Shown here: positions 1-64,000 of the stretch, piece after piece
How positions within the stretch are numbered: position 1 is the stretch's first letter
Layout: each line of letters starts with the position of its first letter
Source of the DNA: a virus
Virus record (IMG/VR): IMGVR_UViG_3300046557_000516
Span: 2,332-66,331 of that record
Strand: one strand, 5' to 3'
Length of the DNA stretch: 64,000 nt
Made by a program: the position numbers and the translations under genes
Notes under the pieces: model-generated
What the model was told of the DNA's origin: nothing
Database searches by the model: none
What the model saw: only the letters and a program-made list of their open reading frames with translations

Positions 1-185
1 TTCGGATTTTGATGAGCGATAACCCAATAGGATTTACCCGTTTTGGAGCTACCGTCCTGGATGACCAGCTCGCGGCGGAAAGTGGTGACGCGACCTGGGA
101 AAAACTTATCCGCGAGGCTGAAGGCTGGCAGCGCTTCGAACGCCGCCAGTGTCATCTCCTCTCTTGCGAGCTGATCAAATCCCAT
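1..185 (-). CDS. Hypothetical protein (partial, runs off left edge)
   Basis: ATG at 185 just after the upstream stop; reads MGFDQLAREEMTLAAF... open to position 1. Confidence 0.5.
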   Translation of the reverse strand, partial: MGFDQLAREEMTLAAFEALPAFSLADKFFPGRVTTFRRELVIQDGSSKTGKSYWVIAHQNP

Positions 186-189
186 TGGA

Positions 190-540
190 TTAATTCCACA
201 CGATGCGGTCGAACAGCACTGCGGTCCCGTAGATCGCCGGAAGGCTCTCCGGTGCGTCCTTGGGGTGATGCGTCAACCAGTTGTTGCGATAGATCGCCGT
301 CGCGGCTTCGTTCCGCGGCAACTGTTTTCTGACGCCGTGCTCATCGACGAACATGTCGGCGCGCTTGCCTTCATGCAGGACGGTGACGTGCTCGAGGTTG
401 CAGTCCGGCCCCAAGAGCGGAAGGATGAGCGACCGATGATGGGTGAGCCCGGGCTCCGCTGGCCAAAGGATTGCTCCCTTGGAGCTCGAGCCGTCGGCGT
501 TGTAGACGGTGAAACCCGTCATGATTAGATCTTCGTTCAT
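190..540 (-). CDS. DUF3846-like hypothetical protein
   Basis: MFVDEHG..KQLPRNEAATAIY...IYGTAVL pattern; start trimmed to MNEDLIM. Confidence 0.5.
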   Translation of the reverse strand: MNEDLIMTGFTVYNADGSSSKGAILWPAEPGLTHHRSLILPLLGPDCNLEHVTVLHEGKRADMFVDEHGVRKQLPRNEAATAIYRNNWLTHHPKDAPESLPAIYGTAVLFDRIVWN

Positions 541-542
541 AG

Positions 543-929
543 TCAAAATGCTCCTGCCATGATGATGGCTGTTGCGGGATCCACGGCGGCATCGCCGAAT
601 TCCGTGAAGAGACCCCAAATGATGAGGCAAGCGAGGTGCGGGTTAATCCGCTGGCCTCGCCAGAACGCGGCTTCGTCCATCGTGTGCTGTTCGTCATGCA
701 GCGACTTAATCATCGGCAGCGTCCAGCGATCTCCCGCCTTCGACTGGCGGGCGCGGCCGTAGTGACCGTAATCCCGGTTCGGGAAGGAGACGTGGCATCC
801 CTCGACATCGAAATGGCGACGCGTGATGATGCACGGTAGCTGGTGGATGAATTTCGTATAGGACGGTTCCTTCTTCGCGGTCTGTTTGACGAAGTAGGGA
901 TCCGCGGTTTTCTTAATCATCGATGCCAT
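543..929 (-). CDS. DUF968-like HNH-related putative nuclease
   Basis: Y..FI.QLPC...CH...K..DRWTLP....H.EQH motif. Confidence 0.65.
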   Translation of the reverse strand: MASMIKKTADPYFVKQTAKKEPSYTKFIHQLPCIITRRHFDVEGCHVSFPNRDYGHYGRARQSKAGDRWTLPMIKSLHDEQHTMDEAAFWRGQRINPHLACLIIWGLFTEFGDAAVDPATAIIMAGAF

Positions 930-1309
930 CAGTATGGCCTCCTTCTCTCGATCGGGATCATGTCGGCGGCGTCCATCCAGCGCATCCACCGTCTCGGGTT
1001 GATATCGAAGCATTCGTGATCGAGGACGACGGAAAGCGTCCTCATAGCGCGGATGTAACGCTCCGGATCCTGGTCAAGCGCCAAGAACATAACAAACGCC
1101 ATGGTCTCTTTGCGCATGAACCTGAAAACGTTCGGCATCTTCTGCAGCTCGATGCCCTTCTGATGCGCGAGATCAAACATCAGCCGCGCCGTGTAGTCGA
1201 CGCTCCTCGACGTCGGGCAGATGTAGAGAACCATTTGCGGTCCATCCATCATCTCGAGGACGTCGAGGAGCTGGCGTGTCGTGCGGCCCGATCCGCGTCC
1301 TCCGTTCAT
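929..1309 (-). CDS. Hypothetical protein (degenerate P-loop-like N-terminus)
   Basis: Coupled ORF; GRGSGRTT at N-terminus and VVLDH. Confidence 0.55.
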   Translation of the reverse strand: MNGGRGSGRTTRQLLDVLEMMDGPQMVLYICPTSRSVDYTARLMFDLAHQKGIELQKMPNVFRFMRKETMAFVMFLALDQDPERYIRAMRTLSVVLDHECFDINPRRWMRWMDAADMIPIERRRPY

Positions 1310-2238
1310 CGGCGTAGAACCGGGAAGGCATCGTGGACGACGCCGTTGATGGTCCGGCCGCTACGTCCCTTGCCAACCTTGCGCACCGTGGCGCCGTCCG
1401 GGAATTTGAAATGATCACCCGGTCCCTCGACCTCGGAAACCGATACCCACTCGCCATTTTGCTTGTGGTGATATGGAACCCTCCATTGAGCGCACTGATC
1501 CCGCAGCGATCGGAATGCCCCCGGATGCGTCGGACGCGCTCTGTGCGCTCCCTGATCGGTTTCTCCGCCTGTTATCACCCAATCGATGTAGTGAATAAGA
1601 GGCGGTTCCGTCGGTTTGCCCTGGCAACCGCACTCAAATCCACCGCAGCACCGTTCCGGGCCTCCAGGGAAGAGCGACTCCGGATACTCCAGATCGATGT
1701 GCTCGAGGAGCGGCTCGCAGGACAGAAACGCGAACAGAGCATCGTTGTCGTGCTTGGCCCTGATGAGATGCGGGACATTGAGATCGGCGCGCTTTTGATC
1801 CTCGATCGTTGTTCCGATCGCAGCGTTGCTTGGCAAGCCGCCGGCCTCGAGCGCCAGCTTCGTGATGAGCTGCGGCCGCTTCGTCAGCAGCAGATAGATG
1901 AGGCGAGGCGTGTCCCTCATCACCTTGAAGGCGTCGGCCCGCCACTGCGGATCCCACTGGTTGTCGAAGACGTCGGAAAGACTCGAGCAAAACACGAATG
2001 GCCGTGTCCCGTCGCGCTCCGCCTTGCGGTTCCATCTCGCCGGATCATTCCAGGTATACGCAGATGTCCGGACGCGCTCGCCGGCGCCGGCCCCAGGCTT
2101 GCCCCAATCGACGCGATGATAGCGCTTGTCCATCAGGTTTTCAGCGTAGCAGCCGTCGCATGCCGGCGAGACCTTGGCGCACCCGATCACAGGATTCCAG
2201 GTGTGGTCGCACCAACTGATATGTGTCACTTCACCCAT
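1306..2238 (-). CDS. DUF5131 / phage Gp37-Gp68 family protein
   Basis: ISWCDHTWNPVIGCAKVSPACDGCYAE, FCSSLSDVFD, LLTKRP, SCEPLL, IDWVITGGE. Confidence 0.9.
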   Translation of the reverse strand: MGEVTHISWCDHTWNPVIGCAKVSPACDGCYAENLMDKRYHRVDWGKPGAGAGERVRTSAYTWNDPARWNRKAERDGTRPFVFCSSLSDVFDNQWDPQWRADAFKVMRDTPRLIYLLLTKRPQLITKLALEAGGLPSNAAIGTTIEDQKRADLNVPHLIRAKHDNDALFAFLSCEPLLEHIDLEYPESLFPGGPERCCGGFECGCQGKPTEPPLIHYIDWVITGGETDQGAHRARPTHPGAFRSLRDQCAQWRVPYHHKQNGEWVSVSEVEGPGDHFKFPDGATVRKVGKGRSGRTINGVVHDAFPVLRR

Positions 2239-2239
2239 T

Positions 2240-2458
2240 TTATTCGGTCCCCCGTATAGCCATGATCTTGAGTTTGTTTTGGGCGGCGATCTTGCGCATA
2301 GAGTCGATCGCCTTGCCGATATCGGGCGCCTGCTGCGGGATCAACGCATCCGCAACAAGCTTCTTTGTGAGATCGTGCATCGCCGTCTTCAGGCTGACAT
2401 GCGGGCGACACCTCAGATACCAGTTGAGGAAGTCGATCTGGCGTTGCGCGTCCATCAT
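2240..2458 (-). CDS. Hypothetical protein
   Basis: Tightly coupled ORF in the leftward operon. Confidence 0.6.
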   Translation of the reverse strand: MMDAQRQIDFLNWYLRCRPHVSLKTAMHDLTKKLVADALIPQQAPDIGKAIDSMRKIAAQNKLKIMAIRGTE

Positions 2459-2637
2459 AGTGTTTCCATCTTCGCGAAGACGACAACGGCGGTCCAGACG
2501 ACAACGGCGACAGCAACCCCGTAGATGACGAGGGAGAGCGGCGTATCAGCGTTGTACAATTCCCTGAATGTAGCCATGACCGACAGCATCAGGCCGGTGC
2601 GCGCCAGCCACGCGTTCTTTTTCGTGAGCTTCATCAT
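2455..2637 (-). CDS. Small membrane protein
   Basis: Two hydrophobic segments; overlaps neighbours by 4 nt. Confidence 0.6.
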   Translation of the reverse strand: MMKLTKKNAWLARTGLMLSVMATFRELYNADTPLSLVIYGVAVAVVVWTAVVVFAKMETL

Positions 2638-2822
2638 AGGGCACCTATCCAGATGAGGGCGATAACGAACAGGATGGTTAGCCCGATGAGGCCGACGGTC
2701 CCGGTGACAACGGAGACGCCCATGGCTGTGTCGTTATCCGCCCCAGGGCGCGACCTGAAGGTGGCGCGGAGCGAAAGAACGGTGACAACAATGAGCGCGG
2801 CGACAATGAGATAGATCAGCAT
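2634..2822 (-). CDS. Small membrane protein
   Basis: MLIYLIVAALIVVTVL... two TM segments; start trimmed. Confidence 0.6.
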   Translation of the reverse strand: MLIYLIVAALIVVTVLSLRATFRSRPGADNDTAMGVSVVTGTVGLIGLTILFVIALIWIGAL

Positions 2823-2823
2823 T

Positions 2824-3114
2824 TTATATCCCCATGGCCCTTTCGATGGCCTGTTTCCTGATGATGGCCCATGACTTATCGAGGAGCCTGGCGAGCCTGG
2901 CCGCTTCGATCCGCTTCTTAGACCCGGCCGGGAATTCCCAAAACGCGGTCTTGCCGAAGCGTTTGATGTAGCGGCGCAAAAGCATGCTATCGCGCCGCCG
3001 CATGTATTTGGGGACAAGCGGCCAATGGCGGCCGCAGATCCATTCTGTTCCGCCTTGTGTCAGCGTCTTCGTCCGCCGGCAATGCGGGACGCAGCATGGG
3101 GTCCGATCCGTCAT
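2824..3114 (-). CDS. Putative Zn-binding hypothetical protein
   Basis: CCVPHC...WICGRHW; 4-nt overlap with the upstream gene. Confidence 0.6.
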   Translation of the reverse strand: MTDRTPCCVPHCRRTKTLTQGGTEWICGRHWPLVPKYMRRRDSMLLRRYIKRFGKTAFWEFPAGSKKRIEAARLARLLDKSWAIIRKQAIERAMGI

Positions 3115-3914
3115 GGATAGAGCCGATCGATGTTGCCCTCGAGGACGGTGAAGGAGTAGGCAACGATAAACGGGTTCTTTGCCCAAGACCCCTTCCCATG
3201 AAGTTTCTCCCAAAGGCTCTTGTAGCTGTCGTGCGGCTCCACGAAGGGGACGACAGAATGAGCGTGCGGCGTTCCATCCGGATAAACCTCGTAGTCTTTC
3301 CATAAGGTTTCGCCCGGGGATCTGTCATCGTAGACCGGCTCGATACCTTCGGCGATGCAGTCGGTATCCGTGATCTCGTTAAGGCGCTCGATGTATACGC
3401 CGTCGACAACAAGCGTGAGGCGCGAGACGACTCGAGGCATATGCATAGCCTGGCGAAACTTGCCGTATGGAGCCATGTCGCGCTCATCTTCGTCCCGTAA
3501 GAATTCCCGCCCAGGTTCCTTGCCGATCGACAATCCTCCGCCGGCCTCGTAGCGGATCCCGGCGCCACGACCGCCAGCCAGCAGGTTCTTCGGCATGTGA
3601 TCCTCGCACGTCGAATCGAAGGAGGCGAAGGTCCGCCACGGCTCACGCACGTAGAGGAGGTCGCCGATCTCATATTTCGGCTCATAGGTTTCCGTCATGA
3701 TCCCCTCGCCGCCAACTGCGGAGACGCTGAATCGAAACGACTTCGGCCGCTTCGGGTAGAATGCGGTTATGGCGGGAACGACGTCCAGCTTGATATCGCC
3801 GTCGTAATAGCCGCCTTCAAACGGCTGCTCGATGAGCCGGCGCGTCTGTCTCTTCCGCTTGGCGCGCAAAGCCTGGACCATTGGAACGCCGAAAGTGATG
3901 GGGCGCTTCCTCAT
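3111..3914 (-). CDS. ASCH/PUA-like phage protein
   Basis: PITF..PMV.A....K.QTRR...GDLLYVRE...HMPR..SRLTL.V..V.IERL..I...DCIAEGI...SW.KNP. Confidence 0.75.
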   Translation of the reverse strand: MRKRPITFGVPMVQALRAKRKRQTRRLIEQPFEGGYYDGDIKLDVVPAITAFYPKRPKSFRFSVSAVGGEGIMTETYEPKYEIGDLLYVREPWRTFASFDSTCEDHMPKNLLAGGRGAGIRYEAGGGLSIGKEPGREFLRDEDERDMAPYGKFRQAMHMPRVVSRLTLVVDGVYIERLNEITDTDCIAEGIEPVYDDRSPGETLWKDYEVYPDGTPHAHSVVPFVEPHDSYKSLWEKLHGKGSWAKNPFIVAYSFTVLEGNIDRLYP

Positions 3915-4195
3915 TGGCCACGCTCCACATCCGCAGCAAGCATCTTGGAGAGCTCGATCGGCAACAGCTTCTCCATCGATCTCCGGTAAACCTTGCGGCC
4001 ATGAGGGTCATCGATCGATGCCAGAAACGATGCCTGGAGCCGAACAAAGGCGGCAACAAAGGCGCGCGGGTCCGGCTGGCGCCCTTGCTGCTTCACCTTG
4101 CGGGTGATTTCCGAAAACACGGTGGAGAACCCGGCGATGAGCTCTTCGGTCTGGACGTCCATTTCGGACTTTTTGCGCTCACTCGCGGTCATCAT
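3911..4195 (-). CDS. Hypothetical protein
   Basis: Coupled ORF with RBS. Confidence 0.6.
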   Translation of the reverse strand: MMTASERKKSEMDVQTEELIAGFSTVFSEITRKVKQQGRQPDPRAFVAAFVRLQASFLASIDDPHGRKVYRRSMEKLLPIELSKMLAADVERGQ

Positions 4196-4668
4196 ATCGG
4201 TTCTCCTCCAAGGGAAAGATCGTTGGGCGGCGTCTCGGCGCGCGGCGGGCTCAAGACCTCCTGAAGCACGGCTTGCAGCCTGTCGCCCGTCGGCGCCGAT
4301 GCCGGGAGATCCGATAGGGGCGGCCTATCCTCGATCTCATCGAAGTCCGGATCCGGCCGGCTCAAATCGCCAAGCGCCACGGTATGGAATTGGTCGAAGC
4401 TCATGACCCAGGCGACATCGTGATTCTTGTCGATGCCGATGATGACGCCTTTCAAATCACCGCCATCCCAAACGACCAAGTCGTCGATTGCGAAAGCGGC
4501 GCGATGCATGACAGCGTCGGTTTGGTTGACGAAGATCGAATAGCCCTTCGGCATCTCGATTTTCATATTGTTTTCGTCCCCATCGACCCACTTCACCTCG
4601 CCCATCACCATGACGAGATCACCTTTTTTGAACAAATCAGCCATTTGACGTATCCTTGAATTCCCCAT
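4192..4668 (-). CDS. Hypothetical protein (tandem SH3/KOW-like, likely start MADLF near 4644)
   Basis: FKKGDLV and FAIDDLV repeated motifs. Confidence 0.55.
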   Translation of the reverse strand: MGNSRIRQMADLFKKGDLVMVMGEVKWVDGDENNMKIEMPKGYSIFVNQTDAVMHRAAFAIDDLVVWDGGDLKGVIIGIDKNHDVAWVMSFDQFHTVALGDLSRPDPDFDEIEDRPPLSDLPASAPTGDRLQAVLQEVLSPPRAETPPNDLSLGGEPI

Positions 4669-4966
4669 GCAGGGATTTGATGCGCGGTAGGGAGATCACC
4701 ATGTTGAGCTGGCGCATCCCGACGAACCGTTCGCGCTCCATGGTGACCTTGTCGATCGTTTCCGTCGGTCTGGCTCGACGATTGTCTTCCCGGCCGGCGT
4801 TGGTATCCCTGCGGTTCCCCTCAAAGATCCGGCCGCGGGCGGAGGCGACGACGTCGCGCCCCACGCCCAATTCCTTGGCGATCTGGCCGGTGCTCTTGCC
4901 GGCGTCGAAATGCGTTCGGATCAAACCGTCCGTTGGTAGCGGATCTGATTTCGTCCTCTTCGTCAT
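4637..4966 (-). CDS. HTH-containing hypothetical protein
   Basis: GKSTGQIAKELGVGRDVV. Confidence 0.6.
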   Translation of the reverse strand: MTKRTKSDPLPTDGLIRTHFDAGKSTGQIAKELGVGRDVVASARGRIFEGNRRDTNAGREDNRRARPTETIDKVTMERERFVGMRQLNMVISLPRIKSLHGEFKDTSNG

Positions 4967-6207
4967 TTCGCAGCCGCCTTCTTCACCGGCAGATCCTTGT
5001 CGTCGAAGCCGGCGAGCCCGTTGATGTATTTGCGCATCGGCTCCGGCTTCTTACGATCCATGACAACATCCATGCAGGTATCGAAAATGGCCGATGCCTT
5101 CTCACGGATCTCCATGGCAACGGCGTCCGACGGATAGGTCGCCAAGAAACCGTTGCGCTGCGCCTTTAGAACAAGCACGTCGCCGCCCGGGTTCGTCGCC
5201 GCCCAAAGTGACGTTGTCAGGTTGCGCAGCCACTCCCAATCCATGGCCGTCGGTCGACCATTGTTGGCGACGGGGAGATCCTTCTGGACCTCCTCCTTCT
5301 CGGCAATATCAGGGGACGCCGAGTTGGCGACGTCCCCGGTGGAGGGCTCTTCATTGGAGATGGAGTGGCCCTCCTCTTCCGCGGCTGAACCACTCACGGA
5401 ATCTGAATTCGATTTGGTCTCATCGACCTTTCCGCCATTCGTATCGGCGTTGATCCGATCGGCATCGAAGCCGTCGGTCTTTTCGGACTGCGAAGCCCTC
5501 AGGCGGGCCAAGACGTCGTCGCCGGCACTGGACTGGCGAACCGGGGTGACGTCGCGCATCCCCTGCTGCTGCGGTTCGTATTCGTCTGTAGCCATGATGC
5601 CAAGCATTGCGCCTGGTTCGTGCAGGCGAGCCCACTCGCGGACGCCGCGGTTGAAGAGCATCTTCCGCCAGTCGTGCGGCTTCCCCCAGGCGGAGTTCAC
5701 GCCTGTTGTCTTCCAGCCGTTGACGTAGCCGTCGACATAGCGGCCGACACTGCCGTCGGGAAGCTCCTCATAGACGCGGATCGACAAGTCCTCGTTGGGA
5801 GTGACCTCGCCGACCTTGGTTTCCTTCATGTCCGAATCCCACTTGCCGAAGACGTGCTTCAGCTTGACGGACAGGACGGAGTCGAGAACGGCGGCGACAA
5901 GCTTGCCTTCGAACATCAGCCGGCCGTGAACGATCGACGTCGCTTGCGCAACCGCTACGGCGCGCATCCCCCATCCGTTGGCGATATCGACAATCATCAT
6001 GCAGTTCGCCACGATCCTTTCGAACGGCAATTCCACTTTCGGGTTTGCCGTCATGTCCATCATCAGGCTTTCCGGGATGATCGACGCCATCGCCATCTGT
6101 TGGGCGACGGCCAAAGTCCGATTGAAGTAACCCTCCTCGAGGAGAGGGTTAGCGTTGGCCTTGGCGATCGGGAAAAACTGTTCTTCGGTTGCTACTATGT
6201 CGTTCAT
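4963..6207 (-). CDS. RecT-like single-strand annealing protein
   Basis: ANC...A..WGM...AVAQ.T.IVHGRL..EGKLVAAV; immediately downstream of RecE-like exonuclease. Confidence 0.75.
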   Translation of the reverse strand: MNDIVATEEQFFPIAKANANPLLEEGYFNRTLAVAQQMAMASIIPESLMMDMTANPKVELPFERIVANCMMIVDIANGWGMRAVAVAQATSIVHGRLMFEGKLVAAVLDSVLSVKLKHVFGKWDSDMKETKVGEVTPNEDLSIRVYEELPDGSVGRYVDGYVNGWKTTGVNSAWGKPHDWRKMLFNRGVREWARLHEPGAMLGIMATDEYEPQQQGMRDVTPVRQSSAGDDVLARLRASQSEKTDGFDADRINADTNGGKVDETKSNSDSVSGSAAEEEGHSISNEEPSTGDVANSASPDIAEKEEVQKDLPVANNGRPTAMDWEWLRNLTTSLWAATNPGGDVLVLKAQRNGFLATYPSDAVAMEIREKASAIFDTCMDVVMDRKKPEPMRKYINGLAGFDDKDLPVKKAAAK

Positions 6208-7139
6208 GGGTGAAATCCATCCATTGCTATGGCTTTGACGAGGCGATCGCGTTCGAATTTCTTCATCCGGATCGATTGGTTTTCCCGGGTGTAGACCGCG
6301 ACCCCGGGCCATTCGCCGGTGTCGAGACCATGCCGGATCTTGTGCAGTGCGTAGTTGACGGTGGCGATGCCGATGAGGATGTCTTCCTCATCCATCACCC
6401 TGAAGTCGCTGTCGGCGTAGTCCTTAGACAGCGTGTAAAACAGCGTGAAGGAGTGGAACGGGATCTGCAGCAAGTCGCAAACCATCTTGGTCATCGCCGC
6501 CTGCAGGTAGTAACCCATGTCGCCGATCTGCTTCTCGAGGAAGTCCGGATCCATGGATGATGTCGTCTTCACGTCGCCGAAGTCGCCATCGGCGGCGCGC
6601 ACGTCTGGCCTCGAGCGCAGCCAGATCCCGGTACGTGGGCATCTGGCAAACATCGAGATTTCGACGTCGCCGTTCAACCCGCCGGCCTGGACGAACGGAT
6701 GCTTCGACGCATCATCGGCCATGCGCTTGATCTGCTCGAGCTGTTCCGTCGACAAGGTGACGAGACCGGACTCCGCCATACGCTTGAACCAGTTCTGCCA
6801 GACGCGCTTGTTGCCATGATAGGTCTCGCCTTCGACCTTCTCCGGGATGATGACAAACTTATCCTTGAAGACTTCATCACCCAAAAGGATGGCGTGGACC
6901 GCCTTGCCGAAATCCATCTCGCGCGATGAGGGGCGTTTGATGCGATTTGGGTTGCCGGCGTAATGCTGGAAAAACCGTTTCGGCGTGCCATTGGGCGGCG
7001 CAAGATGCTTGACGCTGGACTTCGAAACAGACGGTCCGGAGAGGAGCGTGGTGTCGTTGTGATAGACCTCGAGCGGGATGCCGCGGTAAAGACCCGGCTT
7101 TGTGATCGTGGTCCCCTCTTCCCAATCTATAATCTCCAA
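6204..7139 (-). CDS. RecE/exonuclease VIII-like PD-(D/E)XK nuclease (DUF3799-like)
   Basis: PGLY.GIP..YH...SKS, FGKAVHA, TGIWLRSRPD...DVKT, GY..QAA. Confidence 0.85.
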   Translation of the reverse strand: MEIIDWEEGTTITKPGLYRGIPLEVYHNDTTLLSGPSVSKSSVKHLAPPNGTPKRFFQHYAGNPNRIKRPSSREMDFGKAVHAILLGDEVFKDKFVIIPEKVEGETYHGNKRVWQNWFKRMAESGLVTLSTEQLEQIKRMADDASKHPFVQAGGLNGDVEISMFARCPRTGIWLRSRPDVRAADGDFGDVKTTSSMDPDFLEKQIGDMGYYLQAAMTKMVCDLLQIPFHSFTLFYTLSKDYADSDFRVMDEEDILIGIATVNYALHKIRHGLDTGEWPGVAVYTRENQSIRMKKFERDRLVKAIAMDGFHP

Positions 7140-7220
7140 AGAAGTATTCCTCGTGTGTTGATGCAGCAGGCTGCAACGGCGAATATCGCCGCGCAGATGA
7201 CGAAGAGGGCGGAAGAGCTT

Positions 7221-7415
7221 TTACAGCTCCTCCAGATCATGCCGGACATCAGCAGGAACCCGGCGGACTCGACGATCAGGAGCGCGGTGGCGATCTCGAT
7301 TAAACCGCTCTTCATATCGCGCATACTTCCTCCTGTTCCCTTTGAGGTACATCCCGATGCCGACGGCGCCGGCGATACAAAAACCAAACCAGACCGAAAG
7401 CCCGAAGACGATCAT
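7221..7415 (-). CDS. Small membrane-anchored protein
   Basis: Hydrophobic N-terminus followed by a basic tail; coupled to upstream stop. Confidence 0.45.
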   Translation of the reverse strand: MIVFGLSVWFGFCIAGAVGIGMYLKGNRRKYARYEERFNRDRHRAPDRRVRRVPADVRHDLEEL

Positions 7416-8677
7416 GCGATGACAAGCCCAACATTGCGGATCTTGCCGTGAACGATGGCAACCGCGATGTTGCCGGCCGCTTGTGTCCTGCCCGTCGAAG
7501 TCACGATAACCTCCGTGATGTCGGCGACGATCTCTTCAAAGATCCGCTGGCTTTCTTCGGTCCGGATCCGCTGGCGTTCGGTCTCCGCAGCGGCGGCCGC
7601 CCTGGCGTCGGCGTCTTCCTTCTCGAGGCGGAGACGTTCGTTCTCGGCGGCGATGTCGTCGTCGATCTTCTTCTGTGCTGCGGCCTGCCTGTCGGTTTCC
7701 TCCTTCTCGAGGCGGTCCCGTTCAAGCTTGTCGGCGCGCTCCGTGGCGTCGAGGGCGTCCTGCTCCGCCTTCTTCACCCGGGCGTCGGCGTCGGCGATCG
7801 CCTGCAGACGCTCTTCCTCGGCCTTGTCAGCGGCGGCGGCTTCATCCTTCTCCACGTAGAGCTTGCGGAGCGCGCCGTTGTAGGCTTGCGTCGCCTGATC
7901 GCGGAGATCGCCATAGCTGGCATCGATCTGCATGCCATCGAGGGCCTTGAAGCGGGCCGCCAGTTCGGCCTTCTCACCATCCAGGAAGCCGTTGCCGATA
8001 TCGATGATGACGCGGATCGAGTCCTTGGCCGCCTGTTCACGCTCCGCCTTGTCGGCCTTGTCGCGGAGAGCGGCGAGCTCGAGCCGGTTCGTTTCGGCCA
8101 CTGCGGCTTCGGCTTCAGCGTTGATCGCCGCCGTCTTCGCCCTGACCAGATTGGTGTAAGCGGCCTCGATGACGAGTTTGGCCTCATCCTCGAATTCGTC
8201 ATAGGTCGACATCTCATCCGTCGGCAGCGAGTCGATGCGCGCCTGGATCTGTGTCGACGTCTCGCCGAAGTTGACCTGGCCGGCGAGGCGGGCGGCATCG
8301 ATCTTGGCCTGGAGGCGTTCCTTGCGCTCCTTCTCGGCCTCTTCGAATTTCGTCAGCGGATCCCGGACCGTCTTCTGGCGCGTCTCGAGCTCATCCCAAA
8401 TCTCGGAACGATCGGCGTTGACCTGGTTGACAACAAGCTGCGCCTCTTCCTTGCGCTTCGCTCCAGCTTCATCGATGCGGTTCTTCAGCGAGGCAAGGGC
8501 GGCGGCCGTCGACTTCAGGACGTCGCGCTCCTTCTTCGACTCAATGGTTGTCGGAACGTCCTTCAGAACGACGTCGAGCTGCTCGAGGAACGCGGTACGG
8601 GCATCCTTGCCGAGATCGGGGTGGAAGAGCTGCAGAACCTTTGCAGGCTCCAATGTCATGATTTCAAGTTTAGCCAC
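7412..8677 (-). CDS. Long coiled-coil phage protein, commonly found beside RecET
   Basis: K.R..LKS.A..LA..K.RID.AG...R..IWD.L......VR.PLT.FE.AE; A/E/K-rich. Confidence 0.75.
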   Translation of the reverse strand: MAKLEIMTLEPAKVLQLFHPDLGKDARTAFLEQLDVVLKDVPTTIESKKERDVLKSTAAALASLKNRIDEAGAKRKEEAQLVVNQVNADRSEIWDELETRQKTVRDPLTKFEEAEKERKERLQAKIDAARLAGQVNFGETSTQIQARIDSLPTDEMSTYDEFEDEAKLVIEAAYTNLVRAKTAAINAEAEAAVAETNRLELAALRDKADKAEREQAAKDSIRVIIDIGNGFLDGEKAELAARFKALDGMQIDASYGDLRDQATQAYNGALRKLYVEKDEAAAADKAEEERLQAIADADARVKKAEQDALDATERADKLERDRLEKEETDRQAAAQKKIDDDIAAENERLRLEKEDADARAAAAAETERQRIRTEESQRIFEEIVADITEVIVTSTGRTQAAGNIAVAIVHGKIRNVGLVIA

Positions 8678-8681
8678 GGTG

Positions 8682-8858
8682 TTATCGCCTTTCGAGCCGG
8701 AGGTAAGCGGAGATGCAGACGCGCGCCTGATCCATGAATTCTTTCTTGATCGCCGGCCGCATGTTGCGCCAGCGGGTGTCGGCCCATTTAGGATCCTTCA
8801 CTTGGGCCCAAAACTCCCACATCGCCTTTGCCGCGGGCTCGATCGACTTTTCTTCCAT
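8682..8858 (-). CDS. Hypothetical protein (58 aa, below ORF-track cut-off)
   Basis: Manual translation MEEKSIEPAAKAMWEFWAQ...RLERR*. Confidence 0.45.
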   Translation of the reverse strand: MEEKSIEPAAKAMWEFWAQVKDPKWADTRWRNMRPAIKKEFMDQARVCISAYLRLERR

Positions 8859-8968
8859 CAATCAGTTCCTCGTATTCGTTCCGATATTGCTGGCGCAGCT
8901 CGGCGTTGGGTTCGTTGACTAAAAGCCATTCCAATTCCTTGATCTGGCCGGCGATCGGGAGATGCGAG

Positions 8969-9211
8969 TTACGCTTCATCGGGCTTCTTCTCCGCGGGAG
9001 GGGTTAGAGTTGTCCAGCCGCACATGATGGCTATGGCGCAAACCCTTGCGAGGCCATGGCCGAGACTGACGTCCCCGAAGGCGGCCTCGACCAGGCCGGC
9101 GCAGCGTTCGCGTTCGGCCCGAAGAGCGTTGAGATGATCGGCGTTCGTGATGTAGTGGCCACCCAATTGCTCCTCCATCTTCCCGCACATATGCGGCGAG
9201 TAGCGCTTCAT
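8969..9211 (-). CDS. Hypothetical protein
   Basis: Start trimmed to MKRYSPH; AERERCA motif common in phage proteins. Confidence 0.55.
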   Translation of the reverse strand: MKRYSPHMCGKMEEQLGGHYITNADHLNALRAERERCAGLVEAAFGDVSLGHGLARVCAIAIMCGWTTLTPPAEKKPDEA

Positions 9212-9501
9212 TCCGGAAACTCCGGAGGCGCATCGAACATCGGCGCCCAGGCGTAGAGGTCTCGGTCGGTTTTGATGCCGGCCCACCATCCCGTTGGGTG
9301 CTGCTTCGTCGGTTCCGTCCGGTACGTCGGGATCCACTTCATCACCCCGGCATCGATGACGGCGCCAAGGATCGGCTCCGCCTTGAACGATGTCGTTGTC
9401 CGCGTGCCACCCTTGCCGTCCGGCCCGGTATGAACCAGCGTCTTGCCTCGAGGCGCGTTCTCGACGTCGTAGCGCCACATGAAAATAACTGTCCTGCTCA
9501 T
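9208..9501 (-). CDS. Hypothetical protein
   Basis: Start trimmed to MSRTVIF; W..D.E.APRG...AWAP. Confidence 0.55.
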   Translation of the reverse strand: MSRTVIFMWRYDVENAPRGKTLVHTGPDGKGGTRTTTSFKAEPILGAVIDAGVMKWIPTYRTEPTKQHPTGWWAGIKTDRDLYAWAPMFDAPPEFPE

Positions 9502-10100
9502 AAGACTATCCATCCTCTTTGAAGGGCGATCGCCACAGCGGCGACCGTATTTCTGACGTTCAGTTTGTTGCGGATCGCCGTGTTCGCATGAACCATCGAG
9601 CTCCCCGATTTCTTCAGGATCCGCCCGATCTCCGCATTGGTATGACCGTGCGCAGACAGAGAAAGGATCTCCTTCTCGATGACGGTAAGCGGAGAGCGCG
9701 ACGACGCGTCGATCCTGTCCATCGCCTTCGCCACCAACTGGATCGCGTCTAGCAGCTCGCTGCCGTTGTCCGTTGTTGTCGGGGTTCGAAACGCGGCCCG
9801 GAGCTGGCGAGCCGATGCGATCAGCGTGAGATCGCCGACCGGCGCGATGCGCTCCATCATGTCGAAATCTTCGGCAAGAGCGTTGGCGCAAGCCTTCCAC
9901 CCGTCACGCCATCCAGCCATGCGGCTTTCCGGTTCATGCTTATGCTTTGGCATATTGGCATAGGACTTGAGGACGTCGCGCCAACCCGTCGGTATCGGAG
10001 GCTTCGTCATATCGGTCTCCTCGTGAAGTGCATCCGATAACAGCCCTTGGCAAATTTCGATGGCTCGAATGGCTCTCTCACCAATGATGTCCCGGTCCAT
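9498..10100 (-). CDS. LuxR-type HTH transcription regulator
   Basis: C-terminal PLT..EKEIL.L.A.G.TN.EIG.IL..S......N..IR.KLNV.N..AAVA.A...G. Confidence 0.8.
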   Translation of the reverse strand: MDRDIIGERAIRAIEICQGLLSDALHEETDMTKPPIPTGWRDVLKSYANMPKHKHEPESRMAGWRDGWKACANALAEDFDMMERIAPVGDLTLIASARQLRAAFRTPTTTDNGSELLDAIQLVAKAMDRIDASSRSPLTVIEKEILSLSAHGHTNAEIGRILKKSGSSMVHANTAIRNKLNVRNTVAAVAIALQRGWIVL

Positions 10101-10200
10101 TGCATTCCGTTCTCTTTTGCGAGGGCCCTGGCGGCGTCCCGTTCTGCGTTTGAGGCGACGACGACTTCAGCACGATCGTCTCTTATCCTGAGGCACAGCG

Positions 10201-10929
10201 TCATTTCGCGTCGCGCTCGCGGATCCGGCGCTCCAGCTCGGCGATCGCGGCGTCGTCCTTGGCCTTGCTGCCGTCGGAATGATACCAATTGTTGCTCATC
10301 GAAGCGGCGTATTGGAAATATTTGAGGCGCTCCAGTTCTTGCTCGAGCGTCAGCGGAATAGTCGCCGTGACTATGCTACCATCTAGCCGCATGATTGCCA
10401 TTCCAGAGGTTGCCGCCGCATCAAGCCCGATGACTCGCGCCGGCAAACCCATGACATCGGCCATGTGCTTGCGGTTCATCCCCGCCCACTGTTCATAGGA
10501 AAGCACAAGTGGATCGGCAGTCGGAGCGCCAAACAATGCCTCGCCGACCTGGACCGGTCCTGCAGGGTCTCGCTTGGGATTAGGAATGCGTTTGCCGGCG
10601 TTGAGGAGCGCGATACACGCCTTGGCGTATTCTGCGGCGTCATCGTCCACGAAGCCGGAGAACGTGCCTGCGAGCCCTACCCTGACAGCGCCCTTGCGGC
10701 ATGCCTGGAAATAATGGATGCCGGTGACGTAGTCGGTCATGAAGGCGGAGATATGCCGATGAGACAGACCCGGGAATTTCTCGCGGGCATCCTTCAGCAG
10801 ATCTCTCTTGATACCAATTTTCAGGGGACGCTTTGCAAGCCCTGGGGCGACGAAGCAATTCGGATACTCGTGCACCATAGCGGTGCGGAGCTGGTTCATT
10901 TCCAGCTTAGAAACCCGTTTGCGGGACAT
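10201..10929 (-). CDS. ProQ/FinO-domain RNA chaperone
   Basis: YP.CF.....RPLKIGI..DL...Y..G..Y......GAVRV.L.G...G.V...AAEYA FinO-domain signature; GGAG 9 nt upstream of ATG 10929. Confidence 0.85.
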   Translation of the reverse strand: MSRKRVSKLEMNQLRTAMVHEYPNCFVAPGLAKRPLKIGIKRDLLKDAREKFPGLSHRHISAFMTDYVTGIHYFQACRKGAVRVGLAGTFSGFVDDDAAEYAKACIALLNAGKRIPNPKRDPAGPVQVGEALFGAPTADPLVLSYEQWAGMNRKHMADVMGLPARVIGLDAAATSGMAIMRLDGSIVTATIPLTLEQELERLKYFQYAASMSNNWYHSDGSKAKDDAAIAELERRIRERDAK

Positions 10930-10957
10930 TGATTCCATCTCCAAGGAACGATGGATT

Positions 10958-10996
10958 ATGTATACCTTTCTGATTAGAAAGCGCAATAGGTATACG
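10958..10996 (-). promoter_or_regulatory. Leftward early promoter with two GTATAC operator-like boxes
   Basis: Minus strand TTGCGC-16nt-TATACAT; boxes ATGTATACCTTT 10958-10969 and AGGTATACG 10988-10996. Confidence 0.55.
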
Positions 10997-11060
10997 AATA
11001 AAAATATACAATTTTATCGACCTGGGATTAATCCCTATTGACGAGGCCGCGTCTAAGCCC

Positions 11061-11102
11061 GAAAAGAAAAAGCCCATGGAGGGAAAGATCCGACCATGGG
11101 CT
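11061..11102 (-). terminator. Rho-independent terminator
   Basis: 9-bp stem AGCCCATGG/CCATGGGCT followed on minus strand by a TTTTCTTTTC tract. Confidence 0.75.
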
Positions 11103-11136
11103 CTGTGAACCAACAATTGACCTGCTAAGGCAATTG
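11062..11136 (-). ncRNA. Putative ~75-nt two-stem-loop sRNA (FinP-like architecture)
   Basis: Own promoter, 5' hairpin 11114-11136, 11-nt linker, terminator; no ORF. Confidence 0.55.
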
Positions 11137-11142
11137 AAGAGA

Positions 11143-11171
11143 TTTATAAGGGAAAAACCCTGATCCTTCAA
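11143..11171 (-). promoter_or_regulatory. Sigma70-like promoter for the putative sRNA
   Basis: Minus strand TTGAAG (11171-11166)-17 nt-TATAAA (11148-11143). Confidence 0.65.
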
Positions 11172-11194
11172 TAGCGACGCGGTTCACAGAGGCT

Positions 11195-11617
11195 AAAAAG
11201 CCCGGAAATGATGGGTCCGCTCGGTGGTTCCCGCCATTATTTCGAAGCTTTGAGGCTTGAGTGACGCGGTTTCCAAGTGATTCGCCCGCGCTGCCGATCT
11301 TTCCCGGACCATGAATTGCTTTGCGGTGCTGATGCCTGGCTCATCAGACGGAATCGATCAGGCTTAGACCCCCTGCCGGGAACAACGCTTTTGCAAGGCG
11401 CCGGGAAACTCAACCAGATTATACCGAAGCCAAGACACGGCTTTCGCTCGTATTGCCCATAAATGATCGTGACGAGATCGATAAAAAGACTGGCAATGTT
11501 AGACGCAGTAGCGGCTGCGAAATCAAACCGAGGTTGAGATTAGGATGATTCCACGGATGCTTGGTGCTGAAGGGCTGCACCGGAATAGACCGCTCTCGGT
11601 GTGTTAGAGACGGTCTA
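11195..11617. ncRNA. Putative large structured non-coding RNA or leader in the cI position
   Basis: Dense nested inverted repeats, no credible ORF. Confidence 0.4.
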
Positions 11618-11652
11618 AAATGATACCTGTACCCAATCGATAGAATAATCAT

Positions 11653-11702
11653 AAAAAGGTATACATTCCGCTTGCGCCGCTAACCCGGAATACGTATACA
11701 TT
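11653..11702 (+). promoter_or_regulatory. Rightward (cro) promoter with two GTATACATT operator-like boxes
   Basis: AAAAAGGTATACATT 11653-11667; TTGCGC-17nt-TATACA; CGTATACATT 11693-11702. Confidence 0.6.
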
Positions 11703-11732
11703 TATATGACGGCTTAATCAGTGAGAGTTAGA

Positions 11733-11975
11733 ATGCGAATCAAACATACCGCTACAGACCTGGGAGATCGGACCGGTGTCGCCGCTTTGTCAGCGACGCT
11801 TTTCCTCAACGAAGTCGCGGAGAAATTGGGGCTTTCGCACATTGCTGTTCGCAAGTGGTCACGCATCCCCAACAAGCATCTCGAGGCCGTACACGAGATG
11901 TCCGATATCCCGCTCCACATCCTCCGGCCCGATCGTTTCGACATCAACGGGCCAATCGAAAAAACCAAATCATAA
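11733..11975 (+). CDS. Cro-like (YdaS-type) HTH regulator
   Basis: EVAEKLGLS..AVRKW.RIP..H...V...S.IP...LRPD. Confidence 0.8.
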   Translation: MRIKHTATDLGDRTGVAALSATLFLNEVAEKLGLSHIAVRKWSRIPNKHLEAVHEMSDIPLHILRPDRFDINGPIEKTKS

Positions 11976-12009
11976 AGCTTTCCCTGCAACCGTCTTGACG
12001 CTTGGGCAG

Positions 12010-12166
12010 GGGCGACACCGTGCGGAGAAATTAGGCGACGATCCGGATTAGATACCCGGGAAATGGAGAGGGGCCGGTGGAGAGCTCACCGGTGCAGGGT
12101 TCCCAGGGTAAGCACGTTCCCCCTGGGATGGAATTCATAACTCACCAAAATCGTCGCAAGTCGCCC
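12010..12166 (+). ncRNA. Putative multibranch RNA structure downstream of cro
   Basis: Closing helices GGGCGAC/GTCGCCC and GCGACGAT/ATCGTCGC enclosing three hairpins. Confidence 0.4.
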
Positions 12167-12238
12167 ATTTGTAGCACCGCGGGAAACCAGAAAATGAAAC
12201 ACTTTTCTCCGATGGAGATTAAGAAGGGAAGCAATAAA

Positions 12239-13009
12239 ATGGCGAAGAAACCCGCCCCAGGCGCAGGCCACAACGGGACCGGACTTACCGAAGATCAGGA
12301 AAAGGTCTTTGTTGTCGAGCTTCAGAATTTCACGGATGCCGAATCCTCCATGGCGGAGAAAAAGGGTTCGATGTCCGGCATCATGAAACGCCTCGAGTCC
12401 GCCGGCTTCACCCCGGAACACATCAAGTGGGCGAAGCGTCTGAAGAAGGAAAACGTCGCGTCCATCATCGGCGATCTGAAGATGAAGATCGGCATCGCGC
12501 GCTTGCTCGGCCACGCCGCCGGTCGCCAGCTCGATATCTTCGATGATCGCACCCCGCTCGAGGACGCCGCCTATCTCGAGGGCTTGTCCGACGGCAAGAT
12601 GGGCGTCGCCAATGCGAACCCCTACGGCATGGATACCGCAGCCGGCCAACGTTGGCAGCAGGGCAGCAACGAAGGCCACACGCTCCGGAACGCTTGGCTG
12701 AACGAAGCCATCAACGGCAAGCCTCCTGCAGCCGAAATCATCAAGGGCGACACCGATGTTGAAGATGAGACCGAAGAAGCTGGCAACGAAGCCGAAGCTG
12801 TCGCGGCTGTCGAAGCTGTTCAGGAAGCGCCCGCCGTGGCCGATATACCCTTCGCGGATGCCGCTGAAGACGCTGACACCGGCAATTTGGGGCGGGGAGA
12901 TGGTGTCGAGCGCGAAGAGGTCGCCGTTCCGGTGGAAGTAGCGCGGGCCGCCGCATCTGACGATTGGGATAACGAATCTGATCCCGTCAGGACGCCGCCG
13001 GCGGCATGA
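12239..13009 (+). CDS. GapR(DUF2312)-like N-terminus, RMF-like motif, acidic tail
   Basis: GAGHNG leader, helical segment ending LESAGF; AYLEG..DG..G....NPY......QRWQQG. Confidence 0.55.
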   Translation: MAKKPAPGAGHNGTGLTEDQEKVFVVELQNFTDAESSMAEKKGSMSGIMKRLESAGFTPEHIKWAKRLKKENVASIIGDLKMKIGIARLLGHAAGRQLDIFDDRTPLEDAAYLEGLSDGKMGVANANPYGMDTAAGQRWQQGSNEGHTLRNAWLNEAINGKPPAAEIIKGDTDVEDETEEAGNEAEAVAAVEAVQEAPAVADIPFADAAEDADTGNLGRGDGVEREEVAVPVEVARAAASDDWDNESDPVRTPPAA

Positions 13010-13126
13010 AGAATTAACCGGGCACCCCAAACGGCCGGTTAGTCAGTGCGTCAGGGGTGGATCTTAACGTCCGCATCGTGAGTCCACCCCTCCGCTACCC
13101 AAATTACCTCCCCTACAAGCGATCAG

Positions 13127-13921
13127 ATGACAAAAGCCATTTTCAAATCGGAAGCGGAGCTTTGCCGCGCCTTCATTTCGCAGCTGCCAAAGGGCTGGAC
13201 CGCTTATGCCGAGTCTTGCAATTTCGATATCGTCCTGGCGCACGCCGACGGGACACAGATCGGCATCGAAGCCAAGCTTACCTTGAATGCCAAAGTCATC
13301 CTCCAGGCCGTCGATCGCACCACGAAGTATCGGGAAAAGGGGCCGGATTTCCGCGCCGTGCTTGTTCCGGCCGGGACAGCAGGACACGAGATGAAGGCAA
13401 TTGCCAAGCTCCTCGGGCTCACCACGATCGAGATGAAGTCGAAAGAGCTCTATCTCGAGACAAAACGGAAGTACATGGAGAACGACAAGTTCACACCGCA
13501 CCTTCCCCTCGATCCTCGAACCGCATGGCGGGCCAATGATTACTGGATCGACTGCGCGCCGATAGACCGCCTGAAGCTGCCGGAATATGTTCCGGATGTC
13601 ACCGCCGGCGCCTCCGCTCCCTCGCAATTGTCCGAGTGGAAAATCAAGGCGATCAAGATCTGCGTTCTCCTCGAGAAAATTGGTTACGTCACCCCGATGG
13701 ATTTTGCCGAGATCGGCATCGACCGCGGCCGGTTCGTCACCATGGGATGGATCAAAATGAACCCGGAGAAGCGCGGTCACTATCTCCCCGGTTTCTGCGC
13801 CCTGGATCTCCGTCGCGTCCACCCACGCAATTACGTTGAGATCGAAGCCCATTTCGAAAAGTGGCGGCCGAAAAAGGGCATCCCGCAAACCGTCCTGACG
13901 ATCGAGGGAGACGTCGTATGA
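13127..13921 (+). CDS. Putative PD-(D/E)XK nuclease-fold protein
   Basis: SEAELC...YAES..FDIVL.....IGIEAKL. Confidence 0.55.
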   Translation: MTKAIFKSEAELCRAFISQLPKGWTAYAESCNFDIVLAHADGTQIGIEAKLTLNAKVILQAVDRTTKYREKGPDFRAVLVPAGTAGHEMKAIAKLLGLTTIEMKSKELYLETKRKYMENDKFTPHLPLDPRTAWRANDYWIDCAPIDRLKLPEYVPDVTAGASAPSQLSEWKIKAIKICVLLEKIGYVTPMDFAEIGIDRGRFVTMGWIKMNPEKRGHYLPGFCALDLRRVHPRNYVEIEAHFEKWRPKKGIPQTVLTIEGDVV

Positions 13922-14496
13922 GGCTCTTCAATTGGCCGTTCGGCGAGCTCGAGGCGCAAGCCTACAATTTCATCATGGCCGATCCACCCTGGCGGTTCGA
14001 ACTGCGATCGGAGAAGGGCGAAGAGAAGTCCGCCCAATCGCACTACGAGACGATGTCGCTCGAGGAGATCAACGAGCTGCCGGTCATGGATCTCGCCCGC
14101 AAGGATACTCTCCTATGGCTATGGGGCACGGCGCCGATGCTGAACCAGCAATTGACCACGGTGCGCGCCTGGGGCTTCCGGTTCATCACAGAGGGAGTTT
14201 GGGTGAAGATGACGACGCACGGCAAGGTCCACTTCGGAACCGGCTACGCACTCCGCGGATCTCACGAGCCCTTCATCCTGGCAAAACGCGGCAACCCCAA
14301 ACTCACGAAGTCAACGCGATCCGTCATCTTCGGCAAGGTGCGCGAGCACAGCCGGAAGCCTGAGGAGGCTTATGAGGCCGCCGAAAAGCTGATGCCTGGG
14401 GCGACTCGAGCCGATCTCTTTTCCAGAACCAATCGACCAGGATGGACAGCCTGGGGCAAGCAAACCGGCAAATTCAACGTAGAGGAAGCGGCATGA
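13918..14496 (+). CDS. MT-A70 family N6-adenine methyltransferase
   Basis: ADPPW, HYETMS, LWLW, WGF, WVK, G.GY.LR..HE, HSRKP, LFSR..RPGW..WG. Confidence 0.92.
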   Translation: MRLFNWPFGELEAQAYNFIMADPPWRFELRSEKGEEKSAQSHYETMSLEEINELPVMDLARKDTLLWLWGTAPMLNQQLTTVRAWGFRFITEGVWVKMTTHGKVHFGTGYALRGSHEPFILAKRGNPKLTKSTRSVIFGKVREHSRKPEEAYEAAEKLMPGATRADLFSRTNRPGWTAWGKQTGKFNVEEAA

Positions 14497-15077
14497 AAAT
14501 TATGTGTTTGGACCCTGCGAGCAAGCTCGGTTGGGCAGTTCATACCATCGGCGACACCTTCAGCGGCGTCGAGCTCGGGACAATCCACCTCGAGGGCAAG
14601 GGACCATTCGCCAAGGTCAAGGCGGTCCGGAAATTGCTGCCGCCGCTCATCAAGAAATACCGTCCGGATTATGTCGCCTTCGAATCGCCGCTGCAGTTCA
14701 TCCCGAAATACGAACGGACCAAGACCGACATCTTCGGCGAGGATGAGACGACGTCAACAATGAACGCCGGCACGACGCTGATGCTGAACCGGATCTCCGG
14801 AGCGGTCCAGTGCGTCATCGAAGGCTTCGATATCCCCTGCGAGGAGGTGTTCCCGATCTCCTGGCAAAGCGTCATCGACAAGCGGATACCGAAGAAAAGC
14901 GCCAATGGCGACAAGATCTCGGTCAAAGAACGGATCCGGATGATGTGCGATCTGAACCGCATCGTCGGCGGCAACCAGGACGCCAAAGACGCCGCCGTAA
15001 TGTGCATATGGGCGGCGCAGAAAAGTCAAATACTCAAGCAAATCATGAACCATGGGATGGAGCTAGACCTCGTATGA
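14493..15077 (+). CDS. RuvC-like Holliday junction resolvase
   Basis: IMCLDPASKLGWA, PDYVAFE, terminal D.KDAA. Confidence 0.7.
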   Translation: MKIMCLDPASKLGWAVHTIGDTFSGVELGTIHLEGKGPFAKVKAVRKLLPPLIKKYRPDYVAFESPLQFIPKYERTKTDIFGEDETTSTMNAGTTLMLNRISGAVQCVIEGFDIPCEEVFPISWQSVIDKRIPKKSANGDKISVKERIRMMCDLNRIVGGNQDAKDAAVMCIWAAQKSQILKQIMNHGMELDLV

Positions 15078-16597
15078 CGCAAGACGATTTGAACGAACGC
15101 GCACCCGCCAACGCCTACGGCACGAACCGCGAGATGCCGAACAACATTGAAGCCGAACAGGCTTTGCTCGGCGCATGCCTCATCAACAACGCCGCCTACG
15201 GCCAAGTGAATGAATTCCTGAAGGCTCAACACTTCTACGAGCCAATCCACCAGCAGATTTACGAAATCATCGGGGAGATCATTGTCGGCGGCAAGCGCGC
15301 CAACACCGCCATCGTCAAGAGCTTCATCAAATCTGACAAGCCGATCGGCGATATGACGGTCTCGCAATACCTGGCTTCGCTGACCTCGAATGCCGTCTCC
15401 ATCATCAACGCTCCGGACTATGCGCAAGCCATCCACGCCCTGGCGCTACGCCGCGAGCTCATCGACGTCGGGACCGAAATCGTCAACACCGCGTTCGACT
15501 CCGGACCAAGCCATGATCCGAAGAAGCAGGCGGATGAGGCCGGCCAAAAGCTTTACCGGATGACGCAGACCAACGACGGGACAATCCAGACCTCCTATTC
15601 CGGTTCGGATCTGACGTCGGCCTACATCAATTCGCTCTCCAGGGATCCAACAAAGCGCAACAAGCGCGGCGTTCCGATCGTGCTGCGCGAGATCCAGACC
15701 GTGCTATCAGAAGAGCGGTTTGAACCAACGAACGCCTACTCGATGACGTCGAGCTCCGGCGAGGGTAAGACATCGCTCACAATGCAGATCATGCACCATG
15801 CCGCGAGCCAAGGGCACCCCGTCGCATTTTTCAGTTTCGACCAGAATAACGTTCAATGCACTCAACAGATGATCGCGCAGCAGATCGGCCTCGAGGTTCG
15901 TCGCCAGAAAGCCGGAGATCTCAACGATCGCCAGTACGACGCCGCGCTGCAGGAAGCTATCAAGATTGGCCAGATGCCGTTCAAGGTGTTCGAGTGCAAT
16001 TCCATGTACGACACCATGGAAAAGATGATCCCGAAGGCGGTCCAGTTCGTCAAGGACTGCAGCCGCAACCCGTTCACGGATGGGAAGACGCCGCTTTTTG
16101 TCTTCGACCACATGTCGGCGATCCCTCCAGTCAAGGAAGTCCGCAACGAAGATGCCGGATCAAAGGCTCTTTCGATTGGAAACTACGGTAAGGCGTTGGG
16201 TAAGATGACCCAGGGCGCAACGCTGTTCCTGCAACAGCGATCGGGGACAGGAACAAAGCGAGTCAACCCAAGGCCGATCCCCGCTGACCTTTTTGGTGGC
16301 GAAGCGGCCCGCCAAGCCTTCGACGCCGTATTCTATCTCTATCGTGCTGAAGAGTATTTGCGTCGCCAATTGGACACAGCGGATGATGCAAAAGCAGAAG
16401 AACGCATCAATGCACGGTTTGCAAACGCATTTCCTGCAGCCTACGGGCTTGAAGGAACCGCGGAAATAGGCAGTTTGAAGGTGCGGTTCGGTAAGATCGG
16501 CATCAAGCGCTACGCCAAGTTCGTCGGCGAATACACGAAGTACACCGGGTTTCACGAGGATCTAGACAACATTCTCGATACTGAGGGTTTCCTGTGA
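15074..16597 (+). CDS. dnaB: DnaB-like replicative helicase
   Basis: PNNIEAEQALLGA.L.NN, FYEP.HQ.IY; Walker A SSGEGKTS; FFSFDQ; FDH. Confidence 0.88.
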   Translation: MTQDDLNERAPANAYGTNREMPNNIEAEQALLGACLINNAAYGQVNEFLKAQHFYEPIHQQIYEIIGEIIVGGKRANTAIVKSFIKSDKPIGDMTVSQYLASLTSNAVSIINAPDYAQAIHALALRRELIDVGTEIVNTAFDSGPSHDPKKQADEAGQKLYRMTQTNDGTIQTSYSGSDLTSAYINSLSRDPTKRNKRGVPIVLREIQTVLSEERFEPTNAYSMTSSSGEGKTSLTMQIMHHAASQGHPVAFFSFDQNNVQCTQQMIAQQIGLEVRRQKAGDLNDRQYDAALQEAIKIGQMPFKVFECNSMYDTMEKMIPKAVQFVKDCSRNPFTDGKTPLFVFDHMSAIPPVKEVRNEDAGSKALSIGNYGKALGKMTQGATLFLQQRSGTGTKRVNPRPIPADLFGGEAARQAFDAVFYLYRAEEYLRRQLDTADDAKAEERINARFANAFPAAYGLEGTAEIGSLKVRFGKIGIKRYAKFVGEYTKYTGFHEDLDNILDTEGFL

Positions 16598-16956
16598 TCG
16601 ATTTTATGCCGGATACATCGACGATGCCTCGCCCTGGTGGCTACGGCGGTCTTTACAGGCTCTATGACAACCAGCCATGGCGCCATGTCAGCGATCCAAA
16701 GACCGGGAAGCCAATCATCTTCCCTACCATCACGGAAGCAGTCAAAGGCGCAAAGCAGGTCATAAGGGTCAAGCTAAACCCGCACCTCAGATCGCAGCAG
16801 GCCGCTCCGACAGAGGAGGACGACGACATCCTGGGAATCGAAGAGTGGATGAAGGGGAAACAGGAAGACACCGCGAAAACCCGGGCGTTAATTAAAAACG
16901 GGAAACACTACAAGCCGTTCAAGGTTGAGATCCGCGCGCGGAAGAGGGGGAAGTAG
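16594..16956 (+). CDS. Hypothetical protein
   Basis: Coupled ORF after dnaB. Confidence 0.65.
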   Translation: MIDFMPDTSTMPRPGGYGGLYRLYDNQPWRHVSDPKTGKPIIFPTITEAVKGAKQVIRVKLNPHLRSQQAAPTEEDDDILGIEEWMKGKQEDTAKTRALIKNGKHYKPFKVEIRARKRGK

Positions 16957-17517
16957 ATGTGCAAGGTTGAAGGTTGCGAAAGAAAGATCCGCGCGCTTGG
17001 TTTGTGCGAAATGCATTACGGCCGCCAGCGGAGATTAGGGACGACGGAAAGAGGAACTTGGGGCCGGGCTCGAGCATTTTTCGATGAAGCCAAAGCGATG
17101 GAAACGGACGAGTGCATCCTTTGGCCTTTCGCGAAGACTAGTAAATCTCCCTTCTACGGAACAATCCGCGGGCACAAGGAGACATCGATCGTTAATCGGT
17201 TGATGTGTATAGAGGTTCATGGCCATCCTCCCACTCCGCAACATGAAAGCGCTCATAATTGTGGGGTCTCTTTGTGCATCAATAAGAGGCACCTGAGGTG
17301 GGCTACTCCCCTGGAGAATACCGCAGACCGAAAGATCCATGGAACTGAGGTGTTCGGGGAGAAAGTCATCAATGCCAAGCTTTCCGCTGCGAAGGTTGTT
17401 GAGATCCGATCCCTCCGTGGGCGCATGTCTAATAGGGAAATTGCCGGTATGTTTGGGGTTTCAAAAACCACGATTAGCTCGGTTATGACGAAGCAAAATT
17501 GGGCGTGGGTGGCATAA
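16957..17517 (+). CDS. Free-standing HNH homing endonuclease with C-terminal HTH
   Basis: CKVEGC..GLC.MHY; ECILWPF; AHNCG..LCIN.RHLRWAT..EN..D...HGT; NAKL; lower GC. Confidence 0.85.
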   Translation: MCKVEGCERKIRALGLCEMHYGRQRRLGTTERGTWGRARAFFDEAKAMETDECILWPFAKTSKSPFYGTIRGHKETSIVNRLMCIEVHGHPPTPQHESAHNCGVSLCINKRHLRWATPLENTADRKIHGTEVFGEKVINAKLSAAKVVEIRSLRGRMSNREIAGMFGVSKTTISSVMTKQNWAWVA

Positions 17518-17928
17518 ATGGCTCCAGTTTTCAGGAATAAAGGAAATAAAAAGAAGCATCACAGCGAACGGTTCGTTGCCCCTGGTCTGTGGGTTGAGCG
17601 ATATTCGAATGCGAAGTGCGGCTTCATCGGGTTCTATCTCGGGCAGGCGAAGACATACGTGGAGGTTGCTGAAATAATTGGGGATGGCACTTCATCAGAC
17701 ACGCTCCGCCGCATGGTCGCTCTATGGAAACTTCCCGTCGACCGTGCTAGGCGAGGTTTCATCGTGAATATGACGACTCACAAGAAACGAAAGCTTGCCG
17801 CAAAATGCGAGCAACTCGGGATCGAGCCTGAAGAGTACCTTCGCCGCATCGCGGAGGCTGTCATCGGCGACGATCTTTATGACGCAGTGACGGATGGTAA
17901 ATTCGACAACAAGGGCAGCACCCGATGA
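17518..17928 (+). CDS. Hypothetical DNA-binding protein
   Basis: HTH-like and RHH-like segments. Confidence 0.6.
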   Translation: MAPVFRNKGNKKKHHSERFVAPGLWVERYSNAKCGFIGFYLGQAKTYVEVAEIIGDGTSSDTLRRMVALWKLPVDRARRGFIVNMTTHKKRKLAAKCEQLGIEPEEYLRRIAEAVIGDDLYDAVTDGKFDNKGSTR

Positions 17929-18692
17929 TCCAATGGACTCCAGGCGATGTGAAAGCGGCCCTGATCGATGCGTTCCAAATCGATTACTTAATTGGGGGTA
18001 GGATTGGCCCGAAGTCTTTCGGCTCAAACATGCCCTCCGTCTTCCAGGATGAGATAGATTACAAGATCCTCGAGCTCCTTGATGCTGTCGACGAAGACGA
18101 GGGCGGCACCAAGGGCGAGCATTTCAACGCCATGAAGCGCGATCGCCTCGCCGCGATCTCAACGCGCCGCAAGATCACCCCGGCGGAAGTAAGCCGGATG
18201 GAAGCCGTGTTGATCGGAACGAAGACGACGCCGTCCTGGTTGTCGGGATTGCTGAAGGGGCAGGACGGCCAGCGCAATTGTCTCGGCGCCTATTCCGTCC
18301 AGTCCGCCTTTTGGGGATTGCGCGGGAGAGAATTCAAGGAAGCCCGATTTTGCAAACGGATTGGTTGGAACCCGGATACCTTCGCGAACCGTCGCGACAC
18401 CGGCGCCGCTATGGTGACCTTCCGGCTGAATTCAATTGGCGTCGGCTGCTGGACTCGAGACGCCGCTGTTCCGGTCCAGGTGAAGCCGGCAAAGATCCCG
18501 TTGACCTATCTTCTGCTGGAATTTCTGAAGGATGAGCCGAAAACCAAGTACCAGTTCATCAGCTACGCTCACACCCAAGGCATTTTGCCGGAGCGTGACA
18601 TCCGAAGCGCCGCTGTGATCCAGGCGATCGGGAAATTGAAGGCCGCCGGCAAGATCTCAAAGCTCGCCGACGGCCGCCTCTGCAGGGTCTAA
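17925..18692 (+). CDS. Putative late transcription regulator (Q-position gene)
   Basis: W...DV..ALIDAF...GPK.FG..MP; last gene of rightward operon; function inferred from position. Confidence 0.5.
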   Translation: MIQWTPGDVKAALIDAFQIDYLIGGRIGPKSFGSNMPSVFQDEIDYKILELLDAVDEDEGGTKGEHFNAMKRDRLAAISTRRKITPAEVSRMEAVLIGTKTTPSWLSGLLKGQDGQRNCLGAYSVQSAFWGLRGREFKEARFCKRIGWNPDTFANRRDTGAAMVTFRLNSIGVGCWTRDAAVPVQVKPAKIPLTYLLLEFLKDEPKTKYQFISYAHTQGILPERDIRSAAVIQAIGKLKAAGKISKLADGRLCRV

Positions 18693-18868
18693 TTCTCTAT
18701 CGCGCGAGCCAAGGCGGGAACCTTGCTCGCGGTCCAGTCCAAGACCTCGAGGACGATAGCCTCGAGGACAGCCTCCGTGATGGTTTGACCCGCGAATTTC
18801 TCCATCAGGTGCTTTGAGATATCGACATCGTCTCGAGCGACAAATTCGAATTCAGTCCGCGCCGTCAA
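18689..18868 (-). CDS. Hypothetical protein (59 aa)
   Basis: Manual translation, TTG start coupled to upstream stop; converges on the rightward operon. Confidence 0.4.
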   Translation of the reverse strand: MTARTEFEFVARDDVDISKHLMEKFAGQTITEAVLEAIVLEVLDWTASKVPALARAIEN

Positions 18869-19131
18869 CGCTGTATTCCCCCCGTTGCTGCGGCCGTAGA
18901 TGCGCCCTTGAGCGCTTCAGCCAAGTCTACGATGTGTTTCCCCATCAGCGTCGCCGCGACGATGCGCGCCTCAGGAGCGATGACTTCGACGATGACGGCA
19001 ACTGCCGTCCGTTCCACCGCTTCAAAAACCTGGAGTATGTCCAGGCTTTGGGCTTTTGCGCCCCGCTTTATCATTGCAAGGATCTCCATCGATAAGCGTT
19101 CGATGCGATCTAAGTCCGTCACTTCCGCCAT
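18865..19131 (-). CDS. Hypothetical protein
   Basis: ORF with GAGG RBS. Confidence 0.6.
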   Translation of the reverse strand: MAEVTDLDRIERLSMEILAMIKRGAKAQSLDILQVFEAVERTAVAVIVEVIAPEARIVAATLMGKHIVDLAEALKGASTAAATGGIQR

Positions 19132-19224
19132 AATTTGGTTCCTCGTTTAATCAACCCAATTGGTATTCGAAATTCTGTCTGATTCGGCGATACTCCTTTC
19201 GGGATTGCAAACGGTTCATAGGGA

Positions 19225-19707
19225 TTAGTTGAGCGACTTCCTGTGAAGGCGTGACTTATTTATCGAGTCGAGCACGAGACCCGCATTGGTGGAAATCATT
19301 CCGACATCCGCCTTGGTCAAACCGAACGCCTCGTAAACGACGGCCATGGCCACCGTCATCGCATAGGCCGCTGTTTGCATAGGAAGCTTTTCGGCCTGGC
19401 AGGCGGAAAGCATCGCGGTCTGGATGAATTCCGACACCTTGTCCTCCGGATCTTTCACCATCTCCTGCGCCGGCCCGGTCTGTGCTTTGAGGTTCTTGTG
19501 CATGTCGTAGGCAAAATCGAGCAGGCTATCGATCTTGTAGCGCGGATCGACCCCCCTGAGGATCATGACGTTAACCAAGCTCTGCGCGACGACTGACAGC
19601 ACGGCGGGCGACATCGATTGCTTGCTGGCGTCGTGGACGATGATGGTTGCGAGTTTCTCGAGCAGGACTTTCGCCTGGATCTTTTCGCGGTCTGTTAGTT
19701 CGGTCAT
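19225..19707 (-). CDS. Hypothetical protein
   Basis: ORF with RBS. Confidence 0.65.
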   Translation of the reverse strand: MTELTDREKIQAKVLLEKLATIIVHDASKQSMSPAVLSVVAQSLVNVMILRGVDPRYKIDSLLDFAYDMHKNLKAQTGPAQEMVKDPEDKVSEFIQTAMLSACQAEKLPMQTAAYAMTVAMAVVYEAFGLTKADVGMISTNAGLVLDSINKSRLHRKSLN

Positions 19708-19718
19708 TTGATTTCCCT

Positions 19719-21134
19719 TCAGTGAATTGCGATTGCGATGAGAACGACGGACACGGCGAGCGCGACGACGCCCTGAAGCATCTTGGTCCGGCCGATACGC
19801 CGACGCGCGTCCCTGGCCTCCTGTGGCGGCGCAGAAGGGCTAACGACATACTTTGCGAAGTCGCCCTCCATCCAGGCGCCGGTCGGCTCGAGAATTGGCA
19901 AACCGCGCTCCGCCCGCATGCGGTTGTCGAATTGCTTCGCCGCTTCACCTTCCGTGGCCGAATAGGTGTACTTGACACGGAGCGATGAACCCAGGTTGAC
20001 GATCTCGCGCTCGAGCGTGGAAAGCGGCCCGATCTGTCCAGCCGGCAATTCCACCTTGACGCGCTCCACCTTCGTCGGGACGCCGTCGGCCTCGATCACG
20101 GAAATGAAGGCTTCACCGATCCCAAGCGTGGTGACTTCCTTGACGTCGACTCCGCGGTTCGGCCGGAACGATTTGATGGTTGCCTTGACCATGGTCTGAT
20201 CGCGCGGGGTATAGACGCGCAAGGCGTGCTGGATCTTGGAGCCCAACTGCGCGAGGACGGTATCGGGAACGTCGGCCACGGATTGGGTGACGAAGATGAC
20301 GCCAACGCCCTTCGACCGAACCAGGCGCACGAGACGCTCGATCTGCTGGATCAACGGCTTCGGGCTATCCGTAAACAGCAGATGCGCTTCATCGAAGACA
20401 AAGACGATCTTCGGCTGCGATAGATCGCCGACCTCAGGCAATTTCCGGAAGAGCTCGGTTAGCAGCCATAGCAGGAACGTCGCGTAAAGCTTCGGCGCCT
20501 CGATCAGCTTGTCGGCATGCAAAAGGTTGACGACGCCCTTCATTACGCCGCCTTCGAAGTCGAGTTGCCCGCGCAACAAATCCAGGATGTCGAACGGCGG
20601 CTCGCCGAATAACATCTCGCCGCCTTGTGACTCGAGCGTCATCAAATTGCGCTGGATCGCATTGATCGAAGAGCCGGTCACATTGCCGTATTTGTGCGAG
20701 ATCTCATCCCGGTTGTCGATCATGTCGACAAGGACGTAGCGCAGATCGTCCAGGGTGAGCATGAAGTCTTTTTCGTCCTCGGCTTTCCTGAAGGCGATCG
20801 CCAGCGTTCCCGCCTGGGTCTCGTTAAGCCGCAGCATCGATGACAGCAGTTCGGATCCCATCGCCTGGACAGATGTGCGGATTGGCAAGCCGTGAACCCC
20901 GAAGAGATCCCAAAATTGCGTTGGCGCCTTGGTTGCGATGCCGGAGAGATCGGACTTCACGTCGGAAGCGAAAACCGGAATGCCGTTGGCGGAGCATTGC
21001 TCCATGATGCGCTGCAAAGTCACCGTCTTGCCGCCGCCGGTGGAGCCGGTCACGAGCATGTGTCTGTTTAGGCGGGACAACGGGAGCGAGATGAGGCGGC
21101 CGTCGGCGGTCTTACCAATATCGATGTGCGTCAT
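19719..21134 (-). CDS. HerA/FtsK-like ATPase (DUF853 family)
   Basis: NRH.LVTG.TG.GKTVTLQ; FVFDEAHLLF; VRLVRSKGVG..FVTQ; QHALR.YTP. Confidence 0.88.
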   Translation of the reverse strand: MTHIDIGKTADGRLISLPLSRLNRHMLVTGSTGGGKTVTLQRIMEQCSANGIPVFASDVKSDLSGIATKAPTQFWDLFGVHGLPIRTSVQAMGSELLSSMLRLNETQAGTLAIAFRKAEDEKDFMLTLDDLRYVLVDMIDNRDEISHKYGNVTGSSINAIQRNLMTLESQGGEMLFGEPPFDILDLLRGQLDFEGGVMKGVVNLLHADKLIEAPKLYATFLLWLLTELFRKLPEVGDLSQPKIVFVFDEAHLLFTDSPKPLIQQIERLVRLVRSKGVGVIFVTQSVADVPDTVLAQLGSKIQHALRVYTPRDQTMVKATIKSFRPNRGVDVKEVTTLGIGEAFISVIEADGVPTKVERVKVELPAGQIGPLSTLEREIVNLGSSLRVKYTYSATEGEAAKQFDNRMRAERGLPILEPTGAWMEGDFAKYVVSPSAPPQEARDARRRIGRTKMLQGVVALAVSVVLIAIAIH

Positions 21135-21283
21135 TCTCTGATCTCCAGTTGCTTAAGGGCCTTGATGTAGCGCCGCGCTCCGGCCGCCAGTTTCTGGTAG
21201 CGTTTGATGTCCGCGATGTGTTCAGCAAGCTCGATTTTTGCCTTTGCGATGGCGTCGTCGATTTCTTTCCGCTCGTGCTTCAT
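21131..21283 (-). CDS. Hypothetical protein (50 aa)
   Basis: Manual translation MKHERKEIDDA...; ATGA overlaps on both sides. Confidence 0.5.
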   Translation of the reverse strand: MKHERKEIDDAIAKAKIELAEHIADIKRYQKLAAGARRYIKALKQLEIRE

Positions 21284-21459
21284 GATTTCCAGATCTCCAA
21301 TCCCTTTGCGTAGGCGTAGCGCTTCAATCCGTTGATTTGCCTCATCTCCTCATCAATGGCCCGCTGTATCCGCTTAATTTCCCGCAAGCCGAAGGCGAGC
21401 CGATACTGCGCCGTGACGAGGCTAGCGTTGAATTCCAGTTCCTCTTCAGCCTTGCTCAT
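21280..21459 (-). CDS. Hypothetical protein
   Basis: Start trimmed to MSKAEEE; ATGA overlap. Confidence 0.5.
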   Translation of the reverse strand: MSKAEEELEFNASLVTAQYRLAFGLREIKRIQRAIDEEMRQINGLKRYAYAKGLEIWKS

Positions 21460-21773
21460 TCGACGTCCTCCAGGTGATCGTCCGGAGCGCGCTCCAGGTA
21501 CGGGAATTCGACCCCAGGCAATTGCTTGTCGGAAACGATGCGTTCCGCCGCCTCCTGGCGGGCATTGATAATCATCGACGGATTGCCGGTGAAAATCGCC
21601 AGCACGATGGGAACCCAATACGGAATGTTATCTTCCCCATCGATCCAATTGTGGATGCGCTTCGGTTCGAACCCAAAGATCCGTGCAAAGGCATTGGGAA
21701 CCATGCCGATCTGATCCAGCGCCCGGGCGAATTCCGGCCCCGTCAGTCGGACGTATTCAAATCTGCGGCTCAT
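21456..21773 (-). CDS. XRE-like HTH protein
   Basis: LT..EF..AL..IG.....FAR.FG.....I.NW..G...IP.WV. Confidence 0.65.
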   Translation of the reverse strand: MSRRFEYVRLTGPEFARALDQIGMVPNAFARIFGFEPKRIHNWIDGEDNIPYWVPIVLAIFTGNPSMIINARQEAAERIVSDKQLPGVEFPYLERAPDDHLEDVE

Positions 21774-21973
21774 GTCTTCCTCCTGGGGATGGATTTGATC
21801 GTCTTGACGACGAAAGCCTCCGGAGATTTACGCGTCGGCCAATTGTCCGCCACATAGGTATCCGTGTAGAATTCGCCGTGGATATTGTTCCGGATCTCCT
21901 TCAGCGCGTATTCGCGGCTGCAATTGCGATCGAACCGGACCTTGATCGAGAATTCGTGCGTCTTACTCTGCAT
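21770..21973 (-). CDS. Hypothetical protein
   Basis: Coupled ORF. Confidence 0.55.
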   Translation of the reverse strand: MQSKTHEFSIKVRFDRNCSREYALKEIRNNIHGEFYTDTYVADNWPTRKSPEAFVVKTIKSIPRRKT

Positions 21974-22325
21974 TGTCAGCGTACTCCCGGATCTCGCGCG
22001 TGACCTGGCCCAATTCGATCACGGCATTGGATGCCAGCCAAATCAGGATGTCGCGGATTGCATCGATGTCGCACGAGATCTCGCGCAATTCTGTTTTCAT
22101 GACCTCGACGCCATCGAGGCGATAGCGCTCCGCCAGAATTGCTTTCGCATCCTCGACAGCGTGGTAATGCCTCATCCCGCCGTTTGACAGATAGATAGAC
22201 TGTCCCTCCGCCCTGCGGACGTTGGGAATGTTGCGAGCGTGTTTCGAGTCCTTCAAGCGCTCCTGGAGATGCGCGACTTGCTGGAGGAATTGCTCCAGCG
22301 TGGAATTAGGCTTTCGTTCAAACAT
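21963..22325 (-). CDS. Hypothetical protein
   Basis: Start trimmed to MFERKP after an AAGG RBS. Confidence 0.6.
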   Translation of the reverse strand: MFERKPNSTLEQFLQQVAHLQERLKDSKHARNIPNVRRAEGQSIYLSNGGMRHYHAVEDAKAILAERYRLDGVEVMKTELREISCDIDAIRDILIWLASNAVIELGQVTREIREYADNAE

Positions 22326-22543
22326 GGCATTGCCTTTCGTAATTGATCCCACGATTGGGATATGTGGGCGGAGCGTTACTGAAGCGCTCCGCCGCTGATG
22401 TGGTTGCCCGATAGGCTCGCGTTAGAGCATGACGGCATTCTCCTCCTGTTTACTCGCCAGCGCGATCTAGTCCGCAGCACTGGCAATCCGTGGCGCGGCG
22501 CCTCTATGAGCGCGACGGGGTAACGTCGCGCCTTAGAAGAGCC

Positions 22544-22747
22544 CTAGGAAAGGGCGGCTAGCGCACGGCGGAAATCATCCTTGGTAAGCTCCTTCCAGCC
22601 TACTACCTTTCCGTCCACGCGCACCTCCTGTCGATGCACGACATTGCCGTCGCGTAATGAGGTGTACTCGACACATGGCGCGATATCAGCAAACGGCTTC
22701 AGCGCCGCCCGCAGCATATCCAATTCCTTCTGATTATCCTCGTTCAT
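22544..22747 (-). CDS. Hypothetical protein
   Basis: MNEDNQ...LRAALKPFA...LT.DDFRRA; AAGGA RBS. Confidence 0.6.
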   Translation of the reverse strand: MNEDNQKELDMLRAALKPFADIAPCVEYTSLRDGNVVHRQEVRVDGKVVGWKELTKDDFRRALAALS

Positions 22748-22808
22748 GCCTGAATTCCTTTTGACCTGAGGGGATGAGGCGGAGCGAATTGCCGCTCCGC
22801 CAATTGGA

Positions 22809-23984
22809 CTAGACGCGCATTGGCATAAGAACCGCAGTCCAGCCGTCGCGGCCGTAGATGCGAGACGGTGAGCCGGCATCGCGGAAACCAATCCGCAGCT
22901 CGCCGCCGCCATGCGTGGCAATGGCTTCCAGGACGTAGCGGCCGTTGAAACCAATTTCGAATTCGTCACCGCTCCAATGTGCAGGGATATCGGCGGAGGC
23001 CGAACCGTTGTCCGGATTGTTGCAATGGAGCTTTGACTCCGATTTACCCAACGAAAGCTTGAAAGCGCGTCCCTTGTCGGAAGCGATCAATAGGACAGAC
23101 TTCACCGCTTCAGCCAATTCGTCCGCCTCAAACAAAGCGAAGTCAGCACTGTGGACCATATCCGGAATGGCGCGCTGATAGTCCGGAAACGTGCCGTCGA
23201 TTGTTTTCGCCGTGATAACGACGTCGCCGAATTCGAATTCGAAGGCAAAGCGGATCCTGCGGCTTTTGCTGTCGTCCACCGTCACGGTTACGATACGCGG
23301 CGCGTTCTTGCCCTTTAGGAGCGCCTCCATAAGCTTTACGACACGAGTTGGCACGATGAGGCCAAGCGGCAACGTCGGGAATTCCTCCGGCTTGCCGACG
23401 TTCTGTCGATAAAGCCTATGCCCATCGGTCGCAACGAAGGTCAAAACGTCCGCGATTGTGTGAACAAAGATCCCATTGAGGTAATAGCGCGTTTCCTCGG
23501 TTGAGATCGCGCCAGATGTCTTGTGAAAGGCGTTGTAAAGCGTGGACCCGTCGATATCGAAGGCAACGGAGTCCAGCGCGGGAACGTCCATGACCGGAAA
23601 ATCGGCCGCATCAATTGTCGGCAGACTATAGCGAGCCTTTTCGAATTCGACTTTCAGATATGTCGGATATTGCTCAAGCGCGACACAATAGGCTTTTGGC
23701 GCGTTCTTAAGCAGCTTCAGCACGTTGGACGCTGCGGCCGTTGTGTCGAGTCGCGAGTCAACGGCGGCCGCAATCTTCACCTGAATTTCGATATCCAGGT
23801 TCGTTGCCGTCATCGTGATATGCGAGCCCGAACCCTGAAGGCGGACGTTGTCCAGGACCGGAATTGAGTTGCGCGTCTCAACCGCCTTCGTGACGATCTC
23901 CATAGCGGCCGTAAAGGCGTCGCGCTCGATAACGGCGGAGGGGGCGAGTGTGGCGGAAATGGTTGCTGCGTTTTCCATAGTCAT
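22809..23984 (-). CDS. dnaN: DNA polymerase III beta sliding clamp homologue
   Basis: RNSIPVLDNV, ATNLDI, AISTEETRYYLNGIF, VATDGHRL, IDGTFPDYQR, IGFNGRY, VLMPMRV. Confidence 0.93.
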   Translation of the reverse strand: MTMENAATISATLAPSAVIERDAFTAAMEIVTKAVETRNSIPVLDNVRLQGSGSHITMTATNLDIEIQVKIAAAVDSRLDTTAAASNVLKLLKNAPKAYCVALEQYPTYLKVEFEKARYSLPTIDAADFPVMDVPALDSVAFDIDGSTLYNAFHKTSGAISTEETRYYLNGIFVHTIADVLTFVATDGHRLYRQNVGKPEEFPTLPLGLIVPTRVVKLMEALLKGKNAPRIVTVTVDDSKSRRIRFAFEFEFGDVVITAKTIDGTFPDYQRAIPDMVHSADFALFEADELAEAVKSVLLIASDKGRAFKLSLGKSESKLHCNNPDNGSASADIPAHWSGDEFEIGFNGRYVLEAIATHGGGELRIGFRDAGSPSRIYGRDGWTAVLMPMRV

Positions 23985-24058
23985 GTTCCTTTTGTGATGC
24001 GGTGAACAATTTCACCCATGACGGCCGAACGTGGCGGCCGTCGCGGCTGGAATTGGTT

Positions 24059-24265
24059 TCAGTCTTCCTCATCGTCGCAAGTCTGGATTGACATCTCGCC
24101 GACATTGTTTCCGTTGATGTCGATTAAGTGCCAACTGTTGATATTCCCGTTTTCGAAGTCGTCCGCCAGCTTGCGCAAGATGCGCGCAATTTCGCTAGTT
24201 GGGCTTTCTTCAAAAGCCGCGTTGCTGGTTTCAATGTGAAGCGCGATGCGCTCAAACTTAGCCAT
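24059..24265 (-). CDS. Small phage hypothetical protein
   Basis: IET.NAAFE....EIARILRKLA....D.NGN.VG. Confidence 0.65.
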   Translation of the reverse strand: MAKFERIALHIETSNAAFEESPTSEIARILRKLADDFENGNINSWHLIDINGNNVGEMSIQTCDDEED

Positions 24266-24633
24266 TAGAAAGCACTCCGTTGCGTGGAAAGGGTGATTGC
24301 GTCCTGCAGGATTGCGCACGCCTTGTCTGTATTCTCGCCGATGAGATCTAGCGCGGCTCGCATTGGCGCGAGGATGCCGTCTAGCACTTCGAAGGCGTCG
24401 GCCTCAGAGATATAATCACCCATCGCGCATGCGAGCATGTGGCCGCTGGTATCCGCGTAGTGGCCGTATACCGTCCAAAAGCTTTCGTGCGGTATAGAGG
24501 CGTCGTTCAATTGGCGTTCCACGCGCTCAAACTCCGCCTTGTTGGCGTAGGATGTCAAAGCCGTGGTCTCTACGCCTTCAACGGTTTCCGCGATCTCTAT
24601 GCATGGCCTGATGTGGTAATAGTCAAAGCGCAT
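24265..24633 (-). CDS. Hypothetical protein
   Basis: Coupled ORF, MRFDYY start. Confidence 0.6.
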   Translation of the reverse strand: MRFDYYHIRPCIEIAETVEGVETTALTSYANKAEFERVERQLNDASIPHESFWTVYGHYADTSGHMLACAMGDYISEADAFEVLDGILAPMRAALDLIGENTDKACAILQDAITLSTQRSAF

Positions 24634-25426
24634 TGTCTTCACCCCCATAGATGAAACCGCAAGCGATCATGTCGCTGCGGAATTGCTCGATAAGTCCAGG
24701 AAGGCGCGCGGCAAGCTTTGCCTTCAATTCCTCAGGCGGAGCGCACAATTCCTCGTCTGTCGCCTCGGGCCAAACGGCCGAACTGCGGGCTAAATCAAGC
24801 TGGCGTTCCTTGCCTTCACCCACGCGACACCACGGCCGCCAAACGAGCTGCAAGCCGTCGTCTTCCGGTTGTTCTGCGGAGTCGACCTGTTTCGGGATCT
24901 GATAGAGCGCGATCTCGAAACCATCCTTGTCCAGGGCGACGCGTTCCCATGCCGGCAATTTGGTCTTGCCGTTGACGATTTGGCGACGCTCGCCTTTCAG
25001 CAAGCCGGATGAATCGCGGTTGCTGGCGTGATAGACCGTGTTTGCGAGGTAGTGCATAGGGCCCGCCGTTCCGCACAAATGCCACTTGATGAGCGGAGCA
25101 AACTCCGGAAAGTGTTTGACAATATCGCCATGCGCTGCGCCGCCACCGCTTTCGCGCCAAAATCCGGAGCGCTCCTCATCAATCGAGCAAGTGATGCCGA
25201 AATCATCGTGGCCGTTCTGGCAATTGTCGTCGAAACGGAGCTCAACGCGCATCCGCATCTTGCGGCCGTTTTCATTGTAAAACCGCGTCGCTCCAAACGT
25301 CTGACTTGCAAGCGTGGTCAATTGTCCAGTCCAGCGGATGACGTTGAACATGCGGCCGGCAACGCCGTTGATGACGTGCGAGAATTCCTCGCGCACGATT
25401 TCGGAAGAAAGCTTTAGGCGGTTCAT
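24623..25426 (-). CDS. Phage hypothetical protein
   Basis: RFDD.C.NGH.DF.IT...GG..H..I...FPE..PLIKWHL....GPMHY.AN..YH. Confidence 0.7.
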   Translation of the reverse strand: MNRLKLSSEIVREEFSHVINGVAGRMFNVIRWTGQLTTLASQTFGATRFYNENGRKMRMRVELRFDDNCQNGHDDFGITCSIDEERSGFWRESGGGAAHGDIVKHFPEFAPLIKWHLCGTAGPMHYLANTVYHASNRDSSGLLKGERRQIVNGKTKLPAWERVALDKDGFEIALYQIPKQVDSAEQPEDDGLQLVWRPWCRVGEGKERQLDLARSSAVWPEATDEELCAPPEELKAKLAARLPGLIEQFRSDMIACGFIYGGEDNAL

Positions 25427-25515
25427 TGCAGTTCCCTTTCCAGTTTCGCCACCATTGGCGAGCGTCTTAAGGATGCGCCACGGTTGAGCCGTGGCGACAC
25501 CTTAGAACGCCTTGG

Positions 25516-26409
25516 TTATGCCGCGCGCTTGAACCCCTTCAGGGCGGCCATTTGCTCCGCCATGGCCCAAAGAGCCTTATTCAACTTGATATCGCCATCG
25601 ATGTTTTTCACGGCGCGCATTGCCGGGCGACGGCCGTCGATACGTCCACGCGCGGTCAAATCGCCCTTAATGGCATGTTCTTGGATGACGTTGAATTTCG
25701 TCCACAAGTCCGAACCGCCATCGTCGCGACGGTTCGGCCGCAAGAATTGTTCAGGCTGATAGGCGCGAAACTGTGGCGTTTCCGGTTCGCCTTCAGCCGC
25801 TCCGAAACGGTACTCGTGTGCAGCGGCCGCCATAATCATTTGCTCGTCACGGTCTAGCGTGATCTGTCCCCAATCCTGAGGCGCGGCTAGCAGCAACTCG
25901 GCTGACTTCAGGACTTCATATGTCCCTTCAATCACCTTGCCCTGTATGGCCTCCGCCGTGCCAGTGTGACGAACCTTGACGGAGTCGACAGTCGAGATTT
26001 GCGACACAAGCGAGTTTGTGCAGCGAATGCGGAACATGCCGCCCATCAAGTCATATGCGGCGGTTCCATCGTTCGCGTTCTTGAGTAGGATTTCAAAAAC
26101 CGAATCGCCGACACTGAATTTCTGATCCTGATCCAAGCGACGGAAGCGGAGCATATGCTTTGTGAAGTCGCGGCGGGTTTCGTCGCGTGTGCCGCCCTGT
26201 TTCGCGCCAACTGGCGAAAAGCCTTCGGACTGAAGAGCGCGAACGATCTCGATTGTTGGGATAGGCTGGAAACGATCGCTGCGGCTATCGTGCTTTTCAA
26301 CCGCAAAGATCGAAGGCGCAACTTTGCGCATTTCATCCTCAGTCAAAGCGCGTGCGCTTCCGTCAAAACGAGCGGTCTGATTGGCATAGATAGGATGCAT
26401 GTAAGACAT
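25516..26409 (-). CDS. DUF932/DUF945 family protein
   Basis: APSIFA...H.SRS.RF..IPT; EGF.PV; FTKHMLRFR; EI.L.N.NDG; G.FR..C.N; DLW..FNVIQE; N.ALW. Confidence 0.9.
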   Translation of the reverse strand: MSYMHPIYANQTARFDGSARALTEDEMRKVAPSIFAVEKHDSRSDRFQPIPTIEIVRALQSEGFSPVGAKQGGTRDETRRDFTKHMLRFRRLDQDQKFSVGDSVFEILLKNANDGTAAYDLMGGMFRIRCTNSLVSQISTVDSVKVRHTGTAEAIQGKVIEGTYEVLKSAELLLAAPQDWGQITLDRDEQMIMAAAAHEYRFGAAEGEPETPQFRAYQPEQFLRPNRRDDGGSDLWTKFNVIQEHAIKGDLTARGRIDGRRPAMRAVKNIDGDIKLNKALWAMAEQMAALKGFKRAA

Positions 26410-26542
26410 GGTCTTTCCTTCATAATCGGCGAAATTGCCGGATTAGTGCAGCGCAAAGAAAGAAACGCGACGCTGCATTAACGCAAGAAATTTCGTGCCG
26501 TCGGAAATTTTCCGGCTGGCAATTGTTTTTAGACCCCTGAAA

Positions 26543-26914
26543 CTAGGGGGTGGCGGCCGCCGTTTTCTCGCCGAAACCGTGGAAACCCGCCGTTTTCGCG
26601 CTTTCGCCCATAGAACCCCGTACGACGCGTTGCGCGCTTTCAGCCACGGTAGCCGCGCTTTCCTCAGAGATCGCGCCCTTGACGCCCTCCGGCCGCTTTA
26701 CGCGCTCCGTTCGGCACGTTGCCACAACTCCGGAGATGCGAGCCGCTTCGATGGCGTCGACACAATCTTGCATGGTCAAGCCATGGTCTGAAATGTCGGA
26801 CTCCGAACCGTGGAACGTGATGAGCTCATAGCGCGCACCTGGAGCGGCCGGAGCTGCCAACGCGAACGATGCCGCGAAAGCGAGGGCGCCAATGATGAGG
26901 ACGGGTTTTGACAT
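26543..26914 (-). CDS. Putative secreted protein
   Basis: MSKPVLIIGALAFAASFALA signal-peptide-like N-terminus; two Cys. Confidence 0.55.
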   Translation of the reverse strand: MSKPVLIIGALAFAASFALAAPAAPGARYELITFHGSESDISDHGLTMQDCVDAIEAARISGVVATCRTERVKRPEGVKGAISEESAATVAESAQRVVRGSMGESAKTAGFHGFGEKTAAATP

Positions 26915-26918
26915 GACT

Positions 26919-27062
26919 TCAGCCTTTCGCGACAGAGATGGCGTGCAACCACTTGCCGCCGATGAGAAACACAATCTTGCCGTCGCGGCTCATATGAGAG
27001 ACCACGCCCTCGCGCGTCGCGCCGTAGTTCGAATAGGTGACCTTGTCGCCTTGCTTGAACAT
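26919..27062 (-). CDS. Small SH3/KOW-like protein (47 aa)
   Basis: Manual translation MFKQGDKVTY...GVV...IVFL; AGGAG RBS. Confidence 0.55.
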   Translation of the reverse strand: MFKQGDKVTYSNYGATREGVVSHMSRDGKIVFLIGGKWLHAISVAKG

Positions 27063-27073
27063 GTCGAGCGCTC

Positions 27074-27757
27074 CTAAAACCGAAACTTGATGAGACCTTC
27101 AGCGCCAAAACGCGGATGGTTGCGGAGGCCATGCAAGACCGTGCCACGCTCGCCAATGGCGCGCGCTCGATACCAGTCCAGCGCCAAGGCGTCTTTCCAC
27201 TTGCGGCCATACTCCGCCGCATAGGACTTCAGCGCGTCGTATGCCTCCGGAGGCGTATACGGCAACGTCGCGTTCAACTCCGCTACCGCAGCGTCGCAAT
27301 CCGACTGAAGAGCGCTAGCGGCTTTAATAACCACTACGTCCGCGCTTTTGTAGCCTTGCGAGCCGTCGATATAGTCGCGACGCTCCGCAACCACTAGGGA
27401 CTTGATGAAGTCGCCGAACTGGACAGAGAAGCGGTTTTCGTCTCGTGTCGCCAAAAGGTAATAAGCCGGTTCGCGCGCTGGCAACGGTTCAACCGGAGCG
27501 GCGGGAATGTTGCCCGTAACGAGCGGTCCCCATACAAGGTTAAAGACCGATGGGAAATACTCCGTGCTTTGTTCGTTTTCGTCATGGTCCGCCGTCATAA
27601 CCCATACGCGGTTATGCCCGTTGTTCGGCCAGCCGCTCACAACAAAGGACTCGCCACGAAATGACGTGACCGCGTCGCCAGCGGAAACCGGGCGGCCGTC
27701 GGCATGATACAACTGCGGAGTTTCGGCGGAGATGCGATGTGCGAAGGCGTTGGACAT
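27074..27757 (-). CDS. Multidomain hypothetical protein
   Basis: Start MSNAFAH after AAAGGA; C-terminal AL..YA..YGR.WK..L..DW......L..LRN. Confidence 0.65.
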   Translation of the reverse strand: MSNAFAHRISAETPQLYHADGRPVSAGDAVTSFRGESFVVSGWPNNGHNRVWVMTADHDENEQSTEYFPSVFNLVWGPLVTGNIPAAPVEPLPAREPAYYLLATRDENRFSVQFGDFIKSLVVAERRDYIDGSQGYKSADVVVIKAASALQSDCDAAVAELNATLPYTPPEAYDALKSYAAEYGRKWKDALALDWYRARAIGERGTVLHGLRNHPRFGAEGLIKFRF

Positions 27758-27827
27758 GGCTTGCTTTCCTTTGTTGCGAGCGGTTGAGGATGCGCCAGCG
27801 CTGCGGCTGGCGACACCTAAGCCGTTC

Positions 27828-28088
27828 CTACTGCAACCATGCGCTTTCCGCCCACGCTGCAACGTCAAGCCGCGAACCGTCCTTGAATATGAACGTGCAA
27901 CCGGTCAAATACTCCATCTCGCTTTCTGCGATCTCGTGTTTCCACTCCGCACGCATGGCGCTTTCGACTTCGTAGACATGCAAGCGGTCACTGCGCTCCG
28001 CAAGGATAGGCGTGAACTGCGCCAGCTCCGCAATGGTGACGGCCGAGTTGAAAATGTCGCCTGAGTTGTCGATAGAAATGCGGGCCAT
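27828..28088 (-). CDS. Hypothetical protein
   Basis: Start MARISID after AAAGGAG. Confidence 0.6.
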   Translation of the reverse strand: MARISIDNSGDIFNSAVTIAELAQFTPILAERSDRLHVYEVESAMRAEWKHEIAESEMEYLTGCTFIFKDGSRLDVAAWAESAWLQ

Positions 28089-28169
28089 GGGGTTCGCTCC
28101 TTTGTTGCGATGGAAACGGGTTCGTTTCAGATGCGCGGCCATGACGCGGCCGCGACACTGAAGCGCGCC

Positions 28170-28439
28170 TTAGTTCTGAGTTGCTTCGTTCTCGCCGAAA
28201 AAGGCAATGTTGGCGTAAAGGGTGTTGAGCTCCGCCCCGATCCCTTGCGCCTTGAAACGCGAGCCGTCCTTGATGCCTTCCGGAGCTGCGCCCTTGCATG
28301 CGGCGGCCAAATGTTCGGAGAGATGCGCCTTGGATGCGCAAACCGCCTTGAACTGCGAAGGCAAGTCAGCGGCCGGAGCTGCAACGGCGGAGAAGGCGGA
28401 AAGAGCGACGAAAGCGGATGAGATGAGAAGAGCGCGCAT
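28170..28439 (-). CDS. Putative secreted protein
   Basis: MRALLISSAFVALSAFSAVAAPA signal-peptide-like N-terminus; two Cys. Confidence 0.6.
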   Translation of the reverse strand: MRALLISSAFVALSAFSAVAAPAADLPSQFKAVCASKAHLSEHLAAACKGAAPEGIKDGSRFKAQGIGAELNTLYANIAFFGENEATQN

Positions 28440-28510
28440 AGCAGATGTTTCCTTTTCCAGTTTGGCACAATCGCCAGATAAGCCGCGCGTCACTGCGGCT
28501 TGCCAAGCGA

Positions 28511-28714
28511 CTATGCATACAAAGGGTTAAAACCGTCTAAAGACCGGACGAGGGCGGCCATAGCAGCACGCTCGACAAGGCGAGCGGTGCGCGCACGGTC
28601 TGTCACTGGCGACGACACGTAGAACGAACCGCCGACGCGGCCGACGCGCCAATGGATGAGACCGCCGACTTGCTGGACAGAGACGTTCAAGAAAGACTGA
28701 AGGAAGGAGAGCAT
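28511..28714 (-). CDS. Hypothetical protein, first gene of the leftward operon
   Basis: GAAAGG RBS; follows promoter. Confidence 0.55.
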   Translation of the reverse strand: MLSFLQSFLNVSVQQVGGLIHWRVGRVGGSFYVSSPVTDRARTARLVERAAMAALVRSLDGFNPLYA

Positions 28715-28754
28715 GGGAGAGACCTTTCAAACCAGACTCACAAGCGAGCCGTTG

Positions 28755-28814
28755 AATGGAAATGTATACCTTTTTGCGGGAATGCCAAGGGGGTGAAGTG
28801 ACAAAATGTATAGG
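28755..28814 (-). promoter_or_regulatory. Leftward promoter overlapping an AAAAAGGTATACATT operator-like box
   Basis: Minus strand TTGGCA-16nt-TACATT; 15-bp identity with 11653-11667. Confidence 0.6.
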
Positions 28815-28953
28815 TCTATGCACTCCGGCGAAAAGAGTAATGAAATCAAGCGAAATGCGACGGCCGACTTTTCCGATACATGATGCCGGAAAGACCACGA
28901 AACGCGCCCTTGGCCCGCTATGGGCGAAACAACGCCTATCCCTGATAAAGCGA

Positions 28954-29049
28954 CGCTCGCCGACTGGACAGACGAGACCGCGCTCGCCGACACCACTTGC
29001 TGCGCTCCAATACTCCGGCAATACGCCAACGTGGATGTCGCTCGCCGAC
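28954..29049 (+). repeat. Three direct 11-mers CGCTCGCCGAC
   Basis: Copies at 28954, 28981, 29039 in non-coding DNA. Confidence 0.75.
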
Positions 29050-29399
29050 TCGGCCGTCACGGATAACAGGAAACGAATAGCCCTATAGGCGTATATGACT
29101 AGGCCACGTGTCCACACGAGCCAATGCACGCTGACTCGCTGCGCCCTTTGACGTCGCCCCGATGAAACGGCAATACGGCATGCACAAACGGATATGATGG
29201 CGACACATGACAAGGGGACAGACAAGCGTTGCGCTTGCGTCGACCTGATCGGCCACGAACCCATATCCACCCTACCCCATAGCCCATATCGGCCATGACC
29301 CATGATGCACGTCGACATGATCTCGTGTCATAGCGCCTCAAGGGCGAGCGTGTGCCGTCGGCGGCCATCAACACCTATGACAGTGCCACGCACGCCGCC

Positions 29400-29520
29400 A
29401 GCGACGCGCTATGGGCACGAAAAGGCGCATTAGGGACCGTTTATCGGGTGCGGGCAGAGCGGAGCGCAGCCTCCCGTTCTGTCGCGCAAATTGAAAAATG
29501 TAAGGGGAGATCATCTCGTA
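29400..29520. other. Candidate cos/packaging-initiation region
   Basis: Long non-coding divergence point upstream of the late genes; GpA terminases use cos ends; compositional switch to A-tracts; exact site not established. Confidence 0.3.
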
Positions 29521-29830
29521 CCCCTGGAAACCCTGGAGAAATCGATGCCTTGCATGTGGTTTGGCGGATTTTCCGATGGCGGCCGCTTCAAGGCTTGGCA
29601 ACTCCATTATCAGGCAAAAGGCGCCTCGAGATGGAAGGCGACCGATCTCGCCTGGAAGAAATGCCAGAACAAAACGACCTGGCCTCCCGGGTTGCAAAAC
29701 GGTTGTAAAGCCGCCGCGGCGTAATACGAAAATGGCACCCATCCACCGGGCGGATACAACGTGTTTTTTGGCGATGTCCTTGAAAACGTTCGATCCGCTA
29801 TCAGGACGTGTATGTCGCTCGGAGCTCGAA

Positions 29831-30004
29831 ATGGCCGGAAAGACAAAAACCTACGGCGTATACGCTTGGATCGAAGGCGTGATCGCGAAAATCGGCGAGG
29901 TCCGCGGCCGGGATTGCACGATCGCCTTCAATGCGGCAAAAGCCAAACTGAAGCGGGACGATCTTTGGGTTAAGCCCCTGATGAAGGTCTACGCCAAAAA
30001 CTAA
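29831..30004 (+). CDS. Hypothetical protein (57 aa)
   Basis: GGAG RBS, MAGKTKTYGVY. Confidence 0.5.
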   Translation: MAGKTKTYGVYAWIEGVIAKIGEVRGRDCTIAFNAAKAKLKRDDLWVKPLMKVYAKN

Positions 30005-30007
30005 TGC

Positions 30008-30201
30008 GCTCTCGAGGCCGTCACCTCGATTGAGCCTTCCCCGCTTCCGGAAGCAAAACCGGTCGCCGCGCAAGAGGGTGGATGTAGTTGCCACTCGGGG
30101 AGCCAAAAATACCCGCAGAGGAGACGCCGCGAGGGAAATGCCTCGCCGGATTCGTTAGGTCCGGCAAAACAGCGGCCCACTTGCCCCAGGCCCAAATGGG
30201 C
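30008..30201 (+). ncRNA. Putative structured RNA or leader
   Basis: Series of hairpins and a three-way junction in 215 nt of intergenic DNA. Confidence 0.35.
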
Positions 30202-30219
30202 TAATCTCAGGAGAAACCC

Positions 30220-31110
30220 ATGACCACCTCAGTAATCGTCAATGCTGGCCACGGCTGGCCCGTCGACCTCGTCTTCAAGGATCCGAAGACTGGCGACATC
30301 CTCTCGACGCAGCGCATCGATGTCGACGGCAACCAGACGATCTACGTTCACCGCGGAGCCGACGTCCTCATCCATGAAGTCCAGCCGGAAGAAATGGCTG
30401 CTGTGAGCTACGATGACGAAGCCTCTGCCGCCGCCGATCTCGCCGATGCGCAGAAGGTATCGGAAATCACCGGAGATCCCATCCCGGATCCGCTGATCGA
30501 CCAGGTTGTCAAGATCGACCCGGAAACGAACCAGATCGTCGATGAAACCTCGCCGGTTGCTGCTGTTGTCGCCGCCACTCCGGCCGCTGATGCCGCTCCG
30601 GCCGCCGTCGACACCCCTGTTGCCGTCCCCGTTGTCACCGATGGCGTCATTACCGCTGTCGAGGTCACGAACCCTGGCGCTCTTGTCGCTACGGATGACG
30701 TGCACGTTGCTGATTCTGCTGAAGAAACGCCTGCAGTAGTCGAAGCCCCGGTTGAGCCGGCTCCGGCCGCTGTTGTGGCCGAAACCCCGGCGGAAACCCC
30801 TGTTGAGGCCGCTGTCGTCGAAACTGCCCCGGTCGCTGCTGAAGTAGCCCCGGTTGCCGTCGAAGCTGCTCCGATCGAAGAAGTGTCCGTCGAAACGGCT
30901 CCTGTCGTCCAGGAAGTCGTAGAAACCCCGGCACCTGAAGAAATCCCGGCCGCCGTTGTCGAGGCGCCGGTAGAAGTTGCGGCTGAAGTGGCTGTCCCTG
31001 AAGTGGTCGAGGCTCCGGTTGAAACGCCGGTTGCCGAAACGATGTCTGATCCGGCTTTCGGCACGGACCCTGTCGACGAAGAAGCCCCAAAGCTTGACCA
31101 GCAGTCCTAA
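30220..31110 (+). CDS. Acidic low-complexity (A/V/E/P) repeat protein
   Basis: AGGAG RBS; repeated VVEAPVE/ETPA units; strong codon bias. Confidence 0.8.
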   Translation: MTTSVIVNAGHGWPVDLVFKDPKTGDILSTQRIDVDGNQTIYVHRGADVLIHEVQPEEMAAVSYDDEASAAADLADAQKVSEITGDPIPDPLIDQVVKIDPETNQIVDETSPVAAVVAATPAADAAPAAVDTPVAVPVVTDGVITAVEVTNPGALVATDDVHVADSAEETPAVVEAPVEPAPAAVVAETPAETPVEAAVVETAPVAAEVAPVAVEAAPIEEVSVETAPVVQEVVETPAPEEIPAAVVEAPVEVAAEVAVPEVVEAPVETPVAETMSDPAFGTDPVDEEAPKLDQQS

Positions 31111-31262
31111 GATCTGCATGGTCCGGCATCCCTAAGCGGTCCGGAACATATTCATCTGCACCAGCGAATTGTTCGCATCACGGACCGTGCAAAGGACAGA
31201 GCCCTCGCCAAGCAATCGTGCCTGGCGGGGTTCGACCCCTCTCGAAAAGAGGACTTCAACCC

Positions 31263-31370
31263 ATGAATCCGACGAAAGCTATGACGGTGGCCTTGTTGTG
31301 CGTTCTTATCGTTGTTTGCATCACTCTCGGGTTCCTTCCGGCCATCGCGCCGTTATGGAGCAATAAATGA
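31263..31370 (+). CDS. 35-aa single-TM peptide
   Basis: Manual translation MNPTKAMTVALLCVLIVVCITLGFLPAIAPLWSNK; GAGGA RBS; ATGA overlap with next gene. Confidence 0.5.
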   Translation: MNPTKAMTVALLCVLIVVCITLGFLPAIAPLWSNK

Positions 31371-31792
31371 GCATTCTTGACAAAATCGAGGAAGACACGA
31401 AGCGCGGCGTCTCCGCAGCCATCGCCGCAGTCGAGCGGGTGGTTGCGCCTGGCGCAGCATCAACGGCGGAGTCGACGGCGCCGGCAACTATCCAGTCCTT
31501 TGCGGCTTCGGCGACCCAAAGCGCCCCTGCCGCCTCTTTGTCTGCAGGAAAGCCAACCGACCCGATTGCGGAAGTAGTCGCTCGCCTCGAGCAACTCCGA
31601 AAGACTATAAACGTCGTCGCAACGGTTCATTCGTCCTGGGATCGTATCGTGGATGCTGTGACGGCGACGACGACGGATGCCGACGCCGCTTTTGCCAAGG
31701 TCAAAGCGCTGATCCCGATCGACGGCACCCCTGTACCGAAGGGGTTCGATGAGGCCGTTGCGTTCGTGAAGTCGATCGCGATCAAGCTTTAA
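31367..31792 (+). CDS. Hypothetical protein
   Basis: GGAG RBS, Ala-rich ORF. Confidence 0.65.
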   Translation: MSILDKIEEDTKRGVSAAIAAVERVVAPGAASTAESTAPATIQSFAASATQSAPAASLSAGKPTDPIAEVVARLEQLRKTINVVATVHSSWDRIVDAVTATTTDADAAFAKVKALIPIDGTPVPKGFDEAVAFVKSIAIKL

Positions 31793-31824
31793 AAGTTCGG
31801 GGGTACGAAACCCGAAACAGGCGG

Positions 31825-31862
31825 AGATCTCCCCCATCCAGTGCTGCGTATGGGGGAGATCT
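31825..31862. terminator. Strong hairpin (terminator or processing site)
   Basis: 13-bp perfect stem AGATCTCCCCCAT/ATGGGGGAGATCT. Confidence 0.55.
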
Positions 31863-31897
31863 TCGTTTCAAAGTTCCACGATGGAAGGAAAAATCCA

Positions 31898-32179
31898 ATG
31901 AGCTATTCGTTTTCAGTAACGGCGGACACAAAGCAGGAAGCTACCCACAAGATCAGAGAGAAGTTCGACGAAGTTGTCCTGGCGCAGCCGAGTCACGTTG
32001 CGGACAGGGAAGCCGCGGTTGTTGCCGCCCAAACCTTGGTCCGCCTCTTGGCTGATCCCAAGGAAGGCGAGGAAATCGCCGTTAGCATGAACGGTTCGGT
32101 TGGCTGGAAGTATGACTCGCCTGAGGAATTTCTTCATGCGAACGTCACCATCAATACGTCGATGCGCAAAAAGAGCTAA
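31898..32179 (+). CDS. Hypothetical protein
   Basis: MSYSFSV start after AAGGA. Confidence 0.65.
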   Translation: MSYSFSVTADTKQEATHKIREKFDEVVLAQPSHVADREAAVVAAQTLVRLLADPKEGEEIAVSMNGSVGWKYDSPEEFLHANVTINTSMRKKS

Positions 32180-32186
32180 TAGGCTC

Positions 32187-32426
32187 TTAGATGCCGAGAT
32201 CGGTCCGGAGAACGCTGTTGACCTTTGAGGTCCAGCCTTCTCCGTTGATGCTCTTCAACATGAAGACGACGTCCTGATCGAGGCGCAAGCTAACAAGTTT
32301 CTTCGGTGATTTCAGATCGCCGGTCCCGATCGCAGCTTTGAGCGCATTGATCTGCGCCTTCGTCGGCTTCTTCACCTTCGCCTGCTTCGTGCGTTTCGCT
32401 GGAGCGATTTCCTTAAACCGGATCAT
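32187..32426 (-). CDS. BrnA-type antitoxin-like RHH protein
   Basis: K.LVSLRLDQDVV....S..G.GW.SKVN.VLR. Confidence 0.7.
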   Translation of the reverse strand: MIRFKEIAPAKRTKQAKVKKPTKAQINALKAAIGTGDLKSPKKLVSLRLDQDVVFMLKSINGEGWTSKVNSVLRTDLGI

Positions 32427-32497
32427 GCCCGAACCCTCGGTTTCCTTGCCGCGCGGCGACTCCACGCATGCCGGAATATAGCGCGTGAGTGTGAAAA

Positions 32498-33091
32498 ATG
32501 AAAGTTACGGCAGAAGTCCACCAATCGAAGGATCTCATCACCTTCCTGCACAAGCTCGGCTCTCCGGAGTTGAAGGCGGCCGCGATCGTCGGATTGAATG
32601 AGCATGCCGGCGAACAGCGGAAGCAGTCGGTCAACCGCATGGTTGCCTATACCGGGATCCCCAAGGGCCGTGTCGGCGGCAAGACGAAGCTGATCAAGGC
32701 ATCAGCCTCCGGATCCGTCAACACTGCGATCATCAGAACGGCCGACGTCGCGATCCCCCTCGCGGAGTACGGAAACGCCGTCTGGACAAGGGATTTGAAC
32801 CCCTTCGCTGATGGCCAAATGGGGGGATCAGTTTCGAGCATGAAAGGCGCGGAAGCGACTGGCTGGAATGTCCGCCGGCAATTCCCTGGCGCCTTCATCG
32901 CCAACGGCCAAGTCGTGATCCGACGGGTTCATTCGGACCCGCGATCGGGCTTGCGCACCCTTTATGCCCCGGTCCTGGCGAATGAGCTGGCAAAACCGGA
33001 GCGCCCAAACGCACCCGCTGCGGAGCGGTATGCAGCTATGGACCTCGAGCGGAGGGTCATGGCTCAAGTCATCCGCGTTTTAGGAACCTGA
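32498..33091 (+). CDS. Putative tail-completion protein (lambda gpZ-like)
   Basis: A...GLN..., IPL.EY, FPGAFIA, LY.P pattern. Confidence 0.5.
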   Translation: MKVTAEVHQSKDLITFLHKLGSPELKAAAIVGLNEHAGEQRKQSVNRMVAYTGIPKGRVGGKTKLIKASASGSVNTAIIRTADVAIPLAEYGNAVWTRDLNPFADGQMGGSVSSMKGAEATGWNVRRQFPGAFIANGQVVIRRVHSDPRSGLRTLYAPVLANELAKPERPNAPAAERYAAMDLERRVMAQVIRVLGT

Positions 33092-33093
33092 AG

Positions 33094-33741
33094 ATGGCTA
33101 AGGCAGCACCCAAAGCCGTCGATGAGACAGAAACCGTCCCTCAAACGAGGGCGAAAAAAGTTACGTCGGCGAAAACCAAGACCAAAAAGAAAGCCCCGGC
33201 AAAGCCTGCAAAGCCACCGGAGCAACCCTCGAGAGGAGCGTGGATCCATGAATTCTGTACGATCACAGAGCTTTCGATCCTCCTCAACCTCTCGGTTCGC
33301 GCGCTTCATGACCAAAATGCTCGCGGCGTTCTTGTCCGTGGCGCCAAGGCCGGGACATACCGGACAATTCCGTCGATGGAAGCCTATATCGGAAACCTCC
33401 GGCTCGCGGCATCCGGTCGCGCCAAGGAAGTCCAATCGGTAGCGGCTGAAGAGCGCGGCAAGATCGAGAAGATCGAGCGCCAGATCCGTGAGCTGAAGCT
33501 GAAAGAGCTCCAGGGCGAGATCCTGCAGCTCGATGAAGTCTCTGAGGCGTGGTCGACGTTCGCCGGCCTTGTGAAGCAGGCGTTTTTGACCTTCCCGACG
33601 AAGGCTAGAGCCAAGATCCCGCATCTGACGGCCCATGACCAAGCGACGCTGACAACGATCGCCAAGGACATGCTCCTGGACATGGCTGCAGAGATCCGCG
33701 CGTCCGTCGTAGGGGGAGATGCCGATGTCCTCAAGAGCTAG
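33094..33741 (+). CDS. Terminase small subunit (Nu1-like)
   Basis: wHTH (ELS.LL.LS.R), coiled coil ending L.GE; overlaps GpA. Confidence 0.8.
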   Translation: MAKAAPKAVDETETVPQTRAKKVTSAKTKTKKKAPAKPAKPPEQPSRGAWIHEFCTITELSILLNLSVRALHDQNARGVLVRGAKAGTYRTIPSMEAYIGNLRLAASGRAKEVQSVAAEERGKIEKIERQIRELKLKELQGEILQLDEVSEAWSTFAGLVKQAFLTFPTKARAKIPHLTAHDQATLTTIAKDMLLDMAAEIRASVVGGDADVLKS

Positions 33742-35560
33742 CGCAGCCGTCAAATCGCTGTTCAAGGACATCTCCGCGGCGCTGACACCGCCGGTGGAGA
33801 TGAGCTACTCCGAATGGGCGATCGCCAATTTCAGGCTTTCCGCCGTCGCCTCCGCCGATACCGGGCGGTTTCGCCCCTGGAAATTCCAGCGCGGGATCCT
33901 TGATGCCATCGGTGACCCGCTTTTCCCTCGCGTTTCGGTCATCAAGCCGACCCGAACGGGTTACACGAAGTCGCTTATCGCCGCGATCGGCGCCATTGCC
34001 GACAACGATCCGTCGCCGATCATCCTGTTGATGCCGACGGACGACGACGCCCGCGGGATCATGGTTGACGAGGTCGACCCGGCCTTCAAGGAAAGCCCCA
34101 GGCTTCGCGGCCTGATGAGATCCGGCCGTTTCGACGGTAGGAACACCTTGACGCACCGGTCCTTTGCCGGCGGCGGCTCACTGAAGGCGATCGCAGCCGC
34201 GGCGCCACGCAATCTTCGCCGTCACTCGGCGAAATACCTGTTCTGCGACGAAGTCGACGGGATGAAAATCACCTCAGAAGGTGATCCGTTGAAGATCGCG
34301 GAGAAGCGCACGGACTCCTATCCAGATCGCAAGATCGTGATGGGATCTACGCCAGTTGATGATGCCACCTCCATCATCATCACCCGGTACAACGAGAGCG
34401 ACCAGCGCGTTTTCGAAATTCCGTGCGTTCATTGCAGCGTTCCCTTCGAACTGATGTGGGAACACCTGGACTGGAAGCCTGGCCAGCCGGAGACGGTTGT
34501 CGCCAACTGCCCGAACTGCGGCGTCGAGATCGAGGAAAAATACAAGCCTCAGATGGTCGAGGCCGGCGAATGGCGGGCAACGAAGCCTGAGGTCAATGGA
34601 CATGCCGGTTTCCGGCTCAACGCACTGATCTCGATGTTCTCCAACGTCCGATGGGCAATGCTTGTCACGGAATATGAGAACGCCGTGAAGCAGGGCGCCT
34701 CGGCCATGCAGGTTTTCACGAACACCGTCCTTGGCCAAGTCTATTCGGCCGCGATCGACTATGTAAACGAAACCATGCTGATGGCTCGTTGCGAACCCTT
34801 TGGTCTCAGGCTCGAGCTTGGATCCGGCCAATGGGAAGAGAAGATCCCGGTGGAAGTCGGCTACATCACAGCCGGCGTTGACGTCCAGGTCGATCGCGTC
34901 GAAATGACCTTCGTCGGTCATAGCCCGTCGCATCGCTACATCCTTGGCCATCACGTCGTCTACGGCGGCACCAACCTCGATACGACCTGGGATGAGGTTC
35001 ATTCAGTCCTGATGACGAAGTGGCAACATCCACTCGGCGGGACCATCGGCATCGAGGCCGCCGGCGTCGACTCCGGTGACGGTAACAGGACGCAGAACGT
35101 CTACGACTTCGTCGAGCACACACAGGGACAGAAAATCGTCGCCATCAAGGGCGTCGCCGGTCCCCGCAAGGTGATCGAGGTCTCCAAGGTGAAGCGCAGA
35201 AACCGGACCGCCCCGCTCTATCTGATCGGCGTCGACCAGGTGAAACTCGACATCCTTGCCACCCTTCCGAAGGAAAAAACGGAGTCGCAAGCGTTCCGTT
35301 TCAGCAACACGTTGACAGAGGATTACTTCCTCCAGCTCAACGCGGAACGTCGTGTCCTCGTCTACAAACAGGGCCGCCCGATCGAGCAATTCGAGCGGAT
35401 CGGCAATCGAAAAGCAGAAGCGCTTGACACCGTGGTTTACGCCTTGGCGGTCAAATACCTCTGCAATTTCAACTATGAGAAGCGATACCTCGAGCTCAAG
35501 GGCGACGCTCCACCAAAGAGGAGCCTGAAGGACATCGTCTCCAAAATGCACAGGAAGTGA
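33719..35560 (+). CDS. Terminase large subunit, lambda GpA family
   Basis: SEWA, FQRGILDA, K.TR.GYT, DEVDG, EGDP, STP, CxxC pairs, AGVDVQ, DSG, EALD. Confidence 0.95.
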   Translation: MPMSSRASAAVKSLFKDISAALTPPVEMSYSEWAIANFRLSAVASADTGRFRPWKFQRGILDAIGDPLFPRVSVIKPTRTGYTKSLIAAIGAIADNDPSPIILLMPTDDDARGIMVDEVDPAFKESPRLRGLMRSGRFDGRNTLTHRSFAGGGSLKAIAAAAPRNLRRHSAKYLFCDEVDGMKITSEGDPLKIAEKRTDSYPDRKIVMGSTPVDDATSIIITRYNESDQRVFEIPCVHCSVPFELMWEHLDWKPGQPETVVANCPNCGVEIEEKYKPQMVEAGEWRATKPEVNGHAGFRLNALISMFSNVRWAMLVTEYENAVKQGASAMQVFTNTVLGQVYSAAIDYVNETMLMARCEPFGLRLELGSGQWEEKIPVEVGYITAGVDVQVDRVEMTFVGHSPSHRYILGHHVVYGGTNLDTTWDEVHSVLMTKWQHPLGGTIGIEAAGVDSGDGNRTQNVYDFVEHTQGQKIVAIKGVAGPRKVIEVSKVKRRNRTAPLYLIGVDQVKLDILATLPKEKTESQAFRFSNTLTEDYFLQLNAERRVLVYKQGRPIEQFERIGNRKAEALDTVVYALAVKYLCNFNYEKRYLELKGDAPPKRSLKDIVSKMHRK

Positions 35561-37245
35561 AAATGGGCCTCAAGGAAGCATACCGGGCGTTTATGAAGCC
35601 GTCGGGCGGCGCCCCGACGCCGAAGTCCGCTTTCTTCCAGGGCGGCCGGCATGGCAACGGCGGCGGCGCGCTGCTGAATTCGTGGCGCCCGCAGCTCCGT
35701 GAAGCGCAAGCCGATATCGCGCTGTCATGGCATGAGGCCGCGGCACGAAGCGTCGATGGCATCCACAATTCGGGGTTCTTGACCAAGATCCTCGAGACGG
35801 AAACCGGATCCGTTGTCGGCACCGGTCTCCGCTGGCTTTCCAGGCCCGACCCGATATCGCTGAACTGGACGCCGGAAGATGCATCGAAGTGGGCGCGAAT
35901 GGTCGAAAAGCGCTTCCGCGCCTGGGGACAGAACCCGGCCGAATGCGACGCCTCGGGCAAGATGACCTTCGACAAAATGCAGCAGGCCGCTTTCGCCTCC
36001 TACAAGTGCTTCGGCGAGATCCTGGCGATGCAGCCGTTGATCCGCCGGCCCGGTTCGTTGCGCCTCGGGCGTGTTTTGATGCTTCCGCCGACACGGTTGT
36101 CGCATCTGTCGAACGGCACCAACATCGTCCAGGGCGTCAAGGTCGACGATTGGGGTTTCCCCCAGGAGTACACGATCCGCAAATTCTCCGCCCTTCTCGG
36201 ATGGCAGGAACAGCAGTTCGCCGCCAACGATCGCGATGGCCGCCCGCAAGTGCTTCACATCTTCGACTCCGCCCTGGCGACGACTCGAGGGATCTCGCCG
36301 ATGGCGAACATCCTGAAAGTAGTTCGCCAAGTCGACCAGTACGCCGATGCGACGCTGACTTCGGCTCTGATCCAGACGATCTTTGCCGCGGTTATCAAGA
36401 CCAACATCACCGGCCAAGGCGCCTTCGACGGTCTGATGACCAAGCAGGACGGCAAGGGCACCGGCATGTTCGACCTCGAGGACTTCGCGGAAGCGCAGCG
36501 CCAATGGTACGACGGTTCCTCGATCGACCTCACCCAACACGGTCGCATCGCGCAGCTCTTCCCGAATGATGAGTTGACCTTCACGGAGGCAAAGCAGCCC
36601 GGGCAGCAGTACGACGCCTTCATGGGGTGGCTGATGCGAGAAGTCGCTGCAGGCTGCGGCGTCACCTATGAGAGCGCAACGGGCGACTATCGCGGCGCTA
36701 CTTACTCATCGATCCGCATGGCGGGCGCTGAAGCTTGGCTCACGGTTCTACGCCGTCGGGCCAATCTGATCATCCCGTTCTGCGAAGCGGTTAAGTCGAC
36801 CTGGCTGGACGAAGAAATCCAGACCGGGCGCATCCCGTTCCCGGGCGGGTATTTCGCCTATATCGCCAACCGCGACGCCGCGAACATGGGTTCCTGGTCC
36901 GGACCATCGCAGCCTCAGGCCGACGACTTCAAAGCGGCGCGCAGCCATGAAGTCCTTCACAAGATCCAAGGCACCACGCTGTCGGAGATCTCCGCAGCTT
37001 ACGGCCGCGATTGGGATGAGGACATGCGCCAGCGCGCCGAAGAGAACCGCTTGGCGGATGAGCTCGAGATGCCGCGTCCCTGGATCCAGGCCATCGTCCC
37101 GCAACCGGAAACGGCCGACAAGGTCGCGGAGCTGGACAAAGAGCTCGCCGCGAAACCAGACGCTCCGGTCCCGGGGAAGAAAGTCGGCGCCCCGGCATCA
37201 TCCGCTTCGGCAGACGCCGACGCGGAGCTCGAAGAGGAGACCTAA
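35557..37245 (+). CDS. Portal protein, lambda family
   Basis: VVGTGL, CD..G..TF, RGISP, G.TYE..TGDY...TYSS.R. Confidence 0.93.
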   Translation: MKMGLKEAYRAFMKPSGGAPTPKSAFFQGGRHGNGGGALLNSWRPQLREAQADIALSWHEAAARSVDGIHNSGFLTKILETETGSVVGTGLRWLSRPDPISLNWTPEDASKWARMVEKRFRAWGQNPAECDASGKMTFDKMQQAAFASYKCFGEILAMQPLIRRPGSLRLGRVLMLPPTRLSHLSNGTNIVQGVKVDDWGFPQEYTIRKFSALLGWQEQQFAANDRDGRPQVLHIFDSALATTRGISPMANILKVVRQVDQYADATLTSALIQTIFAAVIKTNITGQGAFDGLMTKQDGKGTGMFDLEDFAEAQRQWYDGSSIDLTQHGRIAQLFPNDELTFTEAKQPGQQYDAFMGWLMREVAAGCGVTYESATGDYRGATYSSIRMAGAEAWLTVLRRRANLIIPFCEAVKSTWLDEEIQTGRIPFPGGYFAYIANRDAANMGSWSGPSQPQADDFKAARSHEVLHKIQGTTLSEISAAYGRDWDEDMRQRAEENRLADELEMPRPWIQAIVPQPETADKVAELDKELAAKPDAPVPGKKVGAPASSASADADAELEEET

Positions 37246-37551
37246 ATGGCGATCGACTATTCGATCTTCGCCGCGGAGCCTTACGACCCATGCGCCGCTC
37301 TTGCGGTTCTACGGCCGGTCTACATGCAGTTGCGCGTCGAGGGCGGCGTCAAGCGGATCAAGTTCCGGGATCGGGATACCGAATTCTCGCCTCCGGACAT
37401 CGGTGACGTCGCCGCCCTGATCGCGCAGCTCGAGGCCGATTGCTCCGCCCAAAACGGCACAACAAGGAAGCGCTTTGCCATCACGGCGGGCGCGCGCGGA
37501 CCCTGCGGCCCTGGCGGCTGGTGGGGCACAGGCGGAGGGGGATGTCCATGA
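37246..37551 (+). CDS. Head-tail joining protein (gpW-like)
   Basis: G.V.RI.F.DR..EF...D...L...I..LE..C. Confidence 0.65.
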   Translation: MAIDYSIFAAEPYDPCAALAVLRPVYMQLRVEGGVKRIKFRDRDTEFSPPDIGDVAALIAQLEADCSAQNGTTRKRFAITAGARGPCGPGGWWGTGGGGCP

Positions 37552-38798
37552 CGAAACACTTCATCGACTTCGCCGCCGCCTCCGGATGGGCGATGTGGCC
37601 CGATGCCGTCGACAACCTCGTCTCGATCGCCGAACGCGCCAATGAGACCACGCCGGAGCTGCTCGAGGCATATCGGGCGCAAAGCGTGGAAAAGGGCGAC
37701 CGCCTCAAAGCTCGAGACGGTGTCGGCCTCCTCTACGTCGAGGGACCGCTGTTCAAGAAGGCGAATTTCATGACGGCGATGTCCGGTGCGACATCGTATG
37801 CCACGCTCGCCAAGGATCTCCAGGTCGCGCTCGACGATCCGTCGATCCACTCGATCGCAATGCTTGTCGACAGCCCCGGTGGAGAGGCAAGCGGCGCCGA
37901 TGAATTCGCGGCCGCAGTTCATGCCGCCAACAAGATCAAGCCGGTGACCTCCTTCGTCTCCGGAATGGGCGCCTCGGCGGCCTACTGGATCGCGGCGGCT
38001 GGCGGCAAGGTTTACCTGTCCGAAGGCTCGATGGTTGGTTCCATCGGCGTCGTTCTAGGCATCACAGACACCTCCGCTTCTGATGAAAAGCGCGGGGTTC
38101 GGAAACTGCAATTCGTGTCATCGAAGTCGCCGAACAAGCGACCCGACCCGACCACGGAGGCAGGAGCCTCGCATATCCAAGCCATGGTTGATGCGCTTGG
38201 GGATGTCTTCATCAACAAGGTGGCCTCGTATCGCAAGGTCACCGCAGAGGACGTTGTCGCCAAGTTTGGCGCCGGCGGAATGAAAATCGGGGCGGATGCC
38301 GTCGCTTCAGGAATGGCCGATGGTATCGGGCAGTTCGAAGGCGTCCTCGCCACCATCATCCAGGACGGTAAACGCCGGACTGCAAACCAACGCTCATACG
38401 GAGGGCTTTCCATGGCCGACGAAACCACCATAGACGCTGCTGCGATCGAAGAAGCGGCAGCAGCAAAAGCACAGGCTCGCATGAAGGCGATCCTTGCATC
38501 CGACGCCGGGAAGGCCATGCCGACCCTCGCTTCGCACCTCGCTTACGAGACGAAGATGTCGGCCGAAGACGCCGTCAAGATCCTGACCTCTGCCAAGGCA
38601 GACGCTCCGGAAGCTCCCGCCGTCGTCGTCCCGCCCGCCGTCGATCCCGCTGCCGCCGCCGCCGCTTTCGAGGCATCCAAGCGCGACGCCGGCGCCCTCG
38701 GTCTTGGCCAACCAGGTCAGACCGGCGCCGAAAAGCCCGACGCTGCAGCCAGTTGGGCTAAAGCCGTCAAGACCGTCAACGCTCGCATCGGCGCTTAA
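37548..38798 (+). CDS. S49 capsid maturation protease with C-terminal scaffold (gpC-like)
   Basis: DSPGG, ASAAYWIA, GSIGV, A...GMAD. Confidence 0.92.
   Translation: MTKHFIDFAAASGWAMWPDAVDNLVSIAERANETTPELLEAYRAQSVEKGDRLKARDGVGLLYVEGPLFKKANFMTAMSGATSYATLAKDLQVALDDPSIHSIAMLVDSPGGEASGADEFAAAVHAANKIKPVTSFVSGMGASAAYWIAAAGGKVYLSEGSMVGSIGVVLGITDTSASDEKRGVRKLQFVSSKSPNKRPDPTTEAGASHIQAMVDALGDVFINKVASYRKVTAEDVVAKFGAGGMKIGADAVASGMADGIGQFEGVLATIIQDGKRRTANQRSYGGLSMADETTIDAAAIEEAAAAKAQARMKAILASDAGKAMPTLASHLAYETKMSAEDAVKILTSAKADAPEAPAVVVPPAVDPAAAAAAFEASKRDAGALGLGQPGQTGAEKPDAAASWAKAVKTVNARIGA
38412..38798 (+). CDS. Nu3-like scaffolding protein from an in-frame internal start
   Basis: GGAGG RBS before in-frame ATG (MADETT); same arrangement as lambda C/Nu3. 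Confidence 0.6.
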   Translation: MADETTIDAAAIEEAAAAKAQARMKAILASDAGKAMPTLASHLAYETKMSAEDAVKILTSAKADAPEAPAVVVPPAVDPAAAAAAFEASKRDAGALGLGQPGQTGAEKPDAAASWAKAVKTVNARIGA

Positions 38799-38831
38799 TC
38801 GCAGCCCTTCCGCAACAGGAGTTCTTTTTCG

Positions 38832-39494
38832 ATGACCGTATTTACTGAATCCGCCCGTTGGGGTGAAGCCATCATGAGCGAGGCAAACTTCCACTTGTCT
38901 CGCGACAATGGCATCGTCGCTCTTTCGCAGACCGTGCTTATGAACGGCTTGGTGTCCAAGCTGGCGATCGTCGCTGGTGTCGACGTCACTCAGTCGTTCA
39001 CCGGCACTGGCAACGGCGTCATGACCCCGGCCTCCCCGGCTGTGAACAGCATGGTCCAGGACGGAAACTACCGTCTGACGTGCATCACGGTTGCCGCCAA
39101 CGCCGGCACGTTCCTTGTCGAAGATCCAAGCGGCAAGAGCTTGGGTGAAGCCCAGGTTGGTGTCCTTTTCAACAAGGAAATCAAGTTCACGATCGCCGAC
39201 GGTTCGACCGACTTCGTGCTTGGCGACCAGTTCCTCTTCCAGGTCGCGGCCAACGCCGACGACTTCCAGTACGTCGCCTTCAACCCGGCCGGCACCGATG
39301 GTTCGCAGAACCCCGTCGGATACTCGCCTTATCCGGTTGTCACCGATGGCGTGAACACGAAGAAGATCTCCGTTCTCAACGCGAGTTGCGAGCTGAACGG
39401 TAACTGCATCGCATGGCCGGCTGGCATCACTGCGGCGCAGAAGCAGGACGCCATCCAGGCGCTCGGCGTCAAGAACGTCAAGGTCCGCTTCTAA
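38832..39494 (+). CDS. Head decoration protein (gpD-like, with inserted domain)
   Basis: MSEAN...SRD, TG.GNG insert, DGSQ, L...WPAG...AQK..A...L. Confidence 0.8.
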   Translation: MTVFTESARWGEAIMSEANFHLSRDNGIVALSQTVLMNGLVSKLAIVAGVDVTQSFTGTGNGVMTPASPAVNSMVQDGNYRLTCITVAANAGTFLVEDPSGKSLGEAQVGVLFNKEIKFTIADGSTDFVLGDQFLFQVAANADDFQYVAFNPAGTDGSQNPVGYSPYPVVTDGVNTKKISVLNASCELNGNCIAWPAGITAAQKQDAIQALGVKNVKVRF

Positions 39495-39577
39495 CCCGCG
39501 GGACTTCCCCCACCCACAACCCGTCACGCCCAACATAGCCCCGTCACGCGCGGATTGGCTGAGGAGAAATTACGTCA

Positions 39578-40618
39578 ATGGCCGACATGTTCGACATCTT
39601 CAATCAGGACGCCTTCCGCGTCACCTCCATGGCAACCGCCATGAAGGAAATCAAATATGTACCAAGCTACATCTCGAGCTTGGGCATCTTCCGGGAACAG
39701 ACCGTCAACACGACGGACGTTGTCATCGAAAAGGACGCGGATCAGCAGATCTTCGTCGTCGGCTCCAGCCCTCGCGGCGGCGTCGGACAGACCTTCGGCA
39801 AGAACCGCCGCCAGATGCGCAAGCTCTCGGTTCCCCACTACCAGGTCGACGATGCGATCTACGCTGATGAAGTTCAGCAGGTTCGCGCCTTCTCCGACCC
39901 GGTTGCGACCGAAATGCTGCAGTCCCGCATCGCCCGCCGCGCCGGTGAAGTTTCTCAGTCCTTCGCGCTCACCGAAGAAAAGCAGAAGCTTGCCGTTGTT
40001 ACCCAGGGCAAGGTTTTCGACGCCGACGGCACGCTGATCTATGACTTCTACGCCGAGTTCGGCGAAGCGGCCCCGGTCGAAATCGCCTTCGACCTCGACA
40101 ACGCCTCCCCGGCCCGCGGCGCCCTCCGGAAGCTTTGCGCCTCCGTGGTTCGCGCCATGGGGACGACCCTCGACGGTATCCCCTTCTCCGGGATCCTGGC
40201 GATCTGCTCGGACACCTTCTACGACGCGCTCACCACGCACAACGAAGTCGAGAAGACGTTCGTCAATTGGTCCGAAGCGGTCAATCTGCGCGCGCCAATC
40301 GTCGGCACCGGCCAGAACGGCGGCATTTGGGCCGAATTCAAAATCTTTGGTATCACCTGGGTTAACTACCGTGGTGGCCAGAGCGTCGGGATCACTACCG
40401 ACAAGGTGTACTTCATCCCGATTGGCACCCCGGATCTCTTCCGGTCCGTCTATGCGCCGGCTGACTACATCGAAACCGTCAACACTGAAGGCCAGCGTTT
40501 GTATTCGAAGGTATTCCGGATGCACAACGACAAGGGCATGAACATGGAATTCCAGTCGAACGTACTGCATTACTGCGTTCGTCCTCGGGTCATCATGTCC
40601 GGCCGCAAAGGGTCTTAA
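39578..40618 (+). CDS. Major capsid protein (gpE family)
   Basis: DIFN.DAF...SM, SPRG, EVQ.VRAF, APADY.ETVNT.G, QSN.L..C.RP. Confidence 0.92.
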   Translation: MADMFDIFNQDAFRVTSMATAMKEIKYVPSYISSLGIFREQTVNTTDVVIEKDADQQIFVVGSSPRGGVGQTFGKNRRQMRKLSVPHYQVDDAIYADEVQQVRAFSDPVATEMLQSRIARRAGEVSQSFALTEEKQKLAVVTQGKVFDADGTLIYDFYAEFGEAAPVEIAFDLDNASPARGALRKLCASVVRAMGTTLDGIPFSGILAICSDTFYDALTTHNEVEKTFVNWSEAVNLRAPIVGTGQNGGIWAEFKIFGITWVNYRGGQSVGITTDKVYFIPIGTPDLFRSVYAPADYIETVNTEGQRLYSKVFRMHNDKGMNMEFQSNVLHYCVRPRVIMSGRKGS

Positions 40619-40648
40619 CGGCTAAAGTCTGAAACCGGAGAGAGCCCG

Positions 40649-41086
40649 ATGTCCACCTTCCGCAGCCTCTACGAACCGCGCACCTCTGAACGCATCGACG
40701 CCTTCTATGGGGACCAAATCCTCATCGAGCGGATGACGAAGGGATCGTATTTCGGAGCGGTTGCGGATGGATCTCGGGCTCCTCTTGTTGTCACCGGCAT
40801 CATCGACGTCAACCCAGTAACGGTGACGCTGAAAGTCGAAGGCAGCTATGACGGGTTGGTTCCGCAGCTCGCCGGTGAAAAGTACCATGTCAGCTTCGAC
40901 ATCAAGAAGTTTCCGACAACGTCCGATCTGCCGAAGCCGGATGACTTGCTCACCGCGGTTATCGTCACCGGCATCATTGGATCTCCGGTCTACACCCCGG
41001 ACCCGAATTTCCCGAAACTGCGGGTGACGCGCGTCGATCCTGACGGGATCAACCGCATCATCTGCGTATGCTCGAGGGCGCAATGA
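40649..41086 (+). CDS. Putative head-tail adaptor (gpFII position)
   Basis: Position after capsid; beta-rich; V.PDG..R. Confidence 0.5.
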   Translation: MSTFRSLYEPRTSERIDAFYGDQILIERMTKGSYFGAVADGSRAPLVVTGIIDVNPVTVTLKVEGSYDGLVPQLAGEKYHVSFDIKKFPTTSDLPKPDDLLTAVIVTGIIGSPVYTPDPNFPKLRVTRVDPDGINRIICVCSRAQ

Positions 41087-41877
41087 GCCTCGTATCGCAA
41101 GCATTGGTCATCGCGACCGAGAAAACGCTTAATGGCGCAACGTGGGCCGGTTCTAGGGTGCTTAGGCAACCTATCGACCCCATCGCTGAAGTCCTTCGTG
41201 AGAATGGCGGAAACCAGATCCCGGTTATCGCTGTTTACGTCGAGGCCGCCACCTTCGATATCGAGGGCAGAGCGACCCAGGGCAACAAGGGCCAGCTCGA
41301 TCTAAAGGTGTTCGTCTACATCGCCCCAGGGGTCACAAAGATCGACGACGGCACCTATGATTTCGTCATGGATACGACGTCGGCCGGGTTAACGCTCGAC
41401 ATCATGGGCCGGCAAGTCGACGCCGCGCTGCACACATCGCTTTCCGCTTGGCTGGAGATCTGGCGCAAGATCGTGATCTCAGTCTCGAAAAAGATCGAGA
41501 AGTACGCTTTGATCCAGATCGAGACCGGTGTCCGCGTCCCCGCGCTGGAGATCCTCTACTCGGTCCATACCATCCCGGATCCCGACTTCGGCGTCGCGGT
41601 CGACGGCATGATCGCCTGGCGGATGATCGACGCGCAACTGCGCACCGAAGGCGCCGACGGCATCAAGCTGGCGGATCTCTTCAAGTCGCTGATCGAAACC
41701 CCGGCTGGCCTTCAGCCCTACCAGACCTTCGTCAACAACGCCGGCCTCACCGCTGCGGACTTCGCGTCTACAGGTCTGGCGCCGGTTCCCGGATCGGCGG
41801 ACCCGACGACTGGCGGCATGCCTATCCTCGAGGACGTCACGATCACGGTGACAGGAACAGGAACGGAGCCGCTCTAA
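41083..41877 (+). CDS. Putative tail terminator/neck protein
   Basis: Position; T.AG.RV...IDP, P.IAVY. Confidence 0.5.
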   Translation: MSLVSQALVIATEKTLNGATWAGSRVLRQPIDPIAEVLRENGGNQIPVIAVYVEAATFDIEGRATQGNKGQLDLKVFVYIAPGVTKIDDGTYDFVMDTTSAGLTLDIMGRQVDAALHTSLSAWLEIWRKIVISVSKKIEKYALIQIETGVRVPALEILYSVHTIPDPDFGVAVDGMIAWRMIDAQLRTEGADGIKLADLFKSLIETPAGLQPYQTFVNNAGLTAADFASTGLAPVPGSADPTTGGMPILEDVTITVTGTGTEPL

Positions 41878-42434
41878 TGGCACTAGTCCAGGCCGCCGAC
41901 GTCTCCGAATTGCTGCGCGACGTGATGATCCGCTTCCTCGAGTCGCAACGTCGCCAAGCTGGATCCGAGATGTCCGGCAAAGTGACGGACGTCGACACTA
42001 CGAAGCATCTCGCGCGCATCGAGATCGGCAAGGATGACGACGGTAACCAGGTGAAGTCGCCGTGGGTTCCCTACGCACAGATCGCGGGCGACCTGAAATT
42101 CCATCAGCCGCCCGTCAAAGACCAGTTGATGACGCTCCGATCGGAGAACGGGGATGTCGAGCAAGGCACCCTTCATCCTTCTGGCTTCACCGACGCGAAC
42201 CCGTCCCCATCGACGGATGCCGCAACCAACGTCATGACCTTCGGCGATGTCAAGGTGACGATCGCCAAGGACCATCTCCTCCTCGAGGTTGGCGGGACGT
42301 CCTGGAGGTTCTCGGCCGACGGGAAAGATCAGACCGGCGGCTACTCGAAACACGACGGGCATTCCGTCGACAAGACACACAAGCATAGCGGCATCCTTCG
42401 TGGTGGCGCCTTGACAGACCCACCCGCAAACTGA
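41877..42434 (+). CDS. Baseplate spike (P2 gpV-like)
   Basis: G.V..VD...ARI...SPWVP..Q.AG....PP; C-terminal H.H.G. Confidence 0.85.
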   Translation: MALVQAADVSELLRDVMIRFLESQRRQAGSEMSGKVTDVDTTKHLARIEIGKDDDGNQVKSPWVPYAQIAGDLKFHQPPVKDQLMTLRSENGDVEQGTLHPSGFTDANPSPSTDAATNVMTFGDVKVTIAKDHLLLEVGGTSWRFSADGKDQTGGYSKHDGHSVDKTHKHSGILRGGALTDPPAN

Positions 42435-42444
42435 GGAGCCAATC

Positions 42445-42654
42445 ATGGCCAAGTACACAGTTCTTATCGAAGGCAAGATGGTCGCCGGCCTGAAGAGCCC
42501 CGGCGTCGGCGAGACCATCGAGATGTCCGATCTCCAGGCGGAACACCCGCTGCGCATCGGCGAAATCGAGGTCTACAAGACCCAGAAGGCTGCGGTTCCG
42601 ACCCCGGCAGCAGAGGCGCCCGCACCCGCTCCGGCCTTGAAGCCGGCGGTTTAA
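42445..42654 (+). CDS. Small hypothetical virion protein
   Basis: GAGGAG RBS within the baseplate cluster. Confidence 0.6.
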   Translation: MAKYTVLIEGKMVAGLKSPGVGETIEMSDLQAEHPLRIGEIEVYKTQKAAVPTPAAEAPAPAPALKPAV

Positions 42655-42658
42655 ATCG

Positions 42659-43039
42659 ATGGCCGGGGTTGACCAGGTCACCGGTGGGGTTCTCGAGGGA
42701 TGGGATCATGTCCAGCAGTCGCTTGGGGTGATCTTCTCGACGCGTCAAGGTGACCGCGTCATGCGCGAATGGTTCGGCAACCCCGGCCTGAAGCTTCTCG
42801 GGAAACCTCAGAATGAGCCGACGGTCTTGATGTGGTTCAACATCATGTGGATGTTGACAGAGCTCTTTGAGCCTCGCTTCAAGATCATCCAGTTCGAAGT
42901 GAACGACCTATCGCAGCTTGGGTTCGGCAACTTCACCCTAAACGGTGAGTACCGGCCGTATGCTCATCTCGATTGGGTCCAGGCTCGAGCGTTCGTTTCC
43001 GTCAATGGCACCACGGTAACACTTAGCGGAGCGGATTAA
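42659..43039 (+). CDS. Baseplate wedge (gpW/gp25-like)
   Basis: HV.QS...I.ST..G.RVMR..FG; FEPR. Confidence 0.88.
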   Translation: MAGVDQVTGGVLEGWDHVQQSLGVIFSTRQGDRVMREWFGNPGLKLLGKPQNEPTVLMWFNIMWMLTELFEPRFKIIQFEVNDLSQLGFGNFTLNGEYRPYAHLDWVQARAFVSVNGTTVTLSGAD

Positions 43040-43917
43040 TGGCGATCGACCTTTCCTCACTGCCGGATCCGCAGATCATCGATCCGCTGGATTACGAGAC
43101 CATCGTTGCGGATGCGAAGTCGACGTTCGCAACGCTATGGGCAGCGGTTCGCGCCGCTAACCCAGGACTCAATCTGCCGGCCTATGACGTCTCCATGCTG
43201 GAAACGGACCCGGTGGTTGTCACCATCGAGGCACAGGCGTATCGCGAGCTCGCCATCCGCTCCCGCATCAACGATGCAGCTAAGAGCAACTTGCTGAAGT
43301 TCTCCTGGGGAACAGATCTCGACAACCTGGCCGCCGATCACGACGTCACCCGGTTGACCGGCGAAACCGACGATGCCTTGAAAGAGCGCATCATCCTGAA
43401 GGATCAGGGCTCATCCTCGGCGGGCCCTGAAGACTGGTACAAATATTGGGCGCGCACCGCGGATGTCCGCGTCAAGGATGTCTCGGTTTTCCGGGCGACC
43501 TTGGGCCCCGCGCTCACCATCGGGATCCTGTCGACCGACAATGGCGGCGTCCCGACTTCCGATATCTTGGCGAATGTGCTTGCCGTTGTGAACGCTTCGA
43601 ATATTCGCGGCATGAACGACGTGCTCTCCGTTGTCGCCTCGACGACGCAGACCGTCAACATCAATGCCGATATCTGGCTGTTGCCGGATGCGCCGCAGAC
43701 TGTCTTCGACGGCCTCTCCGGCGTGCTGGCCATTGCCTGGGTTACGGAAGGCGGCATCGGCTTCGATCTCAATCTGAACTGGCTCTATGCCAAGCTGTCG
43801 CCATCTGGCGTTTCGAAGGTCCATATCAACGCGCCAACGATCGACACCGTGGCGCCGGATGTATCGTCGATCGCGCTCGGGACGATCACGCTTAACTACA
43901 TGGGAAGATCCCGTTGA
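43039..43917 (+). CDS. Baseplate J-like protein
   Basis: IDLS.LP.P.II..LDYE; LD.LAA; E.DD.L..RI; SSAGP. Confidence 0.92.
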   Translation: MAIDLSSLPDPQIIDPLDYETIVADAKSTFATLWAAVRAANPGLNLPAYDVSMLETDPVVVTIEAQAYRELAIRSRINDAAKSNLLKFSWGTDLDNLAADHDVTRLTGETDDALKERIILKDQGSSSAGPEDWYKYWARTADVRVKDVSVFRATLGPALTIGILSTDNGGVPTSDILANVLAVVNASNIRGMNDVLSVVASTTQTVNINADIWLLPDAPQTVFDGLSGVLAIAWVTEGGIGFDLNLNWLYAKLSPSGVSKVHINAPTIDTVAPDVSSIALGTITLNYMGRSR

Positions 43918-44990
43918 CCCTTGAAACGATACTTCCAACCAATGCGACGGACTATTTGCTCACCCTCGAGCAAGCGCTTGATATCACGACGCCAACCGCT
44001 GCTGCCGTCGCCTACATGCATGGTTGGAAGTATCATCGGCCGATCGCCGCCGATCTCGCCCCGTTCCTGATCCACGAATACGGCTTGGGCCCGATCTCGG
44101 CATATTTCACCGATGTCAACGCCCTGATCGACCAGGGGCGGGAATGGCAAGAGATCCGCGGCACGCCGCAGGCTGTTATCGACGCCTTGGGGTGGATCGG
44201 CTACAGCTCGCCCGCCGTGCTCGACCAGGTGCTCGGTCGACTCCGCTGGCATCTGTACCAGATCAACATGGGCGCCTTGCCGCTACCGAATGAGCCGAAA
44301 CTGCTGGCAGATGCCGAGTATCTCGCCGACGTTTCCGATCGGGCGCGTTCCGAGTTCTGGCGCGGCTTCTACGGTTACGATGTCCGCGGCTTGACCTGGG
44401 GACGTTCGAAGTGGGGACGCTCTATATGGGGCGACAGCTCCGGCGTCGTTCTCCCGCCTGGAAAGGTGAAGTGGTCGCACGGCCGGCAATGGCAGGTTTC
44501 GATCACAGCTTCCGGCGGCGATGAGACCGCGCTCGGGGTCAACTACCACAATGGCGACCCGCTGACATGGTTGCCGACGCTGACATGGTCGACCCCCGGC
44601 ATCGGCTGGAGCGGCGTCACCGATGCCGTCGCGCTCAAAGCGTGGCTGATGCAGCGGAAGGTGGCGCATATCGGGTTCTACGATTCGACGGGAACGATCA
44701 TCGCTTACGCCCCTGTCTTCATGGCCCCGACCAGGATTGGCACGACGCCGGCAACGGTGCGCTATCAGATCCGGACCGGCTTCGGCGTCGGCTTCGGATC
44801 AACCGTTGCCTCGGTTTCCATGGTTTTCGGCGGCGTCCCCGCTGCCGGGGTGAAGCCCGGGACAAAATGGCTGCTGCCGTCACAGATCACATTCCCTTCG
44901 GGACAGATCAAAGTTGGCACCGCCGCACTCGCTTTGAAGTTTCAACAGACATTCCGTGAGTTCGTGAACGTGGATTTGGTGCTGCCGTAG
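43914..44990 (+). CDS. Baseplate/tail protein (P2 gpI-like)
   Basis: LP.NAT..LE; PFL..EYGL; RGTP.AV..ALGW. Confidence 0.75.
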   Translation: MTLETILPTNATDYLLTLEQALDITTPTAAAVAYMHGWKYHRPIAADLAPFLIHEYGLGPISAYFTDVNALIDQGREWQEIRGTPQAVIDALGWIGYSSPAVLDQVLGRLRWHLYQINMGALPLPNEPKLLADAEYLADVSDRARSEFWRGFYGYDVRGLTWGRSKWGRSIWGDSSGVVLPPGKVKWSHGRQWQVSITASGGDETALGVNYHNGDPLTWLPTLTWSTPGIGWSGVTDAVALKAWLMQRKVAHIGFYDSTGTIIAYAPVFMAPTRIGTTPATVRYQIRTGFGVGFGSTVASVSMVFGGVPAAGVKPGTKWLLPSQITFPSGQIKVGTAALALKFQQTFREFVNVDLVLP

Positions 44991-45055
44991 CCTCCAGGCC
45001 GCGGAACGCGCTCCTCGTCTCTCTACGGCCCGACCAGCGGCGATAGGATCCCTAA

Positions 45056-48000
45056 ATGACCGACGGCACCAACGTTTTCGACCCAACCTTGTTTCCGCAG
45101 TACGATGCGGTCCGCGATCGCCGGCCGATACGCCCGCAAATCGAGCGCACCTATTACCCGGAAGGAGCCTTCGCGCAGGGCGCCGATGTCAATGAAGGTT
45201 TCTCGATCGAGGTCGACAAGCGCAAAGCAATCGGCAACCTGATCGCATCTGACGGTGACCGGCTCTCCGGTGGCGATATCGTTGTCAACGTCGGCGCCTC
45301 GACCGTGTTCATCTCCGATGGTGAAGTCTACGCCCAGGGCGGCCGTCGCTCCATCGCTGCGAAAACGCTGACGGCTGTCCCGATGACCGGCGCCGTTACC
45401 TTGGGGTTCCGTCGCGTCGAAACCATCGTGACTTCAGACGATGACGCCATCTATCTCGGATTGGTCGCCGCGGCCGTCGAAAGCTACGGTGAGCCTGGGG
45501 CGATCCGGACGATCTGGACGTTCTCTTGGGCCTTCGACACCGATGGCGGCACCGGCGATTTCTTCGCCTATGTCCACATGAAGGATGGAGTCGTTGTCGC
45601 GCAGAGCGCCCCTCCAACTCTGTCTGGCGTCCAGCAGCAGATCGCGGTCTACGACTACGACGCCCACGAAAACTACGTGGTGCGCGGCTGCAATGTGTCC
45701 GCACTCGGCAAGACTGGATCCTCCCAGGTGTTTTCGATCGCTGAAGGCGTCGCCAACATCATGGGGTTCAAGGCAACCCGCAATTCGGCGAACCTGTTCA
45801 ACCAGGTCGAAAACCCGGATCTCGGGACGGTGAGCTCGGAGCCAAGCACCTTTGCCGATGGTGGCACCGGAACCGCGGTTATCACGACGCGCCGCTTCCC
45901 GATCGCGGCGGTCAATTCTGCCATCGTGACGAAGCAGCGAACCGTTACGATCACCAAGGGCGTCAACGGTTCTGTCGACGCGCTTCCGGATAGCGGGGTC
46001 ACCACGATCCTTTCTGTTGTCCAGGGCGTCACAACGTACACGACGCCGACCAGCTACTCCCAAGTCGGCGACGCCGTCGACTGGACCTCAGGCGGCGCGC
46101 AGCCGACGACGGGATCGTCCTACCAGGTCACCTATCAGTACCTTGTAGCGGTCACCCCGACGGCCGTGACACCAACAACGATCACCTTGACAGGCGGCGT
46201 CACCGGTTCGACCGTGCTGCTGATCTATACCTACAAGCTGCCTAGGATCGATAAGATCGGCCTCGACCAGGACGGCAACGTCGTCTACTTGACCGGGATA
46301 TCGGCACAGACGAGACCGCAGCCTCCTCAGGTTCCGACCGTGATCCTGTCGCTGGCAACGATCACCAATGACTGGCTGAACACCCCGACGGTGAAGAACG
46401 ACGGCATCCGCGCCTACCCGTTCCCGCTGATCGACCGGATGTACAACAAGCTGCTCAACCTCCTCAACGAGGTCACGCTGCAGAAGCAGAGCTTGGACAT
46501 CAACATCCGCTCCGCCGGATCCGCCAATGGCGTCTTCAGTGACCCATTGACATCGGACGTCTTCCGCGACGCCGGCTACGGGCAGAACGGCGCCGTCTTC
46601 AACGGATCATTCCAGATACCGATCGCGCCGACGTTTCAGCCGATCTCGGCCTCAGGCCCTCTAATGCTGGACTTCCAGCAGGAGACCGTGATCTCGCAGA
46701 CCTTGATTTCGGGGTGCGCGCCGATCAACCCGTATATGTCGTTCACCCCGCTGCCGGCGATCATCACGATCACCCCGGGAGAGGATTATTGGACGCAGCA
46801 GCAGACGGTTTGGCTGTCGGAACAGACCCAGGTTTTCGGATCTGGCAACACGGAGCGCGTCGTCGACACCACGGTTCTTTCCTCCGTGGCGTCGGCGCCG
46901 ATCCGCTATCTCCGCCAGATCACCGTCGGGTTCACCATCTCGAAATTCGGGGTGGGCGAAACGCTGTCGAAGCTTGTATTCGCCGATCATGACGTCACCC
47001 CAGGCGGCCCGCTTACCGCCAACGGTTCCGGCATCATTACCGGTTCCTTCGTCATCCCGGCCGGCGTGCCTTCAGGCTCCAAGCTTGTTGTCGCAACCGG
47101 CGGATCCGGAGCGATCTGCGCCGCCACGTTTACCGGCCAAGGCATGCTCGAGATCACAGAGCTGCAACAGGTGACGTCGGTCCAGCGCTACCAGGTCAAC
47201 CCGCCGGCCCGCTTGCCGGTTGTCCAGGTCAAGGCGTCGTCTGATCCCGCCGCTGCGAAGTCGTTTGTGACGCAACGCGGCGGTCCGGACCCGCAGGCGC
47301 AAAGCTTCGTATTGGTGGACGGCCGGCACATCAGTTCGGTCGACATCAAGTTCTGCGCCATCGGCGACGTCACGAAACCAGTCATCGTCGAGTTTGTGAC
47401 GATGGAGAACGGCTTCCCGACGCCAGTCGTGATCGCCCAGGCAGAGATCGACATGTCGACGGTCTTTGCGAACCAATGGACCAGCTTTGTTTTCCCGGTG
47501 CCGTTCTACTTGCCGGAGAACCAGTTCTTTGCCTTTGTCATCAAGACGAACGATCCGACGCACGCGATCTCGATCGCCGACCGCGGGCAGTTCGACGCGA
47601 TCAACCAGAAATGGATTGCCTCGCAGCCTTATACGGTTGGAACCAGGTTCTCGTCATCAAACGCGGAAACCTGGACCGTCCACCAGGACTCCGACATCAC
47701 CTTCCGGCTGAACTGTGCCGTCTTCAACCCGGTATCAAAGACGGTTTCTCTCGGCGTTTTCGCCGTGACCAACTGTTCCGATCTCATCATGCGGGGTGAC
47801 ATCTTCCTGCCAACGGATGACACCTCGGTTGCCTTCGATGTCACCTTCGGTTCGGAACCAACGGTCCGGGTGCTCCCCGACCAGGTCTTGGAGCGGACAT
47901 CGTTCTTTACCGGCAACGTGACGATCAAGGCGATCTTGTCTGGATCGACCACGTTGAGCCCGGTTGTCGGCAAGGATCTGCTGGCCATCTTCGGCACCAT

Positions 48001-48298
48001 GCAGGCAAACGGCGTCTATGTGTCCGATGCTTGGGCCATGGGAACCGCGATCAAGCTTGATGCCGTGATGTCCTTGAAGCTGCCGGTTGGCTCCTCGCTT
48101 CTAGTCGAGGCGGACCCAACCACAAACACCTGGACCACGCTGCCGCAGATCGCCGCCATTGCGATCGACGGCGGCTACACGGAAACGACCTTCGAAAAGA
48201 CGCCGTACACCGCGCCACTTGGCAGGCTCCGGCTAACATTAACCGGGACACCGGCGGCTCGGCCGACTGTGGCCGATCTGCGCGCGTGGACGATTTAA
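45056..48298 (+). CDS. Large virion structural protein (DUF4815-like)
   Basis: Position; YKLPRIDK, F.DP...D..RD.G, DP.AQSF, SSNA.TW. Confidence 0.75.
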   Translation: MTDGTNVFDPTLFPQYDAVRDRRPIRPQIERTYYPEGAFAQGADVNEGFSIEVDKRKAIGNLIASDGDRLSGGDIVVNVGASTVFISDGEVYAQGGRRSIAAKTLTAVPMTGAVTLGFRRVETIVTSDDDAIYLGLVAAAVESYGEPGAIRTIWTFSWAFDTDGGTGDFFAYVHMKDGVVVAQSAPPTLSGVQQQIAVYDYDAHENYVVRGCNVSALGKTGSSQVFSIAEGVANIMGFKATRNSANLFNQVENPDLGTVSSEPSTFADGGTGTAVITTRRFPIAAVNSAIVTKQRTVTITKGVNGSVDALPDSGVTTILSVVQGVTTYTTPTSYSQVGDAVDWTSGGAQPTTGSSYQVTYQYLVAVTPTAVTPTTITLTGGVTGSTVLLIYTYKLPRIDKIGLDQDGNVVYLTGISAQTRPQPPQVPTVILSLATITNDWLNTPTVKNDGIRAYPFPLIDRMYNKLLNLLNEVTLQKQSLDINIRSAGSANGVFSDPLTSDVFRDAGYGQNGAVFNGSFQIPIAPTFQPISASGPLMLDFQQETVISQTLISGCAPINPYMSFTPLPAIITITPGEDYWTQQQTVWLSEQTQVFGSGNTERVVDTTVLSSVASAPIRYLRQITVGFTISKFGVGETLSKLVFADHDVTPGGPLTANGSGIITGSFVIPAGVPSGSKLVVATGGSGAICAATFTGQGMLEITELQQVTSVQRYQVNPPARLPVVQVKASSDPAAAKSFVTQRGGPDPQAQSFVLVDGRHISSVDIKFCAIGDVTKPVIVEFVTMENGFPTPVVIAQAEIDMSTVFANQWTSFVFPVPFYLPENQFFAFVIKTNDPTHAISIADRGQFDAINQKWIASQPYTVGTRFSSSNAETWTVHQDSDITFRLNCAVFNPVSKTVSLGVFAVTNCSDLIMRGDIFLPTDDTSVAFDVTFGSEPTVRVLPDQVLERTSFFTGNVTIKAILSGSTTLSPVVGKDLLAIFGTMQANGVYVSDAWAMGTAIKLDAVMSLKLPVGSSLLVEADPTTNTWTTLPQIAAIAIDGGYTETTFEKTPYTAPLGRLRLTLTGTPAARPTVADLRAWTI

Positions 48299-48311
48299 GG
48301 GGCTCTGATCA

Positions 48312-49889
48312 GTGACCATCATTGACAACAGGACGGTGCATCGGAACTACCCGCTTCCGAACAACGCCAATAATCTCTTGGATGACGTCGCCCGCCTCAT
48401 CCTTTCGATCATCGATGTCGACGTTGACATCGATGCTCTCTACGCTGCGGTTGCCGCGGCGACGTCAACGGTCTCTCCGCATTTCACCGGGACGCCCACT
48501 GCGCCGACCCCGACGGCCGGCGACAACAGCGGCACGCTAGCGACGACGGCCTTCATCACGACGGCCCTCGTCAACTTCCTGACGTCGCCTGCCTTCCTTG
48601 TCTCGCCAACGGCGCCGACGCAGATCGTTTCCGACAACAGCACGAAGCTTGCAAACACCGCGTTTGTCGCCCGGGCCGTTGCCAATCTGGTCAACTCATC
48701 GCCGGCGAGCCTCGACACCTTGAAGGAGCTCGCCGACGCGCTTGGCGATGATGCCAACTTCGCAACGACGATCACAACGCTGATCGCAACGAAGCTGGCG
48801 CTGTCCGGCGGGACGATGTCTGGCGATATCGCCATGGCCGGGCACAACATCTCCGGCCTCGCGCAGATCAACGGCGCCGGGATCAAGGGGAACCGAAGCG
48901 CGGTCATCAATGGAAACTTTGATATCTGGCAGCGCGCTCTGTCGTCGACCGCGAACGGGTTCGGATCTGCAGATCGCAGCGCAGACCTTCATAGCGGGTC
49001 TACAAAAACGCACTCTCAGCAGGCGTTCACCCCAGGGCAGACGGCCGTGCCTGGGAACCCGAAGTTCTTCTCCAGAACCGCAGTCACATCCGTCGCTGGC
49101 GCTGGCAACTATGTCCTAAAGTCGTGGCCGATCGAGGACGTCAATACCTACGCCGGCAAGACGGTCACCGCGGTATTTTGGGCTAGATCGTCAGTCGCGC
49201 AAAACATGGCGTTCGATATGCGCCAGTATTTCGGCACCGGCGGATCTCCATCCGCCGATGTCACCGCGATCGGGGCGCAGCGACTCGCCTTGACGACGTC
49301 CTGGCAGAAGTTCGCACTGGTTATCAGCGTCCCGCCGATCAATAGTAAGACGCTAGGAACCAATGGCGATCACGCCTTGATCCCGACGATGTGGTTCGAC
49401 GCTGGATCAAGTTTCAATGCGCGCACAGGCTCGCTCGGCCAGTTGTCAGGAACATTTGACATATCTCGTTTTGATCTCATCGAGGGCGACGTCAGCCTGG
49501 AGCCTGACCCGCACGCCAATGAGTCGCTATGGGAGACGTTGCGGAAGTGCGAACGGTACTGCGAAAAGTCATACGACTACGGGCTCTTCCAAGGAAGTTC
49601 AGGAAGCGGGCCAGTGTTTGAGACATCGTTAGATGTGCAGACTTTTCATGGGGCCGGTTACACTAAATTCAGGACTAGAAAAAGGGTTTCCCCTACCCTG
49701 ACATTGTGGGCGGCCGTAACCGGAACCGCTGGTGTTTTTTATAATTATTCAACCTCGGCAAACCAAGGCAACACGGCTGTTTCCAGCGTTTGCGAGACAG
49801 CATTTCGGGCGTATTGCGGCAATAATGCGCTGACGGCTAACAACCTTTTTGGTTTCCAGTGGCTAGCAGAAAGCGAGTTGGCACCATGA
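48312..49889 (+). CDS. Tail fibre protein
   Basis: SP.FTG.PTAPT repeats, LDTLKELA.ALG.D.NF, INGNFDIWQR, C.RY.EK. Confidence 0.88.
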   Translation: MTIIDNRTVHRNYPLPNNANNLLDDVARLILSIIDVDVDIDALYAAVAAATSTVSPHFTGTPTAPTPTAGDNSGTLATTAFITTALVNFLTSPAFLVSPTAPTQIVSDNSTKLANTAFVARAVANLVNSSPASLDTLKELADALGDDANFATTITTLIATKLALSGGTMSGDIAMAGHNISGLAQINGAGIKGNRSAVINGNFDIWQRALSSTANGFGSADRSADLHSGSTKTHSQQAFTPGQTAVPGNPKFFSRTAVTSVAGAGNYVLKSWPIEDVNTYAGKTVTAVFWARSSVAQNMAFDMRQYFGTGGSPSADVTAIGAQRLALTTSWQKFALVISVPPINSKTLGTNGDHALIPTMWFDAGSSFNARTGSLGQLSGTFDISRFDLIEGDVSLEPDPHANESLWETLRKCERYCEKSYDYGLFQGSSGSGPVFETSLDVQTFHGAGYTKFRTRKRVSPTLTLWAAVTGTAGVFYNYSTSANQGNTAVSSVCETAFRAYCGNNALTANNLFGFQWLAESELAP

Positions 49890-50341
49890 TGACTGTGATC
49901 GGGTTTATCGACCCTACCATGACCACGATCCAAATAGAGGAAGACGGCGTCTCCAGCTCCGTCCCCAACGACATAAGAAACACCCACCGCCAAGCCATCG
50001 CCGATTGGGAAGCGGAGGGCAATACGATCCCGCCCTACGCCGCCCCTCCCCCGCCGACTCCGGATCAGATCAGCGATCGGCAGTTCTTTCAGGAGCTTTC
50101 GATCATGGGCTTGATTACCCAGGCGGAAGCGTTGTCCGCTGTTCAAGTCGGGACGATACCGGCCGCGATGGAAACCTTCATCGGCTCTCTTCCATCTGCG
50201 CAGCAATTCAGCGCGCGGATGGTGCTGACCGGAGCGACCACATTCCAGCGCTCGCACCCGCTTGTCGCAATGTTCGGCGCCGCCCAAGGGATGACGTCGG
50301 CGCAGATCGACGCACTATGGATCGCCGCCTCGGCGCTCTAA
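49886..50341 (+). CDS. Tail-fibre-associated protein
   Basis: W...GN.I.PY; IS.RQF; F.R.HPLV; QIDALW..A..L. Confidence 0.7.
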   Translation: MMTVIGFIDPTMTTIQIEEDGVSSSVPNDIRNTHRQAIADWEAEGNTIPPYAAPPPPTPDQISDRQFFQELSIMGLITQAEALSAVQVGTIPAAMETFIGSLPSAQQFSARMVLTGATTFQRSHPLVAMFGAAQGMTSAQIDALWIAASAL

Positions 50342-50403
50342 ACTGAAGTCCACCCAAGCCGGCGCCTCGCCGATAATTCCCCAACCACATAGGAGAAAAC
50401 TCG

Positions 50404-51879
50404 ATGACTCAGGTCATGGGTATCAAGATGCTGCGCGACGGCCTGTCGCCGCAGTCTGTTATCGGCGCGGACATGGCCGTCATCGGTGTCGTCGGCACCG
50501 CCCCGCTTGCCAATGCGACGCTGTTCCCGCTGGACACGCCGGTCCTGGTCAACACCAATGACGCCGTCATGGTCGCCGCGCTTGGCTCCACCGGCACGCT
50601 GGCTGATGCCATCAAGGCGATCTCGGCGCAGATGAACAACACGGCGGCCGCCAAGGTTGTCGTTTGCCGCGTCACGTACGATGCGGTCACCGCCAACCAG
50701 ATCACGAACCTGCTCGGGTCCGAAGGCGCTGGCACTGGCATCTGGTCGCTGCTCGAGGGCCCGCAGACCCTTGGTCTCACCCCGCGCCTGCTCGTTGTGC
50801 CTGGCTTCTCGTCGCAGACTGAGAACGGCGTCGCCTCCATCGCGATCAACACCCCGGGTATCAACTACACCGCTGACTTCGCTGTCACCGCAACGGGCGG
50901 CGGCGGCACCGGTTTCGCCGGCATCGCCCACGTCGCCGATGGGGCCATCCAGTCGATCGAGATCACGAACCCGGGAAAGAGCTACACGACTCCCCCGACC
51001 CTCGTGCTCACCGCAGGATCCGGCACCACTGGCGCCGCGACTGCAACGCTTGGCGCCGTCGGCAATCAGATCTGCGCGACGATGCCAACCATCGCCGGCC
51101 GTCTGAAAGCGAAGTGGATCCCGGAAGGCCCGACCACGTACTCGGCTTGGCTCACCTGGCTCGGCACGCTGCCCCGCGACATGAACACGCTGCACCCGCT
51201 GCAGCAGAGCGCACTAGTAACGGTTGCCGGTTCCACGGTATCAAAGCCGCTGTCGCCCTACGTCGCCGCTCTCTACGCGCAGCAGGACAATGCCAACGGC
51301 GGCATCCCTTCGCACTGCGTCGCCAACCAGCCGATCCTCGGTATCGTCGGGGTGTCACCCGCGATCGTCCTGGACATCACCAACGATTCCAGCCCGGGGA
51401 TGGCGGCCATCTTCAACCACGCCGGTATCGTGGTGAAGGGTGACAGCTCCGATGGTGCGTTGTCGGACGGCGGCTTCACATTTTGGGGCACGGACACGCT
51501 GTCGTCGGATACGCAATGGCTCTTTGCCAACGTGGTCCGCCTCCGCGACTACATGGAATTGTCGCTGACCCGCACGCTGCGGTTCTACCTCGGCAAGTTC
51601 AATCTGACGCTCCAGACCGTCCAGGCCGTTGTCAACACGATGGAGACCTTCCTCTCCAGGCTGCGGGCGGACAATCACATCATTGATTTCCGGATCGGCT
51701 TCGATCCGAACGCCAATGACCCGGCGTCGCTCCGCCTCGGTTTCCTCACGCTTCAGTTCGAAGCGGAAGAGCCGGCGCCGTTGCGCTTGCTGACCATCAG
51801 CTCGCGTCGTTACGCAGATGCTTTGACGACTCTCGTGTCGAACATCTCGATCGCTCTCGGAACCCTCGCCGCCGCCTAA
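50404..51879 (+). CDS. Contractile tail sheath protein
   Basis: VIG.VGTAP.A...FPL.TPVL; PRLL.VPG; FWG..T; FANV.R. Confidence 0.93.
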   Translation: MTQVMGIKMLRDGLSPQSVIGADMAVIGVVGTAPLANATLFPLDTPVLVNTNDAVMVAALGSTGTLADAIKAISAQMNNTAAAKVVVCRVTYDAVTANQITNLLGSEGAGTGIWSLLEGPQTLGLTPRLLVVPGFSSQTENGVASIAINTPGINYTADFAVTATGGGGTGFAGIAHVADGAIQSIEITNPGKSYTTPPTLVLTAGSGTTGAATATLGAVGNQICATMPTIAGRLKAKWIPEGPTTYSAWLTWLGTLPRDMNTLHPLQQSALVTVAGSTVSKPLSPYVAALYAQQDNANGGIPSHCVANQPILGIVGVSPAIVLDITNDSSPGMAAIFNHAGIVVKGDSSDGALSDGGFTFWGTDTLSSDTQWLFANVVRLRDYMELSLTRTLRFYLGKFNLTLQTVQAVVNTMETFLSRLRADNHIIDFRIGFDPNANDPASLRLGFLTLQFEAEEPAPLRLLTISSRRYADALTTLVSNISIALGTLAAA

Positions 51880-51915
51880 TCCGCGCGTCGCCTTTGAAAT
51901 TGGAGAAACACGGAA

Positions 51916-52458
51916 ATGGCCGGAACCATTCTCAATCTCGACACCGCCAACTTGTTTGCCGGTGACGACGATCCGAACAACTCACAGTTCCTAACCTTGA
52001 ACAGCATCAAGTGGCCGGATCTCGATGAGAAGATGAAGGCTCACAACCCGGGCGGCGGCGTCATGGCCGTTGACGTCGGGATGCGTTCCCTCGACCCGAT
52101 GACGCTTAGCTTTAAGCTCGCCGGGATACAGCCGGATGTCATGAACCAGTTCATGAACGGCTCGCCACGCCGCAAGAAGTACACGATACGCGGCAACTTG
52201 AATGACCTAAAGACACAGGCCGACATCCCTGTTCTCGGGGTTATCGAGGGCCGGATGATCTCGGTCAAGGTTGGCGAATTCACCAAGGACAACGGCCTCG
52301 ACACCGACTACATGATCAAAGAGGTTGTCTCCTACTCGCTCTTCATCGACGGCGTCGAGAAGCTCTATTTCGACCTCTTTGCCGGCCCGCGTGGGGTTCG
52401 CATCGATGGCGTTCCGATCTTCAATGACGTCGCCCGCAACATCGGATTGGGTGTCTAA
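51916..52458 (+). CDS. Tail tube protein (P2 FII-like)
   Basis: Follows sheath; P.L......H.PGG; IEGR; Y.L..DG. Confidence 0.8.
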   Translation: MAGTILNLDTANLFAGDDDPNNSQFLTLNSIKWPDLDEKMKAHNPGGGVMAVDVGMRSLDPMTLSFKLAGIQPDVMNQFMNGSPRRKKYTIRGNLNDLKTQADIPVLGVIEGRMISVKVGEFTKDNGLDTDYMIKEVVSYSLFIDGVEKLYFDLFAGPRGVRIDGVPIFNDVARNIGLGV

Positions 52459-52817
52459 TGACCGACAAAATCGCAGCACAGACAACGCAGTCGGCGACCC
52501 CGCCGGCTGCAGAGGAAGGCCCGAAGCTTGCCAAGATCGTGACCACGAAGGTCATCGAGCGGTTCGTCGATCTCGACTACCCTGTCGAATACGACGGCAC
52601 GCTCTACACGGCGATCCGCGTCCACCGTGTCACCGGGACGGCGATCAACGAGTACGTCGAGAAGATGGGCACGCCTGAAGAGTCTCCCTTCCCTCCCGCC
52701 ATCGATTGCCCGGTTCCTGTCTGGAAAGCCATGGATGCCGATGACATCGACGCCGTCGCGGAGGCGGCAATGGATTTTTTGCCCCGAAGGATGAGGAAGG
52801 GAATCGAGTCGACCTGA
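52458..52817 (+). CDS. Tail assembly chaperone (gpE-like)
   Basis: L.YPV.YDG..Y..I; MDADD; ends DFLP. Confidence 0.8.
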   Translation: MTDKIAAQTTQSATPPAAEEGPKLAKIVTTKVIERFVDLDYPVEYDGTLYTAIRVHRVTGTAINEYVEKMGTPEESPFPPAIDCPVPVWKAMDADDIDAVAEAAMDFLPRRMRKGIEST

Positions 52818-52978
52818 GATCCTGGCGGCAATATGTCGGGCTTGTCAGCGCCACGTTCTCCACCTCGATCGACCAGGTCACCGCCTGGGAGTGGTTGAAA
52901 ATACTGGAGTGGTATGTCGAAGCCTACAACATGAAGATCGTCGACATCTACATCCAAACGCGGATCGCGCAGAGGTAA
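52775..52978 (+). other. -1 frameshift site T TTT TTG and gpE'-like extension
   Basis: Slippery run 52775-52781; -1 frame open to TAA at 52976-52978, just before the tape measure gene. Confidence 0.75.
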
Positions 52979-52984
52979 GGGACT

Positions 52985-55147
52985 ATGGCAAAGACGTTCA
53001 TCGGCGAGCTCATCCTTCGCTTCAAAGACGAAAGCTCCGCGGGTGCTAAGAAATCCGCGGCCGACATCACCGGCGCCCTCGGGAAGATCGAGTCGGCCGC
53101 GAAGCGTCTCAACGAGATGCCTTGGGGTGGGAAGTTTACGCAGCAGCTCGACAAGCTCGGCGCCTCCTCCAAGGATCTCGACAAGCTGAAGATGGCGTGG
53201 AACAGTCTCTACGCCGACATCGAGACCCGCAATCTTTCCAAGGCGCTGAAGAAATCAGAGCTCGGAAACTGGAAGAACGCCACGCTGCAGCATTTCGTCC
53301 AGCAGCAGCAGGCGATGCGATCGGAGCTCGACAAGTCCGAGAAGAAAGCGCGCTCATGGTCGAAGAACATGAAGTCGATGATGGAAGTCGGTCTCGTCAC
53401 AATGGGCGCTTACACCGGCGCGTACATGGGCGGCCTCGTTCTCAAGAGCGGCGTCAAGGCATCGGCCGATTGGGAACGTGAGAAGTACCGCCTCGCGCAG
53501 ACCGGCTACAGCGCCGCCGACCAGAACGCCGCGATTTCGAACGCGCAAGCGCTCACCATGAAGTACCCGCAGATCTCGGGCACAGAAAATCTCGAGCTGA
53601 CAAAGTCGGCGATCGCCGCAACCGGTGGCGTCAATGAAGGTATCGAGATTGCGAAGATCCTGGCTCGGGCGCAAGTCATCGCGCAGACGCAAGGCAAAGA
53701 ATCCAACATCACCGGCGACATGGCCAAGTTCACCAAGGGCGGCGAGCTTGCCGGCTTGATTAAACCCGGCCCCGGTGGGCAGGAACGGTTCAAGACGGCC
53801 CTCGAGAATTGGGTGAAGTTCTCGCAGATCGAAGGCCAATACATGAGCATGGCGGATTTCTTCTCCATGACCCGCCGCGCCAAGGGAACCTTTGCCGGCG
53901 CCTCCGATGAATTCATCGCCTTGCTTCCATCGCTCGGCGTCGACATGACCGCGCCTGGCGCCGGTACTGCTTTGAGCTCTCTCAACAAGGCGTATACGGG
54001 CAACGTCGGGGGCGGCAACGGCAAGCATAACTTCGAAGAGCAAAAGCGCATCGGGATCCGCGATGAAAACGGGATCGTTGCTGCCGATGAATATCGAGCC
54101 AATGCTTTCGCGTGGACGCAGAAGTATCTCATTCCGGCGCTGACCAAGGCCGGGATCAACGTCAATGATTCAGGATCCGTCCAGGGGGAATTGGCCAAGC
54201 TGATCGGCAATGCCAATGCTGCGGCCGTCCAGGGGACGATGATTAATCAGCGGGCATCGATCCAGAAGTCGATCGACCAACGCAACGGCGCCGAAGGCAC
54301 CACAACGGCTGAGAACGCTCGCTACCAGGATCCCTATTCTGGCTGGCAGGGGTTCATGAATTCGCTGCAAAACTTTGCGGCGGCGCTTGGCGAAGGCGGC
54401 CCGATGAAGTCCGCTGTTGCCGGCTTGAACGCAATGACCGACGCGATCAACCGGATGCAAGATGTCTGGCGCAACGGTGGCGCGCTTGGGAAGATGGAAG
54501 TCGGCGGCGGTCTTATGGCTGGCGGCTTCGCCGGTTACAAGCTGATCTCCGGCATCTATGCCATTGCCACGGCCGGTCCCGCCTTGAACGCATCTGCTGT
54601 TGCCCTTGACGGCGCCGCAGCAGCGCTCACAGAGGCGGCCGGCGTTTCCGCGATAGGGAAGGGTCTCCCCGGCAAGAAAGGCGGCGCTGGCTCTTGGGCG
54701 GCATGGGGTCTCGCCGGCATGGCGATCGGCGGCATCGACTCGCTGTTCCGTCCTGGCGACGGCTTAACGGGCGCTCCCCGGACGCATTGGGGGGTCGACG
54801 ACGTGCTCCGCAGGCTCATCGCGGTCTCCGGCGCTGGCCCAGGTGCAGGGACGCCGACTTCAGTCCTCGACGCTCAACGAGGCGGCGCAGGATCGAACCC
54901 GCTACAAAGCGCCATCGACCACGCCTCCGCATTGGGCGGCGCCCTTAACGTCAAAGCGAAACCAATGGTCGACGTCTCATCCATTGAGGCGGCGATCGGC
55001 AAGGCGAACCAGCTCGTCAGCATCCTCGGCGTTGCGCAGAGCGCAGCTCGAGCCTCGACCAACTTCGATCTGCCATCGACAACGGGCGCCGGATCCGTCG
55101 GCCGTGAAATGAATAGAAACCTCGCCGACCATGGAGTCGTACCGTAA
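52985..55147 (+). CDS. Tail tape measure protein
   Basis: Position; long A/G-rich helical ORF. Confidence 0.85.
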   Translation: MAKTFIGELILRFKDESSAGAKKSAADITGALGKIESAAKRLNEMPWGGKFTQQLDKLGASSKDLDKLKMAWNSLYADIETRNLSKALKKSELGNWKNATLQHFVQQQQAMRSELDKSEKKARSWSKNMKSMMEVGLVTMGAYTGAYMGGLVLKSGVKASADWEREKYRLAQTGYSAADQNAAISNAQALTMKYPQISGTENLELTKSAIAATGGVNEGIEIAKILARAQVIAQTQGKESNITGDMAKFTKGGELAGLIKPGPGGQERFKTALENWVKFSQIEGQYMSMADFFSMTRRAKGTFAGASDEFIALLPSLGVDMTAPGAGTALSSLNKAYTGNVGGGNGKHNFEEQKRIGIRDENGIVAADEYRANAFAWTQKYLIPALTKAGINVNDSGSVQGELAKLIGNANAAAVQGTMINQRASIQKSIDQRNGAEGTTTAENARYQDPYSGWQGFMNSLQNFAAALGEGGPMKSAVAGLNAMTDAINRMQDVWRNGGALGKMEVGGGLMAGGFAGYKLISGIYAIATAGPALNASAVALDGAAAALTEAAGVSAIGKGLPGKKGGAGSWAAWGLAGMAIGGIDSLFRPGDGLTGAPRTHWGVDDVLRRLIAVSGAGPGAGTPTSVLDAQRGGAGSNPLQSAIDHASALGGALNVKAKPMVDVSSIEAAIGKANQLVSILGVAQSAARASTNFDLPSTTGAGSVGREMNRNLADHGVVP

Positions 55148-55566
55148 TGCTCGCTTGTCTCGGACCCGTAGTTTTCGACATCCGCGTTGATCTGCAGTCG
55201 ATCTCGGAAACCGAGAAAAGCAGCTTTGCGAAACACGAGATCCTTGGCGGCTCGCCGATCTATGAGCCCGTCGGGGAAGAGGAAGGGAAGATCACGCTGA
55301 AAGGCACGCTCCTCCCCTACTTCCTCGGCGGCCTCAATGGTCTCGCCGCGATCCATCAAGCCCGCCTGCAGAAGCTACCGTTGCCGCTGATGCGTGGCGA
55401 CTTCCAGCCGCGATCGTGGGTGCTCATCGACTCGATCACTCGAGAAGACACGGAGCTCGATGCCGGCGAAGGCATCGGACACAGCATCGAATACACGGTT
55501 GAGCTGATCAAAGTCGGGACGCCCGACATCTCTTCGGCGGCCTCCATCCTCCGCCTCTTCCTCTGA
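55147..55566 (+). CDS. Tail protein (P2 gpU-like)
   Basis: LG...F; ITL.G.L.P; LM.GD; W..I.SI. Confidence 0.85.
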   Translation: MLACLGPVVFDIRVDLQSISETEKSSFAKHEILGGSPIYEPVGEEEGKITLKGTLLPYFLGGLNGLAAIHQARLQKLPLPLMRGDFQPRSWVLIDSITREDTELDAGEGIGHSIEYTVELIKVGTPDISSAASILRLFL

Positions 55567-55576
55567 AGGAGCCGTA

Positions 55577-55813
55577 ATGGCAGACGCAACCATCCTGACT
55601 GAAACCGTTGGGGTGCAGGGGCTCACCCTGGCCGCGGCGATCTGGCGCAAGTTCAAGAAACAGCCGCAGGGCTTCCTCGAGAAAGTCCTCGACCTGAACC
55701 CGGGCCTCTCCGGATCCGACATCCTCCCCGTTGGAACCGTTATCAACTTTCCGCTCGAGGAGTTGACGGCTCCGGCGGGCAAGGATCCGAACGTCGTCAG
55801 ATTGTGGGATTGA
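55577..55813 (+). CDS. Tail protein X-like
   Basis: E.VL.LNPGL....LP.GT.I..P...VRLWD. Confidence 0.85.
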   Translation: MADATILTETVGVQGLTLAAAIWRKFKKQPQGFLEKVLDLNPGLSGSDILPVGTVINFPLEELTAPAGKDPNVVRLWD

Positions 55814-55817
55814 AACC

Positions 55818-56831
55818 ATGGGCTTCATGCTCGCAACGCAGTGTCAGGTCATCATCCAGGGGACCGACGTTACCTCGCGGTTCGACCCGCACCTGAAGTC
55901 GCTGAAGATCACCCGCACCCACGGTAAAGCCGCGGACGAATGCACGATCGACCTCGCAGATCCCGACGGTTACATCCTACTCCCCCAGGAACGCGCGACG
56001 GTTCTGGTCAACATCAATGGCCAGCAAGCCTTCAAGGGCTTCGTGTCCGATGTCGATTACAAGTTCGGCAAGGAAGGCCGCGAGCTGTCGCTGACGGCCT
56101 CGAGCGTCGACCACGGATCCAAGGTCAAGGAACCGAAGCTGAAGCACAAGGACGGCGGCTCTCTCCAGGACGCCGCCTCGGAATTCGGCAAGTCGGCTGG
56201 ATTGACCACGCACGTCGCCGGCTCGATCACTTCTGTCCAGCGCGACTATTGGCTGCAGCAGAACGAGTCCTTCATGGCCTGGGGGCAGCGGATCGCCAAT
56301 GAAGTCGGCGCATCCTGGAAGATCATCGGGACCGACGCCTACATGGTGGCGATCTCGGAAGGGATCTCGATCTCCGGCAAGACGCTGCAGGCGATCACGG
56401 CGACCTATGGCGACAACCTGCTTTCAGGATCGGTGTCACCAATCATCTCGAGGCCGAAGTTTTCGGACGTCAAGATCTCCTACTTCGATCGCGCCAAGGG
56501 CGAGAAGGTGGAGGAGACCGTCCCGACCGGCATCGATGACGTCGACACCGCTCTCCGGACCGTCATCACGGCGGCGGACTCAAACCAGTCGAAGCAAAAG
56601 GCAAAGGCCCATGGCAAGCATTCGAAGCGGGAAAAGGGATCGGCCTCCATCGTCATCCTCGGCGACGTCCGCGCGGAGCCTGAGGCCATTGTCACCCTGG
56701 CAGGAATTCGTCCGGGGATTGACGGTGAATACCGCATCGGGTCCGTTTCCCACGACATCGGCAGGGGCGGCTTCACCACGAACCTTTCACTCAAAGAGCC
56801 CCAGGGCAAAGCAGGAATCGACAAGCGATGA
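55818..56831 (+). CDS. Baseplate hub (P2 gpD-like)
   Basis: G.AD..I.L.D; Q.NES; G.RPG.DG.Y.I..V.H....GF.T. Confidence 0.88.
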   Translation: MGFMLATQCQVIIQGTDVTSRFDPHLKSLKITRTHGKAADECTIDLADPDGYILLPQERATVLVNINGQQAFKGFVSDVDYKFGKEGRELSLTASSVDHGSKVKEPKLKHKDGGSLQDAASEFGKSAGLTTHVAGSITSVQRDYWLQQNESFMAWGQRIANEVGASWKIIGTDAYMVAISEGISISGKTLQAITATYGDNLLSGSVSPIISRPKFSDVKISYFDRAKGEKVEETVPTGIDDVDTALRTVITAADSNQSKQKAKAHGKHSKREKGSASIVILGDVRAEPEAIVTLAGIRPGIDGEYRIGSVSHDIGRGGFTTNLSLKEPQGKAGIDKR

Positions 56832-57454
56832 TTAACCGCAAGATCTTCACGGACACACTGAGGAAGTCGATCTTCTCGACCGGCTACACCGTCAACCAGA
56901 TCGGCGGCATCGATGCGATCTTGACGAAGTGGGAAGCCTCCGGACTCACCGATCTGCGCTGGCTCGCCTACATGATGGCGACGGCCTATCACGAGACGGC
57001 CCGCACGATGCAGCCGGTTCGCGAGACCCTCGCGGCGAACGACAACCAGGCCATCGCTATCCTGGAGCGCTCCTTTGCTCGAGGCTCGATGCCGTGGGTG
57101 AAATCTCCGTACTGGCGCCTCGATGCCGACGGCAAGTCCTGGCTCGGTCGCGGCTTGGTCCAGCTCACGTTCAAAGCCAATTACGAAAAGCTGGCCGCCT
57201 TGATCGGCGTCGACATCGTCAAAACCCCGGCGCTTGCCATGAACATGGATGTCGCTCTCGATATCCTCTTCGAAGGCATGACAAAGGGCGCCAGCAACCG
57301 CGGCGACTTCACCGGCGTCTCCCTCGAGGATTTCTTCAACGACAAGGTCTCGGACTGGACCAACGCCCGCAAAATCATCAATGGCCTCGAGTCGGCCGGC
57401 GTCATCGCAGGCTACGGCCAGACGATATATGCCGCGCTCAAACTCGCCGCATAA
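56828..57454 (+). CDS. Endolysin, glycoside hydrolase family 19-like
   Basis: LAY.MATAYHET..TM.P.RE; GRG.VQLT..NY; AR.IING. Confidence 0.85.
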   Translation: MINRKIFTDTLRKSIFSTGYTVNQIGGIDAILTKWEASGLTDLRWLAYMMATAYHETARTMQPVRETLAANDNQAIAILERSFARGSMPWVKSPYWRLDADGKSWLGRGLVQLTFKANYEKLAALIGVDIVKTPALAMNMDVALDILFEGMTKGASNRGDFTGVSLEDFFNDKVSDWTNARKIINGLESAGVIAGYGQTIYAALKLAA

Positions 57455-57463
57455 GGAGCTACC

Positions 57464-57769
57464 ATGACCAGCAATTGCAACGTTGTTCTCTCCAAGCGAT
57501 CGCCTGGAGTTATCGTCCTGTCCTTGGTCACCGCTGCGATCGACGACATGGATGACGTCACCGTCGGCGCATCCGCCGCGAACATCGGCATGACGGCAAC
57601 CGGATCCGACCAGATTTGGGAAGTCACCCCTGATGTCGATGTCCGCGCGCTGTGGAGCCCTGGCGGATCCACGGCCGTAACGGCGACAACCGGCCGAAAG
57701 CTCAAAGCCGGCGTCCCCTACACCTTCGCTGCCGTGGCCGGTCAAGGCTGCAGCATGATGTTGGCCTGA
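57464..57769 (+). CDS. Hypothetical protein in the lysis cassette
   Basis: AAGGAG RBS. Confidence 0.65.
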   Translation: MTSNCNVVLSKRSPGVIVLSLVTAAIDDMDDVTVGASAANIGMTATGSDQIWEVTPDVDVRALWSPGGSTAVTATTGRKLKAGVPYTFAAVAGQGCSMMLA

Positions 57770-57771
57770 CG

Positions 57772-58038
57772 ATGAAGGGGCTCCTGCAGTACCTCAAGAC
57801 CTCGACGCTGAAACGCGAGGCGTCGTCCCTTCTGATGCTGTGGCTTCTCACAATGGCTACAAGAGCGTTCTGGAATGCGGACGTCGCGACGCAGATCACC
57901 ATCCTCGGAATGTTTATTCCGTTCGCCTTCGCGGCTTTCGCCGGCGCGTTTACCATGGATTGGGTCTCAAAGCAGACCACCATGGGCGGGCCGCCGACAA
58001 ATGATATCGCGGTCAACCAGGATAAGGTTGCATCATGA
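57772..58038 (+). CDS. Putative holin
   Basis: Small two-TM protein in the lysis cassette. Confidence 0.55.
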   Translation: MKGLLQYLKTSTLKREASSLLMLWLLTMATRAFWNADVATQITILGMFIPFAFAAFAGAFTMDWVSKQTTMGGPPTNDIAVNQDKVAS

Positions 58039-58571
58039 GCGTGATCTTCACCTTCGTTCTAGTGGCGCTCAAAGGCGCCCTTGTTGCCATCGGCGACTTC
58101 TTTGCCGCCGTCTACAAGGCGTTCGGAACCATTGGCATCGTCTGCGTCGGCCTGATCATCACGAACATCGGGACCGTCACCTATTACGAGGGTGTCCCGC
58201 TGATCAAAAACATCTGGTACATCGGCGATCTCCCCATCGTCGGCCGGCTCGCGATCGGCGAGGTGCAGCGCAGAGTGACCGTCGCGGTCCTATCGGCGCA
58301 ACACGCATACGCCGTTGCCATGGAAATCACCGCCAGACGAGCGACGTTGGACGCAGAGGCGAAAAGTCAGGCTGAAGCACTCGTAGTGACATCCGGCTTC
58401 AAAGAGCTCCTGGCGCGCTCGCAGAAAACCGAAGACTTGAAAACGAAGGAATTGAAAGATGTGCTTGCTAAAGCGGCGGACAGCCGTCGTGCTGCTGGCG
58501 ATCCTTGCGGCCGCATTGATGCTGCCCGCGTTGACCTCTTGCGTAAGCACGGATTCACAATCGTTAACTGA
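58035..58571 (+). CDS. Putative inner-membrane spanin (Rz-like)
   Basis: N-terminal TM, coiled coil, C-terminal Cys; overlapped by a lipoprotein gene. Confidence 0.6.
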   Translation: MSVIFTFVLVALKGALVAIGDFFAAVYKAFGTIGIVCVGLIITNIGTVTYYEGVPLIKNIWYIGDLPIVGRLAIGEVQRRVTVAVLSAQHAYAVAMEITARRATLDAEAKSQAEALVVTSGFKELLARSQKTEDLKTKELKDVLAKAADSRRAAGDPCGRIDAARVDLLRKHGFTIVN

Positions 58572-58800
58572 TAGCGCAACGCTGATCGGCAAGTCGCGGG
58601 CGAGGCGACAGCTACCGGAGAAGCCGCTGGATTGTGCCGTCGAGGAAACCGACGTCGCCGTCGACCTCAACGATCTCTCCGGCGCGCTGCTGCTCGAGGG
58701 CGATAAACTCCACCGGCAAAACGCGAGAACGCGCCGATGCATGGGCGTTGGAGGGTTCTACGACCGGGTTAAAGCTTCCCAGGAAAGGGCGACGCAATGA
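58459..58800 (+). CDS. Putative outer-membrane spanin (Rz1-like lipoprotein)
   Basis: KRR-hydrophobic-LTSC lipobox; overlaps previous gene in another frame. Confidence 0.65.
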   Translation: MCLLKRRTAVVLLAILAAALMLPALTSCVSTDSQSLTDSATLIGKSRARRQLPEKPLDCAVEETDVAVDLNDLSGALLLEGDKLHRQNARTRRCMGVGGFYDRVKASQERATQ

Positions 58801-61196
58801 GATCTCTGAATTCATTGAGGATGGGCAAGCTCACCCAAAGATCCGGCGCATTGGCATTGCAGAACGTCGCCGCGCGCGGCTGGATCATGAACGGCACAGC
58901 GACCCCAAGTGGGGTCAAGACCCGCTACAAAGGCATCTATCGGTTTACGATCGGCGCTGGCGGAGCAAAGTCACTCAGCCCGGTGTTCTCCAACTTCTGG
59001 ATCAACAATGCAGTCACCCGCGAGGTGACTCCGGCGTCGTCCTACACCATTCGCAAGGCATCGATCTCGTTCAACAACGTTGTCGTTCCGCTCTACTTCA
59101 ACGGCTCGCGATCGGTTGTCGTTCCTGCCGGCACGGTCGAGCTAAAGCCAGACCTCGTTACCCCGGCGATGTTCGGTCGCACTGACTTCCCCCCAGGCTT
59201 CGTCGCCTTCGTCAAGGTCTCCATCGATATCGCGAGCGCTGCTGTCGTCGCTGCCCACCCATCGCCGATGTACCTCGGCGGGGAGAGCCTGCTGGCTTAC
59301 GATCCGGCCAACGATGTCGACGACATCGATCTGAATAGCTGGACCATCCCAACCGGCGCTGACCAATGGATTGCCTTCCCAGGTCCGATCATGCTTGTCG
59401 GCGAGGCCGCGCTGCCCATGACTTCCGTCGTCGGTATCGGCGACTCGATCATGGACGGCTCCGTGGACAATTCGGGTGACGGCTCTTCCGGCGGCGGCTG
59501 GCTTCGCCGCGCGACATACGCGGCCGGACTGCCGTTCTTTGGCGTCACGCGTACGGGAGACAAGGCGCAGTTCGTTGCCGGCAGCAATGCCAAGACCAAG
59601 CAGCTCATGAAATACTGTCATGCGGCTGTCGTTCAGCTTGGCAACAACGACATCCGAGACGGGCGTACCTATGCGCAGTTTCTCGCCGATCTTAGGACAA
59701 CCTGGTCCATGCTCCGCGCTGGCGGCATCCAGTACGTCACCCAGGCTCAGCAGCTATCCGAGACGACATCGACCAATCAGGCCACGACGATTGCAGGGCA
59801 GAGCATCACGACAAACTTTGGCGCGGCCGGCGTCCGCGACCAGATCAACACCACGATCGTCGCGCTCGACGGCGGCAATATCGATGACCAGATAGACATC
59901 CCATCCGTAGTCCAGTCTCTCGGAAAATGGGACGTACCGAAGTTCAACTCGACGCTGGCAGCAGCTACGACGGCCTGGAGCGGCTCGATTAGCACTGTCC
60001 TTGCGCCGCTGCCCGGCGACTTCCTATCGTTCGACCCAGGCACGCCCGCCAACCAGGACGTCGCCTATACCCACGTCAATACGGTCTCCGGCAGCGGACC
60101 CTACACGGACACGATGACGGTAGGGCCGACCAAAGACCATGCCTCCGGTGTCGCGGTCGCCACATCCAACTCTGGCGACGGCATTCACCCGCAGCAGGCA
60201 GCGCATATCGCCGCGGCTACCAAGTCGGCCTCGCCCATACGCCGCATCAAGGCGATCAAGACACCTTGGCTCAACGCCGCCAAGTCATTCGAGATCGACT
60301 TCGTCAACCGTCGAGCACAGTCAGGCGGGCTCATCGTCCCCGTGTCGACGCTGGCCTCCTGCGTCAGGGCCTCGTCTGGCAAGGCATATGATGGGCAGTC
60401 CTGGTACGATATCGTCGCCAACGCCTTGCGCTACGTCGACGGTGGAGGTCTGCATGTCGAACCCGCTACGACCAACAACAACCGCAATAGCTCTGGAGCT
60501 GGCGCAGCCGCCCCAAGCACCCCTCCGAACCTATGGGGCCTGAACACCGGCACAGGCATAACCTATGCTGACTACGCCAAGGGCGTCGAGAATGGCATAG
60601 ACTTCGTCGATATTCATGTGCAGGCGACCACCGCGGCTACCGGCACGACATGGGATGTCGAAAACACCATCACTACCGTTGTCGGGGACATATGGACCAA
60701 CACAATGTTCCTCGCCCTGTTCGGCGCGAACACGTCGGGCATCTCTTCGATCGTTCTAGCAGCGCGCGGGGGCAACGTCAGCAACACCGGCACAGAGTTT
60801 CCGCAGGGGGCGAATATCAAGCCCAACTTGAGCCGGAAGATGTCCAGGCAGACTAGCGGCCCATTGACGCTATCGAACGCCACTACCGTCAAGGTAAACC
60901 AGCGGCTCAACCTAAACCTCACTGCAGGGGCGGGGGGGGACTTCACCATCCGCGTCGGCTGGCCGCAGATGGAGAAGGCATCGTTTTCCACGTCCCCGAT
61001 CGCCACGACTTCAGCGGTAGCATCTCGCGCAGCCGACGCTGTCACGATCGCCTTGCCGACCGGCACGCACACCCTGACCTTCACCTTCGATGACGCCTCT
61101 ACCCAGGCAGTCGCCGGTCTGTCAGGAAACTACACCATCCCGACCAACCTGAATCGACAGATCATCAACTCGATCTCGGCAGTGCGTACAGCGTAA
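58797..61196 (+). CDS. SGNH/GDSL hydrolase-domain protein, probably virion-associated
   Basis: GIGDSI, QLGNNDI, DGIHP blocks; C-terminal IDF.N, RAS, EPA.TN, RAAD domain. Confidence 0.8.
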   Translation: MRSLNSLRMGKLTQRSGALALQNVAARGWIMNGTATPSGVKTRYKGIYRFTIGAGGAKSLSPVFSNFWINNAVTREVTPASSYTIRKASISFNNVVVPLYFNGSRSVVVPAGTVELKPDLVTPAMFGRTDFPPGFVAFVKVSIDIASAAVVAAHPSPMYLGGESLLAYDPANDVDDIDLNSWTIPTGADQWIAFPGPIMLVGEAALPMTSVVGIGDSIMDGSVDNSGDGSSGGGWLRRATYAAGLPFFGVTRTGDKAQFVAGSNAKTKQLMKYCHAAVVQLGNNDIRDGRTYAQFLADLRTTWSMLRAGGIQYVTQAQQLSETTSTNQATTIAGQSITTNFGAAGVRDQINTTIVALDGGNIDDQIDIPSVVQSLGKWDVPKFNSTLAAATTAWSGSISTVLAPLPGDFLSFDPGTPANQDVAYTHVNTVSGSGPYTDTMTVGPTKDHASGVAVATSNSGDGIHPQQAAHIAAATKSASPIRRIKAIKTPWLNAAKSFEIDFVNRRAQSGGLIVPVSTLASCVRASSGKAYDGQSWYDIVANALRYVDGGGLHVEPATTNNNRNSSGAGAAAPSTPPNLWGLNTGTGITYADYAKGVENGIDFVDIHVQATTAATGTTWDVENTITTVVGDIWTNTMFLALFGANTSGISSIVLAARGGNVSNTGTEFPQGANIKPNLSRKMSRQTSGPLTLSNATTVKVNQRLNLNLTAGAGGDFTIRVGWPQMEKASFSTSPIATTSAVASRAADAVTIALPTGTHTLTFTFDDASTQAVAGLSGNYTIPTNLNRQIINSISAVRTA

Positions 61197-61215
61197 TCTC
61201 CTGGAGGAATGGCCT

Positions 61216-61404
61216 ATGAAACTGGCTGAAGCAACGATGGAGGAAATCACGGTTCGCGCTGTGATCACTCGCGCCGACGGTTCCGTCGAGGACTGCGGCA
61301 CCATCGCTCATTGGCAGCGCGACGAACCAGAAACCCCTCTTTCCAAAAGATGGATTGGGGTGCTGAAGAATTTCTTTTCACCCCCTGACATGAAGGACGA
61401 TTGA
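61216..61404 (+). CDS. Hypothetical protein
   Basis: GGAGG RBS; VI.RADGSVEDCG. Confidence 0.6.
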   Translation: MKLAEATMEEITVRAVITRADGSVEDCGTIAHWQRDEPETPLSKRWIGVLKNFFSPPDMKDD

Positions 61405-61784
61405 CTATGGTTGCTCGCGTACAGAATGGCGGCTTGGCCCGCATCACGACATTGCTTGCCGCCGCTTCGTGGTGGCTGCAATGGGGAACCGGTTCGGCCG
61501 CTGCGGCGACCGCCAACGTGGTCACAACCACGACAACAACTGAGGCCCGCGCCTCGGCGACGCCGTCACAGGTCACCGGAACCGTCACCAATGACACGCT
61601 CCGGCTGGCCGCCACGCTCACAGCGGCCGGCGCCCGGGCGATCACCGAAGTCGGCGCCTTCGATGCCGCCGGGGCCTCTTCGCCGCCGACCGGTGGGAAC
61701 ATGGACATCTACGGCGACTTCACCGTGATCAACTTGGCATCCGGCGATTCCATCGCGTTCACGGTGGATACCCGCTTCTCATAA
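61401..61784 (+). CDS. Small fibre-subunit-like structural protein
   Basis: G.ARI...WGTG...ITE.G.F.A..GG.M.....F..INL..GDSI.FT. Confidence 0.65.
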   Translation: MTMVARVQNGGLARITTLLAAASWWLQWGTGSAAAATANVVTTTTTTEARASATPSQVTGTVTNDTLRLAATLTAAGARAITEVGAFDAAGASSPPTGGNMDIYGDFTVINLASGDSIAFTVDTRFS

Positions 61785-61793
61785 GGGGCGACA

Positions 61794-64000
61794 ATGACAT
61801 ACACGTTCACCAACACTGAGGCATCGGCCTACGTTGCCCGGATGACGGTGACGCCTTCGGACCCGAGATGCGCCCTCATAGACAACTATGTGGGCGCTCT
61901 CAAAACGGCGGGCATCTGGACCAAGCTCGACGCGCTTTACATCCATGCGGCGGCCGACCAACAGTCAGCTCTCCTCAACGCGGTCCAGAACGCGTACAAC
62001 GAGACCATTGTTGGCACGGTCACGTTCACCACGGATCGCGGCCTCAAATCCTCGCTTCAGACCGGCGCCAACTATCTCACGACGGGGTTCAACCCCACCT
62101 CCGCATCAAGCCCCAAGTTCACTCAGAACAGCGCCAACAAGTTCGGTTGGGGTCTCGAGACGACTGTTCACCCGGCTCCGACTGTCGGATCCGCGACGAC
62201 GCAGCTAAGCTACATCTTCCCGGCTTGGGGTGACGGCAACGGTTATACGACTCTGAACGGGCCCGAATTCTCCATTGCATCCACCGATGCCTCTGGCCTT
62301 TGGGCGACGTCACGCGTGGCCTCAACCGGACACTCGACCTACAAGAACGGCGCTCTGTTGGGCCTGTTCACCGGCACGTCGACTGGCGTAGACAATTCGA
62401 TCTTCCAAGGGTTGCGTGATGCCAATACCACCAACACCTTAACCAACAACCTCGCGATATGGGGATTTGGTTCCGGCCTGACTGGTACCGAAGAGACGGC
62501 GCTATACAATGCGACGTTGACCTATCTCCAAGGCGTCGGAGCGGTCGCCGGCGGCGCGACAACGACACCAAAGACGGTCTCCCCTACGCCGACCGGAACC
62601 GTCACCATTACTCGATCGGTCACCAAGAAGTTGGCGCCGACATCCACCTCGACCGTGGCGTTGGCTCGATCGGTCGCCAAGAACGTTGCGGTCACATCTG
62701 CCAGCGCCGTTGCCATCACCAGGCGGGCGGCAAAGGGCATCGCAGCGACATCGACTTCTGTCGTCAGCTCGGTTCGATCGACCATCAAGTCGATACTGGC
62801 AACAAGCACTTCGGCGGTCACAGCGACGGCGTCACGCGCTTATCTGCGGACGGTTACAGTGCTTTCGACAAGCGCCGTTTCCCAGGTCAAGGGATCCGCG
62901 AAGTCTGTCGCCTCGGTTTGTGCGTCCTCGGTCACCTGGACAACGGTGCGGGCTTATCTGAAAGCTATTGCGGCGACATCGTCCAGCGTCGTGACGCAAG
63001 CCAAAGGCGTGAAGAAGTCCATTGCGGCAGCGGCCTCTGGATCCGTCGTAGCCGCTGCCAGCCGCGCTACAATCAAGGTCATATCGATCGTATCGACAAC
63101 AGCGGTATCGTCCACCCGCGCGGCCGGCAAGATCCTGGCTGCGGCGCTCGCCACAACGTCGACCATCTCACCAAGGCAAGCGCTGTCGCGGTCAATCGTG
63201 GTCCTGTCGACAAGCGCTTCATCTGTGGTCAAAGGCGCCACCAAGAAGATCGCCGTGCTGTCGTCGTCGGTCTCGTTGGCGTCGGGGATCCGTGTCGCCA
63301 TCGTTTTCGTCTCGGCTGCTTGCGCGTCGTCGGTAACGAAAGCTGCCCGGGTATCGAAGAACGTCACGGTGGCCAGCGCCTCGAGCGTCCTGGCGGCGAA
63401 GGCGGTCGCTAAGCGTCTAGCTGTCTCGGTCGCTTCCGCGGCCTCGCTATCGTCGACCAAGGCTTACCTGCGAACCGTGTCGGTAGCCGCTACGTCGACA
63501 GCAACGATGTCCAGGGCAACCGGCAAGGCGATCTCCGCTTCGGTCTCCAGCTTGGCATCGGTGGCGAAGCGTGCCGCCATTGGCGTGTACGTAACCGCGA
63601 CGTCGGTCTCTTCGGCGCTCTCGGATCGCTCCCAAAAGCTCTATGCGGCGACGATCGCTGTTGCAGCTCATGCGTCCGTCGTCTGGAGTTGGGCAATCAT
63701 TCGCTTCGGAACGGTCACGCCGCCGGAGCGGACCGCCCATCTTGCCCGCGAGGATCGCATAGCAACGGTTCCGGCAGAGGTTCGGATCGCCTGGATCGCC
63801 GCCGAAAACAGAACGGCCATAATCACCACAAATCGAGGATCAGATATGACTAGCATTACGACCTGGCCTATCAAAGATCCCGATGAGGTGAAGGACTACG
63901 CCGCGGAATGGTCCGCTCTTCTCGGGCCCGATACCATCGCCACCTCCACCTGGACCCTTTCCTCCGGATCCGGTCTCGCCTTGGGCGCTCAGTCGAACAC
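61794..64000 (+). CDS. Long repeat-rich fibre-like protein fused in frame to a KDPDE..DY adaptor-like domain (partial)
   Basis: Manual translation from ATG 61794; no stop to window end (hence absent from ORF track); 18-20-aa S/T/A/V repeats; in-frame ATG with GAGGA RBS at 63846. Confidence 0.8.
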   Translation, partial: MTYTFTNTEASAYVARMTVTPSDPRCALIDNYVGALKTAGIWTKLDALYIHAAADQQSALLNAVQNAYNETIVGTVTFTTDRGLKSSLQTGANYLTTGFNPTSASSPKFTQNSANKFGWGLETTVHPAPTVGSATTQLSYIFPAWGDGNGYTTLNGPEFSIASTDASGLWATSRVASTGHSTYKNGALLGLFTGTSTGVDNSIFQGLRDANTTNTLTNNLAIWGFGSGLTGTEETALYNATLTYLQGVGAVAGGATTTPKTVSPTPTGTVTITRSVTKKLAPTSTSTVALARSVAKNVAVTSASAVAITRRAAKGIAATSTSVVSSVRSTIKSILATSTSAVTATASRAYLRTVTVLSTSAVSQVKGSAKSVASVCASSVTWTTVRAYLKAIAATSSSVVTQAKGVKKSIAAAASGSVVAAASRATIKVISIVSTTAVSSTRAAGKILAAALATTSTISPRQALSRSIVVLSTSASSVVKGATKKIAVLSSSVSLASGIRVAIVFVSAACASSVTKAARVSKNVTVASASSVLAAKAVAKRLAVSVASAASLSSTKAYLRTVSVAATSTATMSRATGKAISASVSSLASVAKRAAIGVYVTATSVSSALSDRSQKLYAATIAVAAHASVVWSWAIIRFGTVTPPERTAHLAREDRIATVPAEVRIAWIAAENRTAIITTNRGSDMTSITTWPIKDPDEVKDYAAEWSALLGPDTIATSTWTLSSGSGLALGAQSN

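Follow-up and report, generated by a model that had tools for sequence, protein, structure and literature searches.

The closest analogues of the locus described here are the RNase III sites of T7, the PeSLs of T4 and the ESAS of Cluster K phages. The T7 sites, which lie between early cistrons, are imperfect hairpins of ~20 bp interrupted by bulges or internal loops and with sequence features in common, and the upstream message retains the hairpin at its 3' end; other intercistronic hairpins block decay, with puf and REP as examples. In bacterial operons such decay-blocking hairpins together with protective 5' structures are described as giving segmental mRNA stability (PMC5927463). The promoter-early stem-loop (PeSL) of T4-type phages (PMC2839356, PMC4122927) is, in the account given in PMC2839356, a repeated unit that begins at the upstream stop codon, continues as a stem-loop and ends at the Shine-Dalgarno sequence and start of the next gene; it is found chiefly among small genes without an assigned function and it bounds insertions and replacements between close relatives. 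PeSL stem-loops have been proposed to grade expression down the operon, and adjacent PeSLs are described as recombining to give mini-circles. Cluster K mycobacteriophages carry a conserved leader associated with gene starts (SAS), which takes in the ribosome site and is found at non-structural genes only; in about half of cases inverted repeats, imperfect and with a spacer that varies, lie ahead of it (ESAS). Its consensus varies between sub-lineages and its function is given as unknown (PMC3203893).

The 64-kb stretch of DNA analysed here (the window) is nearly the whole of a 66.3-kb (66,331-bp) soil phage record with terminal repeats; the phage is a tailed, 66-kb one whose lambda-type terminase and portal set it apart from the T4-like phages. 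The minus strand carries every gene from 28714 down to 21963 (Table 1). The anti-defence role originally suggested for these genes is not borne out by the family scan, as of the ten array proteins scanned nine have no Pfam family, the tenth being DUF932. This region is probably a leftward polycistronic operon of the phage, and probably an early one; a candidate promoter lies upstream of its first gene, and no promoter-like sites were found inside the array with an E. coli-type consensus. The transcripts, RNA ends and cleavage discussed below are those predicted from the DNA.

The array has eight spacers of 61-218 nt, 797 nt in total, and all eight of the spacers of at least 61 nt have in mRNA sense the order stop codon, hairpin, AAAGGA-type ribosome site, ATG. 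The hairpins are GC-rich and imperfect and lack a U tract, and when their stems are extended the bases fall 0-5 nt after the stop codon, as had been proposed for the stops at 22544, 24059, 25516, 27828, 28170 and 28511. The stem GGCGGAGCG/CGCTCCGCC, which was said to be common to two sites, was located at both, and the repeated leaders were recovered in two copies each, at 27752-27779 and 28083-28110 and at 25432-25449 and 28449-28466. These two leader families, with identities of 79% and 89%, have only the AAAGGA core in common.

Table 1. Coordinates of the features named in the text, numbered from the first letter of the window
Feature	Position	Strand	Details
13-gene co-directional array	21963..28714	-	own ORF scoring; phrog_947 and phrog_12094 matches; PF06067
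Sigma-70-like promoter candidate	28761..28788	-	TTGGCA-16-TACATT; precedes gene A, first in the array; 9/12 consensus matches only
Gene A	28511-28714	-	
IG1	28440..28510	-	imperfect hairpin 28469-28512 beginning at stop codon; perfect core 28480-28501
IG1 small hairpin and leader	within 28440..28510	-	5 bp, loop AUUG; type 2 leader AAACUGGAAAAGGAAAC
Gene B	28170-28439	-	
IG2	28089..28169	-	UGU/CAU staggered-bulge hairpin 28121-28167; core 28134-28154
IG2 small hairpin and leader	28113-28128	-	loop AACC; type 1 leader UCGCAACAAAGGA
Gene C	27828-28088	-	
IG3	27758..27827	-	UGU/CAU staggered-bulge hairpin 27779-27826; core 27793-27812; type 1 leader
Gene D	27074-27757	-	
Gene E	26919-27062	-	
Gene F	26543-26914	-	
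IG4 (133 nt)	26410..26542	-	at least 2 hairpins, including perfect core 26488-26510
Gene G	25516-26409	-	DUF932; PF06067
IG5	25427..25515	-	UGU/CAU staggered-bulge hairpin 25462-25510; core 25476-25496; folding z -4.52
IG5 small hairpin and leader	25446-25461	-	loop AUGG; type 2 leader
Gene H	24623-25426	-	
Gene I	24265-24648	-	
Gene J	24059-24265	-	
IG6	23985..24058	-	hairpin core 24020-24042; imperfect extension 24003-24061
IG6 small hairpin	24001-24016	-	loop AUUG
Gene K	22809-23984	-	sliding-clamp-like
IG7	22748..22808	-	9-bp hairpin GGCGGAGCG/CGCUCCGCC at 22778-22801
Gene L	22544-22747	-	
IG8 (218 nt)	22326..22543	-	hairpin core 22510-22531 shortly after stop
IG8 second hairpin	within 22441-22492	-	imperfect, ~10 pairs
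IG8 GGCGGAGCG hairpin	22367-22393	-	
IG8 small hairpin	22346-22361	-	loop AUCG
Gene M	21963-22325	-	
Replaced module: gene D and first codons of E	27051..27762	-	712 nt here, 573 nt in X3 record 17
Replaced module: genes H, I, J	24060..25431	-	1,372 nt here, ~1,497 nt in X3 record 17
Replaced module: IG7 leader and gene L	22547..22771	-	225 nt here, 519 nt in X3 record 17
RecT-like annealing protein	4963-6207	-	phrog_561, E 6.2e-17
PDDEXK/DUF3799 nuclease	6204-7139	-	PF12684, E 9.3e-10

In this layout, and in their concentration among small genes of unknown function, the spacers resemble PeSLs as these are described in PMC2839356, and here too a gene, C, lies between two copies, IG2 and IG3, which form a diverged direct repeat with 63% identity. 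Unlike PeSLs the units contain no sigma-70-like promoter (again by the E. coli-type scan) and they are GC-rich rather than AT-rich, in a phage that is not T4-like. The Cluster K arrangement recurs here in so far as the leader is closely preceded by imperfect inverted repeats whose spacer varies, at non-structural genes only. However, the arms of the ESAS share a 17-bp sequence consensus whereas here the stems covary and only the flanks of the bulges are fixed, and where the SAS as described is a single 13-bp motif in 11-19 copies there are here two leader families of two copies each; host phylum and sequences are also unrelated.

Three of the hairpins share the core GATGCG...CGACAC (+ strand) as originally predicted, at 25472-25500, 27789-27816 and 28130-28158. 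The pattern has 4 matches against 0.78 expected, the fourth (26735) being intragenic and without a hairpin, and a tighter form gave 3 forward matches in the whole record, with 0 reverse and 0 control matches. Each of the three has 18 pairs, two single-base bulges and one mismatch; the further claim that pairing is kept while the stems differ is borne out by compensatory changes on both sides at 9 of the 18 pairs, with the unpaired or mismatched positions C6, U14, U38 and A44 invariant. Pattern, descriptor and covariance searches found no copy of this UGU/CAU motif outside this phage, to which it is private, and no Rfam family matches the hairpins. Such invariance amid covarying stems, in a motif found in this phage only, is what would be anticipated if the three hairpins bound a particular protein of the phage or its host (a translational repressor, antiterminator or dedicated endoribonuclease, for instance) that recognises the bulges and the C-A mismatch. 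We regard this as quite improbable, as there are three copies only, the other five spacers have the same layout without the motif and no candidate RNA-binding protein was identified. Furthermore IG2, IG3 and IG5 are paralogous over their entire length (55-63% identity), and the invariance of the bulges may therefore reflect shared descent.

Perfect inverted repeats (stem of at least 7, loop of 3-9) number 34 in the window, which is as expected given the 28-49 found in 10 Markov-1 simulations. Noncoding DNA makes up 5,678 nt of the window and holds nine of them, every one in the array spacers (797 nt), where a Poisson estimate made by hand gives 0.42 expected and a probability of ~1e-9. Folding of whole spacers gave z scores of -0.70 to -4.52 in RNA sense, over 9 segments, and -1.36 to -5.69 for the DNA + strand, all negative and individually modest. 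The palindromes could nevertheless be functionless in themselves, either selfish or hitch-hiking repeats of the REP/MITE kind or by-products of repeated recombination insertion, a reading consistent with families that are small, lineage-specific and of 2-3 copies each, both here and in two distant relatives (L004 and L011), and with a spacer paralogy such as duplication at insertion would produce. It is distinctly improbable in the face of double changes that preserve pairing, of a constant place after the stop and before the leader, and of the recurrence of the layout stop-hairpin-AGGAGAGCA-ATG in both of these relatives, which have hairpin motifs of their own and DUF932 proteins only 51-57% identical.

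The absence of a U tract, also originally predicted, was upheld, as no post-stop sense-strand hairpin is among the terminator-like sites (16 in the region, 17.0 +/- 4.2 in shuffles) and the tails have no U runs. The hairpins were tried as canonical intrinsic (Rho-independent) terminators and rejected, the GC-rich hairpin being present and the U tract missing. Terminators without U tracts have reportedly been found in the early region of an actinophage. The hairpins, GC-rich and directly after stop codons, might be leaky or factor-dependent terminators or attenuators that grade expression along the early operon, and a PeSL stem-loop is reported to have cut lacZ expression in the manner of a strong terminator (PMC2839356). 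This is unlikely here, as the same phage does have a canonical terminator, a hairpin with a U tract, elsewhere (11104->11055, minus strand), mycobacterial RNA polymerase is reported to need the U tract (PMC3993855), and replication genes (the clamp-like K and a HerA-like helicase) lie downstream of at least seven such hairpins.

The array was predicted to be cassette-like, and in a collinear 67.8-kb metagenome contig (X3 record 17), 86-97% identical in shared blocks, three ORF modules are indeed replaced with the hairpin-plus-leader spacers retained; a patch at 24278-24426 is also retained inside the H-I-J module. The joints come from this one long contig and, for the module of gene D, from two further contigs (X4) which stop at both of its ends, all compared at 80% likeness. 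The module ends 22546 and 24059 are stop codons, 25432 and 27763 lie ~5 nt before an ATG at or in the repeated leaders, 22772 is 5 nt past a hairpin and the remaining end is 27050. In the two distant relatives homology blocks end at 393, 2004, 2390 and 4470, each a start or stop codon. The expected association of gene gain and loss with the hairpins held in part: eight joint ends fall within the array and five of these are in or border on a spacer, as PeSLs bound such changes in PMC2839356, but no fixed point in the hairpin is used. Joint ends also fall at hairpin-less gene junctions (21127, 21768) and within genes (21529, 21560, 22136, 22274, 24426), the joints 21127/21529 and 21560/21768 having a short side of 32 letters, and joint ends so placed make a recombination signal set by structure, as was also predicted, unlikely. 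A better fit is homologous exchange within linkers that are conserved; selection alone would leave joints at gene borders.

The integron attC comparison was also made originally, and the array does resemble one in having promoter-less co-directional genes and, after each, an imperfect hairpin that has extrahelical bases. If the hairpins acted as + strand DNA signals for recombination or priming, in the manner of attC, IS200/IS605 or single-strand initiation sites, it would be expected that the + strand folds better, which it does slightly to clearly in all three bulged hairpins as trimmed segments and in two of three with 46-nt windows, the invariant C-A mismatch of the mRNA strand becoming a T.G wobble; a hand tally of G.U pairs in the hairpins gives 13 for the sense and 11 for the antisense strand. 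Against this, tyrosine recombinase (PF00589) has no match in six frames of the whole 66,331-bp record (controls 14/14 genomes), and the ordered core pair RYYYAAC...GTTRRRY occurs on either strand in 0 of 8 spacers. The hairpins stay put and do not travel with the ORF, the joints have no constant place in them, and so strict a link with leaders and stop codons suggests a role in gene expression. An attC-like identity was rejected on these grounds, as was site-specific recombination at the hairpin as the mode of exchange, and a DNA signal of any of these kinds is very improbable.

On balance we lean towards the spacers being RNA punctuation, made up of a 3' stabilising or processing hairpin, a 5' hairpin and a leader, that doubles as homology linkers for module exchange. 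The long hairpin on the mRNA would block 3'-to-5' exonucleases, be cut by an RNase III-like double-strand RNase of the host, or both, whilst the small hairpin would shield the 5' end newly formed on the next cistron; each gene would therefore carry stability and translation signals of its own and not depend on neighbouring genes for them. RNase III-like processing is plausible given what looks like a roughly two-turn imperfect helix with bulges between cistrons of a putative early transcript, as at the T7 sites. The combination of a stable stem-loop behind one cistron and a second hairpin where the next begins also recalls the bacterial decay-blocking hairpins, although in the account of PMC5927463 those structures are often in coding regions and single in an operon whereas here a paralogous set lies at nearly every border. 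The spacers are conserved, and repeated both within the genome and between related phages, and they are the homology patches where ORF modules are exchanged, probably by ordinary short-homology recombination, for which the RecT-like protein and the PDDEXK nuclease are candidate enzymes possibly tied to the array.

A further-reaching version, which we consider rather unlikely, would make the array a promoter-less counterpart of the PeSLs in which lineage-specific structured linkers both insulate early ORFs on the RNA and actively drive ORF turnover. Replication would stall at the palindromes, or these would present single strands to the RecT-like protein; a gene lying between two linkers, as C does, would be excised as a circle, and a dedicated factor would read the invariant bulges and the C-A mismatch.

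Phage gene shuffling at retained spacers is a known style, and it is the form found here that is new. The gain and loss of small early genes in phages usually goes under no more than the label of mosaicism at gene borders; in this phage a recognisable, repeated and structured unit forms those borders and is kept as the genes are exchanged, and the phage group has no relation to the T4-like phages and mycobacteriophages from which such units have been described. If the units do insulate expression any incoming ORF would be expressed without signals of its own, and this would be why such arrays tolerate rapid turnover. Many small early phage genes elsewhere have proved to be host-takeover or counter-defence genes, and the layout gives a simple testable rule for spotting exchangeable gene arrays in uncultured phages.

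Finally, the small hairpins form a second class that the original prediction did not mention, with a 6-bp stem and 4-nt loop, found 16-24 nt before the start codon of four genes; the window holds 19 of them, and four of the five noncoding ones sit in array spacers.

The eight spacers of the array (IG1 to IG8 in mRNA order, 61-218 nt) are all built to one plan, in which the stop codon of one gene is followed by a hairpin, an AAAGGA-type ribosome site and the ATG of the next gene. The original prediction had placed hairpins directly behind stop codons and had found them to be free of U tracts; both observations were borne out, with the bases of the hairpins beginning 0-5 nt 3' of the stop. It would therefore seem unlikely that the array hairpins are canonical terminators, as these would carry the U tract that is absent here. 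A textbook-type intrinsic terminator does occur elsewhere in the phage (11104 to 11055, minus strand, an 11-bp stem followed by UUUUUCUUUUC). It lies in the intergenic region between divergent genes, ahead of the leftward gene 10201-10929, and could mark the end of a small RNA or serve as an attenuator in the leader.

The array itself consists of 13 co-directional genes on the minus strand, running from 28714 to 21963 in our own ORF scoring, with a promoter-like site directly upstream and none inside it when scanned with a sigma-70 consensus. This layout of genes and promoter-like site suggests that the array is an early operon. If the weak match to a sigma factor found elsewhere in the phage is real, later promoters would escape a scan of this kind. 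The virus record (66,331 bp, of which the window covers bases 2332-66331) has direct terminal repeats and a completeness estimate of 100%, and the phage encodes a lambda-type large terminase and portal, a DnaB-like helicase, a HerA-like ATPase, a DUF3799 nuclease, a RecT-like protein, a DNA methyltransferase, a RuvC-like resolvase, a sliding-clamp-like protein and a DUF932 protein; a tyrosine recombinase is absent from the phage and a search for a phage-encoded RNase III found none. No accepted Rfam family was found in 19000-30500 at E <= 1, the sole match being a group II intron fragment in the clamp-like gene that was taken as chance (20.6 bits, where the gathering score is 49). ARAGORN reports a doubtful 93-nt tRNA-Asp, anticodon 'atc', at 18702-18794 (minus) that overlaps called ORFs.

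Table. Positions of the hairpins, replaced segments and regulatory features
Feature	Position	Strand	Remarks
Bulged hairpin	25462-25510	minus (mRNA sense)	
Bulged hairpin	27779-27826	minus (mRNA sense)	
Bulged hairpin	28121-28167	minus (mRNA sense)	
Replaced segment	22546 / 22772		225 nt here vs 519 nt in X3 record 17; IG7 leader and gene L
Replaced segment	24059 / 25432		1,372 nt here vs about 1,497 nt in X3 record 17; genes H, I, J; patch 24278-24426 retained
Replaced segment	27050 / 27763		712 nt here vs 573 nt in X3 record 17; gene D; X4 contigs (further metagenome contigs) end at both same places
Sigma-factor-like gene	9498-10010	minus	weak match, phrog_3282, E 6.7e-06
Promoter-like site	28788-28761		directly upstream of array

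The window contains 34 perfect inverted repeats (stem of at least 7, loop of 3-9), which is no excess over the 28-49 seen in ten Markov-1 simulations; all nine that are noncoding lie inside the array spacers, which account for 797 of the 5,678 noncoding nt. A coarse local MFE scan (<= -19 kcal/mol) revealed no enrichment, as 36 of 396 peaks were noncoding against 8.9% of the DNA, and z-scores for the folding of whole spacers were modest (-0.70 to -4.52). The structural signal is one of clean stems, not of bulk folding energy.

Three of the hairpins, those of IG2, IG3 and IG5, follow a common mRNA-sense plan of outer stem, UG, bulged U, an inner CGC...GCG stem, CA, a second bulged U and outer stem. 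They were originally said to share a staggered-bulge core with pairing preserved, and this holds, since nine of the 18 pairs predicted by RNAalifold are changed in both partners; the mismatch between C6 and A44 is invariant. Such a C*A mismatch would become a wobble pair on the plus strand, and comparing G.U with C*A between strands gave 0 informative positions by simple extension and a roughly equal fold-based tally on both strands. The three spacers align over the whole stretch between stop and ATG with 55-63% identity and are paralogous units, with IG2 and IG3 bracketing gene C as diverged direct repeats. There are two small families of leaders (27752-27779 with 28083-28110, and 25432-25449 with 28449-28466) and the pairing of leader with hairpin is not fixed, IG1 having the IG5 leader and a different hairpin. 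A second class of hairpin, not listed in the original prediction, has a 6-bp stem and a 4-nt loop (sense loops AACC, AUGG, AUUG and AUCG) and lies 16-24 nt 5' of four start codons; IG1 contains a 5-bp version. The window has 19 of these small 6-bp hairpins, five of them noncoding and four of those in array spacers, whilst the fifth (10966-10981, sense loop AAUC) is 36 nt ahead of the start at 10929, which opens another leftward operon. A 41-nt direct repeat of 73% identity (26843-26883 and 28368-28408) spans the hydrophobic N-termini of proteins F and B; it suggested that these are paralogues, but BLASTP gave no support for this, the two having no significant similarity (E 0.16).

Within the searches described here the bulged motif is private to this phage, the whole record of which holds three copies. 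An 18-base pattern matched 59 stretches in IMG/VR, and the hairpin is formed in none of them. Scanning 2,372,598 bases (the window and fetched loci) with a descriptor gave four matches, the three copies already known and one that falls within an open frame of locus L180. The covariance-model search that had been proposed brought no further members: no additional hit had an E-value under 0.039, either in the window or across 100 loci of relatives (956,585 bases), the best non-self matches being 16.1 bits, E 0.039, at 2964-3005 minus in the window and 20 bits, E 0.041, in the loci. The match at 2964-3005 is at the edge of a noncoding gap (2986-3110) within a leftward operon other than the array. 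By blastn the 7-kb region gave only short coding matches in phages (67-75% identity), IG5 gave only matches of E = 0.2 in Pseudomonas phage genes, and 27758-28172 gave none in plasmids. In protein searches gene D and the clamp-like gene had no relative among viral contigs.

The layout of stop, hairpin, leader and ATG is not private to this phage. Top identity for the DUF932 protein in viral, metagenome and genome collections was 57-58%, and the two nearest loci by this protein, L004 (57%) and L011 (51% identity), have a stop, a hairpin, a AGGAGAGCA leader and an ATG, with two hairpin motifs of their own in 2-3 copies. Hairpins after DUF932 genes at 16 other loci were read by eye without a shuffle control and are left aside as evidence; by this reading two (L022 and L041) are canonical U-tract terminators. 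At locus L014 the hairpin after the DUF932 gene (1056-1110) begins with GGCGGAGCGGCAAT, the same 14 bases in mRNA sense as the IG7 hairpin at 22778-22801, which could reflect chance or a shared hairpin type.

The sequencing runs that contain the region are four metagenome runs, labelled as rhizosphere, one of which (X1) may be where this DNA came from; 0 RNA runs are listed for 22000-29000. Compared at 80% likeness, a close relative (X3 record 17, a 67.8-kb metagenome contig) is collinear with the window at 86-97% identity in shared blocks, with segments replaced at joints that rest on contigs, mostly one; three of these segments are within the array. The joints at 22546 and 24059 are stop codons, those at 25432 and 27763 are about 5 nt 5' of an ATG, at or in repeated leaders, and that at 22772 is 5 nt beyond a hairpin, whilst that at 27050 is 12 nt inside the next ORF, at a border that lacks a spacer. 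Thus ORFs are replaced and the hairpin-plus-leader spacers are kept. Blocks of homology between L004 and L011 end at start codons (393 and 4470) and at stop codons (2004 and 2390), which is the same pattern, and in L011 the conserved hairpin brings its own TAG and follows the stop of another upstream gene. The DUF932 gene of L011 (856-2799) matches L004 1045-2004 in two halves about 970 nt apart and seems to be interrupted, the insert including a block that is located upstream of the gene in L004. The suggestion that the hairpins are attC-like recombination sites fails three tests, as there is no integrase, there are no core sites and the hairpins do not move with the ORFs.

Whether breakpoints in relatives map to the hairpins had been proposed as a check. 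Of the 16 X3 joint ends in 20000-30500, 5 fall at array spacers, 5 lie inside genes, 2 are in other noncoding DNA, 2 are no more than 13 nt from an ORF end, and 2 are no more than 7 nt from gene junctions that lack a hairpin (21127 and 21768, belonging to joints 21127/21529 and 21560/21768, whose short side is 32 letters). This spread speaks against the hairpins taking an active part.

The nearest described systems are the PeSLs of T4-type phages, which in the published description are units of stop, stem-loop, SD and start found among ORFans and bounding indels (PMC2839356). PeSLs are described there as containing a strong sigma-70 promoter, whereas the array spacers have no promoter-like site. 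Also close are the SAS/ESAS of Cluster K mycobacteriophages, described as a conserved start-associated leader after imperfect inverted repeats, confined to non-structural genes, whose consensus differs by sub-lineage and whose function is not known (PMC3203893); the likeness to the array spacers lies in the leader at starts and the imperfect inverted repeats ahead of it. The array spacer is filed here as a variant of an already known type of phage unit, and no description of such a unit in phages of this kind was found in literature searched on other topics and not aimed at exclusion.

The strict tie of the spacer hairpins to stop codons and leaders, together with their restriction to one operon, argues that they act in gene expression and not in replication or packaging, and RNA punctuation is the best fit. 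The early RNase III sites of T7 have a general shape of about 20 bp with bulges. The array hairpins are alike in this respect, and the long 3' hairpin may therefore be an RNase III-type site, or it may block exonucleases. The small hairpin would protect the 5' end of the downstream cistron; both 3' hairpin blocking and 5'-end protection are principles shown for bacterial operons (PMC5927463). The spacers may then serve in short-homology exchange as conserved linkers; we infer that the RecT-like/PDDEXK pair of the phage could catalyse this exchange.

Finally, IG8 contains a possible micro-ORF of 20 codons (22376-22438, minus) with an AGGAGG site ahead of it, the stop codon of which falls within the GGCGGAGCG hairpin (22367-22393), in its loop; if the micro-ORF is real, this hairpin would also be stop-associated.
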